A stretch of DNA of 64,000 nucleotides from an uncultured Verrucomicrobiae bacterium (GTDB taxonomy: Bacteria > Verrucomicrobiota > Verrucomicrobiia > Limisphaerales > Palsa-1400). Below are positions 1 to 64,000 of the stretch, piece by piece. The notes under the pieces are model-generated. The model worked only from the letters and a program-made list of their open reading frames with translations, was not told the DNA's origin and ran no database searches. The position numbers were made by a program, and so were the translations under genes. The stretch is from positions 1,472,001-1,536,000 of the forward strand of contig CAVXRD010000001.1 in the NCBI GenBank assembly GCA_963764165.1. The letters run 5' to 3'. Positions within the stretch are counted from its first letter, which is position 1; every line of letters starts with the position of its first letter.

Positions 1-2
1 CA

Positions 3-1058
3 ATTGAGCGCGGCGTCAAGCCCGTCTCACTGTATGGGGAAGACATGACGAGTGCCGAACACGTGGACTTGGAAGCAGTCGGCGTCGACGCGGCTCGTGG
101 AACCATAATCTGGCGGACGCCGCTTTTTGCAGTTGACCAACCGGCGCCGGTTCATTCCTACAACAGTTGGGCCACGCCCACTCCTGTCGTTGAGCCAGGC
201 CGGCTTTACTGCGACTTTGGCGCCTTTGGCACCGCTTGCCTTGACACCGAAACAGGAAAGGTTCTTTGGACGGCGAAACTTCCGGTGGACCACCAATTTG
301 GCCCCGGCAGTTCTCCCGTTCTGTGGAGCAACCTGCTCGTGCTTGTCCGCGATGGGCGCGATGCCCAATATGTCTCCGCCCTCGACACGCGAACGGGCCA
401 GCTAGTTTGGAAAGTGGATCGCCCGCCGATGAATGCCGAAGGCGGGCATCTTAAGAAATCCTTTATTACACCTCTGATTATCAGCGGTGCAGGGCAAACG
501 CAGTTGCTGGCGCCGTGCGCGCAATGGATGGTTTCCTACGACCCGGCGACTGGTCGGGAGTTGTGGCGCGCGCATCACGGCGAAGGCTATTCCATGGGTT
601 CGTCACCGGTCTTCGGCGACGGGTTGGCGATTTTTAGCACGGGTTTCGAGAAGGCTCAATTCGTCGCGGCGCGGGTGGACGGCCAGGGCGATGTGACAGC
701 GACCCATGTTGGCTGGAAGATGCTCCGGCAGGTCCCGAATATGTCGTCGCCCGTGCTCGTCGGAGACGAAATTTATTGGGTATCCGACTCAGGAATGGCT
801 TCGTGCGGCGATGTGCGAACCGGCCAGGTTTACTGGCAGGAACGGCTGGGTGGCCTGCACCTTGCGTCGCTGCTTTATGCCGAGGGCCGGGTGTACTATT
901 TCGCGCAGGATGGACGAGCAACTGTGGTGAAAGCGGGAAAGCAGTTTGAGAAGCTAGCCGAGAGCAGAGTCGCGGGGCCATTGGTGGCCACTCCGGCCTT
1001 CGTGGACGGAGCCATCTTGCTGCGGACGGACGGAGGACTTTACAGGATTGGAAAATAG
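3..1058 (+). CDS. PQQ-like beta-propeller repeat protein (BamB-like), probably 5'-truncated by the window edge
   Basis: Motifs ATPTPV, GSSPVL, TGRELWR, SSPVLVGD, ATPAF; the frame is open upstream of ATG 45 to the window start. Confidence 0.8.
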   Translation: MERGVKPVSLYGEDMTSAEHVDLEAVGVDAARGTIIWRTPLFAVDQPAPVHSYNSWATPTPVVEPGRLYCDFGAFGTACLDTETGKVLWTAKLPVDHQFGPGSSPVLWSNLLVLVRDGRDAQYVSALDTRTGQLVWKVDRPPMNAEGGHLKKSFITPLIISGAGQTQLLAPCAQWMVSYDPATGRELWRAHHGEGYSMGSSPVFGDGLAIFSTGFEKAQFVAARVDGQGDVTATHVGWKMLRQVPNMSSPVLVGDEIYWVSDSGMASCGDVRTGQVYWQERLGGLHLASLLYAEGRVYYFAQDGRATVVKAGKQFEKLAESRVAGPLVATPAFVDGAILLRTDGGLYRIGK

Positions 1059-1087
1059 CAAAATTCAGCGCAATCCATTCTCAGGAC

Positions 1088-4000
1088 TCAAGCCTCGTCA
1101 GGCTTTTTGACGCCGAATTTTCCGTAGCGCAAGGCGAGCGTTGGCAAAATGAGCAGGTTAAGCGTCGTCGAGGTAATCAGTCCTCCCAGGATGACCAGAG
1201 CCATTGGCCCTTCAATTTCCTGGCCGGCCTCTCCGGTGCCCATTGCCAAAGGCAGCAAGCCCATTGCCGTCACCAGCGCGGTCATGAGGATGGGAACGAC
1301 CCGCTCGGAGGCTCCGCGAATTGCGGCGGCCATGCCCCAGGTCACGCCCTCAACGATGACCAAGTGCTCAAAGTGCGAAACCATCATGATGGAATTGCGC
1401 ATCGTGATGCCAAAGAGCGTCACGAAGCCGACAAGAGAACCAATCGTCATGGCGCTGTCCCCCGCCGAACCGAATTTCCCGCTGGCCCACATGGCGAGGA
1501 TGCCCCCTACCAACGCAAACGGAACATTTGCCAGCACCAGCAAAAGATTGCTCCAAGTCCGCGCCACGACAATCAGCAGAAGAAGTATCCCGGCAGCCGC
1601 CATGCAGGAGTGGATGAGCAATTCTTTGCGCGCTTGGGCGGCCGCCTCGGCGTCTCCGCCAAAGACCGCGTAAATTCCTTTGGGAAACTTGACGCGAGCC
1701 GATACTTCGCGTTCCGCGCTGCTCACGAATGAGCCAATGTTGGCTTCCTTGGAGGGCGTGCATGTCACCACCTGCCGCCGGCTTGCGCCATCATGCAGGA
1801 TGGAATAGCGGCCTGTAGTCAAATAAATGTCGGCCAGATCCCGCAACGGAATGACGGTGCCGGCTGGATTTTTCACCATCAGCGCGCCAATTTGCTCCGG
1901 CTCCTTTCGCCACGAAGGATCCAGGATCACGTTGACATCCGTGACTCTGCTGCCTTGGTGGATTTGAGCGGCGACGGTGCCCTGGTAGGCAGTCTGGACC
2001 GCGTCCAGAACTTCGGCGGGCCGAAAGCCCAGTTGCGTCAGCCGGTCCATCCGCAGCCGAATTGCCATGCGAGGCGCCCCGGGCGGGGATTTCACTTGCG
2101 CATCCTTTCCTCCGGGAATGCTCTGGAGAACGGCGGCGACTTCCTTGGCTTTGTCGTCGATCAGGTCGAGGTCGTCGCCGTAAATATTGACCACCACCGG
2201 GGCTGATTCGCCCGTTATCGTTTCACTGATGCGGTCGCCCAGAAAGGTCACGACCTCGCCTTGGATTCCGGGAAAGCCATCGATCATATCGTGCAGGCTG
2301 TCCATTAATTTCGCCTGCGCCAGGCCGGGAATGTTTTCCTTTAATTCAACATGAAATTCGCAACGATTGGGCTCCCAGGTATCTTCACCCTGCTCGGCGC
2401 GGCCCATTTGGACTTCGACGGTGGCGACCTCTGGCTTGGCCAGAACCAGCCGGGTGATTTCCGCGGTCAACCGCCGCATTTCAGGCAATGAAGTGCCGGG
2501 CACAGCCTGAACCTGCAAAACAAAATGGCCTTCGCGGAAGTCCGGCAGCATCTGGTCGCCAGGGCCTTTCAGCAAAAAAAGCGAGCCAACGCAGAGCAGG
2601 AGGCCGCCAGCCAATAAAATTTCCGGCCCGCGGGCGACGAACTCGAGAGTCTTCCCGTAGGCCAATTTGATCCAGCGTTGAAGGGCCGGCTCGGCATGGT
2701 TTTTCACTCCTTTCGAAAAAAACAAAAGGCAGAGCGCGGGAGTGAGAGTAAGCGCCACTCCCAATGAAGCCATGATCGCCAAAATATAGCTCAGGGCCAG
2801 GGGCGCAAAGAAGCTGCCCTGAAGGCCGGTCAGGGTCAGCACCGGCACGAACACCAACGCGACGATGAACGTCGCATAGACGACGGCGGTGCGGACTTCC
2901 AGGGAGGCGTCCAAGGTCACTTGAAACGATGAGCGCGGGTGGCCCAGCGCCTGATTCTCACGCAGGCGCCGGAAAATATTTTCGACGTCGATGATGGCAT
3001 CGTCGACGACCGCGCCAATGGCGATGGCAAGCCCGCCGACCGTGATCGTGTTCAGCGTAATTCCAAACTTATCCAGAACGATGATCGCGGTGAGCAATGA
3101 CAGCGGGATGGCTGTCAACGAGATGAATGCCGTCCGGAAGTGGCCGAGAAACAAAAAGAGAACGACCGCCACCAGGGCCGCGCCCAAGTAGAGGGAATGA
3201 TTGATATTGTGCAACGAATTCTCGATGAACGTCGCCGGCCGGTGCAGTCTCGGGTAAACTTTTATCTGTTCCCTGTCAAATAGAGGCTGCATGTCTTTTA
3301 AGGCAGCTTCCACCGCCAGCGTGGCCTCCATGGTGTTGGCCCCATATTGACTGCCCAGCGAGAGAAAAATGCCGGGCTGGCCTTGAATGAGCGTATCGCC
3401 GAATTTCGGCGCGCCTGCCTCGACGACGTTTGCGATTTCTCTCAGCCGCACGCTCTGTCCATGACTTTGCGCGACAACGACGTTTCCCAAGGTATCAGGC
3501 GTCAAGGCCGGATCCTCGGGCTGGATGAGGATTCTCTGGTTGGCATTCTCAACAAAGCCCGCTCCCACGACCTCTGTGGATTCGCGCGCCGCAGTGATGA
3601 CGTCATTAAGCGAAAGGCCAAACGCCATAAGCCGGTCTGGCTGAATTTGGACCTGCAACTGCCTGACGTCTCCGCCGAAAACGATGCAGCGAGCCACGCC
3701 CGGGATGGACAGCAACCGGGGTTTGACTTCCCAATCCGCCAGCGAGCGAAGGTCCATCGGCGAAAGATTGGTGGAAACCAGCCCGATTTTTAAGAGGTCC
3801 ATGGTGGACGAAGTAAGCGGCGACATCACCGGCCGCTTCACGCTGGCGGGCAATTCCCCCGCTGTTTCAACCAGGCGTTCATTGAGCATCTGGCGGGCAA
3901 TGAAGATGTCCGTTCCGTCCTTGAACACGGCGGTGATGGTGGATAATCCCGAGATGGATTCCGACCGCAGCGAGGCCATGTTTCCCAGGCCGTTGATTGA

Positions 4001-4213
4001 GTTTTCAATGGGCTTGGTCACGAGCACTTCGACCTGCTCCGGGGAAAGGCCCGGCGCTTCCGTTTCAACGCTTACCTCGGGAGGCACGAAATTGGGGAGG
4101 ACATCGAGTTTGGCATGAGAGGCTACATAGAGGCCGTAACCGGTCAGGATGCACGCCAAAGCCGTGACCACACCACGAAAGCGCAGTGAAAAGTGAACGA
4201 TCCAATTTAGCAT
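1088..4213 (-). CDS. CusA/CzcA-family RND efflux permease
   Basis: MLNWIVHFSLRFR start, TEAPGLSPEQVE, GAVVDDAIIDVEN, RVVPILMTALVT; ~1040 aa. Confidence 0.93.
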   Translation of the reverse strand: MLNWIVHFSLRFRGVVTALACILTGYGLYVASHAKLDVLPNFVPPEVSVETEAPGLSPEQVEVLVTKPIENSINGLGNMASLRSESISGLSTITAVFKDGTDIFIARQMLNERLVETAGELPASVKRPVMSPLTSSTMDLLKIGLVSTNLSPMDLRSLADWEVKPRLLSIPGVARCIVFGGDVRQLQVQIQPDRLMAFGLSLNDVITAARESTEVVGAGFVENANQRILIQPEDPALTPDTLGNVVVAQSHGQSVRLREIANVVEAGAPKFGDTLIQGQPGIFLSLGSQYGANTMEATLAVEAALKDMQPLFDREQIKVYPRLHRPATFIENSLHNINHSLYLGAALVAVVLFLFLGHFRTAFISLTAIPLSLLTAIIVLDKFGITLNTITVGGLAIAIGAVVDDAIIDVENIFRRLRENQALGHPRSSFQVTLDASLEVRTAVVYATFIVALVFVPVLTLTGLQGSFFAPLALSYILAIMASLGVALTLTPALCLLFFSKGVKNHAEPALQRWIKLAYGKTLEFVARGPEILLAGGLLLCVGSLFLLKGPGDQMLPDFREGHFVLQVQAVPGTSLPEMRRLTAEITRLVLAKPEVATVEVQMGRAEQGEDTWEPNRCEFHVELKENIPGLAQAKLMDSLHDMIDGFPGIQGEVVTFLGDRISETITGESAPVVVNIYGDDLDLIDDKAKEVAAVLQSIPGGKDAQVKSPPGAPRMAIRLRMDRLTQLGFRPAEVLDAVQTAYQGTVAAQIHQGSRVTDVNVILDPSWRKEPEQIGALMVKNPAGTVIPLRDLADIYLTTGRYSILHDGASRRQVVTCTPSKEANIGSFVSSAEREVSARVKFPKGIYAVFGGDAEAAAQARKELLIHSCMAAAGILLLLIVVARTWSNLLLVLANVPFALVGGILAMWASGKFGSAGDSAMTIGSLVGFVTLFGITMRNSIMMVSHFEHLVIVEGVTWGMAAAIRGASERVVPILMTALVTAMGLLPLAMGTGEAGQEIEGPMALVILGGLITSTTLNLLILPTLALRYGKFGVKKPDEA

Positions 4214-4283
4214 GGGACGGGCCTGTTTTTGGCTCGGCGCAGGAGGCAATGCCGTGATCGCATCATATCTTTTTCCAACGCAT

Positions 4284-5285
4284 TTAGTCGGGAGACATCG
4301 CGGCTTTGAGCTCCTGGGACAAGAGCATCTGCGCCCCGGTGACAACGATGTAATCCTCCGGCTTGACCGTTCCTGTCACGAACCAGCCGTTCTCCGTTGG
4401 CCGATCCAGCGGGATTGTTGTGCGTGTGAAAGCCTCGCCGCCCTTGTCTTTGTTCATGAGGTAAATCCAGCCCGAACCCTCGAAACGCACCACTGAATCG
4501 CGCGGGATGATCACGCCGGGGATTGCCTCCCCTGGTCTAGGCAGCCAAGCCGTTACCGCCGTTCCCGGGGACAACGCGGGGTCACTGGGTTGGACAAGAA
4601 AGATAAGCCCTTGTCCCTGGGTTTGCGGATCAACATCCGTCGCCGGAGCGACAAAGCTCGCTTTTAAAGTTTTGTCCGACAGGGTGACTAATCGGGCGCT
4701 GGCGGGAGGAGGATCAAGGACATCACCGGCCAATAAATCCACGCGAACCAGAGCGGCCTGCCGCGCAGCGAGCGACTTTGCAAATTCCGGCAAATCCGCC
4801 CGCTCGGCAATGGCTTTGCCCCAAACCAGTGTCAGTTTGTCGCGCAAGGCAGCGACTGCAAGTTGATCATGCTGGGCGGCGGCTTCGGCGGTTTGCAAGG
4901 CGCGCACGGATGTGTTGGTTTGCCCGTTGAGCATCTTTTGCCGTTCCCACTCCAGCTCGCTTGCGTGGGAGGCCGCTCTGGCCGAAACCAGCTCATTGAC
5001 CACTTCGGAAAGGGCCGCCGGATCCATGGTTCGGCCATAGCCTTTGGTTTCAGGGCTCCATTGCCCCGCCGTTGGGTTGGCAAACACAATGCCCGCGTCG
5101 CCCTGGTCCTCGTCGCTCATCGTGATCACGGTATTCCCATGTTCGTCGTGGGTGACTTTGGTCCCTTCTTCATCGGGCGGCTTCGCCGCGGCGGGCTCGG
5201 GTGCGACAGTGTGGATTGAATGCCACCACATCCCGCAGCCAAAGGCTGCCGCGAGGGCGGAAATGAAAAGTATGGTTCGCTTCAC
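4284..5285 (-). CDS. RND periplasmic adaptor (membrane fusion protein)
   Basis: N-terminal anchor, coiled hairpin, VIIPRDSVV...IVVTGAQMLLSQE; lies between the TolC and RND genes. Confidence 0.88.
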   Translation of the reverse strand: MKRTILFISALAAAFGCGMWWHSIHTVAPEPAAAKPPDEEGTKVTHDEHGNTVITMSDEDQGDAGIVFANPTAGQWSPETKGYGRTMDPAALSEVVNELVSARAASHASELEWERQKMLNGQTNTSVRALQTAEAAAQHDQLAVAALRDKLTLVWGKAIAERADLPEFAKSLAARQAALVRVDLLAGDVLDPPPASARLVTLSDKTLKASFVAPATDVDPQTQGQGLIFLVQPSDPALSPGTAVTAWLPRPGEAIPGVIIPRDSVVRFEGSGWIYLMNKDKGGEAFTRTTIPLDRPTENGWFVTGTVKPEDYIVVTGAQMLLSQELKAAMSPD

Positions 5286-6709
5286 GGCATTTTCCTTTGC
5301 ATGGATTCCGGACTGGTTGCGGCGACCGCCGATGTTATTAAGCCGATGGGGCGCTGCAGGGCGTCCTCAATGGCGGCCAGCGCCTGTTGCTGTTTGATGC
5401 GCGCCTCCAGCAAACCGATCTCCGCCAGCGCGTACTCCAGTTTAGCGGTTAACAGCTCCAATGGGCTCGCCGCTCCCGCTTGAACCTGGCCGGCCACCGC
5501 GTCACGAGCCCGTGCTTGAGTTTCAGCCAGCTCTTTGATCATGGTCAGATTGGTTTCTGTCGCATGGTAGCTTGAGACCGCACTGTCAATTCCGGCTAGC
5601 ACCTTGGCTTGAAGCGCCTTGAAACGCGCGGCCGCCTGCGCGCGCTTTGCTTTGGCTTCAGCGATTGGCCCCTGGTTCCGATTCAAGATGGGCAATTCCA
5701 TTGACAAGGCGAGCGACCAGACATTGTCGCCTTGATTCCAGTTGTAATTCGGCCCGAAGTGGAGGTCTGGATATTGCCGGGCAATTTCGAGGCGCAAGGC
5801 GGACTCGGCAGCCGCGTAATCCGCCAACGCCGACAAAATGTCCGCGCGGCCGAGCAACGCATTCCGCCGCGCCTCCTTCGCCGTCAATTCCGCCAGATTT
5901 GTTTCGCCGAAGACTGGCGAGATCCGGATGTTTTCCAACGCCTCCAGCGGCAGCCCGAGCGATTCCGCAAGCTGAGCCCGGGCTTCAGTTTTTTGACGTT
6001 GCGCGTCCGCCAAGTCCAGCCGGGCTCTTTGCAGCGCAATGCGAAAAGTCACGATTTCTGAGGGAGTCGCCGCGCCAGCCTGCACCTGTTTTTCCATCAG
6101 TTGGACAACTTGTTCCTGGGCCTCAATCTGCTTTTGCAAGAGAAGCTGGCGTTGCTGGGCTGCGTCGATATTCAACAGGCTGCCGCGCACTTTGCCGCGG
6201 ATATCCCACGCTGTTGCGATAATGTCCAAGCGGGCCGCTTCAGAAACGTTTTGCGCCTGCGCGATTCGCTTCGACCGCTTTCCTGCCGTCTCGATGGGCA
6301 CGTCCAGCGATACCGTAGGCAGCCATGGGCTCAGGCCGGGTTGAGCGTTAACGTGGCTGAAATTATACGCCGGAGAGACACTCAGGGTTGGGTTGATCCG
6401 CCCGCCCGCGGTCGCGATGCCAGCCTGCGCGACACCCCACGCGGCGCGCGCCACGTCCAAATCAGGATGATAATAAAACGCGACCAGTGTGAGCTTCTCA
6501 AAATCCCATTCCGGCAATGGCCATGCCGCCATATTGGTCTGGAGGCATTTTTCGAGGAAAGCTTTCGTCGCGGCGCTGTCAAGAGAACGCGATTCGAGTT
6601 CCTCGGCCGTCTGCCGGGGCAAAACGGGATTGGCCTCGTAATGGGCGCAGCCGGAGACGAGCGCGGCCAGAATAAGGACGGAAACGATCCTGTGGAGAAT
6701 CTGCTGCAA
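5282..6709 (-). CDS. TolC-family outer-membrane efflux lipoprotein
   Basis: Lipobox LVSGC, YPDLHFGP, LPILNRNQGPIAEA; 4-bp overlap with the adaptor gene. Confidence 0.9.
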   Translation of the reverse strand: MQQILHRIVSVLILAALVSGCAHYEANPVLPRQTAEELESRSLDSAATKAFLEKCLQTNMAAWPLPEWDFEKLTLVAFYYHPDLDVARAAWGVAQAGIATAGGRINPTLSVSPAYNFSHVNAQPGLSPWLPTVSLDVPIETAGKRSKRIAQAQNVSEAARLDIIATAWDIRGKVRGSLLNIDAAQQRQLLLQKQIEAQEQVVQLMEKQVQAGAATPSEIVTFRIALQRARLDLADAQRQKTEARAQLAESLGLPLEALENIRISPVFGETNLAELTAKEARRNALLGRADILSALADYAAAESALRLEIARQYPDLHFGPNYNWNQGDNVWSLALSMELPILNRNQGPIAEAKAKRAQAAARFKALQAKVLAGIDSAVSSYHATETNLTMIKELAETQARARDAVAGQVQAGAASPLELLTAKLEYALAEIGLLEARIKQQQALAAIEDALQRPIGLITSAVAATSPESMQRKMP

Positions 6710-6724
6710 AAAGCAGGCCTTTGG

Positions 6725-7729
6725 CTATTCCATTCCGTATGCCAATACCTTGAAGTTATTAGGCGGCCCGTTGCGCTGGCCAACGGCGAGGTAAATCCGG
6801 TGCGTCTTGGGATCGACGGTCATCGTCCGGGCGCCAATTTCAGTCTTCAGCGTCTGAATTACCGTTAGCTTGCCAGGTGAGTCTTCATGGGCGATTGTCA
6901 CGGTTCCAGCTTTCCCACATGATGCAAAGGCCAATAGTGTGCCCGGATCAAAGGCATTGGCGTCCACTCCTGCTCCAATCGGCACAGTTGTGATGACCTT
7001 TCCGGTTGTGCTGTCCATCATGGCCATCACATTGTTGTCCCCGCACCCAATGAAGAGGCGGTGGTTTTTAAGGTCAATGGCCTGCCCGGAAGGTCCTTCG
7101 CCTCCCGTAATGGGCCAGGTGTTCACCACCGCATGGTTTTTGGTGTCAATAACGACAACGGCATTCTTGTCTTCCAGATTATCAAACACACGCCCGGCAT
7201 CCGGATCTGCAGTTCCAAATTCTGGTTTGCCGCCCAAGGGAATAGTCGCCACGACCTTGGCGTTTTTGACGTCGATCACGGTCGCCGAACCGCTCCTTCC
7301 GTTGAATAAATAAACCTCATGCTGGCCGGGTTCGTAGAGCATTCCATCTGGATTCTGCCCGGTTTCCAGCTTGGTGATCGTCTCCAATGTCTTCAAATCC
7401 ACAATGCTCGCCTTATTTTCCCCGCCGTTGCTGGCGACCCCGCGGCCAAGATCGGGCGCCGGAGCAAACCCATGGACTCGGGGAGTGTTGGAGATTTTGC
7501 CCACGATTGTGTTGGCATCAATGTCAATGACCACCACTTCAGTTCCATGGCTGACAAACAGCCGGCGGTCGGGGGCATCCACCGACAAATAGTCCCAACT
7601 GGATGGATCGCCCACCTGAATTTCTTTGAGAAGTTTGTATTGGGTTTCGGCGGCGCGCATCGGATTGGATGTCGCCAGCACGGACACCACAGCAACAGGA
7701 ATCAGGGCTCGTATGAAGTTCATGGGCAT
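6725..7729 (-). CDS. YncE/YVTN-type beta-propeller protein, secreted
   Basis: Signal peptide, WDYLSVD..RRLFVSH, GARTMTVDP; first gene of the efflux operon. Confidence 0.85.
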   Translation of the reverse strand: MPMNFIRALIPVAVVSVLATSNPMRAAETQYKLLKEIQVGDPSSWDYLSVDAPDRRLFVSHGTEVVVIDIDANTIVGKISNTPRVHGFAPAPDLGRGVASNGGENKASIVDLKTLETITKLETGQNPDGMLYEPGQHEVYLFNGRSGSATVIDVKNAKVVATIPLGGKPEFGTADPDAGRVFDNLEDKNAVVVIDTKNHAVVNTWPITGGEGPSGQAIDLKNHRLFIGCGDNNVMAMMDSTTGKVITTVPIGAGVDANAFDPGTLLAFASCGKAGTVTIAHEDSPGKLTVIQTLKTEIGARTMTVDPKTHRIYLAVGQRNGPPNNFKVLAYGME

Positions 7730-7879
7730 ATTTGATTTAATTCGCTGCAACATGTAACACGCAAACGAAACTATCACGCCGGGAAACGGGATGGAAGCGC
7801 CCATTTTTGGGATCAGACGACGGTCGGAATGTTTGCTGCCGGAATCTGGGGGCGCTCATTGGCGAGGCTGTTCGAGGCG

Positions 7880-8137
7880 TTAAACCCGCGCGGCCTTGCT
7901 GGCTTGGACGGCCGGGGGCGCAATGAGGACAGCTTTCTTCGTTTTCAAATATTTCTCGATGGTTGTGATCAGATTGCAGGATATGGGGACGCGAACGGCG
8001 TTGAGCTTGCCCAGTTTGTAATGAACCAGTAATTTGCCAACCATTCCCACTCGAAGCTCGCCCTCGGCCATGCGCCAGATTTGGTCGGCTTGCAAGAGTT
8101 GTGGGCGAATTACCCGAGGGGAATTGACTTTCTTCAT
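7880..8137 (-). CDS. Small basic hypothetical protein
   Basis: MKKVNSPRVIRPQLLQADQIWRM...GKLLVHYK; plausible compact protein, start uncertain. Confidence 0.55.
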   Translation of the reverse strand: MKKVNSPRVIRPQLLQADQIWRMAEGELRVGMVGKLLVHYKLGKLNAVRVPISCNLITTIEKYLKTKKAVLIAPPAVQASKAARV

Positions 8138-8206
8138 GGTTAACATTACGGCTTGATTTTCAATAAACCCAGCTAATTCGCCGTTTAACGAGCAAAAAGA
8201 GGATTC

Positions 8207-8326
8207 AAACAGGAGTAAGACCGAGAAAACTGAGATGGAAAAACCATCGTTCGGCAAAAAAGGCATTTTACTCAGTGTCGGGCAAAAAGGGCATCTTTCT
8301 CTGTGCTCTCGGTTTTCCTCCTGTTT
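8207..8326. repeat. Long imperfect palindromic intergenic repeat, copy A
   Basis: Arms AAACAGGAGTAAGACCGAGA / TCTCGGTTTTCCTCCTGTTT; inverted homolog at 31106-31257. Confidence 0.7.
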
Positions 8327-8397
8327 AATTTTTCAGTCTTCCCGAAACAACGCAAATTGATTTGATAGCACCCAAACCGTTGCCTAAGCTCCCCGCC

Positions 8398-10329
8398 ATG
8401 TTTGCGATTCTTCGTCCGACTCGAACCTGCGCCTCGCTTCTGGCCGCGATCCTGTTGCTTTCTCCGCTTGCCCGCGCCAAGGACGCGCCCGCCAAATTTG
8501 CCGGCATGGAGGAATTCATCCGCCACTATTCGGCCGATCACGCCAACACCTCGCGATTTTACGACCTGGAATGGTCCGAAGAGCGTTTCACCCGCCTCGA
8601 CAAGCTCTTCAAGGAATGGCAGGAGCGCCTGAAGCAAGTCGATTTCGACGCCCTCGATCAGCAAGGCCGCGTGGATTACCTGCTCATGCGCAACAAGCTC
8701 AACGAGGAGGAGGCAGACCTCAAGCTCAACCGCGTATGGCTCGCGCAAATGACGGAACTTCTGCCCTTCCGCCGCCCGCTGCTCGATTTGGAAATCTCCC
8801 GGCGCCGGATGGAGACTGTCAATTCTGCCGCCAGCGCGGAAGTCATCGGAGGGATCCCGGACCAGATCAAAAAGCTTCGCGCCCGCATCAAGAAAGACAA
8901 GCCGGACGAGCCCGAGAAGTCCAAGAAAGAGGATAAGTCCGATAAGTCGGATGGGTCCAATAAAACGGGCGACAGTGAAAAACCAAAAGCAGACTCCGAC
9001 GAAAAAGACGCCGCCAAATCCGACAAGGACAAAGGTAAAGACAAGGACACCAACGGCCCGCCCATTAAAATCTCGGCAGTTCTCGCGCGCCGCACGGCTG
9101 ACGCGGTGGAAAACTTGCGCGGAACCATGCGCGCGTGGTTCTCATTTTATGACGGCTTCCAGCCAGAATTCTCCTGGTGGCTGAAGAAGCCCAACGACGA
9201 GGCTTCCAAGGCCCTTGATGAATACGCCAAGTTCCTGCGGGAAGACATCGCCGGCTTGAAGGGCAAGGACGAAGACCCGCTGGTCGGCGATCCCATCGGC
9301 GCCGCCGCGCTGGCGGACGAACTTGTGGCCGAGAGCATTCCTTACACGCCGGAGGAACTCATCGCCATTGCGGAAAAGGAATATGCCTGGTGCGAGTCCG
9401 AGTTGAAAAAGAACGCGCGCGAAATGGGCTTCGGCGACGACTGGAAAGCGGCACTCGCCAAGGTGAAGAAGGATTACGTCCCGCCCGGCGAGCAGAACAA
9501 CCTCGTCGCTGAAATCGGACGCGACGCCGTGAAATACGTCACCGAGCACGATCTGGTCACCGTCCCGCCGCTTTGCGACGAAACATGGCGGCTGACCATG
9601 AGCTCGCCCGAAGTGCAAAAGAATCTGCCCTTCGCCGCCTACGGTGGCCAGAACATGATGGTCGCCTATGCCAACGAGGAAATGAAGAACGACGACAAAC
9701 TCATGTCCATGCGCAGCAACAACCGGCATTTCACCCGGATAGTCGTGCCGCATGAATTGATTCCCGGCCACCACTTGCAGGGCTTTGTGGCCGAGCGAAA
9801 TCGCACCTACCGCTCGATCTTTCGCACGCCGTTCCTCGTCGAGGGCTGGGCGCTCTACTGGGAATTGAAGCTATACGATCTCGGTTACGGCGCAACGCCT
9901 GAGGATCGCATGGGAATGCTCTTCTGGCGCACCCACCGCTGCGCCCGCATCATCGTCAGCCTGAAATTCCACCTTGGCCAGATGACGCCGCAGCAAATGA
10001 TCGATTTCCTCGTCGACCGCGTCGGCCACGAACGCTTCGGCGCCACCAGCGAAGTTCGCCGGTTCATCGGCGGCTCGTATTCCCCATTGTATCAATGCGG
10101 CTACATGATTGGCGGCATGGAACTCCGATCCCTCCACCATGAACTCGTTGATTCCGGCAAAATGAAAGAGCGCGAATTCAACGACACCGTGCTCACCTAC
10201 AACGCCATCCCCATCCAAATGATCCGCGACGGCATGGAGAACATCCCGTTAACGCGGGACATGCCCGCCAGTTGGGAATTCGCCGGCCACCATCCCACCT
10301 TTACCCCTGAGCCTGCCTCCAAAAAATAA
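8398..10329 (+). CDS. DUF885-family secreted putative metallopeptidase
   Basis: Signal peptide, HELIPGHHLQ and VEGWALYWE motifs; K/D-rich insertion. Confidence 0.88.
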   Translation: MFAILRPTRTCASLLAAILLLSPLARAKDAPAKFAGMEEFIRHYSADHANTSRFYDLEWSEERFTRLDKLFKEWQERLKQVDFDALDQQGRVDYLLMRNKLNEEEADLKLNRVWLAQMTELLPFRRPLLDLEISRRRMETVNSAASAEVIGGIPDQIKKLRARIKKDKPDEPEKSKKEDKSDKSDGSNKTGDSEKPKADSDEKDAAKSDKDKGKDKDTNGPPIKISAVLARRTADAVENLRGTMRAWFSFYDGFQPEFSWWLKKPNDEASKALDEYAKFLREDIAGLKGKDEDPLVGDPIGAAALADELVAESIPYTPEELIAIAEKEYAWCESELKKNAREMGFGDDWKAALAKVKKDYVPPGEQNNLVAEIGRDAVKYVTEHDLVTVPPLCDETWRLTMSSPEVQKNLPFAAYGGQNMMVAYANEEMKNDDKLMSMRSNNRHFTRIVVPHELIPGHHLQGFVAERNRTYRSIFRTPFLVEGWALYWELKLYDLGYGATPEDRMGMLFWRTHRCARIIVSLKFHLGQMTPQQMIDFLVDRVGHERFGATSEVRRFIGGSYSPLYQCGYMIGGMELRSLHHELVDSGKMKEREFNDTVLTYNAIPIQMIRDGMENIPLTRDMPASWEFAGHHPTFTPEPASKK

Positions 10330-10390
10330 CCGGAAAAAAATCTGTGTTGATCTGTGGCTCATCAACGCAGGTGCATCCTGCAAGCCTTGG

Positions 10391-12004
10391 CTATGGCCAG
10401 CGAATGCCATAGAAAATCGCCGGGTCACTTGTATCAGGCTTGGTGGTAAACTGGTAGGTTGTGCCGGAAGTGTTAGTGGCGTGCCCCACGACTGTCCAAT
10501 TGGTGAACGGCACAGATAGGTCCGGAGAGGAAACGACTCTAAATGTTTTACCCGGCACGTTGGTGAACGAAAACTGGCACACTCCATTTCCCTTGAATTT
10601 CAGCCCCGTCAAAATCGGCGGCGTAACGCCTTGTTGGGTGATGGGAATGGATTGCCCCAACAAGCTGATATGCGCCGTTCGCGCGACGTTCGTATTTGCA
10701 GTGAAACTGAAATAAACATAGCCAGCGGCAGTGGATGTAATTTTCAGCCAGGACGAATCGCTCGTCGGAGCGAATGGCGATCCGAGATTAAATGTGGAAG
10801 GTATGACTGGATTCAATTTATCCTGCCCGGCGGTGGCGCTCTCAAACTTGGGTGTAGGGTCTGCATAAACATTGGGTATTTCGTAAACACGCGAGGTGGA
10901 GTAGTCCACCAAGTAGATGTTATTGGCCGAATCCAGAGCGATGGAAGACGGTTCGACGTACTGTCCAGCCAAATTAGTGGTGGTTCCCGTGGCCGCGCTC
11001 CACTTAAGCAGCACGCCCAACCCCCGATCTCCAATATAAGCATTGCCAGAGCCATCAATGGCAATGGCGCTTGGAATCGACCCTGTTGCAAGAATCGTCT
11101 TCATGTTGGTTTCGTACGGCATGTAGACGGGATTCGGATTCCACTTGTAGGACGCAGCGGGTGTCCTTAGGCCAACCTGCGCGTCTGAAACGTAGAAATT
11201 CCCGAGTATGTCAACCGCAACACCCGTTGGGTATCCTGTTGGTGTCGGCGCCGCGAAAAACCCTCCGGATCCATTCCATTCCTTGACGGCGCCGCCGGCA
11301 TAATCCGCAACGTAAACAATATTCGACCAATCCATAAACATACTGCTCGGATTGCTAAGAGTGGTTGCCAGAAGATTGGAAACTTGCCCCGTGGTTATCG
11401 TATATCTGTAAAGACTGTAGGAACTTAGCGTGCTGGATTGGAGAAAGATCGGATTTTGGGTGTTGTCCATCGTCAAGGCAAATATTCCGTAATAATTGTT
11501 TAACAAAACGTTTGTGGCCCCGGTGCTTCGAGACCATCTGATCAAATTGTAGTAATTCCCAGTGTCATTATTTGCGATAAAAGCATTGCCAGAAGAGTCC
11601 ACTGTAACCGCCCAAGCCAAAGAGTTTGGATAAAGCTCGGTGGTAGGATTTGCATAAACATAATTTGACCCCGCTTGTGTGACGGTGACGTTTGTTCCTT
11701 GAATTGTGAGCGTTCCCGTTCGGGTTGGTCCCGCATTCGTGTCAAAGCTGAAAATGACATTGGTTCCGCCTATTCCGTTCGTGAAATTCGGGCTCAAATG
11801 AAGCCACGTTGCGCCAGCGATGGCGGTCCAAGTGTTTGTGTTTGGGTAGACTGCCAGCGTAACGCTGTCACTGCCTGCGGCTTTTCCTTCCAGGAGAGAG
11901 GTTGTTGCCAGCTTGTAAATCGGAGTTTGCGCCACTGCCGCAACCGCGGTTAAAAGCGCGTACGTGACGTAAAGTATGCTGCGGAGGATATATCGGCTTT
12001 TCAT
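10391..12004 (-). CDS. Secreted BACON / NHL-repeat protein with a verrucomicrobial-type C-terminal domain
   Basis: Signal peptide MKSRYILR..AVAQ; two BACON-like units (W..S..W..RTGTLTI); repeats P.GVAVD..GN.Y; C-terminus ..S.DL..W..FYGIRWP. Confidence 0.8.
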   Translation of the reverse strand: MKSRYILRSILYVTYALLTAVAAVAQTPIYKLATTSLLEGKAAGSDSVTLAVYPNTNTWTAIAGATWLHLSPNFTNGIGGTNVIFSFDTNAGPTRTGTLTIQGTNVTVTQAGSNYVYANPTTELYPNSLAWAVTVDSSGNAFIANNDTGNYYNLIRWSRSTGATNVLLNNYYGIFALTMDNTQNPIFLQSSTLSSYSLYRYTITTGQVSNLLATTLSNPSSMFMDWSNIVYVADYAGGAVKEWNGSGGFFAAPTPTGYPTGVAVDILGNFYVSDAQVGLRTPAASYKWNPNPVYMPYETNMKTILATGSIPSAIAIDGSGNAYIGDRGLGVLLKWSAATGTTTNLAGQYVEPSSIALDSANNIYLVDYSTSRVYEIPNVYADPTPKFESATAGQDKLNPVIPSTFNLGSPFAPTSDSSWLKITSTAAGYVYFSFTANTNVARTAHISLLGQSIPITQQGVTPPILTGLKFKGNGVCQFSFTNVPGKTFRVVSSPDLSVPFTNWTVVGHATNTSGTTYQFTTKPDTSDPAIFYGIRWP

Positions 12005-12075
12005 TGACGGCTGCAGAACGTGACAGCGCTGCCGACTAGCGTCAAGCCTAATTGCGCAAAATGTATGATTTATTA

Positions 12076-12239
12076 GAGCGTGTTTTGAAAATAGCGTGGG
12101 TAAGGGATTGCGAGCGCGGCGGGCGGATGGCGAGGCGCGACGAAGGAGAATATCCCTCGTGGATCTTCGACTGAGGAGCAACGAAGCCAGCCGCCCCGCC
12201 CCGCCGCAAGATCGCCCAAGCTATTTTCAAAACACGCTC
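12076..12239. mobile_element. MITE copy 1 (IS5/IS1031-like ends), 164 bp
   Basis: TIRs GAGCGTGTTTTGAAAATAGC, flanking TTA on both sides (12073-75 and 12240-42); homolog at 31269-31469. Confidence 0.88.
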
Positions 12240-12334
12240 TTAGTTCCTAGCTTTCGCGCGCAAGCTCGGTCCAAGTGCATCGGCAACTCTTGGGGATCGC
12301 ACCAAGACTGGACTGCGGTTGCCGAAAAGGACGT

Positions 12335-12760
12335 TTACGGCGTCCTTAAGATGCGTATGACATCCGAACCGAATTGGCCATAGTGTCTCAGGTTCCAACT
12401 GTAGAGCGTCTTCGCTTTTGACTTGAGGGCGCAGCTTGCCAGCAGCGCGTCATAGATCGCACCGCCGATAATTCCGATGGCGGAATATCGCTCCAGCATG
12501 GCTGCATATTCCTTGTCCTCCAAGGCGACAATGGTGAGGCGCTTGCGAATGTCATCGATAAACAGCATGCACTGTTCCGCGTTGACGCGGTGCTTGCCGG
12601 GCATTCGGGTCAGGGTCGAATACACCTCCACTAAACTATGCGCGCCGCATGAGCCAGTCTCCTTGTTCAATCCCGCAAACAGGTCAAGGCTCGCACTGTG
12701 GTGGGGATGGTCGCCGTAGAAGACTGGCACGAGCGCGGAGGTATCCAGGAATGCCTTCAT
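12335..12760 (-). CDS. vapC: PIN-domain toxin of a type II TA system
   Basis: FLDTSALV, E, IYDALL acidic PIN residues; 4-bp overlap with the antitoxin. Confidence 0.9.
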   Translation of the reverse strand: MKAFLDTSALVPVFYGDHPHHSASLDLFAGLNKETGSCGAHSLVEVYSTLTRMPGKHRVNAEQCMLFIDDIRKRLTIVALEDKEYAAMLERYSAIGIIGGAIYDALLASCALKSKAKTLYSWNLRHYGQFGSDVIRILRTP

Positions 12761-13032
12761 TCGACTTCGCCAAGATTCTGCGAGTCGCGTTGATCTCGGA
12801 CATCCTTGAGCACCTGGTCAACGGTGGCGGTGGACAAGGGTTGGCCGGTGCGGAACACCCACACGCCTTTTTCCTTGGCGAGCGGCGCAGTGTTTCGAAT
12901 GGGGCGCAGGGTGATTTCATCGCCCGCGCTTTCCATTTCCAGCGTGTCGCCCGGGGAGAGGTCCAGCGCCTTCCGCAGCGGTTTGGGCAGCGATACGCGG
13001 CCCGCTCCGTCAATGGTCAATCGAGTTGTCAT
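12757..13032 (-). CDS. vapB: AbrB/MazE-fold antitoxin
   Basis: IDGAGRVSLPKPLRKALDLSPGD. Confidence 0.9.
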   Translation of the reverse strand: MTTRLTIDGAGRVSLPKPLRKALDLSPGDTLEMESAGDEITLRPIRNTAPLAKEKGVWVFRTGQPLSTATVDQVLKDVRDQRDSQNLGEVE

Positions 13033-13067
13033 AATGGGATATTACAATGGTTCATCCCATTTTGCAA
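13033..13067 (-). promoter_or_regulatory. Sigma70-like promoter of vapBC with overlapping operator
   Basis: Minus strand TTGCAA-17 bp-TAATAT ending 6 bp before the ATG; inverted repeat AATGGGAT-N13-ATCCCATT. Confidence 0.65.
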
Positions 13068-13175
13068 CGCCGCAAGGACGCAGCGGAATTACTTTCGCTG
13101 TGTTTGCCAGTTGACGCGCGGCCGATTTTTCCGCGAACATGGTCGCCGGCTTTGCTTTGTGGAAAACCTGCTCTT

Positions 13176-14855
13176 ATGAATAAATTGTGTTTGAAGTTCT
13201 CGCTGGGCGTGCTGCTGCTTGTCACGCTCGTATCTCCACTCCCCGCCGAACCGGCTGCGGGCGGAACCAACAAGGAGGATGCAAAGGTCGAGGCTAAAGG
13301 CGATGGCAAGTTTTTTGAGGAACCTGCTCTTTCAGTGACTTCCCACACCATTACCGCCGGGGGCAAGCTGCTGAAATATCACGCCACCGCTGGCTATATC
13401 GTTCTCAAAGAAGAAGAGGGCAAACCGCTGGTGCCAGGTTCTGGCCAGAAACCGGCTCCCGAGGCCAAGTCTGATAAGTCAGGGGACGAGCCGGGCAAAA
13501 CCAAGGACGGACTCAAGCCCAAAGCGAAGGTCTTCTTTGTCGCCTACACCCTCGACGATGTGGCCGACCCATCGACTCGCCCGTTGATGTTTGCCTTTAA
13601 CGGCGGCCCCGGCTCTTCCTCGGTCTGGCTGCATATGGCCTCGATTGCGCCCCGGCGCGCGGCGCTCACCGACGAGGGCGAAGCTCCGCCGCCGCCTTAC
13701 GGGCTGACGGATAATGAATCCACCTGGCTTGATCAATCCGACTTGGTATTTATAGACCCGGTTTCCACCGGCTACAGCCGCCCAGTGACGAAGGAGGACG
13801 CAGGCCAATTTCACGGATTGAAGGAAGATATCGCCAGTGTCGGCGATTTTATCCGGCTCTACACCTCGCGCAATTCGCGCTGGCTTTCGCCAAAGTTTAT
13901 TTTGGGAGAAAGTTACGGCACCACCCGCGCGGCCGGCTTATCGGACTACTTGCAAAATCGCTATGGCCTTTACTTCAATGGGATCATACTTGTCTCCTCG
14001 GTGCTCAATTTTCAGGCCATTGAATTTTCTCCGCAGAACAACGATCCCTATGTTTATTTCCTGCCGAGCTATGCGGCGAGCGCATGGTATCACAAAAAAC
14101 TTCCGGCGGACCTTCAAGCCAGGAGCGTTGCAGACGTCGTCGCGGATGCGCGGGCCTTCGCGTCTGGCGATTACGCCACCGCTCTCGGGCGGGGCGATTT
14201 GCTATCGGCGGCAGACAAGACGCGCATTGCCGGCCAGTTGAGCCGTTTCACCGGCCTGCCTTCGGGCGACATTTTGCAATGGAAGCTTCGCGTTCAGGAC
14301 AGCCAGTTCTTTACGCATCTCCTCTGGGCCGAGGGGAAAATGCTGGGGCGGTTCGATGCGCGTTTCAGCGGCTCCCGCTACCAGCCTGGAACTGACATGG
14401 GGGACGATTACGACCCGAGCGACGAAGCTGTCAACGGCCCGCTTTCCGCCGCCTTCAACGATTACGTCCGGCGCGAACTCAAGTTCGAGAGTGATATTCC
14501 TTACGAGCTGATGACCGATGTCAGCCCATGGAACTTCGGCGATGCCGGGAATGGCTTTCCCAACACAGTCGAGGATCTTAGGAAAGCCATGACCCGCAAT
14601 CCATACCTTAAAGTTTGGGTTACTTGCAGCTACTACGATCTAGCCACGCCCTTATTTGGCGCCGAAAGCGTCGTCGCCGCGATGAACCTTGATCCGGCCA
14701 TCCGCGCCAATTTGCGGTTTTCCTACTACGAGTCCGGGCACATGCTCTACATCCACAAACCGTCTCGTGTGAAGTTCAAGGCCGATTTCGACTCATTTCT
14801 CAACGACGCCATCCATCAGCAGCCGGTCCATAGCGCCGCCCGCGGGGGGCAATGA
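13176..14855 (+). CDS. Peptidase S10 (serine carboxypeptidase), secreted
   Basis: FNGGPGSSS, FIDPVSTGYS, GESYG, YESGHMLY. Confidence 0.93.
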   Translation: MNKLCLKFSLGVLLLVTLVSPLPAEPAAGGTNKEDAKVEAKGDGKFFEEPALSVTSHTITAGGKLLKYHATAGYIVLKEEEGKPLVPGSGQKPAPEAKSDKSGDEPGKTKDGLKPKAKVFFVAYTLDDVADPSTRPLMFAFNGGPGSSSVWLHMASIAPRRAALTDEGEAPPPPYGLTDNESTWLDQSDLVFIDPVSTGYSRPVTKEDAGQFHGLKEDIASVGDFIRLYTSRNSRWLSPKFILGESYGTTRAAGLSDYLQNRYGLYFNGIILVSSVLNFQAIEFSPQNNDPYVYFLPSYAASAWYHKKLPADLQARSVADVVADARAFASGDYATALGRGDLLSAADKTRIAGQLSRFTGLPSGDILQWKLRVQDSQFFTHLLWAEGKMLGRFDARFSGSRYQPGTDMGDDYDPSDEAVNGPLSAAFNDYVRRELKFESDIPYELMTDVSPWNFGDAGNGFPNTVEDLRKAMTRNPYLKVWVTCSYYDLATPLFGAESVVAAMNLDPAIRANLRFSYYESGHMLYIHKPSRVKFKADFDSFLNDAIHQQPVHSAARGGQ

Positions 14856-14991
14856 TTTCCGTTGCGTTCGTGGCACGCATTTTCAGTTGGCAGCATCTGG
14901 TTTGGCCCGGGCGAGCCTATCGCTCGTAAATAAAGGAAACCACTTTTATTTAATTTGTCCGTAACTAAAAGAAGCGTCATTGCTTTAATAT

Positions 14992-15229
14992 ATGAAAGAC
15001 AAGCGACGCATCGGCGAAACATTCAAGCACTGATAGGCAGCGGGTGTCGGACACCGGCAACGCGGTCAAAGGAAGCGGCCTGACGCCGCCAACCGCCATC
15101 AACGCCTTTGAGCAACTGGAAAAGCTGCGCATCGTCCGTGAAACAACCCGCCGCGAAAGAAAGCGCATGTACGCCTACGTTGCGTATCTTGATCTGCTAG
15201 GCCAGTGCGCGGAGCCGTGGGAGAATTGA
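14992..15229 (+). pseudogene. Internally deleted Fic-family gene remnant
   Basis: GLTPPTAINAFEQLEKLRIVRETTRRERKRMYAYVAYLDLL resembles the C-terminal wHTH of Fic proteins; short MKDKRRIGE.. start upstream; no Fic catalytic motif. Confidence 0.55.
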
Positions 15230-15565
15230 GACCTTTCAATGAGTTCGTGGCCTTTGCGCGCAAGCTGAGTCCGAGCGCTTCGGCAACTTTCAGGATTGTG
15301 CCAAAGCTGGGACTGCGGTCTCAGGAAAGAGCCTTGTAGAGGCTTTCACGCGACAGTCCCGTATCGCGCACCACGCGTGCCGTGCCTTTGGCGCGCGCAA
15401 TATCGCCAATCGCCTTGGCAATTAAAGCCGCGTCTCCGTTGGCCTCTTCGAAGCACGCTTCGAGATAAGCCTCTGTTTCCCGGGGGGCTCTGAGGTGTTC
15501 CGACGCGTCGTAACGAGTGGTAACAGTTTTTTCATATCCATTCCTGAAGGTCGCACGGGCCGTTC

Positions 15566-16738
15566 TTATTTAAGCACAAGAATCTTTTTGACAGCGCCTG
15601 ACCCGAGATCGACTTCCACGCCGATAAGGTGGAGATCGGCGGCCCATGTAAATGCGCATCGAGGCACCACGGTGCCCTTTGGCGCTTTGGGTCTTGAGAC
15701 CAATGGTGTTCCTCTCAGGGTAATAGAAGGATCAAATTTGTGGACGCAGTCCTTCGCGATTTTTTTGGCACGCGATTCGGATAGATTCATCTTGCCTTCA
15801 AACGCGCCAAAATCACTTTCTCTTTTGCTTCCAAAATACATGTCGGGCGCCTGAAAACCTGTGATTGTGAGATTAGTCGCGTTCCCAATGAATGTTATTA
15901 CATTGCCTTTAGTCATCACCGCCTTTCCGGCAAACGAGTCCCCGCCGGTGCTCTTAAGCTCTACAACCTCCACGCCTTCAGCATCGCTGTTTGGGAGCGG
16001 CAACCGCGGTATCGCTTCGCGAGCGGCGGACAACGCCTTCTTGAGAATCGCTTCCTTTTCCGGGCCGTTAATAATGGAAGGCGCGGACAACATCTCTCTT
16101 TGCGGTGGGGATTCGAGATTCCACAGGGTGGAGTTATTGCCAATGGAAAGGCTTCGGATGGCGGCTATGACGCGTGGATCGGCGCGTGGGTCCGGCCGCG
16201 ATCTAATGCCAAATTCCGTGGGCGAGCCGTCAAACGAAATATCAAAAACAACGCGATTGGTGTAATCCGCGGGCATATCAAGCGAGAACGTCCTCATTAG
16301 CGGCGTATTAAGCCAGCCCATGCTCGAGGAATATGTCGAGAGAACACCCCGATAGATTCGTTCGCCTGAAGCTTCTAAAACGAAGGAAGTATCCGCCCAT
16401 TGGAACTCATAGGCAGAAATTCCATCACGGTGCAATTGCGGTTGCTCAATTCTCAGTGCTTTCATTAGCTTCTTGCTCAAGCGCCTCGCTCCCTCCGCGC
16501 TAATTGCAATTTGGTGAGTATTGGTGTTGTAGGCCGCAAAATCGCCATCGGAAAGTATTGGATCTGGTTCTAGCTGATCCTCTTCCAACTTCGGTGTTCG
16601 TTTTCCAACTAACAAATAGATTGCCAGTTTATTCGTCGGTACAGATGAAGGCTGTGAAATGGTAATTGTCTGAGCGGACATCAGGCCCCCTGTCAATATG
16701 ACAATCAAAACGACGTAAACCGAGAACACGCCCTTCAT
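15566..16738 (-). CDS. Secreted hypothetical protein
   Basis: 390-aa ORF with signal peptide, directly downstream of the transglutaminase gene. Confidence 0.7.
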   Translation of the reverse strand: MKGVFSVYVVLIVILTGGLMSAQTITISQPSSVPTNKLAIYLLVGKRTPKLEEDQLEPDPILSDGDFAAYNTNTHQIAISAEGARRLSKKLMKALRIEQPQLHRDGISAYEFQWADTSFVLEASGERIYRGVLSTYSSSMGWLNTPLMRTFSLDMPADYTNRVVFDISFDGSPTEFGIRSRPDPRADPRVIAAIRSLSIGNNSTLWNLESPPQREMLSAPSIINGPEKEAILKKALSAAREAIPRLPLPNSDAEGVEVVELKSTGGDSFAGKAVMTKGNVITFIGNATNLTITGFQAPDMYFGSKRESDFGAFEGKMNLSESRAKKIAKDCVHKFDPSITLRGTPLVSRPKAPKGTVVPRCAFTWAADLHLIGVEVDLGSGAVKKILVLK

Positions 16739-16744
16739 AGTGGC

Positions 16745-18757
16745 TCAGTCGGCGTTCTGTCCTGCTGAATTTCCAGATCCGGTTGCCTCCGGCCGCGTCG
16801 AATGCTGCGCCAGCCAGTGGCCGACGTTTTTACGGAGAGTTTCGCGGTCATCGCCGGGCAGTCCATGCGGGTCAAAGCGGAGGCGGCGGTGCAGGTGGAA
16901 AATTTCGCGCAACGGTGGGGCGGTGGGAAAAGCGTTTTCCACGCGCTGTTGCCATGAAGCAAGCGATTCATGGGGTTGGCGGGAGAGGTGGATGGGGGCC
17001 AGGCGCTCGTCAATGAGATAGACTTCTGAATCCAAGCCTGGCCAGATGGGTTCGCTGGTTCCGGTGGCCTGGTCGTCGGCGTTTTTCTGGCGGCGGCGGG
17101 TGGAGAGTATGCGCCATACCAGATAGAGAATCAGCGGCGCCAAGGCCCATTGGGCGTAGAGCGAAACGGAGGTTTTGCCCCAGCGCCATTTCGAGAATTG
17201 GAAATAGAGGTTCGACATGAAGTCGGTGGTCGATTGCACCCAGGAGGTTTGCGAATCCGCCTCTTCCGACCAGCCGGGCGGGGTGTTGTCGATTTGCTCC
17301 CATGTTCCCGTGTCCCCATGGTAAACCAAGGCCCAGGCGTGGCTATGGCGCTCCCGCACGAGGTAGGTATCGCCGTGGCGCGCGGATTCAGGGACGATGT
17401 AGCCGGTGATGTAGCGGGCGTTGACGCCCGCTTGACGCAGCAGCAGCACGGTCGCGGTGGCAAAGTATTCGCAATGACCCGCATGGGTTTCCAGCAGGAA
17501 TCGGGCTAGAGGAGTATTGGTGCCGGCGAGGCCGCGGCTGTCGTAGCGCAATGTGTAACGGAAATGGTCCAGGAAAAATCGGCTGACGGCGCGGATTTTC
17601 TGGCGCTCCGACATCTTCTCCAATCCAAGTTGATCCGCCACGGTTTTTAACGCGGACTGCTCCTCTTTGGGGATCGTTTTGTCGATCTGGCCGGGCGGCG
17701 AATCGAAGGACGGCCCGGACCAGTAATCCACTTTGAAGTCCAGCAAGCCCGGCCCCGATTCGCTGTCCGCCACGCCGAGCCGATTTGTGCGCAGGACGCC
17801 CTCGAAATCCTCCAGTTCAAACGTGCCGTGCGGCAATGGCAGAAGCCCGACGCCTTCCGGGAAGTAGCCGGCGATCTCCACGCGCGACGAGTTTTTCTTC
17901 GGCGCCATGAGGAACGCCACCCCGTTGCTCATGTTGACAGGGCCGGGTTCGTTGGTGCCGGCGGTCCAGGTGGTCTTGCTGTAGCCATCGTAAGCGCCTT
18001 CACGCAGCAGCGAGGGTGGCACCTGGCCCGGCGGAACGCGCAACCGCAGCACGATGCGCCCGGAGGGCGAAGGCACCGGGCGGCCGATGTTGGTGTGGCG
18101 TTCGCGCGGGTCAGTGGAGGGGTGAAGCAAATCCGCCAGCCAGCTGCCAAGGGCGGTTTCCATCTTGTTTTGCATGTATCGCAATTGCTGATGGCTCAGG
18201 CGGCCCACCGTCAATACCACCACTGCCATCGTGATCCACGCCGCCCAGGAAACCCGGTTCGGTCGAACGCTGCCCAGCGCCAGCAAAATCAAAAGGGAAA
18301 TCCCGGCGTAGAAAAATTGATCGGCGCGCGTCGAGGCGCTGGCGCCAAGCAGGCAGATCGCGTAGTAGCCATAGGAGACGTGAATGTTAATTCGCGCCGT
18401 GGGCGAATTCGGCATGCGCCGCAGCAGCCATGAGAAGGCGCTCAGAGGAATGCGATCGCGGTTGCCATAACATTGCGCCACCGCGACCGGGAAAAAACAA
18501 AACGGCACCCACTGCGCGAAATGAAAAATGAAGACCATTCGATCATCCGTGGAAAAAAGCAAAATTCCCGCGCCGACAAAAAGAGCCAGGCACAAATCGC
18601 AAATCCGGTTCAAATCCGTATCGTCGAGTTCCCAGCGGGCGTGGATGAATTGGGAGCCTTCGAGCACCAGCGCCATGAGCAGCGCGTATGGCAGCAAACC
18701 CGTCTCCCATCCCCAGAAGAGGAGGGCGATCCCGGTCATGCCTCTGGGCGTTCTCAT
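16745..18757 (-). CDS. Membrane transglutaminase-like domain protein
   Basis: TM N-terminus; GHCEYFA, HAW, WEQID triad. Confidence 0.9.
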   Translation of the reverse strand: MRTPRGMTGIALLFWGWETGLLPYALLMALVLEGSQFIHARWELDDTDLNRICDLCLALFVGAGILLFSTDDRMVFIFHFAQWVPFCFFPVAVAQCYGNRDRIPLSAFSWLLRRMPNSPTARINIHVSYGYYAICLLGASASTRADQFFYAGISLLILLALGSVRPNRVSWAAWITMAVVVLTVGRLSHQQLRYMQNKMETALGSWLADLLHPSTDPRERHTNIGRPVPSPSGRIVLRLRVPPGQVPPSLLREGAYDGYSKTTWTAGTNEPGPVNMSNGVAFLMAPKKNSSRVEIAGYFPEGVGLLPLPHGTFELEDFEGVLRTNRLGVADSESGPGLLDFKVDYWSGPSFDSPPGQIDKTIPKEEQSALKTVADQLGLEKMSERQKIRAVSRFFLDHFRYTLRYDSRGLAGTNTPLARFLLETHAGHCEYFATATVLLLRQAGVNARYITGYIVPESARHGDTYLVRERHSHAWALVYHGDTGTWEQIDNTPPGWSEEADSQTSWVQSTTDFMSNLYFQFSKWRWGKTSVSLYAQWALAPLILYLVWRILSTRRRQKNADDQATGTSEPIWPGLDSEVYLIDERLAPIHLSRQPHESLASWQQRVENAFPTAPPLREIFHLHRRLRFDPHGLPGDDRETLRKNVGHWLAQHSTRPEATGSGNSAGQNAD

Positions 18758-20184
18758 AAGGCGGCAAGCTTGGCGGCGATTTGATCCAGCGGCAGCGCGT
18801 GAAAATTTTCCGGTTGCACATCCATCACTCCGAGCGGGGGGCGTTCGTCGCCATTGGTGATGACCAGGACACGAATCGGCACCCGGCGCGACAACAGCCC
18901 GGAGACCAATTTCTGGCGCGCATCATCCCATTGCAGGAACACGCACACGCAGCCGCTCAACTCGGCGGCATGCGTCAAGACTAATTGTTCCAAAGTCACA
19001 AACTTCTTGTCACGGCACATCTGCACCGAGGCCAGGATCTCCATCATCTGCTCGATGTGCCCGACGCCGCGTCCGCTCGTGAAACAATATGCTTCCGATC
19101 CGATAAACATCAAATCGAGCAGCGAATCCTGATCGCGAATGGTATAAGCCAGCGAGGCGGCCACGGAAACGGCCTCCTCGAAGGCCGCCTCGAGAATGGA
19201 GCCGCCAAACGTGTCCAGCACCAGGGAGTGGCGGACGAAAAATTCCTCCTGATATTCCTTCACGATGGGTTTGCCCAGCTTGGCAAAACTCTTCCAATGC
19301 ATCCGCCGCAGCGGATCGCCGGGGCGGTATTCCCGCAGCGAAACAAATTCCTCCGACTCTCCCACGGACGAAGCGAGCGAGACGCCGCCAATTTGATATT
19401 TCATCGCGCCCGGCAATTCAAAGAGCGGCATATCGTGGCGTTTGGGCAAAATGAGAATGTTCTCGGGCAGCGGATTTTTGCGCAGCGCGCGAAAAATTCC
19501 GAACGGATCCGGACACGCCACCGTCATGCCGCTCAAGCGCAGAACGCCGCGGCGCAGAGGCGTCAACTCCGCCATGACGGTGCTCTCGCCGTTGGGCGGA
19601 AGCGTCGGGACGTCCAGTTCCGGGACGCGGGCGCGGGTGTTGCGGCGCATGAGCCAGCGCCAGCGGTAAAAGCCGTAAGTGCGGTCCCACCAATTTCGCT
19701 TTTCCTCTCCCGGCTCCGGGGTGTTGACAAATTCCTCAAGCGTCGGCCGGGGATCGGGCAATTCCTCGATCAATTTCAGAGCGCTTTGGGCTTTCTTGCC
19801 GAGATTCTGAACGACGATGCGGTAGCGCAAGACGTCTCCCACCGACCCGAATTTTGGCAGGATGCGCTTCAAGGAGAGCCGCGGCCGGCCCAGCGGAGTG
19901 CATAACGCGCTCGCCAGCACGATGCAGCCAAGGATGGCGAAAGTCTGATAACTCGACGACGCCGCCGTGTCCGCCCCAAGCGCTGCCGCCGCAATCGTTC
20001 CCCCGAGAACGACCCATCCCGTCAGCGTCAAACGCCGGCGGAACCGGTGCATGATGGACGCGAGGGTGTAAAAATTGCGATAGAGATACCGTTTGAACGC
20101 GGTCTCGCGATCCAGGTGGTAACCCGAGGCTGGCGCATGCAACAGGTTCCGCCAGTTCGAAAAAGAGAATCGCGCGGCGGCCAT
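18754..20184 (-). CDS. DUF58 family protein
   Basis: EFVSLREYRPGDPLRRMHWK. Confidence 0.92.
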   Translation of the reverse strand: MAAARFSFSNWRNLLHAPASGYHLDRETAFKRYLYRNFYTLASIMHRFRRRLTLTGWVVLGGTIAAAALGADTAASSSYQTFAILGCIVLASALCTPLGRPRLSLKRILPKFGSVGDVLRYRIVVQNLGKKAQSALKLIEELPDPRPTLEEFVNTPEPGEEKRNWWDRTYGFYRWRWLMRRNTRARVPELDVPTLPPNGESTVMAELTPLRRGVLRLSGMTVACPDPFGIFRALRKNPLPENILILPKRHDMPLFELPGAMKYQIGGVSLASSVGESEEFVSLREYRPGDPLRRMHWKSFAKLGKPIVKEYQEEFFVRHSLVLDTFGGSILEAAFEEAVSVAASLAYTIRDQDSLLDLMFIGSEAYCFTSGRGVGHIEQMMEILASVQMCRDKKFVTLEQLVLTHAAELSGCVCVFLQWDDARQKLVSGLLSRRVPIRVLVITNGDERPPLGVMDVQPENFHALPLDQIAAKLAAL

Positions 20185-20199
20185 ATCACTTCGCCTTCG

Positions 20200-21282
20200 T
20201 CAGGCCGGGACGGGCACTTTTTTTACGATGTCGTCGACAACCTGACGGGCGGACAAGCCGGAGAATTTCGCCTGCGGATCCAGCACCAGCCGGTGGGCGA
20301 TCACAGGCGTGGCCACTTCGTGAATGTGCTCCGGGCTGACAAAATCGCTTCCGTCAAACAGCGCGAGAGCCTGGGCGGTCTTCATCAGGGCGATCGAGGC
20401 CCGCGGGCTGGCGCCAAGCTGAATGCCCGGAGCCGTGCGTGTCGCCGTGACCAGCCGCACGACATAATGCTTCAATTCTTCGCTGACGCGGACGCATTGG
20501 ACGCCTTCGCGCAAACGCAAAATGTCACTGAGATTCACACACGGCGCCAGGTGATCGACCGGATGGCGGTCGTTTTGCGCCGTTAGAACGGCCACCTCGT
20601 CCGCCGGGCTGATGTAGCCAAGATCAAAGTGCATCGCGAAACGGTCCATCTGCGCTTCCGGCAGCGGATACGTGCCGCGAAATTCGATGGGATTCTGGGT
20701 CGCCACCACAAAAAACAACGGCCCGAGCGTGCGGCGCTGCCCTTCAATGCTCACCTGATGCTCCGCCATCGCTTCCAAAAGGGCGGATTGCGTGCGGGGC
20801 GACGCGCGGTTGATTTCGTCGGCCAGCAGAATGTCCGCAAAGACGGGCCCTTCGTGGAAGGAGAACGATTGATCACGCTGGTTGAAAACAGACACGCCCA
20901 GAATATCCGAAGGCAGCAGGTCCGGGGTGAATTGAATGCGCTTGAAATTGGCGTCGACCGACTTGGCGAGCGCTTTGGCAAGAGTGGTCTTTCCTGTGCC
21001 CGGATAATCCTCCAGCAGCACATGTCCGCCGCTGGCCAGGGCCGCCAGCAACCGGCGAATGGCCCGCGCTTGCCCACGCATGACCGATTCGATATTGGCC
21101 GTGATTTTCTGATAGATGGCGCGTGGGGGCAATGGGACAGGCTGCGGCGTGGGATTGGCAATGGACGGGGAGCGGCGAGACAGCCCGCCGGGGCTGGTTT
21201 CATCTAACAAACCGGCTTTTTCCTGAACAGACTTTTCCACAAATTGGGCGGCTGGTTTCACCATGTTCGACGCCACTTTCAC
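20200..21282 (-). CDS. moxR: MoxR-family AAA+ ATPase
   Basis: HVLLEDYPGTGKT, RIQFTPDLLPSD, DEINRA, GTYPLPEAQMDRF. Confidence 0.93.
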   Translation of the reverse strand: MKVASNMVKPAAQFVEKSVQEKAGLLDETSPGGLSRRSPSIANPTPQPVPLPPRAIYQKITANIESVMRGQARAIRRLLAALASGGHVLLEDYPGTGKTTLAKALAKSVDANFKRIQFTPDLLPSDILGVSVFNQRDQSFSFHEGPVFADILLADEINRASPRTQSALLEAMAEHQVSIEGQRRTLGPLFFVVATQNPIEFRGTYPLPEAQMDRFAMHFDLGYISPADEVAVLTAQNDRHPVDHLAPCVNLSDILRLREGVQCVRVSEELKHYVVRLVTATRTAPGIQLGASPRASIALMKTAQALALFDGSDFVSPEHIHEVATPVIAHRLVLDPQAKFSGLSARQVVDDIVKKVPVPA

Positions 21283-21343
21283 TGTGAGTTTCCCTCGAAA
21301 CGGACATCCTTTGCAAGTGTATTATTCGGCATTATTCGCCAGC

Positions 21344-21564
21344 GGGCGCATCTCGGTTTCTGGACAGGTTTCTCTGGTCTTCAGCTCCGTCAGGAGCGAA
21401 ATATTTGTAGATCAACCACATACAATAGAAAACGAGCTCCGTAGGAGCGGCACATTCCAAACGACCGCACAGGATGTATCTCCTCTACGAGGCTTTGAAT
21501 TCAGAGGCAACGACAACAACAACGATGTCGCGCCTCTGGCGCTGCCAAAAAGTGAGATGCGCCC
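21344..21564. mobile_element. MITE, 221 bp, with a 9-bp target duplication and internal REP-like hairpins
   Basis: TIR GGGCGCATCTC / GAGATGCGCCC; direct repeat TTCGCCAGC at 21335-43 and 21565-73; internal AGCTCCGT(C)AGGAGCG twice. Confidence 0.85.
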
Positions 21565-21676
21565 TTCGCCAGCCGGCAGGGCAATGCCTGTCGAGCCCAT
21601 TTTGGATCGATAGGACTGCAAATGAACGTCCTCACGGAGGTTGCGAAATCAAATAGTGATATAATCTCCAAAAAGT

Positions 21677-21753
21677 GGTAACATCGGTTACATCGTTGAT
21701 TATCAGTCACTTAAATGGTAACAAAGGTAACACACCGGTAACAAATGGTAACA
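21677..21753 (+). repeat. Cluster of GGTAACA heptamers
   Basis: GGTAACA at 21677, 21717, 21726, 21737 and 21747; GGTTACA at 21686; another copy at 21818. Confidence 0.75.
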
Positions 21754-21876
21754 TTTTCGGCGTGCGGGCATTCGTCGGCTTTTTCAAAGAGAGGCTGCAT
21801 CAGACTTTCCACACCAAGGTAACAAAGATAACGATGAATTTTGTTTCACTCTTCGCACCCGGACGGGTGAGGGGCC

Positions 21877-21958
21877 GCATCCCGGCAGGGATGCCCGTTG
21901 TGTCCTGTGGTGTCGCCTCGCTCAACCACAGGCTATAAGCTGTGATGCCACCGGCATC
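21877..21958. repeat. REP-like triple-hairpin element
   Basis: GCATCCC-GGCA-GGGATGC, CCTGTGGT..ACCACAGG, GATGCC-ACC-GGCATC. Confidence 0.6.
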
Positions 21959-21991
21959 CACCGCAGACGAATCTCGGCGCTCTAATTAATT

Positions 21992-24161
21992 CTAATGCAA
22001 TATGATCGTTCCGCCGTTAGTCTTTGTGACAAAGAAGCCTGCGGCGCTGGTTTGGTTTTGCAACGCCGCACCGTAACCGGTGATCGTCGCCTTTCCGCGC
22101 CCGTCTCCAAATGTCACTGTGAGCAGCCCCGTTTTGGGAGCAATAGATCCTTTCAGGATGTTGGTTGCCAAATCCGCCCGCAGTTCCTCCAGCGCATTGT
22201 TGTTGCTGACGGTGACGCTGAAGGCAAGGTTCGTGAGCAGCGGCCCGCCTGAAATATCCAAAGCTCCGCCCGTCAAAGTGAGGGCGGCCTGGTGCGAAGG
22301 CGGATTAGTCCAAGCCGAGCCCTCGACGGCGATATAATTGGTAAAGCCGGCCGGGTAGAGTCCTTTCTTGCTGCCGGGACGCACCCACGCCAATTCGCCC
22401 GCTGGCGCGCCGTTGCTGAGGTTGAGCCAGCCCAACAGCAGGCCGGCTTCACCCGTCAGATTGGCGAAAACGGGGACGTCGCCGCTGGCGGACTCCGGCA
22501 CGGATTGCGAGAAGGCGGTGCCATCGGCCAGTTTCCCGCTGATGGCCACATGGCCCGCGTGATTGGTGATGAGCGCGTAGCCAAAGCCGGGAGGGCCGGA
22601 GCCGGGTGGAACCAGAACCGTGAATTCGCCGGAAGACTTGGCCGTGCCGGATCGTTCGGCGTAAATCGCGTTTGTCCACGGCCCGCCATTCGTGCCCGCC
22701 ACAAAGCCAGTAATGACCGGGGGCGACTGGCCCCAATCCAGGTTCATCTCGACCATCAACGGCCCGCCCTTGGACACGGCCCGCGCGATGCGATTGCTCC
22801 AAAAACCGCCCACATCAAAACTGCCGCTCAGCGCGTAGGAAGTCCCACTGACATAGAGCCGCCCGCTCACCGCCCCTTCGCGTCCGACGACGACATTGCC
22901 GAGCAAACCGGATGTGCCGACCGCCACATCGTTGGTGGTAAAGAAAAGCCCGTTGTAAGCGCCCGCCGCATTCAGGAAATTGTTCGAGGCGAAATTAGCC
23001 GTCAAAGCCGCCTCGTTCGTCACGACAAAGGAATAATCCGCTCGCGTGCTTACGACCTGCCCGTTCTCGGTCCAATTGCTGAACAAGTAACCGGCGTGGG
23101 GTTTGGCAGTCACGCTCCGATGCTCAAAATCCGTGAAAATCCCATTACCGGTAACGGTTCCACAGCCTGCAGGATTGACGGTGGTGGTTATCCGAGACTG
23201 ATTTGGCGCGAAATTGGCCGTAACGGTGAGGCTATTGGACGAGTTTACGATCACGTAGTTATTTGTTCCGATTACTTTGCCATCCATCGTCCAGTTTTTA
23301 AAGTGGTAGGAATTGTTTGTCGCGGTTTCGACCAAGGTAGCCAAGACCCTTAGGCCAAATGCTCCGGCGCCGGTTACCTCCCCGGCGTTGGCTGGGTTCA
23401 CCTTTGCCGCTACGCTAGTCGGATGCGGCACCGGATTGCCATATAAAACCGAGACATAAGATACTGAGCTGGTTATACTGCCAAAGGAATTGCTCACGAT
23501 CACATAAGCCGCTCCTTCGGTGGGAAAATAGCAGGTTGTGTATCCTTGAACGGGTTTGCCATTTAGGAACCACTGGTAAGATAGATCGGTGCCCCAGACG
23601 TAAACAGTAAGCGCGGACAATCCTACGTCGTATGCGTAGGAGACCAGCCAATCGGCCGGAGCGGTAATCAACTCTGGCGCCCCCGCCGGGAGTATTTGGC
23701 CACGCACTTCCCCGGCCGGGTAGTCGGAGTTGACGATATTGACATAATACAGCCCGTTCTCCAAATTTGTTATCTCATCGGGCGTCAGCGTGACAACTTC
23801 GTACCAGGTACTCACCTCCAGAATCGCATGGAGGGAATGGAGACGACGCGTCGACCGTCCCAAAATCGAATATTAATGGGCCAGCATTGCCTGGAGTGGC
23901 AGGGCCGTATATTCCAGCAGAGGAATATATCCCCGGATAGTTTATCCAGATGGTTAGGTTACTGCCGCTTAGGCTAAACTCGGCATCGCCAATAGGCCCA
24001 AAAGAATTCGTTGCAATCTCGTTGGAGCCGCTTAATCCGGCGAAAAACTCGGTCGTGGCTTGTCCGTGCATGATCATGCACGACAACATGATAATGAACG
24101 CGACGCCAAATCCCCATGAACCTCCGAATACGGAATTCCGCAAATAATGTATCCTGATCAT
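21992..24161 (-). pseudogene. Frameshifted secreted protein: CHRD-like domain, Ig-like domain, two InlB-B-type repeats and a C-terminal beta region
   Basis: Signal and CHRD N-half (LSGSNE..GPA.PG.AGP.IF) lie in ORF 23775-24161; CHRD C-half (L..GLYYVNI....P.GEVRGQI) lies in ORF 21992-23863 in another frame. Confidence 0.75.
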
Positions 24162-24162
24162 T

Positions 24163-24465
24163 TCATGGTGCCCACACGGCGCGATAATAGCTTTGAATGT
24201 TGTTCGTGTTCGTCACGGATGAAGGGTCTACGTAAATATACGTGACCATGCCAGTATACACATTTACCCAGCTTGTGGGTGACGCAAGATTGGTGGTTGA
24301 TTGCACCAGGTAAGTGGAGTTGGTGATGCCGCTCACCGTAAACATGACTTGATTATTGGATATGGTGGGGGTGAAATACGTTGACTCAATTTGAAGCCCC
24401 GCAGCCGCCTTTACATTCAGGCGAAAAGAACAGATGGCGCAAAAGAGGCTATCGGTTGAGCGCCG
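24163..24465 (-). pseudogene. Stand-alone or remnant verrucomicrobial C-terminal domain ORF
   Basis: FTVSG....YLVQSTTNL....W....D......YYRAVWAP; frame open ~40 codons upstream of ATG 24345 without an ATG. Confidence 0.55.
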
Positions 24466-24610
24466 TCAACGCAAGCTTTATTTGACCGACTGCAGGATGT
24501 GCGAGACAAAATTCGTCATTAAGCCTCCGCCTCTTTTCCTGCTTTCCTGATTTCCAGATTCAATCTTCTTCGTTTGTGTTCAACGCCGTTCGGGACCAGT
24601 ATGGCGATGC

Positions 24611-25666
24611 GTGACCAGCGACGATTCCACACTTAATCCAGAAACAGCCGCGCCCAAACACCAGCGGCGCGCGCGTTATGCCGGCAAATATCCGCGCCGC
24701 TTCGAGGAAAAATACAAGGAGCGCGACCCGGAGCGATACGCGGAGACAGTCGCAAAAGTCCTCGCCTCCGGCAAAACACCGGCGGGAATGCACCGGCCCA
24801 TTATGGTCACGGAGATTTTGGAAGCCCTCGCCCCGAAGGCGGGCGAAATCGCGGCGGATTGCACACTCGGTTTCGGCGGGCACGCGCAGGAGTTGCTGGC
24901 GCGCATTCTGCCGGGCGGGAAGTTAATTGGCCTGGATGCCGATCCCATCGAATTGCCGAAAACGGAAGCCCGGCTGCGCGCGCTTGGGTATGGGCCGGAT
25001 TGTTTGTCGACTTGTCGCAGCAATTTCGCAGGCCTTCCGCGGGCGCTTTTTTCATCGGGCGTTACGGAGGGCGCAGATATCGTTCTGGCGGATTTGGGAG
25101 TTTCGTCGATGCAACTGGATGATCCGAGCCGCGGATTTTCGGTAAAGCACGAAGGCCCGCTCGATATGCGGATGAATCCCCAACGCGGGCAATCAGCGGC
25201 GATGTTTTTAGAACGCGCGAAGGTGGATGCGTTGCAAAATCTGCTGCAGGAAAATGCCGACGAACCCCGCGCGGCATTGCTCGCAACCGCTCTGGCCGGA
25301 AAGAAAATCGCCACTACTTCGGCGCTCAGATTCGCGGTGCGGCAAGCACTCCCACCGATGGCGAGGACGGATGCGGATGACACGGTCCGACGTGTTTTTC
25401 AAGCGCTTCGCATCGCGGTGAACGACGAGTTCTCGGCGTTGGAAACTTTCTTGCGGCACGTGCCCTCGTGTCTGAAACCCGGCGGGCGCGTGGCCATATT
25501 GACATTTCATTCAGGCGAAGATCGGCGCGTGAAAAAGGCATTCGAGGCCGCGCGACGCGACGGATTTTTCCAAGATATTGCGGGGCCGTTTCGCCCGACA
25601 CCAGAGGAGCGCAGGGCTAATCCCAGGTCATCGTCGGCCAAGTTGCGGTGGGCGCGACGGTCTTGA
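24611..25666 (+). CDS. rsmH: 16S rRNA m4C1402 methyltransferase family protein (stand-alone paralog with N-terminal extension)
   Basis: HRPIM, DCTLGFGGH, DLGVSSMQLD, PLDMRM, FQALRIAVN, FHSGEDR. Confidence 0.9.
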   Translation: MTSDDSTLNPETAAPKHQRRARYAGKYPRRFEEKYKERDPERYAETVAKVLASGKTPAGMHRPIMVTEILEALAPKAGEIAADCTLGFGGHAQELLARILPGGKLIGLDADPIELPKTEARLRALGYGPDCLSTCRSNFAGLPRALFSSGVTEGADIVLADLGVSSMQLDDPSRGFSVKHEGPLDMRMNPQRGQSAAMFLERAKVDALQNLLQENADEPRAALLATALAGKKIATTSALRFAVRQALPPMARTDADDTVRRVFQALRIAVNDEFSALETFLRHVPSCLKPGGRVAILTFHSGEDRRVKKAFEAARRDGFFQDIAGPFRPTPEERRANPRSSSAKLRWARRS

Positions 25667-25832
25667 AACCGCGTCCTAGCAATTTCTTTAGCAAACGCAA
25701 CCCAGACAAGGGAATTTTGGTGCTGTTTTAATTTCAGCTCCGCGGGTGTGTGAAACTAACACAAATCGGTGTAAGGGATCTGAGCACCTTCCAGCAAGAA
25801 ACTGCGGACAATATTATGAAGAGGGATTTCTA

Positions 25833-26078
25833 TTACCGGCTTCTGCCTCGCCTATACAGGTGAAGTGGAAACGCTACTGCACCGATTGGCATGCCGATCA
25901 CGCCAGCATCCAGTACCATGTACATGTCGTTGTGCGAGCTTCCCATGCCAAAAAGCAATAAAATGCCCAAACAAACGTAATACCCGCCAATGAAGCCACC
26001 AAACGCCCCTGCTGGTATAGACAGGATAATCCAAAACCCCCGTGAAAATCCGTTTCGACTCACAATTTCTTTCTCCAA
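25833..26078 (-). CDS. Small two-TM membrane protein
   Basis: Two Gly-rich hydrophobic segments and a basic tail. Confidence 0.5.
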   Translation of the reverse strand: MEKEIVSRNGFSRGFWIILSIPAGAFGGFIGGYYVCLGILLLFGMGSSHNDMYMVLDAGVIGMPIGAVAFPLHLYRRGRSR

Positions 26079-26195
26079 TAATCGTCTCCGTTCACAACCT
26101 CACTTTATCCCGTTGACGAAACAGGTCATTTCCTTCCCTGACACACGTTTCACTCTGAGGTTGTATTTTTTCTCTTTCTTCGCCGCTATGGAAAA

Positions 26196-27023
26196 TCACG
26201 CCGACTTCAACTGCGATGGCGCTTGCGCCTGATGCTGGCTCAGTCCAACGCTGCAAGTTTGGCGGCGCTCTTTGATCGCGTCGGAAAGCAATTGGTCGTT
26301 GGCCGGAACTTTGGCGCGGCTCATCGGGGCGTGCCAGAGATGATAGCAAACGGCCCAGCCGCGCACGTCGCGGCGCAGGACGCCGCTGTTCATCAAGCGC
26401 ACGGCCAATTCGGAATCCTCCCGGCCCCAGCCCGTGAATTCTTCGTTGTAGCCGTTGACCTTCACCAGATGTTCGCGCCAGACGCCGAGGTTGCACCCGC
26501 GCACGCCGCGCAAATCGCGGCGCGTTCGGAATAGTGGCAGCGGCCAGCGGTAAAGATTCTTCCAGCCCTTCACATCGCCTTCAATGAGAGCGTCCCAGCG
26601 CTGCTTGAGAAATTCGGCGCCGCCGCGGCCGAAACTTCGCGCCGCGCTGTGGCCGATCAAGGCGCGGTGGCCCTGAGTGAACCTTCGCGGCTTGGCCAGC
26701 GCGCGGTGGTCTGCGACGAACTTTGGATGCGGCAGCGTGTCGCCATCGAGAAACACAATGTAATCCGCCGTGGTCTTTGCTATGGCCATGTTGAGAATGC
26801 GCGATCTTCGAAAATCCTGGTGCGCCTGCCAGACATGTTCGGAGCGAATGTTTTTCCGGCCTGGCCATCCTTTGAAGGCGGCCGCCGTTTGATGATCGGA
26901 GCCGTCGTCGGCCACAATGACCTCGGCGGGCAGGAGCGTTTGCGCGCCGACAGCGGCCAGCACGCGGCGGAGGTAGTCCGGCTGGTCGTAGGTGTTAATA
27001 ATGAGTGCGATAGACGTTTTCAC
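26196..27023 (-). CDS. Glycosyltransferase family 2
   Basis: VADDGS, FLDGD, GCNL, GWGREDSE. Confidence 0.92.
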   Translation of the reverse strand: MKTSIALIINTYDQPDYLRRVLAAVGAQTLLPAEVIVADDGSDHQTAAAFKGWPGRKNIRSEHVWQAHQDFRRSRILNMAIAKTTADYIVFLDGDTLPHPKFVADHRALAKPRRFTQGHRALIGHSAARSFGRGGAEFLKQRWDALIEGDVKGWKNLYRWPLPLFRTRRDLRGVRGCNLGVWREHLVKVNGYNEEFTGWGREDSELAVRLMNSGVLRRDVRGWAVCYHLWHAPMSRAKVPANDQLLSDAIKERRQTCSVGLSQHQAQAPSQLKSA

Positions 27024-27805
27024 TTTTTAACTGAGTTGCCCTCCGCTTCCAGCACCTTGACGTAACGCGTCAATGTCGAGAATGCCGTCAGCGAAGCGAT
27101 GTAAAATCCTGGCCAGCCATCCAGAAATCCGCGCCGCAAAAAATACGCGCGAACGAATCTCCACGCTGGGCGAATGGTCAAATCCGTGATTCCGGCGCTC
27201 ATTCCGTTTTCGCGCCGATGGCGGACGAAATCAGCGCTGTAGGAAGCGATCTTGGAAAGCTGCTGGTCGATGCTGTCGTTGCTGTAATGCAGCAATTCCG
27301 CCGACAGTGTTCCGATTGGGCCGGTGATTTGCAGGCTGGCGTGCGGCTCAACGCCAGACCATTGCGCCGAGTTCTTCCGCCACAGCCGCACAACGTAATC
27401 GGGATACCAATCGCCGTGGCGAATCCAGCGGCCGCAATAAAATGTGCAGCGCGGAAATCGAAGCGCGCATTCGGACGGTTCCTTTCCGCCGGAAAAAAGC
27501 GCCGCGATTTCCTGGCGAAGCTGCGGCGAGACCACTTCATCGGCGTCCAACCCGAGGATCCACGGGCAATTTGCCTTTGCCGCCACGGAATTTTTTTGCC
27601 CCACAAATCCACGCCACGGCTCGCGAAAAACCTTCGCCCCAAAAGACGACGCCACCGCCTCCGTGCCGTCGTTTACTTCCTGATTCAGGACGACGATTAT
27701 TTCGCTCGCCCAGCCGGCCACGCTTTCCAAAGCGCGGCCGATCCTGTGCGCCTCGGCGCCGGAAACCATGCAGATGGAGATGGGAAGTTTGGCGCCTGTG
27801 GTCAC
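27020..27805 (-). CDS. GT2 glycosyltransferase (LgtF/WaaE-like)
   Basis: LDADE, WYPDY, GFLDGWPGF. Confidence 0.9.
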   Translation of the reverse strand: MTTGAKLPISICMVSGAEAHRIGRALESVAGWASEIIVVLNQEVNDGTEAVASSFGAKVFREPWRGFVGQKNSVAAKANCPWILGLDADEVVSPQLRQEIAALFSGGKEPSECALRFPRCTFYCGRWIRHGDWYPDYVVRLWRKNSAQWSGVEPHASLQITGPIGTLSAELLHYSNDSIDQQLSKIASYSADFVRHRRENGMSAGITDLTIRPAWRFVRAYFLRRGFLDGWPGFYIASLTAFSTLTRYVKVLEAEGNSVKK

Positions 27806-28216
27806 TTAAATTGAAACCCCATCCCTGATAGACCCCCCAAATCCAAAAACCCGCGCTTAAAAGCACAAAGCGCGGTGACCGATGCTCGCGTGTATTGCAA
27901 CCAATGACGCCGATCCTTGGAGAGGGTCGCAAAGTTCATTTCACCATATTACAACGTGCGCGACGAAAGTCAGTCACAAATTCACGGCAAACGCCTTACC
28001 CGCACCGCACAACTCAACTTATGGCACACTCTGCCAGGGATGGAATTGGGATTGGGCTGCGACTTGAGGCGACGGGAAAATCTGGTCGCCGCAGAAGCGC
28101 CATAGGCGCTTCGGCTTCGGCGACAAGCCCGTGGGAAGATTTTGTCGCGCACGCCGCGTCCGCCCCCCTCGTAAATTTGGCATTGAAAAGGAAGCGGCGT
28201 GCGCGAAAATAGCCGG

Positions 28217-29485
28217 ATGACGTTGACCGAAACCGAAGCGCCACCCACACCGATGCGTCCGATCCGGGGCGAGGCCGTTTCGCAAAGGCTGATGTCCCTC
28301 GACGCCCTGCGCGGCTTCGACATGTTCTGGATCATTGGCGCGGATGCCCTGGTCGGCGCGCTGCATCGGATGATGACGGCCAGCGGGAAAAGCTCGGCGG
28401 TCCTCGGTTTCATCGCGGATCAACTCGAACATGTCGATTGGGCTGGTTTTCATTTCTACGATCTTATCTTTCCCCTGTTCGTTTTCATGGCGGGCATCTC
28501 CGTGGTGTTTTCTCTGAGCAAAACCATCAGGCAGGAAGGGCGGCCCGCGGCTGTCAAACGCATTTTTACGCGTTTCATCCTGCTGTATCTCGTCGCCCTT
28601 TTTTACTCGGGCGGGTTCTCCGAGCCGTGGCCGCACTTGCGGTTGATGGGTGTGCTGAATCGCATCGCGCTCTGCTATCTTTTCGCGGGGCTGATTTTCT
28701 GCTTTTGCGGTCTCCGCACCATGATCGCCATCGCGGCAAGTTTGCTGGTGGTTTATTGGGCTTTGATGACGTTCGTCCCGATCCGCAATATCCAACTGGC
28801 TCCCGAAGCTCTCGCGGCCAAGGCGCGCGAGCGCGGGGTCAAAGATGACGCAAAGGAGCTTTTCTACGGCACAACGGATCGAGTGACCGGCCATTACGAG
28901 CCCGGATTCAATCTGGCCAACCACATCGATTTCGAATATCTGCCCGGCCGCCTTTGGGACACCTACTACGATCCCGAGGGTATTCTCAGCACGATGCCCG
29001 CCATCGTGACGTGCCTGCTCGGCGTTTTTGCCGGATTGCTGATTTTGAACACGTCATTGAACGATCACCAGAAGGTTGTTTATTTGATAGGGGCCGGAAT
29101 GATTTTGGCAACCGCCGGATGGGTATGGGGGCTGCAATTTCCTGTCGTCAAGAAAATCTGGAGTTCGTCGTTCGTGCTGGTCGCAGGCGGTTACAGCGCG
29201 CTGCTGCTGGCCGTATTTTACTGGGTCATCGACATCGCGCAATGGCGCTGGTGGTGCCAGCCGTTTGTCTGGATGGGAATGAACTCTCTCACGATTTACC
29301 TGACGAAGAATATTCTTGGTGGTTTTGCAAAAATCAGCGGACGTTTTGTGGGCGGCGACATCCACGAATATTTTGAAGGCCACGCCACCGGCAGCGGCGA
29401 TTTGATGATTTCCATCGTGGGATTGCTGCTGGCGTTCTGGTTCGTCCACCTGCTCTACCGCAAGAAAGTTTTCCTGCGCCTGTAG
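28217..29485 (+). CDS. Heparan-alpha-glucosaminide N-acetyltransferase-like (DUF5009) membrane acyltransferase
   Basis: RLMSLDALRGFDM, DLIFPLF, DPEGILST, KKIWSSSF. Confidence 0.88.
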   Translation: MTLTETEAPPTPMRPIRGEAVSQRLMSLDALRGFDMFWIIGADALVGALHRMMTASGKSSAVLGFIADQLEHVDWAGFHFYDLIFPLFVFMAGISVVFSLSKTIRQEGRPAAVKRIFTRFILLYLVALFYSGGFSEPWPHLRLMGVLNRIALCYLFAGLIFCFCGLRTMIAIAASLLVVYWALMTFVPIRNIQLAPEALAAKARERGVKDDAKELFYGTTDRVTGHYEPGFNLANHIDFEYLPGRLWDTYYDPEGILSTMPAIVTCLLGVFAGLLILNTSLNDHQKVVYLIGAGMILATAGWVWGLQFPVVKKIWSSSFVLVAGGYSALLLAVFYWVIDIAQWRWWCQPFVWMGMNSLTIYLTKNILGGFAKISGRFVGGDIHEYFEGHATGSGDLMISIVGLLLAFWFVHLLYRKKVFLRL

Positions 29486-29491
29486 CCGCTT

Positions 29492-29920
29492 TTGAATCTC
29501 ATCGCAAAGCTCAAATCGTGTTTCGCGGCCAAGCAGGAAGCCGTGTCCTTTAGGCACGGGAAGCTCGGAGAATCGGCGGCGAAAAAGCTGCTGCAAAAGC
29601 GGGGTTTAAAATTTCTCACCGCCAATTTTGGAACAGAGCGCGGCGAAATCGACCTGATCTTTCGTGACGGCGACTGCCTTGTGTTCGCCGAAGTGAAGGC
29701 CCGGAAGAAAGGCGGATGGACGCGCCCGTCGGCGGCGGTCAACGCCGGGAAGCGGATGCGGCTGACGCGCTGCGCATTCGACTATCTGCGGCTCCTGAAA
29801 AATCCACCCGTCAAAATCCGCTTCGATATCGTGGAAGTCCTGCTGGAAGACGGGGTGGTGCTTGAGGTGCGGCATTTGCCCAACACCTTCACTTTGTCCG
29901 CGCCGTTTCGCTACGGGTGA
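29492..29920 (+). CDS. yraN: YraN family endonuclease-fold protein
   Basis: G..GE, GEIDLI, LVFAEVKAR, RFDIV. Confidence 0.92.
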   Translation: MNLIAKLKSCFAAKQEAVSFRHGKLGESAAKKLLQKRGLKFLTANFGTERGEIDLIFRDGDCLVFAEVKARKKGGWTRPSAAVNAGKRMRLTRCAFDYLRLLKNPPVKIRFDIVEVLLEDGVVLEVRHLPNTFTLSAPFRYG

Positions 29921-29923
29921 TCC

Positions 29924-30451
29924 TTAAATCATCAAATAATTCGCCGCCATCGCCGAATGCGGGCTGGACGAGCGGGCGGCTTCGATCCATTTCGTCCGCG
30001 TCGGCTCAAGCTGCTGCACGAGAATTCCCGAGAGCCGGCGGAAAAGTTCATAGCCGAAATCGTGGTTCCTGTTGCAAGCCTGCAAAAGGCGGCTGCCGTA
30101 AAAGAAAAGCGTTTCCGTGTGCTCCTCCGCTATGGCGTTGAAGTGCCAGCAGTATGGAGGAAACAGCCAGGACCAGCCCAAGACATCGCCGGGCCCGAGC
30201 CTCTGGACGCGCGCCGCGTCCTTTGCGTGCGGCGTTTCCAGCGCCACCCTCCCGTTGACGAGGAGATGCATGCAATTTGCAGGTTGATCCGCCTCGATCA
30301 GCAGATCGCCCGGCTCAAATGTGGCTCTCATCGAGCAGGCGGCAAAAATGCCGCGGTCGCGTTCGCTCATGCCTTCAAAAAGGGGATGCGCGGGCAATGT
30401 ATCGGCGAGGACGGCCGGTTGTGCGGAGGGCGTGCCAAGAGTTTCAGTCAT
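29924..30451 (-). CDS. Cyclic-nucleotide-binding domain protein
   Basis: HPLFEGM, G.VALE, LGPGDVLGWSWLFPPY.WHF. Confidence 0.85.
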   Translation of the reverse strand: MTETLGTPSAQPAVLADTLPAHPLFEGMSERDRGIFAACSMRATFEPGDLLIEADQPANCMHLLVNGRVALETPHAKDAARVQRLGPGDVLGWSWLFPPYCWHFNAIAEEHTETLFFYGSRLLQACNRNHDFGYELFRRLSGILVQQLEPTRTKWIEAARSSSPHSAMAANYLMI

Positions 30452-30739
30452 CTTTCTAATCCTTACGAAATGCGAATGTAGCGGGAATGATGCCAACTGC
30501 GCCGATGCGAGACGTCATCACCTCATGGCGTCGAACAGGCTGGCGGAGCCATTGAATGCGCATGAGTGCGAAAACGCCGCTTAATCCGCTACGCCGTTGA
30601 TTATCAATGAGATAAACCCACCATCAACCGGCGAAATCCTCCTACGGCAAAAATTGTCCAGTTTTTACCAAGGTTAGGAGAGTCAGACAGCCGATATGCC
30701 AATAGGTTGATGGTGCTTCGACAAACTGTGATCGAGGCG

Positions 30740-31033
30740 ATGAAAGACAAAGACAACATGAGCAGGTGGAAAAACATAATTTTGACTTTCACGCTGACAA
30801 TCTTCAGCGCCAGCCGGATGGCGTCGCCGACGCAATCCGGGCTGTGGATGGGAGTGACTTTGTTGGGTCTGTTCCTAGTGGCCCAACTTTTAGCAGGGAT
30901 TCCCGAAACTGCTGGGAGAGCAGTTCGGTGCAGCGGCACTGCCCCTGAACGAACCGATCCGGACCGCGGTGCCGTCAAAGTATTCTCTGAGGTGGCTACA
31001 CATCCAGTCCCCGCCATAGCTCGATCCCACTGA
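30740..31033 (+). CDS. Small hypothetical membrane protein
   Basis: Two hydrophobic segments; start uncertain. Confidence 0.4.
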   Translation: MKDKDNMSRWKNIILTFTLTIFSASRMASPTQSGLWMGVTLLGLFLVAQLLAGIPETAGRAVRCSGTAPERTDPDRGAVKVFSEVATHPVPAIARSH

Positions 31034-31105
31034 GCTTAACTGGAAAAGACAACGACACAGGGCGCGCCCCACAGCGCGCCCTGCGATTGTACCGGGGAGC
31101 CTCCA

Positions 31106-31257
31106 AAATTAAACAGGGAGGAAAACCGAGAGAACAGAGAAAAAGACCCTTTTTGACCAATGATGACTTTTTCATCTCCGTTCCCTCGGTCTTGCTCTCG
31201 TGAAAATAGCTTTTCATCATGGGTGGTGAAGGCAGTCCATGAAAACTCCTGTTCAAA
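31106..31257. repeat. Long imperfect palindromic repeat, copy B, interrupted by a ~50-bp insert
   Basis: AAATTAAACAGGGAGGAAAACCGAGAGAACAGAGA matches the reverse complement of ~8296-8332. Confidence 0.7.
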
Positions 31258-31268
31258 CTTTCTTCTTA

Positions 31269-31469
31269 GAGCGTGTTTTGAAAATAGCTTGGGTCAGGGA
31301 TTGCGAGCGCGGCGGGGCGGATGGCGAGGCAGCCCGCAGAGCGGGCAGCTATTAATTTGTTCTGACTCGACGAAGGAGAATATCCCTCGTGGATCTTCGA
31401 CTGAGGAGCAACGAAGCCAGCCGCCCCGCCCCGCCGCAAAACCGCCCAAGCTATTTTCAAAACACGCTC
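31269..31469. mobile_element. MITE copy 2, 201 bp
   Basis: Perfect 25-bp TIR GAGCGTGTTTTGAAAATAGCTTGGG; TTA on both flanks (31266-68 and 31470-72). Confidence 0.9.
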
Positions 31470-32438
31470 TTAGCTCTTTTTGACTCTCCAGGCGCGGTCG
31501 AGAATGTCCTGATTATAAAATTCCGGCACGACTCCCTCGGCGGCGTAAACATACAACGCGCAGCGATAAACATGGCTGGCCACGCCCGAGACGTAGGCGA
31601 GCATCAGCACGGAAATTAGCCAAATACCGGCGCCCGCCAGTGGAATCCATATATTGCGGAAGACCACACCCAAGGCGACTGAAATAAGCAGTGGCACAAG
31701 GGAGAGGAGGAATAAAACCATATTGCCGGCCGAAAAACCCATGTAGCCAATCAATCCTTCACCCCACGCCTTTTTCAGCGTCATCGCGGATTGCTTGAGA
31801 ATGGTTATGGGGTTGAGCATGGGTTGCTCCTGGATGATCACCGGAATGACAAATACCGACGCCACGCTCCACGCCATGCCAATGAGTCCGGTCACGATTC
31901 GACCAACAAGTGGCAGCCGTTCTTGAATTTTGTGGATGAGCCACCCGACAAGACCGGCCAGCAACGACCACACAAGCACCGATTTCCACCGGCTTTGGGC
32001 GACGGCGAATCCGCGGGAAATTGAAACTCCTTGTCCCTTGAGGGCACTGATGATTTCGCTGTAAAAAGCGACGTTAAAGAACGTCGCCAAAAACATCGAC
32101 AAGAAATAGAGAGCGGCCATCTCGGCGGGAAGGGCGGGAGAAAGGTGAGCGACCTGCAACTGCTGATTGGATGGCGAATCGCCTCCGTGGCTGACGATTG
32201 CTTGCGCGAAATTGGGAAAATAATAATCCCTCAACGCAATCCAATGCCGGGCCTGGTTTAGATGGTAGCCCGTGTTGTGGAGAATCATCGGCGACACGAT
32301 CCCCAGCAGAAAAAACGCCCCTATGGCGGCAGTCATGACTGCCGTGAGCGCCGGAAAAAGGAGCAATTTGCGGTGGCGCAGCGTTACCGTGATGGAAGCC
32401 TTGAATAACTGCCAGCTATGTTGGAATTTTTCAATCAT
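31470..32438 (-). CDS. DUF6159-like membrane protein
   Basis: SW.L.KAS...L....LL.FP, FFNVA, LK.S....KK.WGE, Y..ALY.YA. Confidence 0.8.
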   Translation of the reverse strand: MIEKFQHSWQLFKASITVTLRHRKLLLFPALTAVMTAAIGAFFLLGIVSPMILHNTGYHLNQARHWIALRDYYFPNFAQAIVSHGGDSPSNQQLQVAHLSPALPAEMAALYFLSMFLATFFNVAFYSEIISALKGQGVSISRGFAVAQSRWKSVLVWSLLAGLVGWLIHKIQERLPLVGRIVTGLIGMAWSVASVFVIPVIIQEQPMLNPITILKQSAMTLKKAWGEGLIGYMGFSAGNMVLFLLSLVPLLISVALGVVFRNIWIPLAGAGIWLISVLMLAYVSGVASHVYRCALYVYAAEGVVPEFYNQDILDRAWRVKKS

Positions 32439-32650
32439 GCAACGGCGCCTTTCTATTGGTTCTTTAAAAACTAAGGCTCTAGGAAAAGGGCGGCAGTTGT
32501 CAAGTGCTTTTTGGGTTCAGAAAATCAATTATTAACGCGGGTCAAAAATGGCTCCAAGAAAGAGAATTAAACCATTTCGATTCTCGCGAATGGCAACGAG
32601 AAACGGGCGATCCGCTATAAATGTGAACGGTCTTGGCTCGGCGTGCCTTC

Positions 32651-34108
<1,458 letters not shown>

Positions 34109-34141
34109 ATCTCAGGGGCAGGATAACAGCCGGAAAGCCGT

Positions 34142-35248
34142 TCACTCAATCTCGTTTGCGCCGGCGTCCTGGCCGGTGACTTCGGTGAGATGATCCTTCT
34201 GCCGCGACGCCATGTAAACCAACCCGCCGGCAAGGCTCCAGAAGAGGCCTTGCGCCGATGCGATCAGCGAGACGGACAGCGCGCCCGGCTTGGCCGCCCC
34301 AATGGCGAAGAGCATGATTACGTATAGATTCTCCCGCACGCCAAGCCCGTTTGGAGTGATCGGAAGCGCCGAGATGCAAAATATGACCGGCACGATCACA
34401 AACACCGGCAGCCACGGAATGTTCAGCCCAAGCCCTGATGCCAGCATGAGGATCTGAATGACGAACATCAGATTCGTCAATAATGAAATCGCCACCGTTT
34501 TGAAGAGAAAGTGTTTCTGCGTTCCGAAATTCCGGCACGAATCCACCGCCCGTTCCAGCAACTCCCCTTTCGGGGCTTTGCGCAACAGCATCCGGGCGCG
34601 CGGAAATCGTTTCGTGACCCCGCCCCAAAAGGCCAGCCAGAGCAGCACGCTGACGCCGCCCAGCATCGCAAGAATGAAGAGGGACGGGACGCCGATGTCA
34701 CGGCTCGTCAATAATAGTTTATAATTCGGGATCATCATGATCCCGGCAAACAGCAGCATCGCCCATAACCCCACGATGCGGTCCACGAAGACCGTCGTGA
34801 CCGCCTCGGTTTTTTTGTGGTGCGTCTCGCGGGCGGCGTAATAGGCCTTGATCAAATCGCCGCCGGTGGATCCCAGCAGGAAGGAATTGAAGAATTGCGC
34901 GACGAAGGAAATCCGGGTCGCCCGGCCCAGAGGCAAATGCAAACCCTGGGCTTCGAGCACGATTCGCCATCGCAATACGCAGAGAAAAATCGCGCCTCCG
35001 GCCAGCAGAAGAGAACCGAGCAGTGTTCCCGTGTGGACCAGGCGGAGCATTTGCCACAATTCCTCCGGTCCCAGCGTCCATGCCATTTTCCATTGCGCAT
35101 GCCTGTCCAGGTGATCCCAATCGGCGCCGCTGCTTTGAGCCGCCATCTTCGCCTGGCTCATGAAGATGGAATGAAAAATCCAGAGGAGAAGCAGCAGGCA
35201 AAATGCGACCCTCCATCCCACGCTCCAGCACTTCTTCAGCCTGCTCAT
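34142..35248 (-). CDS. Lysylphosphatidylglycerol synthase TM / flippase-like protein
   Basis: FFNSFLLGSTGGD, VDRIVG, LPITPNGLGVRE. Confidence 0.88.
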   Translation of the reverse strand: MSRLKKCWSVGWRVAFCLLLLLWIFHSIFMSQAKMAAQSSGADWDHLDRHAQWKMAWTLGPEELWQMLRLVHTGTLLGSLLLAGGAIFLCVLRWRIVLEAQGLHLPLGRATRISFVAQFFNSFLLGSTGGDLIKAYYAARETHHKKTEAVTTVFVDRIVGLWAMLLFAGIMMIPNYKLLLTSRDIGVPSLFILAMLGGVSVLLWLAFWGGVTKRFPRARMLLRKAPKGELLERAVDSCRNFGTQKHFLFKTVAISLLTNLMFVIQILMLASGLGLNIPWLPVFVIVPVIFCISALPITPNGLGVRENLYVIMLFAIGAAKPGALSVSLIASAQGLFWSLAGGLVYMASRQKDHLTEVTGQDAGANEIE

Positions 35249-36159
35249 TCCGAACCCCAGAGCCCTTTGATGAACGCCACTCCTTTTGTAACGTCTTCTG
35301 GTGACAAACGCGGACTCAGCTCAAAAACTTTGATGTGCTCCGGCTTCACCATTGGCTGCAATGCCTTGTAATCAATGCACCCGCTTCCGGGCGCAGCGTG
35401 GTCGCGCCCGGGAAAAACGACATCGTGAATGTGCATCCCGATCATCCGCGGAGCCATCGATTGCAAATGCAGTCGATGATCAATGAAACCCAAATTCTGC
35501 TTGATCTGCGCATGGCCGCAATCGTGCCAGTAACCGACCGACGGGCGGTTGAACTCCATCAGCAAAAGCTCCATGTCGGTGTCGAGGGGAATTTCCTCCA
35601 GCGCCTCGCGGTTTTCCACTCCGAGCTTCAATCCATGCTTGGCCGCTTCGGTGGAAAGGCGGTTTAGCATATCGGTGGATTGCGCGACGTATTTTTCCTT
35701 TTTGGCTTCGCGCTTCTCAATGACTTCTTCGCACAAAGACTGGTATTTGGGAGTCTCCTTTTTGCCCTTTTCCACCAGTTCGATGAGCCGGTCTGTGTAA
35801 TCCTTCATGTCGATGGAGCCAAGGTGAAGAACAACGGCAGGCGCTTTGAGGCGCGCGGCTGTTTCCAGCGTCTTGATCGAATGCCGCCACGCATTTTCGC
35901 GCTCGCGCTGGTCTTGCGAGGAGAATTGGTAGATGTTCGGGGCGGCGTGATTGATGCCCATCGGAAGAGGGCAGAAATTGTGAAGCGAGGAAATCTTCAT
36001 TTCGCCCGCCTCGACCGCTTCGACGATGCCGGGGAGAAGACTGATGCGGATGCCGTGGCTGAGCTCCGCGTATTCAAAACCAAAAGTGCGGAGTTCGCGC
36101 AGCATGGCGCGTCCGTCCGTGTGCCGATGGGAGTTCCAGCACGTCGAGATTGAATACAT
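35245..36159 (-). CDS. Sugar phosphate isomerase/epimerase (AP-endonuclease-2 TIM barrel)
   Basis: LHN, ENRE, DCGHA, HIHD metal motifs. Confidence 0.85.
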   Translation of the reverse strand: MYSISTCWNSHRHTDGRAMLRELRTFGFEYAELSHGIRISLLPGIVEAVEAGEMKISSLHNFCPLPMGINHAAPNIYQFSSQDQRERENAWRHSIKTLETAARLKAPAVVLHLGSIDMKDYTDRLIELVEKGKKETPKYQSLCEEVIEKREAKKEKYVAQSTDMLNRLSTEAAKHGLKLGVENREALEEIPLDTDMELLLMEFNRPSVGYWHDCGHAQIKQNLGFIDHRLHLQSMAPRMIGMHIHDVVFPGRDHAAPGSGCIDYKALQPMVKPEHIKVFELSPRLSPEDVTKGVAFIKGLWGSE

Positions 36160-36164
36160 GGTAT

Positions 36165-36196
36165 GAAACCGGGCCCGGCAGGAGGCCGGACCCGGC
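36165..36196 (-). terminator. GC-rich hairpin downstream of rpsU
   Basis: CCGGGTCCGGC-CTCCT-GCCGGGCCCGG followed by TTT on the minus strand. Confidence 0.45.
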
Positions 36197-36212
36197 GGGA
36201 AGTGACAAGAGA

Positions 36213-36410
36213 TTACATGTCGGCGTAACGCGCGCTCAACATGGCCGAGAAACGGGCCGCCTTCATTTTACGGCGGCGACGTTCGCTGGGCTTTTCAAAA
36301 TGCCGGTGATTGCGGACTTCTTTAAGAGTGCCTTCGCGGTCAATCTTCTTCTTCAAGCGCCGAAGCGCCTTGTCCACTGGTTCGCCTTTTTTCAGTCGTA
36401 TTTCGGTCAA
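36213..36410 (-). CDS. rpsU: 30S ribosomal protein S21
   Basis: [18 protein letters not shown]....[13 protein letters not shown] start with AGAGGA SD. Confidence 0.95.
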
Positions 36411-36510
36411 AAAAACTCACTTCCTCTCTAGTTATCGCGGGCCCGCCATGGGCGCGCGTTAAATGGCCGATCAAATTGCCGTGTCCCGCCCCGCATGTCA
36501 ACGCCCAATA

Positions 36511-39375
36511 TTACGGTGTTGAAAGTCGGTAGAATCGGCTGGCGCTGCCGTTTTGCAACGAGTCGCTGAAGTAGGCGGAACCGTTCGTGAGGGAGAGCGA
36601 CTGCAACGGAGCCCACGCCGCAGTCGTGAGGTTTGAGCACGCTTCGACCACGACCGGAATATTTGCCCCGGCAGTGATGTTGAAACCGAATTGGCCGTTC
36701 GAAATTCCAAAGCTGCTGTCCATTGCGATGACCGGATTCCAAGCAACGGCGGGAACATCGGCTTCAGTGGAGAAATTGGTCCAACCGCTGGCTTCCGGAA
36801 GATAATAGACCGTCAGATTCAAACAACTGTAGAACACGGAGCCGTCAGCGGACGGCGCGTTTCCTGGGAAAAAGAGATTTGTCAGGTTCATGGCGCCAGC
36901 GAATGCGTCATCTGCCACGTTTGTGACGCTCGCAGGAACGGTGTAGCTGCCCGGCCAACCGCCGGGAAATTGGATGAGCGTGTCGAAATTCTTGTCGAAC
37001 ATCACTCCATTCGAACTGGCGTAAAACAAATTGCTGGGATCAACCGTGATCGAAGTGAGGTTAGCACAGTCCGCGAATGCTCCTGCTCCGATGTTCGTGA
37101 CGCTGTCGGGAATGAAAACATTGGTCAACGCGGAATCATAGAATGCTTCCGCGCCTATCGTCGTGACGCTCTCGGGAATCGCAACAGCAGTCAGGCGCAC
37201 ATCATCCACAAACGCGCTCGCCCCAATATTGGTCACCGTCGGCGGAATAGTTATGCCGTAGAGGGACGGGCAAAACCCGAATGCGTTTGAATCAATGCTC
37301 GTGACCGAAGTTGGAATGGCATAAGTCCCGGCTCGGTAGCCAGGATATTGGATCAACGCCGTTTGCAGTTTGTCAAAAAGAATGCCGTTTGAAGCGCTGA
37401 AATACAAATTGGAAGAATCGACGGTGAATGAACGAAGCTCTGGCAACCCACTGAAGGCTCCCGCCAAATTCGTCACGCTGGCAGGAATAAATACATTCGT
37501 GACATTGGCTTCAGAGAATGCACCGCTTCCGATGTTCACCACGCCGTTGCCGATATTAATATTGGTCAGCCGAAAGTCGCCGGCAAACGCATGCTCGCCA
37601 ATGCTCACCACAGTCCCGGGAATTGTGATGTTGGACAGAGCATAACATTCCGAGAACGCATCCATGCCGATATTCGTGACGGAGGCTGGAATGACAACCG
37701 TTTTCAAACTTGTCAAATACTCGAATTCTAATGGAGCGATGAACGGCGACCCTGGAGCGACAGAAAGTTGCGCAAGGTTTGTAAGAGGGGAAAGATAATT
37801 ATCCAATGCCATCACACTTCCCGGAGCGGTAAGATTTGTAAGCTTGTAGCAACCGCTGAAGACGTCGAAGCTAAGATTGGTGACGCTGGCCGGAAGATAC
37901 GCGCTTATCAGCCCCGTGCAGCTTCTAAATGCCCCATTCCCAACTGTTGTCACGCTTTGCGGCAGCGAAATATTCGTTATTCCAGTGCAATTGTAAAATG
38001 CGCTTGCCCCAATGTTTGTCATGCTCCCCGGAATGGTCACACTTGTGACAAAGCTCTTGGGAGAAATCGCCTCTGGAGCGAGTGACTCGACGAGCAATCC
38101 GTTTTCAAAAGCAGGAATGACAACCGCGCTATTGGTTCCGTTATAGCTCTGGATTGTGCAGGTGCCCGTGCCGCTCTGGACGTAAGAAAACTGCGAGGGA
38201 GGGGTGACAGATTCCGCCGGGATCCCTCCAAGGGTTGAATTCCATGCGCTTCCAGAACTTGGAATGTAAAACGCCACCGCGTTTCCCGCCGCGGCAAAGG
38301 CAGACGCGCTGACGATTGGGGAAGCGCCCTCGAAATACAGCGCGGTCAAATTCGAATCACCCGTGAAGGCGTAATCCTGTATGCTGGAAATGCTCGCCTC
38401 GATAAAAATTCCATCCAGGTTCGTCAGCCCCTCGAACGCATCCTCCGCAATCGTTGCGACCGCAATACCGTTGATGGAAGCCGGAATGGTAATATAATTA
38501 TTGGTATTGACACAACCGATAATCGAAATAGTTGAGCTGTTGGTCAGGTAGTAAAATCCGTTCAGCGAGCCAGCCGCGATTGTATTCACACCTGCAAGCG
38601 TCGAACCCCAGCCCGTCGTGTCGGGCAAATATACAATGGTTGTATTGTAACTGCCCGCAAACGCGGAGGGATCAACGCTCGGGGCGTTCCCAAGAAAGAC
38701 AGCTTGCAGCAAATGCAGGCAGGATTGAAAAGCGCTCGCTCCAACAGTTTCCACGGAAGGCGGAATGGTTATTCCAGTCAAGGCCCCGCATGCGTAGAAT
38801 GCATTGCTCCCGATATTGGTCACGCTGTTGGGGATGCTAATCGCAGTCAGAATCGCGCAATTTGAAAACAAGGCCGGAGCCACGGTCTGGGAGCCGCTTA
38901 GGATGGCAGCATTGGTCAACCGAATGCACGGCGAAAAAACGGTGGCGAAATTCGAGAAGGTTCCTGAGACAGTCACAAACGACAACTTGCTGCATTGGCC
39001 AAACGCGTTTGCGCCGAAGGTGATGTTGGTGCCGAGCACGCTAAGATTCGACAAGCCAGCGCACCCGAAGAAAGCGTCCGGCCCTGCATTCGTCACGCTG
39101 GCAGGAATCGTGACATTTCCAAGGTTGGTGTTGTTCTGGAACGCGGCTTGATAAATCACCGTCACGGGCTTGCCGTTGGTGGACGACGGAATAGTTACGA
39201 TCCCATTTGTTCCCGTGTAGCCGGTGATTGTGATCGCGCCATTGTTCGTGACGAAAGTGAATTGGGCCATCACTTGCGGCGATGCGAGAATCCACAACGA
39301 AAGCAAGAACGCGAAGCGCAACACTCTCAAAGGCCATGCGCCCATTTTCCGGTGATGAAGAGAATTATGCCTCAC
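36511..39375 (-). CDS. BspA-type leucine-rich repeat surface protein
   Basis: Many IP.SVTNIG..AF..C..L repeats; signal peptide; C-terminus SNL...W...F.D....RFYRL. Confidence 0.92.
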   Translation of the reverse strand: MRHNSLHHRKMGAWPLRVLRFAFLLSLWILASPQVMAQFTFVTNNGAITITGYTGTNGIVTIPSSTNGKPVTVIYQAAFQNNTNLGNVTIPASVTNAGPDAFFGCAGLSNLSVLGTNITFGANAFGQCSKLSFVTVSGTFSNFATVFSPCIRLTNAAILSGSQTVAPALFSNCAILTAISIPNSVTNIGSNAFYACGALTGITIPPSVETVGASAFQSCLHLLQAVFLGNAPSVDPSAFAGSYNTTIVYLPDTTGWGSTLAGVNTIAAGSLNGFYYLTNSSTISIIGCVNTNNYITIPASINGIAVATIAEDAFEGLTNLDGIFIEASISSIQDYAFTGDSNLTALYFEGASPIVSASAFAAAGNAVAFYIPSSGSAWNSTLGGIPAESVTPPSQFSYVQSGTGTCTIQSYNGTNSAVVIPAFENGLLVESLAPEAISPKSFVTSVTIPGSMTNIGASAFYNCTGITNISLPQSVTTVGNGAFRSCTGLISAYLPASVTNLSFDVFSGCYKLTNLTAPGSVMALDNYLSPLTNLAQLSVAPGSPFIAPLEFEYLTSLKTVVIPASVTNIGMDAFSECYALSNITIPGTVVSIGEHAFAGDFRLTNINIGNGVVNIGSGAFSEANVTNVFIPASVTNLAGAFSGLPELRSFTVDSSNLYFSASNGILFDKLQTALIQYPGYRAGTYAIPTSVTSIDSNAFGFCPSLYGITIPPTVTNIGASAFVDDVRLTAVAIPESVTTIGAEAFYDSALTNVFIPDSVTNIGAGAFADCANLTSITVDPSNLFYASSNGVMFDKNFDTLIQFPGGWPGSYTVPASVTNVADDAFAGAMNLTNLFFPGNAPSADGSVFYSCLNLTVYYLPEASGWTNFSTEADVPAVAWNPVIAMDSSFGISNGQFGFNITAGANIPVVVEACSNLTTAAWAPLQSLSLTNGSAYFSDSLQNGSASRFYRLSTP

Positions 39376-39410
39376 GCGTCTTAATTACCTCGTTCCCTTC
39401 GTGCAGAAAG

Positions 39411-39812
39411 TCAAGTCTGCAAGCCTTTGAAGGCGTTCACGAGGTCGGCGGCCTGAAACGGTTTGTGCAAGAACGAACGCGCCCCAAGTCCGTAGGCGCG
39501 CTTGGCCATCGCCGCATCCGTAGTGGCTGTTAAAACGATGACCGGCACGCGATGATGCGGCGGATTGTCCCGCATCCATGCCAGCACATCAAATCCATCC
39601 ACGCCCGGCATCTTAAGATCCAACAGCACCGCGACGGGATAGGGGAATTTTGCGCGATCGGAAAAATCTCCCGTTCCCTGCAAATAGGCAAGACAGCCCT
39701 CGCCGGAATCAACAAGCCTAGCGGAAAGCCCCGGAAAAGCCTTTTCCACAACGTCACACGTCAAAGCTGCAATATTGCGCTCGTCATCGACGACGAGGAC
39801 AGTGCCTGTCAT
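39411..39812 (-). CDS. Single-domain response regulator
   Basis: VLVVDD, LLDLKMP, KP. Confidence 0.88.
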   Translation of the reverse strand: MTGTVLVVDDERNIAALTCDVVEKAFPGLSARLVDSGEGCLAYLQGTGDFSDRAKFPYPVAVLLDLKMPGVDGFDVLAWMRDNPPHHRVPVIVLTATTDAAMAKRAYGLGARSFLHKPFQAADLVNAFKGLQT

Positions 39813-39991
39813 TTGAGGATTTTTCTCCACTTCCAATTGTCTATTTCCCATCCCAAGCCAACGCAATCAGGCCAACCCTGATCGGCGGTCGGGGATTTCC
39901 TTAGCGGTTGGCGCTGTCAATTACAAGCGCGATTTTTCCTTTGACAGGGCTGCCCGGCAAGCCACAGAATTTTGCTGGCTCTCCAATCACC

Positions 39992-40822
39992 GTGAAAAAG
40001 TGCTTGTTCAATTCCAGAAGTTACAATGGCCGGAGCGTGGCTTGGTCGAAGCAAAGATTCGCAGCCGGCGCTTTTACCCTCGCCGAGTTGCTCGTGACAA
40101 TCACGATCATCGCCATTCTGGCGGCTTTGCTGCTTCCCGCGCTTGGGCGGGCGAAGCGTCAAGCCCGAGACGTCAGTTGCATCAACAACTTGCGGCAAAT
40201 GCTGCTCGTCTTCCATCTGGACATTGACGCTAATTGGGGCGGCGAGGTGGATTGGCTCAATCGTGACGTGGCCTTATCCAAATCGTGGATTTGCCCCTGC
40301 GCGACCAGGACTCCAACCAATATCAGCCTTGGAGCGATGGACACCACCTGGATGTATGGCATAGGCGGCATCATGCCGCAACCACGCGCGGCAGGATATG
40401 CAATCAACGGCTGGCTTCTCTGGGAGAACGCGGATGGGCAGCCCATGATTTACCAAACCGATCAAGATCCCCAAGTCTTCCGAAATGAGTCTGATATCAT
40501 CAGACCTGCAATGACACCTGTTCTCGCGGATGGCATCTTCGCTTATACCTACCCTGAAGAGACGGATCTCCCCGCCAGCGACCTTTATACCTATCCAACG
40601 AACTCCTTACTGCCTTTGGGAATGAATATTTTCAACATCCCTCGACACGGGGACGCCCCGCCCAGCGCGCCGACCAATTGGCCCATTAGCCGCCCTCTGC
40701 CGGGTGCAGTGAACGTCGGTTTTTATGATGGACACGTTCAGGTCGCGAAATTGGATTACCTTTGGCAGCTCTACTGGCACGTGGGTTACGTTGCGCCAGC
40801 GAAAAGGCCGGGGCTTCTTTAA
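39992..40822 (+). CDS. Prepilin-type N-terminal methylation / DUF1559-like protein
   Basis: [33 protein letters not shown]...NVGFYDGH; start uncertain. Confidence 0.88.
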
Positions 40823-40844
40823 CTTCAAGTCACAGCGCCCGCTA

Positions 40845-42299
40845 CTATTCCTTGGCTCCGTGTTGACGCAGCAGGTTCGCAGTATTGTTTTGTCCGCGAG
40901 ATTTGGCCTGCCAGAGGGGCGTCTTGCCATCATTGTCTCTCACGTTGATGTCAGATCCGGCTGCGAGAAGGACTTCCACAACATCTGGATGCCCGTGGTA
41001 CGCTGCCATGTGCAATGGCGTGAAACCGTATTGGTCCCGCACCGTCACATCCGCTTTGTGGGCAATCAATAATTCGGCAATGGCTTTGCTTCCTGAATAC
41101 GCGGCTTCGTCCAACGGAGTGCACATAAGCGAGCCTTTAATATTAACATCAGCACCGTGAGCAATCAGTTCCTCCGCGACAATTAGATGATCGTATCTTG
41201 CCGCCGCTTCAAGAGCGGTTTCCCCCCTTTGGTTCTTCGAATTTACGTCTGCGCCGTGTTCTAGGAGAAGCTCAACAACGTTGTCGCGTCCCTCATGCGC
41301 GGCGATAAGCAAGGGCGAATCCCCAAAGCCGTTATTCCCTGAGAAGTCGTTTACATTAGCCCCTGCGGCGAGTAAAACCGCAGCAACTCCAGCGTGCCCT
41401 GCTTCTGCTGCGTGGTACAAGGGGGAATAGCCCAGATAATCCTTTGCGTTCACCGTTTGGGCATCGGCTTTTAGGAGCGCTTGGATGGCTTCGACATCTC
41501 CGGCGGACGCGGCGTCGAGAATGTTCGCCTTCGCCCCGCGTTGTCGCAAAATGGCCGCGATCTCCGGATGGTGATATTCCAGCGCCAATGACAGCGCCGT
41601 ATCTCCTTGTGTATCTTTGAGGTTCGGGTTTGCGCCCTTTGCTAGCAGTATCTTGAGCGCTTCCAAATGACCCATTTGGGCTGCCGCCATAAGCGGCGTT
41701 TCGTTAAGTTCGTCTCCCAAGCAGTTCACGTCTGCGCCATTTTCCATAAGGAAATTCATCATTTCAATTTGGCCTTCAACACAGGTGCCAAAAAAGGCTT
41801 TGTTGATGGACTTCAAGTCAGCGTTAGGCGGAAAGTAAGTTTTTGCTGTACCAAGGCGTCCCTCGCCTGCGGCTTCCAAAAAAATATCTGATCTGCTGAC
41901 CCTTGAGCCGGGAATTTGCACCACGAGTCGCTGCCACCACAGATACGGAATGTAATCCATCGCGACAGTCAGCACTGTAGCCGCAATGACTGCGGACTGA
42001 AATGTTGTGAGTGGACGAAAGCGTTTTGATGCAACGACAAGCGCAGCCACGACCAACAGCCAAACATGAGTCAACCCAGAGGAAAGCACCCCGAGGATAA
42101 AAAAACCAAGTGCTTGATGGGCTAGGGAAAACCCGGTATTTTGAAGCCCGCGCTCCCAAGTCAGATAGCTCTGTTCGTATACCATCCTTGCAGTCAAGAG
42201 AAAGGCGAAAGGGAAAATAACGAGCCAGCAAACCATCACCCACTTAGGCAGTCCCGATCTCCTCTTTTCGGAATTTAGCGGCTGTCGACTTGAAGTCAT
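40845..42299 (-). CDS. Membrane-anchored ankyrin repeat protein
   Basis: Three N-terminal TM segments, ~9 G.TPLH.AA..G repeats. Confidence 0.9.
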   Translation of the reverse strand: MTSSRQPLNSEKRRSGLPKWVMVCWLVIFPFAFLLTARMVYEQSYLTWERGLQNTGFSLAHQALGFFILGVLSSGLTHVWLLVVAALVVASKRFRPLTTFQSAVIAATVLTVAMDYIPYLWWQRLVVQIPGSRVSRSDIFLEAAGEGRLGTAKTYFPPNADLKSINKAFFGTCVEGQIEMMNFLMENGADVNCLGDELNETPLMAAAQMGHLEALKILLAKGANPNLKDTQGDTALSLALEYHHPEIAAILRQRGAKANILDAASAGDVEAIQALLKADAQTVNAKDYLGYSPLYHAAEAGHAGVAAVLLAAGANVNDFSGNNGFGDSPLLIAAHEGRDNVVELLLEHGADVNSKNQRGETALEAAARYDHLIVAEELIAHGADVNIKGSLMCTPLDEAAYSGSKAIAELLIAHKADVTVRDQYGFTPLHMAAYHGHPDVVEVLLAAGSDINVRDNDGKTPLWQAKSRGQNNTANLLRQHGAKE

Positions 42300-42332
42300 T
42301 GATTTCGCAACTGCGCCTGAATCGCGCTTAGT

Positions 42333-42807
42333 TCACGTCCACAATTGCCGGTCCAGGGATCGGTACTGGATGGCTTCCGAGACGTGTTCCGCTCCGACCG
42401 TTTCCGCGCCAGCCAGATCCGCGATGGTGCGGGCGACTTTTAGAATTCTATCATAAGCGCGCGCGCTCAAATTCAAATCCGCCATCGCGAACTTCAGCAA
42501 TTCCTTCGTCGATTCGTCAATGGCGCAAAATGCTTTCAGTTCCTTGCTGCCCATGCGCGCGTTGCAGGTGACGGAACGTTTGTTGGCGAAGCGGGCCTGC
42601 TGACGCTTGCGCGCCGCAACCACACGATTGCGAATGGTCGCCGAGTTTTCCCCAGTTTGCTCGGCGCTGATGTCGCGGAACTTCACTTCCGAAACTTCAA
42701 TGTGCAAATCAATGCGGTCAAGCAGCGGCCCGGAAATTCGACCGAGATAATTTTGAATTTCCCTTGGCGAACTGCGCGATTCGCCCGGCATTTTTCCATC
42801 GGGCGTG
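42333..42807 (-). pseudogene. comM: 3' fragment of comM/yifB (Mg-chelatase-like ATPase), interrupted by an integrated element
   Basis: Y.GRISGPLLDRIDLH, LSARAYDRILKVARTIADL, EAIQYR; homology stops where the AMNP motif is expected; Walker A region absent. Confidence 0.9.
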
Positions 42808-42822
42808 CGCCATGTTGCCTTT
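42802..42822. other. Putative att junction (comM half plus GTTGCCTTT element half)
   Basis: comM codons end at ~42807, 6 nt from GTTGCCTTT; same geometry as the palindromes at 43104-43132 and 59466-59495. Confidence 0.7.
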
Positions 42823-43324
42823 TTGTGAACGGACTGTGAGCGTCTCACGATCCAAGTATCTTCCGTCCATGAACAGAGGAATATCAATCCCAAAAGAGCC
42901 AAAGACAATCGGCGAATTTCTAAGAAAACGGCGATTGGAACTCGGCATATTTCAGTCGGAAGCGGCTCTCAAGCTGGGAGTTAGCACGGTCACCCTGAGC
43001 CGGTGGGAGTGCGGCAAGGTATATCCAACATGGCCTCAACAACCCTCCGTCACAGCCTATCTCGGCCACAATCCATTCACCGATCCGGCCCTCGGAAAGC
43101 CCAAAGGCAACGAATCCCAGCGCGTTGCCTTTTTAGGATCCGGCGAGTCTCAAAACCTTGGTCAACAGATCGTCAGCCATTGCCTTAAAATGAGGAAAAC
43201 GATCCGAAAGTTCGCTGAGGAGGCAGGGATAAGCTCCAAAACAATTTGGAATTGGAAGACGGGCCGAAGGCAGCCAAGCCGCGCCGCTCACAAGCGAATC
43301 GCTGAACTGTTGGCAGCGCAATAA
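42812..43324 (+). CDS. Tandem XRE helix-turn-helix protein
   Basis: IGEFLRKRRLELGIFQSEAA.KLGVS..TLSRWE and a second HTH (AEEAGISSKTIWNWKTGRRQP). Confidence 0.8.
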   Translation: MLPFCERTVSVSRSKYLPSMNRGISIPKEPKTIGEFLRKRRLELGIFQSEAALKLGVSTVTLSRWECGKVYPTWPQQPSVTAYLGHNPFTDPALGKPKGNESQRVAFLGSGESQNLGQQIVSHCLKMRKTIRKFAEEAGISSKTIWNWKTGRRQPSRAAHKRIAELLAAQ

Positions 43325-43605
43325 CTGCTTGGCAAAAGGGATCGATCCCGATCCTCACCTCCACTTCTAACCGCTTGTGCGGAAATGGGTTGGGAGGCCA
43401 GGAAAGTCAATTGCTAACAGTTTGGCTAACAATATTCGGATTGCGCCAAAATTGTGCCACAATTCGGGAGGATTCTCCCGTTATTGCCCGACTGCGGGAA
43501 TCTTCGCCTCGGTAGTCCACGGGCGAACGTGGCGCAGATGTGGCCAGCAAGGTGATTCGCGTGACTGATGATGCTTGCGGCAAATGGTATGCCGCGTAAC
43601 GAAAA

Positions 43606-44184
43606 TCATGATTTCCTGATTTCGTGGAAGAGCCAGGTCCTGGAAAAAACCCAGTAGTTTTTTGCGGACGTGAGAGAAATCCCCAATAGTTCCGAAACTT
43701 CCTTGATCGTTAGCCCGGCAAAATAGCGAAGCTTGACCAGTTCGGCTTGAAGCGGGTGTTTCACAGCGAACTTATTCAGCGCCTCGTGCAGCGCCAGCAG
43801 TTGGTCGTCGGCTTCCGACGCGGCAATGTTGCACTCCTCAACGGGGATCCGTTCGCCGCTGGCACCGTGGCGAGCCGTCAGTTTCCGGCGGGCCCTGTCA
43901 ATTAAAATTCGCCGCATAGCCTCGGCGGCTGCGGAAAAGAAATGGGCGCGGTTTTCAAACCTCGGATTCTCCGACCCGACCAATCGCAGCCATGCCTCGT
44001 GCACCAGGGCCGTGGGCTGCAGCGTTTGTCCGGGCGCTTCGCGAGCCATTTTGCTAGCGGCCAGCCGTCGCAATTCCTGATAAACCAATTCAAGCAGTTT
44101 CTCGGCGGAACGAGGCTCGCCCTCTCCGATGGCTCTGAGAAGGGCGGTGGCATCAGTTGCATGCGCCGGCGAAGGTCGTTGCAT
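43606..44184 (-). CDS. ECF sigma factor, TIGR02999 (STK-associated) type
   Basis: ELRRLAA...TLQPTALVHEAWLRL, AMRRILIDRARR, LRYFAGL. Confidence 0.92.
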   Translation of the reverse strand: MQRPSPAHATDATALLRAIGEGEPRSAEKLLELVYQELRRLAASKMAREAPGQTLQPTALVHEAWLRLVGSENPRFENRAHFFSAAAEAMRRILIDRARRKLTARHGASGERIPVEECNIAASEADDQLLALHEALNKFAVKHPLQAELVKLRYFAGLTIKEVSELLGISLTSAKNYWVFSRTWLFHEIRKS

Positions 44185-44297
44185 GGTAGAAATTACTTCA
44201 CCACAACATGGCGTCGCGTGTGCGCGTATTTGTGTACACCTCGGCTTAGGGTGTTTTTACAAAATGCTTAATATAAGCAATTTACAACTTTATCGCC

Positions 44298-44325
44298 AAG
44301 GGTTCGAATCCCTTCGCTCGCTCCA
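44298..44325 (+). other. tRNA-Gly-like 3' fragment (att site), not an intact tRNA
   Basis: AAGGG-TTCGAAT-CCCTT T-arm plus CGCTCGC-T-CCA; no D-arm or anticodon arm upstream. Confidence 0.8.
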
Positions 44326-44519
44326 ATTTCTACCACAATCACTTACGTAAGAAGCATCTTCGCGGCATAACCTTTTCGCATAACAAATTCAAAGCTGTTC
44401 ACGACTATTTACCGCTGATTATCGCTGTCATTTTTGACGAATAATTCGTTTTTTCCGCGATTTGGTTTTCCGCTGATGGCCTCCCAATAAATATTTTTTC
44501 TCCACAAACTGAGATTCAT

Positions 44520-44810
44520 TCACGCTTTCCACCGTTCCGCTCCTCGCTGGATCGCTGTTACCTCCACAGCCTCGGCCAATCGCTGGAACGCAAGATTCTG
44601 CCGATTACGAGGCTCAGTCCTCTTTCCCGTAAAGCCGTTCAACTCATGATCAAACCGCCGCTCATGTCGCTGTCGAACTCGCTCCCAATAAAAAACAATC
44701 GCATCCTTCCGTTGAAATAAAAACCCACGCTCCGGCAGGCGGTCACTCTTTTTTCCGTTCACTTGAAGATCACACGGAAGCAGGTTCCATAGATCGTTGC
44801 AGTGTGATAG
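44520..44810 (-). pseudogene. C-terminal remnant of an HNH-endonuclease-domain protein
   Basis: HCNDLWNLLPCDLQVNGKKSDRLP is the second half of an HNH motif; 5' part missing. Confidence 0.65.
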
Positions 44811-44858
44811 ATAAAAGAAGCCCGCACAGAGGCGAACTTATTTCCCAAGCCGCGGATA

Positions 44859-47800
44859 CTAGTCTTCAGTTTTAAATGACACATCCGCACCCTGGCTCAG
44901 GCCGAGGCCGTTTACCGCGTTTATCCGATAGTGGTAAGTCGTGTTGCGGCTTAGACCCGAGAGGCTGAAGATAAGTCTCTGGGCCGAGGTTCCAATCCCG
45001 GTATGGGTGGTGGACGTGCCATAACTCGTCGTGGTTCCGAATTCAAAATAGACCGACGCGGGTGCTCCGTTGGGGTTGACATAGCCCGCCAGTTGCGCGG
45101 TGGTGCCGAGGACATTCGTTGCAGGAGAAGTCGTAACGCTCGGGAGGGCGGCGGTGGAGAAGTAAAGCGAGCTCGAAGAAACGCTTTCGTTGCCGAGGCT
45201 GTTGAACGCGGTCATGGACCATTGATATTCCTTCCCAAGTTCAAGGTACCCAGCCGGCAGGGCTTGGTTGGAACCGTGGGCGGAATAATTAACAATGAGA
45301 CTGCCCGTGGGATAGGCATAGATGGCGATATTGAAACTAGAAGCCTGACTCTCTCCGGTATAGGTGAAGTTGGGAGTTGTGGTCGCGAAGGCGGAATTGG
45401 AGGGTAAGGACGTGCCGGGTGATAACAGGGTGGGTGGCACGGGCACCCAAACGGTGGTAAAATTGGTATCCGCGCCATAAGTGATCCCGCCGCTGTTCAC
45501 CGCATTGATGCGATAGTGATAGGTGGTTGAAGAACTCAAGCCAGTGAGGGTGGCTTGAAAATCTCCCTGTGACGCGGTGCCGATGCCAGTTTGGGTGGTG
45601 ACCCAGCCATAGCTGGTGTTGGTCCCGTATTCGAAATAGGTGGTGGTTCCGCCCCCGTTGGGATTGACGCTTCCATTCAGAACCGCACCCGTGGTGGTGA
45701 CCGAGCTTGCGGCCAGCGTCTGGACGATGGGTGGCGGTTGCGAGGCTCCAGGGCTGGTTGTAAAAATAACGTCCGCTCCATATGTGATTCCTCCGCCATT
45801 CACGGCATTGATTCGATAATGATAGGTAGTGGAGGGATTCAGGCCGGAGATGGTAGCTTGGAAATCACTTTGTGGCGCTGTGCCGATGCCAGTTTGAGTG
45901 GTAACTTCGCCATAGCTTGTGCTGGTGCCGTATTCGAAATACGTGGTGGCACCTCCGCCATTCGGGTCGACGCTTCCATTTAATACAGCTCCGCTGGATG
46001 TCACGGAACTCGCGGCGAGCGTCTGGACTGTGGGGGGTGATTGCGATCCTCCCCCGGTGGTGGTAAAGGTGGCGTCCGCTCCGAATCCTTCTCCCGACGA
46101 GCTATAAGCAATGGCGCGAAAATGGTAGGTTGTGTTCGGGCTTAGTCCCGTGATGGGAGTGCTGTAGGTTTGAGCATCGTAATAGTCGGAGGTGGTGAAA
46201 AACTGGTTCGTGTAGGTCGAACTTCCATAGCTTGTATCGAGCCCATATTCGAACAAACCAGCAATGGGCAACCCGTTTCCATTGACGCTGCCGTTCAACG
46301 TGACCGAAGTGGCAGCCACGGAACTGGCGGAGAAGGTCAGGACGGTCGGAAGAGCAGGAGGGGGCGCGGCAGTTGTAACAAACTGGTCTCCACCATAGCT
46401 GACGCCGGCGCTGTTGGAGGCAACCAGTTGGAAATGGTAAAGGGTGCCTGGCGAAAGGCTGGCTGCGTAGGTCACGGCGACCGGATTGGTGATGGCCGCA
46501 CCGATCACGGTGGCAAAGGTATTCAGGCCGTAATTGGTGTCTCCGCCATATTGGAACCATGCAGTCGTATCGTTCCCGCTTGCAAAAGCGCTTCCGTTAA
46601 ATGTGGCGCCGTTGCTGGTCACCAGTGTGGCAGGCTCCGTCAGCACGGTGGGCGGTTGCGGATTTGTCGGCGCTGGATCCATGGTTGGGACGACCAATTG
46701 GTAAAAGCGTTGTTTGTTCGTCAGTGAATCCGTTGCGATGAGCGCGGAAATGCCGCCGGAAGCGTAAAAGTTGGTCAGCGTCCGCCAGATCACGGGCCGG
46801 GTATCAAGCGCGTCTGTGTAGAGCACCTGGTACGGTCGATAAGCCTGGGCGGTGAAATTGAGGCGGAATACGTTGCTCAGAACCTGGACTGAATCGATCT
46901 GAGGCGCCGTGGGCAGAATTTCATATTTCTGCTGCAAGTAGCCGTAGACCATTTGAAGTTCATCGCTGGTCAGGGCAGTATTGTAAACAAGAAGTTCCGC
47001 AATGTCTCCACGCCAAAATGTATCCCCGCTGGCACCGGACAATTTCCCCACGGCATAAGGACCCGCCAGGCTGGCCATCAGCATAGCCGGTGTGGCCGCC
47101 TGCGCGATAACCTCCTGGTTTTGGTACAAGGTGGTAATGTTGGCGCCATCACGGTTGGTTCCCACAACGACGGTTAGCACGGAGAAAAGCTGGGGACTGT
47201 GCACAACGGCGTTGCCGTTGACAAATTCCCTGCCGAATTGGGCCGTCACAGGGCCTGCACCGAAGAGTCCAAAGGAAACTGGCTGGCTGGAACCGGTGCT
47301 GGCACTGGAAAAGAGTCCCCGGGAAGTGTCGGTCATGCCCTGATCGTTCATCACCGCAACAATGGTAAACTGGGGTGACGTGATAACCTGAGTGGGGATA
47401 ATGAGGGACTGGTTTCCGCTCGCGCCGAACTGCACTGCAGGGAAGCCATTTGCCACGCCCGGCGCCAGCATGGGTTCGGCACTTGGGTCGGTTTGGCTCG
47501 CATCGTTACCCCAGCCCGATTGGTCGCCCCAGAAAGAAACTAATCCATTGGTGTCGGTCACGAGTTCGGTGTCGGCGGTGAGCCAAAGGACCAAATTGGT
47601 ATTGAAAAGGCCCGGGTCAGGCAATGGCTTGGACAAGCCCGAGCGCAATACTTTGACCATCACCGATGCGCTGGAGCTCCGGCCCATGTAGTCCGTGGCC
47701 ACCAAGGTCAAAGTTTGGGTGATGGGTGCCAGACCGGAGACACTTATCGAGTTGCCCTGTCCGATTTGCTTTTTGCCGGAATACCAGATCAAGCTTCCAT

Positions 47801-50800
47801 CCGGAATCACTTGGTGGCGGTCGTCGACCGCGTTCCCCGCGCAATGGAGAGCTTCCTCGTTGCCGGTGCTCGAGCCATTTTTGGGGCTGGTGATCGACAC
47901 GATGGGCGGATTGCCGCCCTCAGCGAACGGGGTCGAAATAACGGTCGTTTCGTTGAAGCCGTCATTTACCCGCAAACGCAGCAACGTAGTAGCGCACGTG
48001 CTGAAGTGCGAACTGGTAATGGAAACATAATTCGTATCAGGCCCGTAATAGAGTCCATTCCAGGTTTGCCCCATGTCGGTGGAGAAATCCACCGCCGTCA
48101 TCAGCATGTCTTTGTCGGCATCCGTTGCCGTCCAATTTACAGTTGTGACCAACTGGCCGATGGCATTGGGCATATCAGGCACCACATTGTTGATTTGGAC
48201 CACCGGCGCGTTGGGACTGCGCATCAATTTGGTGATCATCGAACCGTTGTGCATCACGGTCAGGCTGCCGAAGCCGTCCATGGTGTTGCTGGGAATCAAG
48301 GCATCCAAAAGATAGGAGAGTTCGCTATTGGTGTCATCTTGAGCCGTGCTCACGGTCATCGGGATGTCGTACAACAAATTTCCTGAACCATCCAGAGCCT
48401 GCAAATGAAAAGGTGAAGAGGAGGGTGGTCCCAAGTAAGGGAATGTTCCGGGCGTCACATCAAAAATGGACGCGCCCAAACGGCTGACCAAGGCATTCAC
48501 GCGGATGCCAGGGGTATTATTTACGGTGGTCTGATCATCCGAGGTTTCGTAAGGAGGGCAAGACACGTTGGCGGGGGGATAGCCATAGACCGTATTTGTG
48601 CCATAGAAGCCGGCTTGCCCCGAGCCCCCAAGCATCCAGTAAATCGTTTCCTCCCAGCCTTTTGGTGATATCCACTCATCAGGATCAGCGTTGATCCCAA
48701 GCAGGGTGCCGATGTCGTTATCGCCGTAAGACATAAAATCATAATAATAGTGGCTTGAGGAACCTCCGGGTATGGCAGGTCCGCTGATTCCATTGAAATA
48801 AACTGGAACCGTCAAGTCGCGGCGGTCGATGCCTACGCCGTCAATGTAACCCATATTATCGGGCGGCCACTGCTCCCAGCAACCGCTGGAGGTGTCCCCG
48901 GCTCCGCCATTCGGACTGGCGTGAGGTCGTGAAAATTGATGGGAAACCTCATGAATGGCCGAGTTTAAAGGCCCCAAATTGTCGCGAAACACCGAAACGC
49001 TATGGGGGTACAGGAAGCCCAATCCTCCAGCGATCTGGGAAGAGTTATAGGTCTTCCCTCGAATTCGTTCGGAAAATCCGGACCCGGGGTCGTATTCTGG
49101 AAAAATGCCCACGACGATGTTGCCCGTTTGAAAGTAATTGAATTTGTTGGCAATGGCGTGAACTCGCATGATGGCAAGGTAGGACCGGTCGTCGCCCGAA
49201 ATGCTTTGCCCCGCAATCGAAGAGGTGTTCCAAATTCCGGTGATGTCGGAATAGACGGTAAAATCATACAGCTTAAGGGGTCCATTACCGGACTGGCTCT
49301 CCCCGAGCGGCAACAAATTAATGCCATCGTCCAGGGTTGTTTGCGGTATATTCATGTCACACTCGGGACAGGTGGCGTTGTTATTGTTGACGGTCAGGCC
49401 AATGGGAATAAATTGAATATTGGGCATGGCCAGAAAGCCAATGTCTGTCATGGTGAGGGTGTCATTCGCGGGGCAGCAATCCATGCTTGGGACGGCCGGG
49501 GCGAGCACCTGCAAGTTCGGCACAAGTTGCGCCTGCAGCGTGATTTTTCCAAACGAGGGAGTAGTCCAGGACGGTGGCAACGTGAATCTGTAGTCATCTG
49601 AACTTGCGCGTTGCGCATCACTAACCACACCGGCCCCAACCCAATGTTGCGGATAAGCGGGATTGGTGCTCGCAGTTGGAAGCGGACTGCCAGGGAGAGG
49701 AGTCACAATGCCAAACGCATCCGCCGCATAACCATAGAGCAGGCAACTGATCTGTGGAACTTTCGTGGCGGAAGACTGAGGTTGGGGAGAACTCATGGCA
49801 GCGAATACGCGGACGACCGTTTTGCCACCCATGGCGAGGTCCACACCCGAGTAGGGGATGGACGACGCGGGGTTGCCGGTATTCGGATCAGTTGGCCGCA
49901 CCGGAAGGGCTGTGTATTGAATGCCTTGAGTCACTTCCATGTTGACGATGGCCGCATCGTAGGTGTTGGCGACCGTCACGTTAAAATTCACGGAGTGGGG
50001 ACCGTATCCTCCGGCTCCCGATGTCGGCGTCGCGGTGAAGGTTACGTTCTTGTTCAATACTGGAACGGCCGAGCTGTCTGCGGTCAAAATCACAACGATT
50101 AAATCATTGTCAGTTCCCTGAGAGGTAGTGGGCGAGATGCCCGCCGTGACTCCATCGGGCAGACCGGTGCAGGTGTAAGAAATGTCTCCAGAGGAACCGT
50201 TGATTCTTGTCAACTGAATAGTAACCGACGCAAGGAAAGTTCCATTTGCGCTGGTCCCTTCTGGAACCAATACTGTGCCAACCGTGGGGGAACCTTGGTA
50301 TTGGAGGGAGAAGTCCGGCAACTGAGGGCCGGAGAGCGTGTCAAACTCCAAATCATCAATACGGATGTTCTCGTTATAAAAACCATTGATCACGAAGCTC
50401 GCGATGTCTTTTCCCGATGAAGTCACGGAGAGATTGGTCCATCCTTCCTTCGACGCATTTGCTGCCACGAGAACTTGGTTCGTTCCCACGATGTTGCCTC
50501 CAAGATCGTAGGCGGTCAGGGTAACTTGACCGCCGCCGGGTGATTTGGCCCCCACGGAGACGCTTATGTAAGTGTGATGTGGATCAACGAAAGTCGCTTG
50601 CAAATAACTGCTGGGCTGCTCACCGCCATGCGTCGAAATATCTAGGATGTTCGGAGAGGAAGGAGCGGTGGCGTCCGCGATTACAAAACCAGCCGAGGAC
50701 TGAAACGGGGCAAAATTTACACCCATGCTGGAATACTGGTCGCTGACGTAGGTTCCGGTCGGAAGGTCATCGAACCCAACGACGGTGTCCGCCCGGGCGG

Positions 50801-50855
50801 TCAAGCAGGCCGACACGGAGCAAACCGCGATTGCCAGAATGATTTTCAAGTTCAT
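44859..50855 (-). CDS. 1998-aa secreted metzincin-like peptidase with LamG-like domain and FN3-like repeats
   Basis: Signal peptide; HEVSHQFSRPH plus YDFMSY Met-turn; LVLWLTAD...G.IAE.LVYN.AL; five P.V.T..A..V....A.LNG repeats. Confidence 0.85.
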   Translation of the reverse strand: MNLKIILAIAVCSVSACLTARADTVVGFDDLPTGTYVSDQYSSMGVNFAPFQSSAGFVIADATAPSSPNILDISTHGGEQPSSYLQATFVDPHHTYISVSVGAKSPGGGQVTLTAYDLGGNIVGTNQVLVAANASKEGWTNLSVTSSGKDIASFVINGFYNENIRIDDLEFDTLSGPQLPDFSLQYQGSPTVGTVLVPEGTSANGTFLASVTIQLTRINGSSGDISYTCTGLPDGVTAGISPTTSQGTDNDLIVVILTADSSAVPVLNKNVTFTATPTSGAGGYGPHSVNFNVTVANTYDAAIVNMEVTQGIQYTALPVRPTDPNTGNPASSIPYSGVDLAMGGKTVVRVFAAMSSPQPQSSATKVPQISCLLYGYAADAFGIVTPLPGSPLPTASTNPAYPQHWVGAGVVSDAQRASSDDYRFTLPPSWTTPSFGKITLQAQLVPNLQVLAPAVPSMDCCPANDTLTMTDIGFLAMPNIQFIPIGLTVNNNNATCPECDMNIPQTTLDDGINLLPLGESQSGNGPLKLYDFTVYSDITGIWNTSSIAGQSISGDDRSYLAIMRVHAIANKFNYFQTGNIVVGIFPEYDPGSGFSERIRGKTYNSSQIAGGLGFLYPHSVSVFRDNLGPLNSAIHEVSHQFSRPHASPNGGAGDTSSGCWEQWPPDNMGYIDGVGIDRRDLTVPVYFNGISGPAIPGGSSSHYYYDFMSYGDNDIGTLLGINADPDEWISPKGWEETIYWMLGGSGQAGFYGTNTVYGYPPANVSCPPYETSDDQTTVNNTPGIRVNALVSRLGASIFDVTPGTFPYLGPPSSSPFHLQALDGSGNLLYDIPMTVSTAQDDTNSELSYLLDALIPSNTMDGFGSLTVMHNGSMITKLMRSPNAPVVQINNVVPDMPNAIGQLVTTVNWTATDADKDMLMTAVDFSTDMGQTWNGLYYGPDTNYVSITSSHFSTCATTLLRLRVNDGFNETTVISTPFAEGGNPPIVSITSPKNGSSTGNEEALHCAGNAVDDRHQVIPDGSLIWYSGKKQIGQGNSISVSGLAPITQTLTLVATDYMGRSSSASVMVKVLRSGLSKPLPDPGLFNTNLVLWLTADTELVTDTNGLVSFWGDQSGWGNDASQTDPSAEPMLAPGVANGFPAVQFGASGNQSLIIPTQVITSPQFTIVAVMNDQGMTDTSRGLFSSASTGSSQPVSFGLFGAGPVTAQFGREFVNGNAVVHSPQLFSVLTVVVGTNRDGANITTLYQNQEVIAQAATPAMLMASLAGPYAVGKLSGASGDTFWRGDIAELLVYNTALTSDELQMVYGYLQQKYEILPTAPQIDSVQVLSNVFRLNFTAQAYRPYQVLYTDALDTRPVIWRTLTNFYASGGISALIATDSLTNKQRFYQLVVPTMDPAPTNPQPPTVLTEPATLVTSNGATFNGSAFASGNDTTAWFQYGGDTNYGLNTFATVIGAAITNPVAVTYAASLSPGTLYHFQLVASNSAGVSYGGDQFVTTAAPPPALPTVLTFSASSVAATSVTLNGSVNGNGLPIAGLFEYGLDTSYGSSTYTNQFFTTSDYYDAQTYSTPITGLSPNTTYHFRAIAYSSSGEGFGADATFTTTGGGSQSPPTVQTLAASSVTSSGAVLNGSVDPNGGGATTYFEYGTSTSYGEVTTQTGIGTAPQSDFQATISGLNPSTTYHYRINAVNGGGITYGADVIFTTSPGASQPPPIVQTLAASSVTTTGAVLNGSVNPNGGGTTTYFEYGTNTSYGWVTTQTGIGTASQGDFQATLTGLSSSTTYHYRINAVNSGGITYGADTNFTTVWVPVPPTLLSPGTSLPSNSAFATTTPNFTYTGESQASSFNIAIYAYPTGSLIVNYSAHGSNQALPAGYLELGKEYQWSMTAFNSLGNESVSSSSLYFSTAALPSVTTSPATNVLGTTAQLAGYVNPNGAPASVYFEFGTTTSYGTSTTHTGIGTSAQRLIFSLSGLSRNTTYHYRINAVNGLGLSQGADVSFKTED

Positions 50856-50941
50856 AGCGTTTTCTGATTTATGGTGTGCCCCGATGAGTTAAGCAGCCGT
50901 TCCTGATTGTTCGTGGGTGAACTGATGCATTTTTCATTAAT

Positions 50942-50973
50942 CAATGCGGGATTTCGCGGCCAAAGACGCAAAA
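50942..50973 (-). promoter_or_regulatory. Putative ECF-dependent promoter of the large protein
   Basis: TTTTGCG-N19-GCATTG, same motif and spacing as at 54584-54615. Confidence 0.6.
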
Positions 50974-51027
50974 TATTTTGCGCGAGGAAAACGAACCGTC
51001 GAAGGCGCCCTGCGTGGCGCGTCACTA

Positions 51028-54000
51028 CTAATTTAATCTCAGGCTGGCCAGGACCTGCTCGATTTCCCGCAAACTCCAGATGGCGATGTCGCCGTTCTCG
51101 CGGGCCACGGCAAGGCGACGGCTGTCCAGACTCCAGGCCAATGCGTAGACCGTGCTATTTTCTTCCGGCAGGGAGTAAAGGTATTTGCCCGTTTTGGGAT
51201 CCCAGATTTCCACGCCGCGCACAGAACGCGTATCGAACGCGAGCAAGGAACCGTCGGGACTGAGGCAAAAGTTCCAGATCGACGCCGGCCACGCTCTAAT
51301 GTCTCCAATTGGAAATGAGGAAATGCATTTTTCCGTCGCCAGATCGAAGGTAGCCACCTCCACGTTGGTTCCAGTCGTGAACATCAACTGGCGGCTGTCC
51401 GGTGTGAAGCTGCAACATTGAACGCCCCACAGCACTCCGGGTCCGACCGAACGCGGTTGATCCGCCCGCTGAAAATCCCAAATGTAAATGCCGCTCCCCT
51501 CAAACACCACGAATTTTGCGTCCGGCGAAAACAACAGGCTGTTTCCGGATGCCGTTGCCGACTTGAAAAGCGTGGCTGAAATTTTTCCCTGCCTGTCGCC
51601 GGGCGAGCCGTGCTGGATCTCCCAAATCTTGGTTCCGCTGCGACCGGTTGCGGCAACGAAATGGCCGTCGGGACTGAACTGCGCCGCCCAGATTCGCCCG
51701 ACGCCGTTACCACGGAGTTCGAGAAGCCGCTCGCCAGTATGCGCGTCCCAAATCCAGATCAAATCCGTTTCCCAATCTCCGGTGACCAGCCATTGCCCAT
51801 CGGCGCTGTAGCCCACGCATTGGCCTGGGCCGGGAAGAGTGCCAGAATCCCACAGGATGTCGCCTTTTACAGCGTCGCTCACTCTTGCCACGCGATCCTT
51901 CCCCACCGACACAATGCGCGCGCCATCCGGACTGAAGGCAATGCTGGTCACAGCGTCGCTGTGGGAGTGCAGCGTCAATTTTTCGGGGGTTTCCAGCCTG
52001 TATACCCACGGGCGCCTGGCAGACAGTGTCACCAAAAACCTTGCATCAGGCGCGAAGGCAAGTGGCGAAGCATCTTCCGGCTCCTCCAAAAAAGCTATGT
52101 CCTCCTGGCGCGCCAGACTCCAGAGACGGATGCGCATTTGATGTCTGATTGGAACGGCGATGGTGTCATTGGCGATGGCTGCGCCCGATCGAAAAAACTC
52201 CTTAAGATCGCTGACTCGTTGGAAACCAGGGAGCGAGTAGACCGTCCCACCTGAAACTGAAAAATAAGAAAGATGCGTTCCGTCAGGACTGAATTCGAGA
52301 CTTCCCGAGCTCGCCAACTGGGTTTGTTGCCGTCCCACGCGCCGGCCGCTCTCCACTTCCCAAAGTTCTAAAACGGGCTTGTTCGTGTCAGTGGGATCCA
52401 CGTTTTGCACCGCCAGATACTGTCCGTCAGGACTTAGAGCCGCGCTCCGGACATTGGTCATTTCAATCCCTGGGACGAACGTCCGGGTCTGCAAATTAAA
52501 CAGCCTCAGCTTCGAGTCTGGATTAGCCGCGTGTTCTTGCAACGGCGAGATCGAGGTAACGATGGAGGCAAACATGCCTTTGGTGGAGGCCGACAGGTCG
52601 ATGGCCCCGGGCAACAGGCTATTTTCCGTTTGAGACCAGATTCCGTTGGTTCTGCGGTTCCAAATATAAAGCCGCACGGCGGGCTGCCCCTGTTTCCGTG
52701 TTCCTGGAATCGGCCCGTACAGCGCAAACAATTGATCGCCCGTAGAATTGAAGCTGAGACTTGCTGGATAGTTCGTGCCCGCCAGCCGGGCCACTTCCCT
52801 GCCCGATGGAATCTCCCGCAGCAGGATCGTGCCATTGGCCAGTGCAAACGCCCCTAATTTTCCAGACACATCGAGATCCGCCGAGGTGATATTCGAGTTC
52901 GTTGGAAAATCGTCAAATGTCGTCGGCATCAGCCCAACAAAATCGCCGAGGGCGGCTACGGCTTCGCGCCGCAAACCAGACGGGTCTTTTTGGGGAACTT
53001 GAAGATCGCGCGCCTCTTGAAGAAGTTTGAAAACTTTGTCGCGATAACCCATGCGCCGGGCCAGCCTCGTCTCGCGCGCCTGGCCAACGAGCGAATCGTA
53101 AAGTTCCCGGCGCGCCGACGCTTTTTGATCCGCTTCGCTCGCCTCCGCTTTCTGCGCGCGATAGTGAGCCTGACGTTCCCGCAAGAACATCCACGTCGAA
53201 ACTGCCAAGCCTGCGCCGAGCGCGGCGACGAACGTCGCAGCGACGACAAAAGCGACCTTGTTGCGGCGCATCATTTTTTGAAAGCGATAGCCCGAACTTG
53301 GCGGGCGGGCGATGACAGGCTCGTTGGCTAAATGGCGCTCGATGTCCATCGCCAATCCGTTGGCGGTTTCGTAACGACGCGTGCGGTCCTTTTCAAGGCA
53401 CTTCATCGCGATCCAATCAAGATCACCCTGCAATTGGTGAAGCAGCCTGGTCGTATCGGTGGATCTTCGCTTCGCTGTCGCGGTCAAATCATCGCCCTTG
53501 AGTGTTGAGAAACTCGTGCTTGGCCGCACTGGCTCTTGCTCTCGAATGGTTTTGCGCATCGCGTCCAGGCCCGCTGCGATGAGTTCCTTTCCATCGAATG
53601 GAGTTCGCCCGGCCAGAAGCTCGTAGAGCAAAACACCCAGGCTGTAAATGTCGCTGCGCGTATCAATATCCAGACCGCTCATCTCCGCCTGTTCCGGACT
53701 CATGTAGGCGGGCGTGCCCATGAACTGATGCAACTGCGTGTAAACTGTTTCCGCCGTCAGCCGGCCTTCCGTCGCCTTGGCGATGCCAAAATCAATGACC
53801 TTCGGCACCGGCACGCCGTCGTGAAGCGTGACCATGATGTTCGACGGCTTGATGTCGCGATGGATGATTCCCTTTTGGTGCGCGTGCTGGACGGCGTGGC
53901 AGACCTTGATCATCAAGTTCAACCGTTCCGTCGTGTTGAGTTGGTTCTGGTCGCAGTAATCGGTAATCTTAACGCCCCGCACCAATTCCATGACAAAAAA

Positions 54001-54479
54001 CGGCGGCCGGTCTCTGTGGCGGCGGCGTCGAAGACCTTGGCGATGTTGGGATGATCCATCATGGCCAGGGCCTGGCGCTCCGCTTCGAAACGCGCGACCA
54101 CCTGCCTGGTATCCATTCCCAGCTTGATGACTTTCAGGGCAACGCGGCGCCGCACTGGCTCGTTCTGCTGGGCGACGTAGACAACTCCGCAGCCACCTTC
54201 GCCTACTTTCTCCAGCAGCCTGTAGCGGCCGATCGTTTGGCCAACGGCCTCGTCATCCGGGTTGATCAGGCTGGATTTGGCCGATTCGCCACTAGGCCTT
54301 GGCGCAGGACTGTCAAAGAAATCGCCAGCCTCCTGATCAGCTTGAAGAAGCTCCTCCACTTGCTGGCGCAAGGAGGCGTCGCCAACGCACACTTCATCAA
54401 GGTACGCGGCGCGCTCATCGCCGGGCAACTTGCGCGCTGTATTGAAAACATCCGCTGCACGCGCGGGGGATTCTGGCAT
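51028..54479 (-). pseudogene. Ser/Thr protein kinase with TM and WD40 repeats, frameshifted at ~54,000
   Basis: GEGGCGVV and VALK in ORF 53919-54494; HRDIKPSN, DFG, GTPAYMSPEQ and WD40s in ORF 51028-53991. Confidence 0.88.
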
Positions 54480-54583
54480 AAATTCGCGTCCCACTATCCG
54501 TCCATGGTTGTGAGAAATCGAAGCAAATAGACCGTTCCAACATTCCTATGTTGTTGAACCAGCGGCATTCGCTCATCCATTAC

Positions 54584-54615
54584 CAATGCAGGATTCCAGC
54601 GCAAAAAGCGCAAAA
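54584..54615 (-). promoter_or_regulatory. Putative ECF-dependent promoter of the kinase
   Basis: TTTTGCG-N19-GCATTG. Confidence 0.6.
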
Positions 54616-54676
54616 AAGTTACTCATGCGAAAAACAAATTCGAGCAAACCGCTAGAAGAACATTCGATCAACCTGC

Positions 54677-55240
54677 TCATGGAAGTTGTGCCTTGATTTC
54701 CCGGTAGAGCCAGGCGCGCGCGAAGGCCCAATAGTTGTCGGCAGTGCGCGCGGAAATATTCAGCGCCGCAGCCGCTTCCTCCAAAGTCATTCCCACGAAA
54801 TAGCGAAGCTTCACCAATTCAGCTTCCGCCTTGTGCTGCACGGCGAGTTTGTCGAGAGCGTCGTTGACGGCCAGAAGCTTGTCATCGGGATATGGAGCGC
54901 GAACCTCGTCGGCAAGTTCGAAGTCAACGCGCTGCTGGCCGCCACCGTGGCGAATGGCCCGCTTGCTCAAGGCTCTGTCAATTAGAATACGCCGCATCGC
55001 CTCAGCTGCGGCGGAGAAAAAATGTGCGCGATTGGCAAAAGGCGGATTCTCCGCCCCGACCAGTCGCAGCCACGCTTCGTGGACCAGCGCGGTGGGCTGC
55101 AAAGTCTGATTAGGCGATTCACGGGCCATCTTAGACGCTGCCAGCTTGCGCAACTCATCGTAGACGAGGGGGAGCAGTTCGTCAGCGGCCTTGAGGTCCC
55201 CGTGTTCGATCGAATCAAAGATGCGGGTGAGCTGACTCAT
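54677..55240 (-). CDS. ECF sigma factor, TIGR02999 type
   Basis: LLPLVYDELRKLAA, TLQPTALVHEAWLRL, W.FARAWL. Confidence 0.93.
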   Translation of the reverse strand: MSQLTRIFDSIEHGDLKAADELLPLVYDELRKLAASKMARESPNQTLQPTALVHEAWLRLVGAENPPFANRAHFFSAAAEAMRRILIDRALSKRAIRHGGGQQRVDFELADEVRAPYPDDKLLAVNDALDKLAVQHKAEAELVKLRYFVGMTLEEAAAALNISARTADNYWAFARAWLYREIKAQLP

Positions 55241-55519
55241 TGAGCCTCTAGCTTAACCTGCTCCCGAGGCGTTTCGCCAGAGATTATCGCAGCGGATATC
55301 ATTTGCCAATGGACCCGGCGGTCGTAGTCTGACGAAGTCTTCCCAATATCATCGGCAGGGACCGCCCCTCGCGCAACGGTCTCGGTTTCGATTTTATGAT
55401 CCGTGCTGATGGGTGATTGACCTCGCCCTTCTATCACGGCTCCGATTTCGTCGCAAGTAGGTAAAGACGCTCTTGAGATTCGGCGTCCCTCCATTATCGT
55501 AGGGGTAACTAGAAGCGCG

Positions 55520-55942
55520 ATGGACACGGCTGTCATAAATGTCGATATCTGCTCAGTCAGTATTATTCTTATCGAGGACGATCAGGACGATATTTTCTTT
55601 TTTCTCCGGTCACTATCGGCTGCAGGTTTTCCGAAGCAATGTATTCATGTGTTTGACGGGAATTCTGTGAGGTCGTATCTCGAAGCCCATGCCCGCCAGC
55701 CGCACTTGGTGTTCCTCGATCTGAAAATGTCCCGAGTTAACGGATTTGAGTTCCTCGAATGGCTTAGTAACCAATCATTTCGGAGTTTTATCGAAATTGT
55801 TGTCCTCAGCGGCTCAAATTCACCTGATGATTTCAGAGAGGCGAGCGCACTTGGAGCGTCGGATTTCCTTCCCAAACCTCTATCAAGCACTGTTCTCGCG
55901 GAAAAAATCCACGATTGGCTGCATCAATCGGCGCAAGCGTAA
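55520..55942 (+). CDS. Single-domain response regulator
   Basis: ILIEDD.DD, FLDLKM, LPKP. Confidence 0.85.
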   Translation: MDTAVINVDICSVSIILIEDDQDDIFFFLRSLSAAGFPKQCIHVFDGNSVRSYLEAHARQPHLVFLDLKMSRVNGFEFLEWLSNQSFRSFIEIVVLSGSNSPDDFREASALGASDFLPKPLSSTVLAEKIHDWLHQSAQA

Positions 55943-56202
55943 GCCCCTCATGGGGAATTCGTTGCACAAACCAATGACGTGAAGTGGCCACACCCTAAAA
56001 AATGCACCGACGCGACCGGAAACAAGAGGATTGATCGGTTAGTCGATTCAAAGCGGTCGCATCCGCGCCTATTAACTTTCCTTAATTCCAATTCCAGTGC
56101 CAGAGACGAGAAAATCGCTAGCGTCAGTTCGGCTGCGACCGCTAGGCCGAATTCTGAGCCTCACCGATTGGCGTTTCAGATTTTGAGAAAGCGTCGTAAA
56201 TT

Positions 56203-56691
56203 TTACAGTTCTCCAAACTGGACCTTGCGCGCCGCATCCAAGCCGTCCGTGCAAATTAATGGAAGTTCGTTCAACCGCAGCCAAAAGTCTTTTATCATTC
56301 TGGCAAGTTCTGCCCTTTGAGAGATTCCGGGGGGTTTAACGACAAAAGCGTTTACACCAAGCCGGTAGGCTTGCTCAACATCGGTCGGAATTGCAGAAGA
56401 TGACAACATTACGGTCGGCAGGCAGCGGAACGATTCCTCACTCTGAAGCCATCGCAATACATCAATCCCGCTTTTGCGCGGCATTTTCAGATCAAGAATT
56501 ACCAAAGCAGGCAAAGGAAAATGGTTCCGATCGGAATATTTTCCTTTACCAGAAAGATACTCGATAGCCTCCTGGCCGTCGCAAACAATGCGAAGTGGAG
56601 TCTGGATTCCCGCATCTTCAAACGCGCGTTGCAGAAGGAACACGTCATTTGGATCATCTTCCGCCAATAACACTCCACGATCAGTTTTCAT
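56203..56691 (-). CDS. Single-domain response regulator (Rcp1-like)
   Basis: LLAEDDPND, ILDLKMP, AY.LG.N.F.VKP; ATGA overlap with the histidine kinase. Confidence 0.9.
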   Translation of the reverse strand: MKTDRGVLLAEDDPNDVFLLQRAFEDAGIQTPLRIVCDGQEAIEYLSGKGKYSDRNHFPLPALVILDLKMPRKSGIDVLRWLQSEESFRCLPTVMLSSSAIPTDVEQAYRLGVNAFVVKPPGISQRAELARMIKDFWLRLNELPLICTDGLDAARKVQFGEL

Positions 56692-58610
56692 GTTTCTGCT
56701 CCCGATAATTGCAACCAAAACCGACTTCCTTTTCCCGGTTCGGATTCAACCCCAGCTTCGCCGCCCATGCGCTCGGCCGCTTTGCGGACGATAGCCAGTC
56801 CGATGCCCGTTCCCGGAAAAGCGTTGCCATGCATCCTTTGAAACATTTGGAAAAGGCGTGGCTTTCCATGGGCAGCAATGCCAATACCGTTGTCTTCAAT
56901 CCAAAGACGCACCCCGCCGCCATTCCGCTCGGTGTAAATGCGGACCGCAGGCACAGTGTTTTGTGACACAAATTTAACCGCATTGTCTAACAAATTCGTA
57001 ATGCACTGGGTCAGGGAAGTTTCGTTTCCCGTCACCCACAATAACGGCGTTTCAATCTTGATCTCGGCTCGCGGTAGCTGAAAGTCGGGCCGGTCCTGAA
57101 TAATATTCTGGATAACTTTATACACATCGACAGCCTCAATCGCGACCGGGGCGCGAGCCACGCGAGTAAACGTGAGCAAATCGAGGATCAATTTGTCCAT
57201 GCGTTGGGCAGCCCTGATGGCTTTCCTGAGCAGGTCCGATCCTTTCGGGTCAATTTTTTCACCGTAATCCTTCAACACAATTTCCGAGAAGCTTTCAATG
57301 GTCCGCAATGGAGCGCGCATGTCATGCGACAAGCTATACGAAAAAGCTTCCAGTTCGGAGACGGTCTTTTCCAGTGTGCGTGTGCGTTCACGAACCTCAC
57401 GTTCCAACTCTCCGGCATACGATTGAAGTTTTGCGTTCGCTTCTGCCAGGGCCTGCTCGGCGTGCTTGCGTTCGGAAATATCGCGGGCGATTTTCGAGGC
57501 CCCGATTATCTGGCCGTCGCTATCTTTAATAGGAGAGATAGTCAATGAAATCGGAAGTCGGCGGCCATCCTTGGCCACTCGAACCGTTTCAAAGTGATAC
57601 ACGCGCTCCCCTCGTCGCAACCGGGCGAGGATTTCATCCTCTTCTTTTTGCAGTTCCAGAGGAATCAACATTTTGATCGACCGGCCAATTATTTCGTCCC
57701 CTGAGTAGCCAAAGAGGCGTTGCGCGCCTTCATTCCAACTGGTAATAATCCCGTCAAGATTCTTGCTGATAATCGCGTCGTCGGAATTTTGCACGATCGC
57801 GGCAAGCCTCAATGCCGTCACTTCGGCCGCGCGGTGCTCAGTGACATCCCGGAAAACCAGAACCACTCCAAGCAACTCCCCCGCGCTTCCGCGTATCGGC
57901 GCTCCGCTGTCGTCAATTGGCCGTTCTGTTCCGTCCTTTGAAATGAGAATAGTATGGTTGGCCAGCCCGACAACGGTTCCTTGTTGAAGAACTTTGGTGA
58001 CGGGGTTTTCAACGGGTTTTCGGGTAAATTCGTTGACGATATTAAATGTGTCAACCAACGGAACGCCGAAAGCCTCTGGTGGCTTATGTCCTGTCAATGC
58101 CTCGGCCACGGCGTTCATGAATGTGACTCGACCGTTCCGGTCCGTCGCGATTACGCCGTCCCCTATGCTGGACAAGGTGACACGAAATTGTTCTTCACTT
58201 TGCCGAATCCGTTCCCGGGCAGCCACTTGGGGGGTAATGTCTCTCGCAATTTTGGATGCTCCAATAATCTTTCCATCTGAATCAACGACAGGCGAGACGG
58301 TGAGCGAAATATTCAGCAGGGCACCGTTCTTGGCCCGTCGAATGGTTTCGTAATGTCTAATACGCTCGCCCCTCTTGATTCGTTCGAGAATCATTGGCTC
58401 CTCGTCCGTCCGGTCGGGGGGGATGAGCATTACCACCGGTTGTCCGATGGCCTCCTGCGGCGTGTATCCAAAAATCATTTCGGCGCCTCGGTTCCAACTC
58501 GTAATGACGCCATCGAGATTTTTAATAATGATCGCGTCGTCGGACGAGTCCATAATGGCCACCAGCAATGCATGAGACTGCTCCTCGAACGGATTCATAA
58601 TTCTCAACAC
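56688..58610 (-). CDS. Cytoplasmic triple-PAS sensor histidine kinase
   Basis: Three PAS domains, FSYSLSHDMRAPLR, NLLDNAVKF, GTGIGLAIV. Confidence 0.93.
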   Translation of the reverse strand: MLRIMNPFEEQSHALLVAIMDSSDDAIIIKNLDGVITSWNRGAEMIFGYTPQEAIGQPVVMLIPPDRTDEEPMILERIKRGERIRHYETIRRAKNGALLNISLTVSPVVDSDGKIIGASKIARDITPQVAARERIRQSEEQFRVTLSSIGDGVIATDRNGRVTFMNAVAEALTGHKPPEAFGVPLVDTFNIVNEFTRKPVENPVTKVLQQGTVVGLANHTILISKDGTERPIDDSGAPIRGSAGELLGVVLVFRDVTEHRAAEVTALRLAAIVQNSDDAIISKNLDGIITSWNEGAQRLFGYSGDEIIGRSIKMLIPLELQKEEDEILARLRRGERVYHFETVRVAKDGRRLPISLTISPIKDSDGQIIGASKIARDISERKHAEQALAEANAKLQSYAGELEREVRERTRTLEKTVSELEAFSYSLSHDMRAPLRTIESFSEIVLKDYGEKIDPKGSDLLRKAIRAAQRMDKLILDLLTFTRVARAPVAIEAVDVYKVIQNIIQDRPDFQLPRAEIKIETPLLWVTGNETSLTQCITNLLDNAVKFVSQNTVPAVRIYTERNGGGVRLWIEDNGIGIAAHGKPRLFQMFQRMHGNAFPGTGIGLAIVRKAAERMGGEAGVESEPGKGSRFWLQLSGAET

Positions 58611-59174
58611 TTTATTCCAGTAATTTTGACGAGTGTTATAAGGTGCTCTCCTACGCGGTCAGAAGAAACGGAATCATTCAGCCTCTCCCATCTCTTTCGA
58701 AATATCGGCGCAAGACGGCGATCCCGCAACCCCAAATTCGCATTGGAAACGTGTCCACTGCCGCGCTCGGGAGGGCCTCGCCATCGCACGAGGGAATACG
58801 GGCTCTCCGATTCAACCCATCGTAACAGACGTTGTAATGCCACATAGGGGTGGCCACTATGAGTGAACGCCATCGTCGCAATATGCCCGAACGTCAAAAC
58901 ACTGATTAGATCGGGCTACGCCGATGAAAACACAGCGCTTTTCATGTTCTCCCGCAAGGCCGTGCGTCCCTTCCAAAGCCTTATTTGTTAGTGGCTCTTA
59001 CGAACAAGGTTCGAGAAATGTTGGATCATTAAGACAGGCTCGATTGTTCACGGGTCGGCCACTCGATTATATTACACGCTCTCAACCCTGAACCTCTTTA
59101 ATATTGCGCGGTGTTTGAACTTGTCACATTGCCTTCTAAGTTCCTGGTCGTAAAGGTCTTACAGCTTGTGCGCG

Positions 59175-59681
59175 ATGTTGCCTTTTTGCGACCGCACTGT
59201 AAGCGTCGCCCGGAAGGATGTTGCACCCGTATGGACACGGAGTTTTCCAATTGCAAAGGAGCCTACAACCCTTGGCGAACACCTCAAGAAGAAACGGTTC
59301 TTGGCTGGCATCCGACAATCGGAAGCCGCTCTAAAACTGGGGGTTAGCGACAGAACCCTTAGCCTTTGGGAAACAGACCGGGTGTATCCGGCCTGGGCTT
59401 TCCAGCCCCGTCTAATCACTTACCTCGGATACGACCCATTCACCAACCCGGCGCTTGGAAATCCTAAAGGCAACGAAACATCGCGTGTTGCCTTTTTATC
59501 ACCCGATGCCCCCGCCACCACCGGTCAGAAAATCAAAAACCGCCGTTTTAAATTAAAGAAAACGAGGAAGCAATTGGCATCGGAACTAGGCGTTAGCGTC
59601 AAAACGCTGTGGAGCTGGGAAACAGATCGCCGGCAACCGACATCCCAAGGCCAAGAGCAGATTGCAAAGTTTCTTGAATGA
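59175..59681 (+). CDS. Tandem XRE HTH protein, paralog of 42812-43324
   Basis: MLPFCDRTVSV...LGEHLKKKR...QSEAALKLGVS; second HTH. Confidence 0.8.
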   Translation: MLPFCDRTVSVARKDVAPVWTRSFPIAKEPTTLGEHLKKKRFLAGIRQSEAALKLGVSDRTLSLWETDRVYPAWAFQPRLITYLGYDPFTNPALGNPKGNETSRVAFLSPDAPATTGQKIKNRRFKLKKTRKQLASELGVSVKTLWSWETDRRQPTSQGQEQIAKFLE

Positions 59682-60037
59682 GCGGATTACCGTTGGCGGC
59701 ACTGGGCCTGTTGGCTTCTTGCCACCGCACCATTCACCATGTTCACAGAACAACATCGCTCCATTTTAAGCAGTTGCGAAACTATCCAGCAAGCCCCAAG
59801 ACCCTTGGCGAGCACCTTCGCAAAAAGCGGATGGACCTCCACCTTTCCATGCCGCAACTTGCTGCAACGCTGGGACTTGGAATCACCGTCACCGAGATCG
59901 AGAAATGGGAAAAGAATCAGAATCGACCGACGAACGAACACCGCCATCAAATCGTTCAGTTCCTTGGGTTTGACCCGGCAACCACAAAAAACAGGCAGCT
60001 AATAGCGAGCCGCCTGTTGGGTATTGACCACCGATAA
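59678..60037 (+). CDS. XRE HTH protein
   Basis: YP..PKTLGEHLRKKRMDL...KWEKNQNRP. Confidence 0.7.
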   Translation: MSGLPLAALGLLASCHRTIHHVHRTTSLHFKQLRNYPASPKTLGEHLRKKRMDLHLSMPQLAATLGLGITVTEIEKWEKNQNRPTNEHRHQIVQFLGFDPATTKNRQLIASRLLGIDHR

Positions 60038-60491
60038 GTGCTAGCGCGGTGACAGCGCAACGCCCTAAATTGTGGAAATTTGATTCAAGAGCCAGCCTGC
60101 CGTAGTCTCTCTGGCATGATTAAACGGATGATTGGTGGACAGAATTGCAGGACTGTCGCCTTCCGAATGCGCTCCGGTGGTCCCCCAATTCTTGGTTTCT
60201 TGATGAGGTTTTAGTCAGGCATATGGTTTGGTCCTTAGGCTCGTTTAGTTTGGAAGTGCTTGCTTGTTAACGGGTTTAGGACGGTTCGAACGACTCATCA
60301 GAGTGAAAAGTAGCGACGGCGAAGAAGTTGTGGAAACCGTTTGCACGTCGCGAGTTCTGGTGACGGGCAGTCTGGATTTCGTCGCCAACGCCCAGCGAAC
60401 TTCATTCGCTATTTATAGATCTTAAAAGAAGTACATTCTATTTGACGATTGTTCTTGAACTTCACGATGGAAACGCATAATGTAATAACCA

Positions 60492-61451
60492 ATGGTACCA
60501 AGCTTATTGGAAACTTTTGCGCCGATCCTTAGAGCGACTCGTGAGGAAAAAGGCTGGGCGCAAGCCGAATTGGCCGAAAACAGTCGCGTCGCGCTACGAA
60601 CGATTATGAACCTTGAATCTCCAAAAGGGAATACAAAGGTCAGATTCGACGTCATCGTTAGATTGGCACATGCACTGAGCAAGCCTCAGACCGATTGGCT
60701 GAAGCACACGGGGCACTCCCAAATCCCCCAGACCCGAATTGACCAAGTATTGAAAAAAATGGGCGTAGTCGATTTCCACGGGGAGAAGGAACCAGTCCAT
60801 TTTTTTCAAAGCTTGGATGACAAGCTCCAAAAGGGGAGTCCTGTGATCGCCATCATTTGCTATCGAACATTTTCATCGTACACTCACCAAAAATTCTTTG
60901 CGACTAGCATAGCGCCGTTGCTCGACACAGGGAAACTGTTTCTCGCTCTTGTTTGCCCATATCCCAAAATCCAGGATATCGATCAAGTACAGAAGCAAAC
61001 TCTTTCAAGGATATATTCGCAAGTGAGAAGTGAAGTGATCGGAATCACCAAGGAAGTAAAGACCGTGATGAGAAATCCGCAATTCAGAAATCACATGGCG
61101 GCGTTCTCTTTAAATGCGAAGCTCGACAACGCGGTGCCTCCAACGCTCGGACTCTCGGAGTTCCGGCCCATACTGGTGCAATCATTTGTAGAATATTCGC
61201 CAACAAACAAGAAGCCAGAGTATGAATTGACCGGTTGGCTAACGTTCCTACAAGATCACAAGGAACGCTGGATACATATTTTTCCTGCACCGCCGAAACT
61301 CACATCTCAACAAGACGCCCATCGTAAAATATGCGATGCTTGGAAGGAATATTTTCAAGAGATCCTTGATAACTGTAACTATGAAAACGAAGGTTGGATG
61401 AAAGACTCACAGCATTGGGGCATTTGGGATATGGCGGACATTATGATATAA
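60492..61451 (+). CDS. XRE HTH regulator with a large unrecognised C-terminal domain
   Basis: LRATREEKGWAQAELAENSRVALRTIMNLE; ~240-aa C-terminal region. Confidence 0.8.
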   Translation: MVPSLLETFAPILRATREEKGWAQAELAENSRVALRTIMNLESPKGNTKVRFDVIVRLAHALSKPQTDWLKHTGHSQIPQTRIDQVLKKMGVVDFHGEKEPVHFFQSLDDKLQKGSPVIAIICYRTFSSYTHQKFFATSIAPLLDTGKLFLALVCPYPKIQDIDQVQKQTLSRIYSQVRSEVIGITKEVKTVMRNPQFRNHMAAFSLNAKLDNAVPPTLGLSEFRPILVQSFVEYSPTNKKPEYELTGWLTFLQDHKERWIHIFPAPPKLTSQQDAHRKICDAWKEYFQEILDNCNYENEGWMKDSQHWGIWDMADIMI

Positions 61452-61517
61452 TGCTAGCGATGCCACGGTCGATCTCTAAGATGAGGTTGATCAACAATTT
61501 AATATCTGCTTGATGAT

Positions 61518-62300
61518 ATGAGAGACATTTGCGACAATGCTGAGTCACCTAGCTACGTGTCACTACCAGTGATTAAAGCAAACACATTGGTCCCCAAAAG
61601 CAGAGCACAGCAACGACGTGAATCCTCCTTGCACCCCCCTGCTCGCCCCCTTGAACCGGATTTCAAGATAAGAGCGCGCTCGATTCTCGTGACTGGAACA
61701 GATCTGGTAGGCAAAACGACTCTAATAAATCGACTTGTCCCGCATCTAAGAAACAGTGGCTTTAAAATCACTCCAAACAAGCACGACCTTCACAAAACGG
61801 CATTGATGCCTAGTATTCATACTCTGCTAGAGGCTGCTTCGCCGGAAGACCTCCTGCAGATAAACAGCCTCTTCTTTGTGACTTTCCTCATCGACTCAAT
61901 GAAATTCAATCCGGAGCCTGACGCTATCATCATTCAAGACTCTTACGTCTGTCGCACTATGGCATTCTCCTTGGCTTATAATTTAACTCCTATCACTGAT
62001 CTCTTTGAAGCATTTAGGCATCACTTCTTCTCTTTTGATGTAACAATTCACCTGACCGCAACGATCGAAGCGAGAAAGCAGCGACTGTCAGTTAGAGGCA
62101 ATTCCAATTCTCAAGATCACTTGATCATTACTGATCCAGCGAAGGTGTCACTAATGGATCACCACCTAAGCAACATAGTCAAAACCCATAAGGAGTATCT
62201 TCAGCTCGACACGTCGGAGTTGACAATCCCCCAGGTATTTGAGACGGTTACTAAGTACCTATGCGAGGACATCTCACCGCTCCTGGGAATCGAAGTTTAA
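61518..62300 (+). CDS. Thymidylate-kinase-like nucleoside monophosphate kinase
   Basis: P-loop ILVTGTDLVGKTT, IIQDSY (DRY-like), DVTIHL.A..E.RKQRL..R lid, LDTS. Confidence 0.8.
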   Translation: MRDICDNAESPSYVSLPVIKANTLVPKSRAQQRRESSLHPPARPLEPDFKIRARSILVTGTDLVGKTTLINRLVPHLRNSGFKITPNKHDLHKTALMPSIHTLLEAASPEDLLQINSLFFVTFLIDSMKFNPEPDAIIIQDSYVCRTMAFSLAYNLTPITDLFEAFRHHFFSFDVTIHLTATIEARKQRLSVRGNSNSQDHLIITDPAKVSLMDHHLSNIVKTHKEYLQLDTSELTIPQVFETVTKYLCEDISPLLGIEV

Positions 62301-62313
62301 GCCATAATCTCAT

Positions 62314-63963
62314 ATGAAGCCTACTCTTCGATCGCCGCCGGTAATCTTGCCATTTTGTCGCACGCTTCTATCCCAATCTGGAGCGTCTCTGACAATGTCA
62401 TCGATAGCGAGTTATTTGGAAATGCACGGATACGAGGCGGACTTGCAGTTTATCGAGAGAGATAATACAGAAAGTATTCCACGCTTTCTAGCTCATCTAA
62501 ACGGATTGGCCAACCCGCTGGTAATTGCAAAAATCAATTTTCAAGATCAGTCGGTTATGTTGTCGCTGCTTAAGCACTTGAAGGAACTCAAAAGGGTGGC
62601 GAAAGTGGCTTTATGCGGCCCATTTGCCGCCCAACATTATCTCTCCATCATGGCGGCTAACCCATTCGTAGATGCAATATTGGTCGGTCAACCTGAGGTC
62701 GCTGCTCTTGATTTTGTTCAGTCTGAGTCGAATACCAACCAGGGCGGCACAACATATTCCTTCGCCCGAAGAGATCATGTCCAGACTGATATGATCGTTG
62801 CTCCCGTTGTTGGACGCACTGTCGCGCTTGAGAATCTACCGCATCCAAAACGATCCGTGGAAATTGAGGAAACTACTCCTCACGTTAATCTGGAAGCCTC
62901 TCGCGGATGCACGTTCGGCTGCAGTTTCTGTCACCTCAGTAAAACAGCAATCAGTTACAGATCACCAGCCTCTGTAATCGAAGAGATTGCTTATCTGAAC
63001 AGGTCTTTAGGCAAATCGCTTTTCATTTTTAACGACAGTTGCTTTTGGGCAAGCTCAGAGGATGATGCACGCATTATGGCGATCGCCAACGGCATTCTCG
63101 CCAAGTCGCTTGATGTCCGCTTATACGTTTACCTTAGAGTAAGGCCGCTTATCTCAAAGCCCATTTTAGGCGCCCTAGTTGAGGCTGGGCTGGTGAGGGT
63201 GTTTTTGGGAGTCGAGTCAGCTGTAAAACGAATCAAACGCGATTTCCATAAGCCCTCAGATGATGTGGACTTTGGAAAGGCGCGAAGTCTCTTCGAGAGA
63301 GATTTTAATCTGAATGTCCATATCGGTTTTATTACCGTCGAACCTCATTCCACTATTGTGGAAGTCGAACTCAATATCGATTATCTGATGGATATTGAGA
63401 AGTTGTTTAGAATAGGCATCATAACGGAACCGATGCGAGCTATACCTGGCACCGAAAGCTTTAATCGGCTTCTTGAAAGAGGCTTAATGCCAGATGGTTT
63501 GAACTATACCGCTATCACTTATGGTTATCGGTTTCAACATCAAGAAACTTTTGTTTTTTTGCGTGAGATGCAACAATTGTTTAGGATGACGCTTAGACAA
63601 GAGGCCTACAAATTCGAGTATTTTTCCACGGTTGTTGGGTTGCTTAAATCGCTTTCGATTCGCTTGCTCGGCTCCCTGCCTGCTCACATAGATATTCAAT
63701 TCCAGACAGTTTTACGATTGCGCGGCGAGGGTATGGTTATGCTTTACCATCATATGAAACATCAAATTCAATACCTAAAGCACAATCCACAGTGCTCCGA
63801 AATACCAAAAGGACAAAGCTATGCGGATTTTGTATTTAACTTCAAGCGAACCTCCTTGGAATTGGAACTCGCTTATGGCTCCTTAGTCGCGCTTTTGCAA
63901 GGAACTGGTGCCGGAAGGGCGGTTCGGGAAGTTTATTCTGGTATGGAAAGGATTCGTGGTTGA
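62314..63963 (+). CDS. B12-binding-domain radical SAM enzyme
   Basis: N-terminal SIASYL..G, CGPFA, VDAILVGQPE; SRGCTFGCSFC; LGVES; PGT. Confidence 0.9.
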   Translation: MKPTLRSPPVILPFCRTLLSQSGASLTMSSIASYLEMHGYEADLQFIERDNTESIPRFLAHLNGLANPLVIAKINFQDQSVMLSLLKHLKELKRVAKVALCGPFAAQHYLSIMAANPFVDAILVGQPEVAALDFVQSESNTNQGGTTYSFARRDHVQTDMIVAPVVGRTVALENLPHPKRSVEIEETTPHVNLEASRGCTFGCSFCHLSKTAISYRSPASVIEEIAYLNRSLGKSLFIFNDSCFWASSEDDARIMAIANGILAKSLDVRLYVYLRVRPLISKPILGALVEAGLVRVFLGVESAVKRIKRDFHKPSDDVDFGKARSLFERDFNLNVHIGFITVEPHSTIVEVELNIDYLMDIEKLFRIGIITEPMRAIPGTESFNRLLERGLMPDGLNYTAITYGYRFQHQETFVFLREMQQLFRMTLRQEAYKFEYFSTVVGLLKSLSIRLLGSLPAHIDIQFQTVLRLRGEGMVMLYHHMKHQIQYLKHNPQCSEIPKGQSYADFVFNFKRTSLELELAYGSLVALLQGTGAGRAVREVYSGMERIRG

Positions 63964-64000
63964 TCACCCTTTAATCATCAGTGTCGACGGGAATGTGAAT
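63956..64000 (+). CDS. Start of a probable deoxynucleoside-kinase-like P-loop protein (partial)
   Basis: GTG start overlapping the radical SAM stop, GAAAGGA upstream; MVDHPLIISVDGNVN resembles IISIEGNIGxGK. Confidence 0.5.
   Translation, partial: MVDHPLIISVDGNVN

Follow-up and report, generated by a model that had tools for sequence, protein, structure and literature searches.

A large serine recombinase gene probably split at its own attachment site in a comM-inserted island, with a putative att-derived palindrome in the severed tail

The window analyzed in this work is a stretch of 64,000 nucleotides from an uncultured Verrucomicrobiae bacterium, in which a frame with two XRE helix-turn-helix (HTH) domains begins directly beside a break in the gene comM. 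This locus raises the question of why a regulator-like gene should start inside half of an attachment (att) site and carry a further att-like palindrome between its two DNA-binding domains. Our answer is that the apparent XRE gene is very probably the 3' end of the large serine recombinase (LSR) gene of the inserted island, cut off because attP lies inside that gene.

The island in comM and the severed recombinase gene

An island of 59,245 bp is inserted in comM, the host target, which encodes a Mg-chelatase-like ATPase, and the two halves of this gene are found at the two island ends on the same contig. The 3' half occupies positions 42333..42806 on the minus strand (Pfam PF13335/PF01078), while the 5' half (G000:C1:1574052-1575104) lies 59 kb from it, converging on the LSR gene. 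The left part of the island (42807..64000, with no strand assigned) runs past the window to G000:C1:1574051, and the GC content of the island is 51%, compared with about 57% for the genome. The crossover dinucleotide GT (42805..42806, plus strand) is repeated at the other island end (G000:C1:1574050-1574051), and at both ends a 7-nt gap separates it from its arm of a perfect 15-bp inverted repeat. On the window side, the P' half-site (42807..42828, plus strand) consists of the 7-nt spacer and a 15-bp arm; its perfect inverted repeat at G000:C1:1574028-1574042 is the matching arm that the original prediction expected at the far end of the island. The attP that it proposed to rebuild from both ends can accordingly be written out, with 15-bp arms around the common GT core and the hexamers GGCAAC and GTTGCC 16 nt apart (a 7+2+7 spacer). 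Excision of the 59,245 bp in silico makes ComM whole again as a joined frame of 508 aa.

The reading frame was rejected as a locator of the crossover, since a cut shifted by up to 3 nt keeps both frames; the cut was therefore placed from the common GT, the symmetry of the arms and metagenome contigs. Four contigs from a peat metagenome diverge from the window exactly after 42806 and continue into intact comM, which places the break independently. In the small shares of two DNA sequencing runs that were searched, the empty site was seen and the rejoined attP was not. The arm does adjoin the comM break as had been claimed, although the gap between GT and arm is 7 nt rather than 6 nt. The true attP consequently has a spacer of 16 nt, versus 12 nt in the internal palindrome.

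The recombinase of the integrated island (G000:C1:1572575-1574077, plus strand) has 500 aa and spans the P arm and the core; its 3' end crosses the junction, and its last residues are read from antisense comM. It contains a resolvase-type catalytic domain (PF00239, E 1e-31) and a Recombinase domain (PF07508, E 9e-17), and in a comparison of 52 homologs R15-V16-S17 and the zinc-ribbon cysteines C300, C302, C317 and C320 are invariant. The catalytic and Recombinase domains, the zinc ribbon with its inserted coiled coil and the layout of attP, with inverted arms around a 2-nt core in a site of about 46-50 bp, are those of the LSR class. When the circle is joined in silico, the LSR frame passes through attP into the XRE frame and gives an LSR-HTH-HTH protein of 664 aa. 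The XRE frame (42812..43324, plus strand; 170 aa, Pfam HTH_3/HTH_31), with HTH1 from about 42905 and HTH2 from about 43154, would thus be the detached C-terminal tail of the recombinase, as the in-frame join and the natural fusion P0001 (see below) suggest. The codons ATG TTG CCT TTT TGT at 42812 overlap the GTTGCCTTT arm at 42814, and the XRE N-terminus is indeed encoded by an att half-site, the frame starting in the P' arm of the island. The original prediction that excision swaps the region upstream of this gene describes a real change but is incomplete, as excision would also make the gene an in-frame extension of the recombinase. The joined frames establish two predicted states of the gene, fixed by recombination. 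Annotation pipelines name the tail an independent XRE regulator and have it begin at a codon that belongs to attP.

The set of junction, gene and palindrome is present once more at 59168-59681, unremarked in the original prediction. Its P' junction (59168..59191, plus strand) has the same GT core, is located at a non-comM site inside the island and is an alternative excision partner. The double-HTH tail of 168 aa that follows (59175..59681, plus strand) is 53% identical to the first and would likewise join the recombinase in frame. The adjoining single-HTH relative (59678..60037, plus strand) is probably the stranded tail of another LSR subfamily, and a similar unit adjoins a different comM break in locus L208. 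A 637-aa LSR of the island (G000:C1:1540287-1542200) was considered as the partner of the second junction and rejected, as it had no tblastn match to the comM LSR and no matching arm was found nearby.

Directly upstream of the LSR gene, the part of the island ORFs that was scanned includes a gene for a VirD4/TrwB-like coupling protein, which has matches at 54 of the 111 LSR loci examined; we infer that the island is an integrative mobilisable element. A small gene of 78 aa (L007:6256-6492, that is G000:C1:1572256-1572492, minus strand) is divergent from the LSR gene and looks helix-turn-helix-like by eye; it had no match in a Pfam scan, and weakly similar stretches were found in four relatives.

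Rejoined frames and unsplit fusions among relatives

In the order to which the host belongs, the LSR was found in 63 of 401 genomes and the tail in 34 of 401 at the cut-offs used. Scanning one genome per species yielded 231 LSR matches, the best 80 of them retained, in many bacterial phyla and in two archaeal bins. Among 20 genomes probed from these best-80 loci, the tail was found in 17 and was unmatched in three, which are incomplete genomes. All 28 end pairings, across many phyla, rejoin in frame. An automatic test requiring the same core and an open frame through the HTH was passed by 24 of them, and three more, which were mis-calls of the arms, proved to be in frame once the core was set by hand: a tRNA-Ser element (503 to 576 aa), G408 (497 to 638 aa) and G403 (588 to 680 aa). 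The fourth, G077, has a joined frame of 582 aa through a single HTH. As the elements are kin, these are not 28 independent tests; moreover, pairing was assumed across contigs or strands for G022, G047, G077, G103, G403, G412, G416 and G418, and three of the 28 pairings use internal junctions.

The codon phases of the arms bear on whether the joined frame is maintained. In 23 of the 28 pairings the arms lie at phases 2 and 3, with a QRN-like LSR end and an LPFC-like tail start; in the other five they lie at phases 3 and 1, so that the same DNA encodes different residues on either side of the junction while the fusion is preserved. On the LSR tree, the second type occupies an 11-member clade (support 98) and one separate tip, i.e., two places. 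This frame shift, compensated on both sides, is the strongest sign of selection. The suggestion that DNA rather than protein drives the MLPFC motif was confirmed as well, the same arm DNA being read in other frames and the start codon being variable.

Unsplit LSR-HTH fusions occur in public data, namely P0001 from this lineage, whose tail region is 52% identical over 98% of the window tail, and P0003 and P0004 (656 aa). Fusions were present at six of the 80 genome loci (the best 80 of 231), plus one that is frameshifted, and in 17 of 104 representatives of 50%-identity clusters that reach the LSR end, with identity down to 33%; both shares are overestimated, because the queries were themselves fusions. 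A protein search for longer forms returned one fusion among 778 candidates, and a viral collection contained two LSR loci, neither of them fused. L092, L120, L128 and L131 were not counted, having no HTH at that place. All six fused genome loci carry a site with a 16-nt spacer at the junction of LSR and tail, and several of them branch as sisters to split forms in the LSR tree. In the AlphaFold model of P0003 (mean pLDDT 84, pTM 0.47), both the LSR and the tail are folded and joined by an att-encoded, disordered linker (residues 478-500, pLDDT under 50); the model has long helices, and its best fold matches are serine integrases. Two further proteins, P0002 and P0296, have tails with three and six HTH units. 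A Patescibacteria unsplit fusion ends beside a tRNA-like fragment (L135:2494-2560, seen by eye; ARAGORN called no gene) and ribosomal protein genes, so that unsplit copies might be carried within elements that another enzyme had inserted.

The host genome contains a paralog of the island, the 47-kb tRNA-Ser element mentioned above (G000:C4:732246-779895), which is inserted in tRNA-Ser(CGA), has a single-HTH tail and carries tRNA 3'-end sequence in its P arm. A stranded P' half-site is present at C4:732618 and a decayed tail at C2:903656. In other genomes, units made of the comM 3' half, P' and the tail stand in tandem, with three such units in G224 (L196, L197 and L016; G224:C13); units that are repeated or stand beside intact comM also occur in L198 (G250) and in L194 with L023 (G239). 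By their sequence arrangement, some hosts appear to have regained a whole comM yet kept the junction. Four tail copies lie along one island in L210-L211 (G415:C4) and L209 (G408), three of them behind the same non-comM secondary site, a series that suggests repeated nested insertion.

The palindrome within the tail

The palindrome reported at 43103-43132 (plus strand), between HTH1 and HTH2 and 310 bp past the first arm, was recovered as a perfect 10-bp inverted repeat with a 10-nt loop, in which GGCAAC and GTTGCC are 12 nt apart. It exceeds chance, because a repeat this long arose in only 16 of 2000 synonymous randomisations of the gene and because the exact 12-nt spacing recurs in 27 of the 33 tail loci in the lineage; the six lineage loci lacking it mostly end early or are broken. 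With one mismatch allowed, the 9-mer shows no enrichment across the window (24 matches versus 19.5 expected), and the six exact 9-mer matches all fall in two copies of one arrangement, 42814-43132 and 59177-59495, the latter including a second internal palindrome with a 12-nt spacer (59466..59495, plus strand). Outside the lineage, the palindrome was found in 1 of 36 tail loci, and around LSRs it occurs at background level; the wider family lacks it, so the system does not depend on it. As far as sequence comparison goes, the split is widespread and conserved, and the att-derived internal site is specific to one lineage.

The repeat is conserved as DNA. Across 17 aligned genes, a single codon is used for each residue wherever that residue is kept (G99 14/14, N100 17/17, E101 17/17, V105 16/16, A106 15/15 and F107 11/11), and the only other single-codon columns lie in the P' arm. 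The palindrome is also kept in a second reading frame (L022, L034 and P0001) and outside coding sequence (L025, L030, L032, L033, L077 and L079). Matched to the P/P' consensus, its left half is like the inner P arm and its right half like the outer P' arm; the right arm resembles the distal part of P', and the left arm is without the distal motif. Its centre columns are variable in the 32 sites compared, with no conserved central dinucleotide.

The original prediction took the palindrome for an attP-like or recombinase-binding site. A full attP was rejected: the spacer in both window copies and in the 27 lineage loci is 4 nt shorter than in attP, no core is conserved and the left distal motif is absent, while binding of the recombinase remains likely. 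The palindrome looks like a copy of attP shortened by 4 nt in the centre and maintained for sequence-specific binding. The accessible part of one source describes the role of the distal motif in LSR att arms and the fixed geometry of LSR half-sites (PMC3783163), and because of that geometry the palindrome should not normally be cleaved. On balance, it is probably bound by the recombinase and left uncut, although its conservation could also come from binding by the tail's own HTHs.

Readings of the tail and comparison with known systems

In LSRs, a separate small factor normally determines the direction of recombination, and the sites are regarded as self-sufficient. Likewise, to our knowledge, serine integrases are thought not to need accessory sites. 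The explanation that we favor, with somewhat better than even confidence, combines an LSR that loses its tail by splitting with an internal site serving as an uncut accessory site for the recombinase. The free circle would make the 664-aa LSR-HTH-HTH protein, and the integrated copy would make the 500-aa enzyme ending in a few antisense-comM residues. By analogy with Myxococcus phage Mx8, the long form would likely favor integration, and loss of the tail on integration would likely stabilise the inserted state. In this lineage, the recombinase may be loaded or held near attP by the internal site, which would lie about 310 bp away in the circular form and would not be recombined itself. That the tail alters the activity or direction of the recombinase in cis has about an even chance of being true; the extreme C-terminus of the SPbeta integrase matters for excision, according to the accessible part of a recent report (10.1101/2025.01.03.631226). 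A broader picture can be put forward tentatively, in which serine integrases spanning several phyla edit their own protein, excision adding a two-HTH module and integration removing it, so that direction would be set by gene rearrangement with no separate factor, and one lineage would carry a non-cleavable attP decoy in the tail coding sequence. An enzyme whose own reaction sets which of two sequences it has, the difference being a folded DNA-binding module, offers a direct test of how the C-terminal domain changes LSR direction or activity. For enzyme mining, members taken from integrated islands represent the truncated form with a host-derived tail and may not be the ones that integrate best.

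The starts of the tail frames bear on whether the tail acts by itself. Most tails (59 of 70 loci) begin in a P' arm; at 51 junctions of the first phase type the 'start' codon is GCG in 24, ATG in 18, ACG in 6 and another in 3, the next codon, TTG, is dictated by the arm, and a Shine-Dalgarno-like motif precedes 4 of the 59 starts. Separate translation of the tail from its own ATG or TTG could nevertheless occur. It is possible, if rather unlikely, that the tail is a transcription regulator, fused or alone, which binds an operator (possibly the internal palindrome) and controls integrase or transfer genes while the recombination chemistry is unaltered. Among solved structures, those nearest to it in sequence are P22 c2 and other XRE repressors, its frame is open in most loci, and the ATG codons are concentrated in this lineage. 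However, the prevalence of GCG and ACG and the rarity of Shine-Dalgarno-like motifs speak against this reading, the arms of the palindrome are recombinase arms common to the whole family even where the HTH sequences differ widely, and a separate gene, the small divergent HTH-like one, already stands upstream of the LSR gene.

The palindrome could also be read as an intrinsic terminator or an RNA hairpin derived from att arms, which we consider improbable. It is a stem followed by a T run, with predicted energies of about -3 to -18 kcal/mol across sites, and in single-HTH variants it lies just past the stop codon. Covariation, however, does not exceed that of shuffles (0.072 versus 0.067, with 141 of 500 shuffles as high), in a test of little power as the arms barely vary. 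Most departures break pairs, the unpaired loop positions are near-invariant and match the P arm, and the palindrome was not called by a terminator scan limited to loops of up to 8 nt.

Still less credit goes to the proposal that the free tail, translated after integration from an ATG or TTG of its own, is a recombination directionality factor (RDF) that turns the short LSR towards excision. The coding sequence of the tail lies exactly where integration frees it, no other such factor was identified, and direction control involves the C-terminal region of LSRs in the accessible part of the SPbeta report (10.1101/2025.01.03.631226). On the other hand, no start codon is conserved except the arm-fixed TTG, and engineered integrase-RDF fusions act on attL x attR in the accessible literature, so that under this proposal a circle making only the fusion should integrate poorly.

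Equally doubtful is an active secondary recombination site that exchanges HTH modules: the boundaries of modules do coincide with the palindrome (two HTH2-only units, L194 and L195, start at it, and HTH1-only genes stop just before it) and, in a weak tree of 60 columns, the lineage's HTH2 clusters with first-position HTHs (92/97 and 82/85), but the 12-nt spacer of the palindrome differs from the 16 nt of every attP examined, its centre varies where attP cores are conserved, its left arm lacks the distal motif and no half-site products broken at its centre were seen in the loci examined. The same boundaries and grouping lend limited support to the original idea that recombination at these sites built the double-HTH gene, and an origin of the palindrome as an old recombination junction is plausible from them.

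The split recombinase gene proposed here can be compared with several known systems. In mycobacteriophage BPs, integration-dependent immunity relies on an attP in the repressor gene, where integration removes a degradation tag. In both systems, recombination at attP edits the reading frame of a regulator; in BPs this is a repressor gene, whereas here a regulator-like domain is part of the integrase frame. The split of SSV-type archaeal integrases separates the N- and C-terminal parts of the integrase itself, which is of the tyrosine family, whereas the cut described here leaves the catalytic LSR intact and removes just an accessory tail. The accessible text on the SSV type describes int as interrupted by its own att site on integration (PMC5861418). 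In phage Mx8, attP likewise lies within the integrase gene, and integration exchanges a C-terminus of 112 aa for a host-derived one of 13 aa with lowered activity (PMC4701971, accessible part); the C-terminus is exchanged on integration here too, but the Mx8 enzyme is a tyrosine integrase, while the present LSR loses a tail of ~170 aa with two XRE HTH domains. In streptococcal rumA ICEs, a serine integrase has its att site in its own 3' end and differs in C-terminus between the excised and integrated states (same source and part). In both cases the gene is split at its 3' end; in the account given there, the exchange changes the frame and no DNA-binding tail is described, whereas here the frame is kept with compensating shifts and the tail has two HTH domains. 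The targets also differ, being rumA in those ICEs and comM here, or tRNA-Ser for the C4 paralog.

Mg-chelatase/comM genes are targeted by 12.4% of predicted site-specific LSRs (PMC10083194), the same target class as here; the strings 'HTH' and 'C-termin' are absent from the accessible main text of that source, whose supplements may list these enzymes. A literature search through titles, abstract openings and partial texts, mostly outside subscription papers and excluding supplements, found no LSR that gains an XRE domain on excision. Within that range, the principle of a self-splitting integrase is known from Mx8 and the rumA ICEs, and the folded XRE tail is the part for which no precedent was found.

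Several other features of the island and the genome were recorded. The cargo (L007-L009 and window positions 61518-63963) includes the unrelated 637-aa LSR, a type I restriction-modification pair, an IS1-like transposase, a proteasome-subunit-like gene and a radical-SAM/nucleotide-kinase cluster. At 51028-54494 of the window, a Ser/Thr kinase-WD40 gene is broken across two frames near 53990 (a frameshift or a sequence error); an ECF sigma gene adjoins it, and a second one lies at 43606-44184. A ten-tRNA array, one member of which is called with a TTA anticodon, occupies G000:C2:1559019-1567965. Finally, positions 43339-43493 are 87% like the 3' part and flank of a tRNA-Cys (G000:C2:3277875-3278029) that precedes a tyrosine integrase gene, and by this similarity the segment right behind the tail's stop codon would be an orphan attachment-site fragment.

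Follow-up and report, generated by a model that had tools for sequence, protein, structure and literature searches.

Comparative analysis of the window (the whole 64,000-nucleotide stretch of DNA analyzed) and of the contig beyond its end revealed a rare, conserved gene cassette (61518-66622) whose product is likely an undescribed sugar-remodeled nucleotide analogue that may act as a poison against viruses or bacteria. Positions past 64000 are given in extended numbering, in which the window coordinate plus 1,472,000 equals the contig coordinate. The first-pass annotation had proposed a modified-nucleotide pathway encoded by an XRE regulator, two kinases, and a B12 radical SAM enzyme (rSAM); the pathway was retained as part of the best reading and the unit was corrected by removing the XRE gene and adding a ForT-like and two Nudix genes. 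No description of the cassette or its family was found in full-text literature searches, in which coverage of subscription journals and bioRxiv supplements is thin.

Gene content and layout

The four co-oriented, tightly packed open reading frames proposed for the window were recovered with exactly the spacing given for them (66 bp, 13 bp, and an 8-bp overlap). All lie on the forward strand and encode an XRE-type HTH protein (60492-61451; 319 aa, an N-terminal HTH and an unassigned C-terminal domain), a TMK/CMK-like P-loop nucleoside-monophosphate-kinase-fold protein (61518-62300; 260 aa as called), the B12-type (class I) rSAM used as the cassette marker (62314-63963; 549 aa, CxxxCxxC at C199/C203/C206), and a dNK-like protein (63956-64594; GTG start, 212 aa, reading IISVDGNV), of which the window held just the first 45 bases (63956-64000). 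Extension of the contig past 64000 showed that the cassette continues with three further genes, namely a ForT/RFA-P-synthase-family gene (64596-65540, forward strand), Nudix 1 (65567-66022, forward strand; Pfam 3e-10), and Nudix 2 (66110-66622, reverse strand; Pfam 1e-12). The AT-rich character of the block was borne out by a GC content of 45.8% compared to 56.2% for window positions 1-42300, with 2 of 1164 6-kb segments genome-wide at or below the GC content of the cluster. Promoter and terminator scans returned sites at about the chance level (9 vs. 8.5 and 7 vs. 7.2, respectively), and one 10/12 site from these scans lay directly 5' of the TMK-like gene.

The earlier call of an HTH regulator was sound as regards the N-terminal HTH, although its Pfam matches were below cut-off, whereas its assignment to the system was rejected as no homologue occurred in 59 other related loci (0/59), leaving the XRE gene as a neighbor of the conserved cassette rather than a member. 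Atlas leads for its C-terminal domain all scored <0.9 and gave no assignment.

Genomic island and horizontal acquisition

The cluster lies on a 59-kb island inserted between the two halves of a split comM, as had been suggested from the window. The comM 3' half (42333-42800, reverse strand) and the island left end extend over 42333-42830, including an att arm at approximately 42814-42825, while the comM 5' half (TIGR00368, 468 bits) ends near 102,050 beyond the window and is adjoined at the island right end by a large serine recombinase (100575-102077, also beyond the window). A second att-like arm (approximately 59177-59188) with an HTH gene pair (59166-60037, forward strand) marks an inner element end 1.3 kb ahead of the cluster, and this region shares 70% DNA identity and an identical 12-bp arm with 42805-43135. 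Vertical inheritance was rejected on the occurrence of the rSAM in 0/40 related genomes searched. The cassette is both conserved and horizontally acquired. A phage origin was also rejected, with relatives of the rSAM and ForT-like protein absent from the viral contigs searched and no relative in phage records; plasmid matches were distant only.

Conservation and two forms of the cassette

The anticipated kinase-rSAM synteny was conserved across phyla in a survey of 27 non-redundant loci. The dNK-like gene was present in 27/27 and Nudix genes in 25/27, often on the opposite strand, while TMK-like (11/27) and NDK-like (9/27) genes were mutually exclusive and together covered 20/27. None of 61 distant control B12-rSAM loci, each of at least 10 kb, matched dNK, TMK, GT2, or RFAP profiles. 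A membrane GT2 was encoded in 25/27 loci and a ForT-like protein in the remaining two, never both; of the ForT-type loci, two were read directly and two more were inferred. The ForT-type rSAMs formed a single clade (support 100) nested within the GT2-type clade in three trees, and derivation of the ForT-type form from the GT2 form is favored only, because the AU test was borderline (p 0.046 under LG+G4 and p 0.069 under a mixture model).

The radical SAM enzyme

Of the description of a cobalamin-binding rSAM, the CxxxCxxC motif was upheld, being invariant in 72/72 family sequences with PF04055 above cut-off, as was the B12-type fold; cobalamin binding is predicted from that fold because the Pfam B12-binding model was unmatched by the window rSAM and listed for 1/77 close relatives. 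Two small cassette-bearing genomes also had zero Pfam B12-binding matches. The AlphaFold model (pLDDT 92) has Rossmann, partial barrel, and helical-bundle domains and aligned to OxsB residues 109-718, with its N-terminal part matching methionine synthase (Z 12.2) and AerR (Z 11.5). The proposed OxsB analogy held by profile and by fold, as OxsB was the top PDB match by profile (79.8 bits, next 39) and Foldseek (E 3e-22), and was tied with AprD4 by VIA (Z 24.0 and 23.4, respectively); AprD4 is set apart from the B12 enzymes in a 2026 review. Approximately 100 uncharacterized B12-rSAMs were closer than OxsB on the family profile (~200 bits vs. 80) and an Atlas comparison gave generic B12-rSAM clusters only. 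The enzyme belongs to a small, discrete family to which OxsB is the closest among solved relatives.

The class I B12-type architecture of Rossmann, barrel, and helical-bundle domains is common to the enzymes of oxetanocin A (OxsB/OxsA) and albucidin (AlsB/AlsA) biosynthesis. The OxsB lower-axial Asn186 aligned with Asn75, located in the loop after strand 3 (69-73 in the model) and conserved as Asn in 71/72 sequences, a residue common to OxsB/AlsB and the cassette rSAM, and the barrel Glu/Lys were also aligned. These enzymes likely have non-methylating sugar-ring chemistry in common. In contrast, the cassette rSAM is 14-15% identical to OxsB and shorter (549 vs. 744 aa), aligns from OxsB residue 109-138 with most of the extra N-terminal domain missing, and has neither the four-domain OxsB architecture nor close sequence kinship with it. 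Invariant Arg253, Arg295, Arg366, and Arg375 would fit a phosphorylated substrate.

The kinases

The TMK-like protein has the P-loop NMP-kinase fold ascribed to it, with matches to Pfam Thymidylate_kin (1.9e-4) and the dTMP kinase model TIGR00041 (27.1 bits, cut-off 83.25) that were both below cut-off. It carries QDSY where dTMP kinase has its DR motif and its family profile matched adenylate, cytidylate, and thymidylate kinases. Its homologues are ~200-220 aa and therefore the true start is probably ~50 codons later than called.

The gene beginning IISVDGNV encodes the second nucleoside kinase that its first residues had suggested (Pfam dNK 37 bits, cut-off 27). The family has a P-loop and an invariant catalytic Glu39 and DRS (23/23), and its fold matches included Giardia dAK and AbmG, the latter ranking second among many kinases that scored alike. 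Profile alignment to 2JAQ with column counts, at pocket positions mapped to human dCK numbering, showed Glu/Asp (23/23) in place of the base-pocket Arg of the Mycoplasma kinase, a hydrophobic residue in place of the base-pocket Asp, and no conserved lid Glu, the lid alignment being approximate. Neither the base-pocket Arg/Asp nor the sugar-binding lid Glu/Tyr of canonical kinases, with residue roles as described in the literature, was thus found and, from these alignments, the substrate pocket appears non-canonical.

The ForT-like protein

The ForT-like protein scored 160.5 bits against TIGR00144, above the cut-off of 113.5, and its PDB matches were to ForT only. It shares with ForT, PyfQ (formycin/pyrazofurin), and MptG (RFA-P synthase) the GHMP fold, the pyrophosphate loop, and the majority of residues in the acceptor site, and keeps equivalents of ForT Arg19, Arg33, His99, Thr106, Thr138, Ser139, Glu211, and Lys263, with the loop His86 to Thr93 corresponding to ForT His99 to Thr106. 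In ForT, Arg135 is essential, clamps the PRPP 5'-phosphate, and is needed for PRPP binding (PMC8183095). The ForT-like subfamily instead has Leu/Ile at this position in 8/8 members compared to Arg in 8/8 outgroup members, and this loss could mean a changed or lost reaction. The gene also differs from those of the known enzymes in having no pyrazole or methanopterin genes nearby and in its pairing with a B12-type rSAM. Together, the loss of Arg135 and the non-canonical dNK-like pocket point to an unusual nucleoside.

Proposed pathway and alternative explanations

The cassette is tentatively proposed to build a non-canonical C-nucleotide whose sugar ring is then radical-remodeled to give a predicted antimetabolite. 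The ForT/RFA-P-synthase relative would link an activated pentose with a host-derived aromatic acid, by default the 4-amino- or 4-hydroxybenzoate used by RFA-P and RHP synthases, and its donor or product would presumably do without the customary 5'-phosphate clamp; the cassette is without base-synthesis genes. The dNK-like kinase would phosphorylate the primary hydroxyl or catalyze a cryptic phosphorylation like that of AbmG, and the diphosphate would be formed by the TMK-like kinase. The OxsB-like rSAM may then abstract a sugar hydrogen atom and rearrange, contract, or dehydrate the ring without methylation, and hydrolysis of the triphosphate form by the Nudix enzymes may serve in self-protection or release. 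A precedent for this logic is thmABC, an rSAM, an AbmG-like nucleoside kinase, and a resistance-conferring NTPase making 4'-thiothymidine (PMC12691670). The combination of an rSAM, a dNK-family kinase, and an NTP hydrolase acting toward a sugar-modified nucleoside is a logic common to the cassette, thmABC, and albomycin AbmM/AbmG; the cassette differs in its B12-type rSAM and has a C-glycoside synthase and an NMP kinase in addition. If the proposal is true, the cassette would provide novel radical chemistry on the sugars of nucleotides and may offer a new scaffold against viruses or bacteria. Characterized oxetane nucleosides, with their B12 ring-contracting enzymes, number two only (PMC13331322). 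As a compact, soluble set of five to six genes, the ForT-type form would be more tractable in the laboratory than the commoner membrane-GT2 form. The cassette also offers a way to approach the question of why ultra-small Patescibacteria and archaea retain a pathway that is costly in Fe-S and possibly in B12.

An unlikely alternative, although the one that fares best, follows oxetanocin and viperin in having the kinases and Nudix enzymes supply the rSAM with host (d)NMP/(d)NTP, giving a ring-contracted or dehydrated chain terminator that is capped or masked last by the ForT-like protein or GT2. It requires no new base, and OxsB and AlsB are described in PMC13331322 as acting on dAMP/dADP/dATP with a partner protein needed. 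A Zn alcohol dehydrogenase directly 3' of the rSAM in two non-redundant GT2 loci would suit the aldehyde reduction of oxetanocin, and the TMK-like protein weakly matched VakA and PDC-M51B (27 bits) in PADLOC. Against this, the dNK-like pocket is unlike canonical kinases in both base and sugar contacts, known ForT-family enzymes are scaffold builders rather than cappers, and an OxsA-like HD protein is absent among the conserved neighbors. No partner of the OxsA (HD phosphohydrolase) or AlsA (second rSAM) kind was among the seven cluster genes, whereas the two kinases, the Nudix enzymes, and a glycosyl-transfer enzyme are extra to the OxsB/AlsB scheme. Taking the C-nucleotide proposal and this alternative jointly, a nucleotide analogue of some kind is the probable product.

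Membrane GT2s more usually serve lipids or glycans, and hopanoid HpnI/HpnJ offer a parallel for a membrane GT2 with a BtrN-like twitch rSAM and a B12 rSAM. Envelope or cofactor tailoring, in which the ancestral cassette would furnish a lipid or surface glycan with a sugar whose ring is modified while the kinases and Nudix recycle nucleotides, and the ForT-type form would make a cofactor-like aryl riboside, was nevertheless considered improbable. The GT2s of the 25 loci have the QxxxW motif and long hydrophobic segments, the twitch rSAM that GT2-type loci carry instead of an OxsA- or AlsA-like partner is closest to BtrN (E 2e-23), NDK is a natural partner of NDP-releasing GT2s, and the cassette occurs commonly in Patescibacteria and archaea, in most cases with no defense neighbors. 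However, the ForT-type form has no membrane enzyme, and the only partner present at every surveyed locus is a nucleoside kinase that retains its 5'-OH catalytic base, a feature that NDP recycling would not require.

Still harder to credit is a methylated nucleotide, such as a DNA-modification precursor, produced by a class B methylase. Class B rSAMs are mostly methylases, the rSAM had weak NCBIfam matches to several of them, and a type I RM system adjoins two GT2 loci (L009 and L099). No NCBIfam methylase cut-off was reached, every model being far below it, a point in favor of the first-pass interpretation. The lower-axial position of radical methylases is occupied by a hydrophobic residue (PMC12931638 and PMC13331322) and retention of the hydrophilic Asn therefore argues against a methylase. 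The conserved partners include no DNA-acting gene and rSAM relatives were absent from the viral sequences searched. On this evidence, the rSAM is quite probably not a methylase.

Methanopterin-type cofactor biosynthesis by a true RFA-P synthase and a pterin-modifying rSAM agrees with the TIGR00144 match and with the His12 and Arg24 that RFA-P synthases also have, and was rejected as very improbable on an NF040726 score below the equivalog cut-off (162 vs. 328 bits) and the lack of any match to Mch in the host genome (97% complete), in which Arg135 is lost from the sole ForT-family member and that gene is surrounded by nucleotide enzymes.

Defense context

Defense cargo on mobile elements was found at 2/2 ForT-type contexts and defense neighbors at 3/14 scanned loci of the commoner GT2 form, both being raw counts, and the linkage of the cassette to defense is suggestive only. 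An anti-phage role is possible, if somewhat doubtful. There is a slim prospect that this role involves an aryl C-nucleoside made from scratch out of host metabolites by the ForT-like protein, kinase-activated, and ring-contracted by the B12-rSAM, which would be the first natural C-linked, ring-contracted nucleotide chain terminator, with a C-glycoside synthase having taken the place of a membrane GT2 as the scaffold enzyme.

The rSAM matched PDC-M51A only among PADLOC profiles (E up to 0.01, 33.5 bits over profile positions 20-204 of 420), and PDC-M51 matches among relatives were partial, with superfamily-level scores, in 6/10 and lacking in 4/10. Membership of PDC-M51, a two-gene rSAM and kinase candidate that goes unmentioned in the main text of the PDC paper, was rejected as there was no strong full-length M51A or M51B match, and pVip membership was rejected as the rSAM matched no pVip profile. 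Although its rSAM is of a different class from that of prokaryotic viperins, the cassette has in common with the pVip/VakA and CMPK2 logic an rSAM adjoining an NMP-kinase-fold gene in defense-type cargo.

Gene Cluster Organization and Synteny

The first-pass annotation described four ORFs spaced by 66 bp, 13 bp, and an 8-bp overlap, with a CxxxCxxC motif in the radical SAM protein (rSAM) and an AT-rich block, and all of this was borne out (GC 45.8% vs. 56.2%, a value as low occurring in 2 of 1164 genome windows). The window occupies positions 1472001-1536000 of genome contig C1, and reading on beyond window position 64000 revealed that the operon extends past the window end (coordinates below continue the window numbering). 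The fourth gene encodes a 212-aa dNK-family protein (63956-64594, + strand) and is followed after 1 bp by a gene of the RFA-P-synthase/ForT family (314 aa; 64596-65540, +), a first Nudix gene (65567-66022, +), and a second Nudix gene convergent with the operon (66110-66622, - strand).

At least 60 loci of the rSAM family were read, including that of the window, 25 in GTDB genomes, and 34 metagenomic loci. Clustering at 85% identity reduced the 60 loci to 43 groups; counts are given for the 27 groups with ≥3 kb of flank on either side, and 16 short ones were omitted. The kinase-rSAM synteny was conserved, with a dNK-like gene within 7 kb of the rSAM in 27/27 loci; the XRE regulator, earlier regarded as part of the system, was without homologue in the other 59 family loci and is no longer included. 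Within the same 7 kb, Nudix genes were present in 25/27 loci, a membrane GT2 in 25/27 and a ForT-like gene in 2/27 (never together), TMK-like and NDK-like genes in 11/27 and 9/27, respectively (mutually exclusive), and a SAM methyltransferase in 8/27. A BtrN-like twitch rSAM was found in 24/27, missing from both ForT-type loci and lying just outside 7 kb in locus L025. At a 40-bit threshold, none of 61 distant B12-rSAM control loci (at least 10 kb) matched any of the dNK, TMK, GT2, and RFAP profiles, and five matched the twitch profile; because the profiles were family-built, this shows co-inheritance and not absence of all kinases. Among the loci listed, hosts included Patescibacteria, archaea, gut Bacillota, Paenibacillus, and one Bacteroidota.

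Two GT2-type loci carried a Zn alcohol dehydrogenase directly after the rSAM (L014:11634-12662 and L091:4075-5106), recalling the aldehyde reduction of oxetanocin synthesis. Expanded variants (L016, L025, L098/L099, L103, L106, and L111) had an additional dNK-like kinase, in one case as a fusion with a BpsA-like domain, as well as NTP_transf_5 nucleotidyltransferases, TruD-like, GDSL, and 310-360-aa genes without assignment.

The ForT-Type Form and Its Kinases

The window's form has the ForT-like gene in place of the GT2 and twitch rSAM. It was read directly at two loci, the window and L003/L083, the latter a Prolixibacteraceae conjugative element with MobB over cut-off and PDC-S02 and SpbK-like neighbors. 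From rSAM, dNK, and ForT-like homologues on equally long contigs, two further ForT-type loci are inferred (46,254 bp: P0003, P0231, and P0087; 3,512 bp: P0230 and P0085). Three ForT-type rSAMs formed a long-branched clade within a Patescibacteria-rich GT2 clade, a position for which the AU test was borderline (p 0.046 and 0.069). At L003, the Nudix (L003:8520-9263), in which Pfam finds only NUDIX, has ~110 extra aa at its N-terminus; by motif we take this added part to resemble small inorganic pyrophosphatases, which would suit a PPi-releasing ForT-type reaction.

The dNK-like family, whose positions we presume to match human dCK numbering, retains P-loop, catalytic Glu, and DRS (23/23) together with the base-binding Gln/His. 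Glu/Asp stands at the site of the Mycoplasma dAK Arg, the pocket Asp is replaced by a hydrophobic residue, and an invariant Thr is present without any conserved lid Glu. Roles of the pocket positions follow those described for human dCK (PMC1802566, PMC11053780). The dNK-like model gave its top fold matches to Giardia dAK and to AbmG, the albomycin kinase, with numerous kinases scoring similarly, and the TMK-like protein has an NMP-kinase fold under thymidylate-kinase cut-offs.

ForT was the only PDB match of the ForT-like protein. Positions named for ForT in two papers (PMC8183095, PMC9832568) were carried onto the alignment, where equivalents of Arg19, Arg33, His99, Thr106, Thr138, Ser139, Glu211, and Lys263 were kept, Gln266 was replaced by Glu, and Ser21 by His as in ordinary RFA-P synthases. 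Arg135, described as essential for PRPP binding in the ForT study (PMC8183095), was Leu/Ile in 8/8 subfamily members and Arg in 8/8 outgroup members. By these residues the protein appears to have preserved its pyrophosphate and acceptor sites and altered the 5'-phosphate clamp, which would explain a need for a nucleoside kinase.

The Radical SAM Family

Sequence search recovered 77 rSAM relatives at E <1e-50, mostly full length and with a gap below, and a profile search of 1.8 billion representatives displayed a smaller step (271 to 237 bits). Invariant residues particular to the family are KxN, CxxxCxxCH, ND, Arg253, Arg295, His336, Arg366, Arg375, and Glu435, and those tested were mostly missing from 101 outgroup B12-rSAMs. 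For the predicted model (pLDDT 92), OxsB was the closest structure by Foldseek (E 3e-22, TM 0.65); by VIA, OxsB had Z 24.0 over 498 residues and AprD4 tied (23.4 over 409). On the family profile OxsB scored 79.8 bits, compared with 39 for the structure ranked next. The kinship should not be over-read, as rSAM-OxsB identity is 14-15% and uncharacterized enzymes are far nearer the family (about 200 bits on the profile).

The Pfam B12-binding model did not match the rSAM and had zero matches in 2/5 cassette-bearing genomes tested (L004 and L007; 0.8-1.0 Mb), raising the question of whether the rSAM needs cobalamin or obtains it from a host cell; the window's host genome had six matches over cut-off. 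An Atlas search with window 62314-63963 returned a 65-member cluster of viral 508-aa radical SAM proteins (0.97 by features).

Proposed Pathway and Alternatives

Every conserved cassette part would handle a nucleoside, nucleotide, or activated sugar. As a working precedent, thmABC comes nearest: its rSAM, AbmG-like kinase, and NTPase make 4'-thiothymidine, the NTPase conferring resistance (PMC12691670). Albucidin synthesis requires another rSAM in addition to AlsB (PMC7074753). We tentatively favor, at somewhat under an even chance, a pathway in which the ForT-like enzyme would make the scaffold, both kinases would phosphorylate it, the rSAM would remodel the sugar ring, and the Nudix would remove the triphosphate.

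A reading in which OxsB/viperin logic would act on standard nucleotides, the transferase adding a cap, is less likely, perhaps one chance in a few. Envelope or cofactor tailoring appears unlikely. A methylase would be more doubtful still: two reviews place Asn186 beneath the cobalt in OxsB, where radical methylases have a hydrophobic residue (PMC13331322 and PMC12931638), and Asn186 aligns in the family profile with rSAM Asn75, an Asn in 71/72 members. A putative methanopterin role is very improbable, and the host genome had no match to Mch and no second RFA-P-synthase/ForT family member. The favored scaffold pathway is of a known kind in its logic, and the enzyme family and its combination with a relative of C-glycoside synthases appear to be new. 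No description of the family or cassette was found in the portions of the literature available, and PADLOC gave the cassette only weak PDC-M51 matches, a result on which the supplementary tables of the PDC paper may bear.

Mobile Context and Possible Defense Role

The comM gene is split from ~42,800 to ~102,050 by an island whose right end carries a large serine recombinase and whose two ends share a 12-bp inverted arm. A second arm copy with an HTH gene pair lies at 59.17 kb, 1.3 kb ahead of the cluster (59166-60037; 70% like the island left end at 42764-43324, comM not flanking), and another serine recombinase is encoded at 68287-70200; the island therefore appears to consist of serine-recombinase elements that are nested or in tandem. 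Partial copies of the arm/HTH region occur on host contigs C2 (903.5 kb and 2126 kb) and C4 (732.6 kb). The rSAM was absent from 40/40 related genomes searched.

Both ForT-type loci sit in mobile elements whose cargo is defense-like; in the island, further cargo gave matches to PDC-M48B (2e-86) and Ppl (2e-35) as well as to a type I RM system. For the GT2 form, 137/253 flanking ORFs from 14/24 loci were scanned (E up to 1e-15), omitting 11 further ORFs of L016 and L025 that were mostly cassette accessories. Defense-type matches occurred in 3/14 loci (L009, L013, and L014) and generic ATPase, RT, or desulfurase matches in 4/14, and L099 adjoins a type I RM system. An anti-phage function is a possible lead, on balance rather less likely than not.

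The PDC-M48B match is an MBL-fold gene with a 257-aa neighbor without family assignment (L001:14233-16096, numbered as window minus 58,000), and the Ppl-like gene encodes a PHP-ATPase (L002:1842-4589), with a lone proteasome-subunit-family gene at L002:15933-17006. A sibling element on contig C4 has E1-E2 and JAB genes in the cassette-equivalent slot (L165:4983-10229), together with an 839-aa protein without match in PADLOC and NCBIfam searches. At window 51028-54494, a Ser/Thr kinase-WD40-like gene adjoins an ECF-sigma-like gene (labels read off the sequence); the kinase-WD40-like gene appears to be broken into two ORFs that overlap near 53950, a frameshift being the probable cause.
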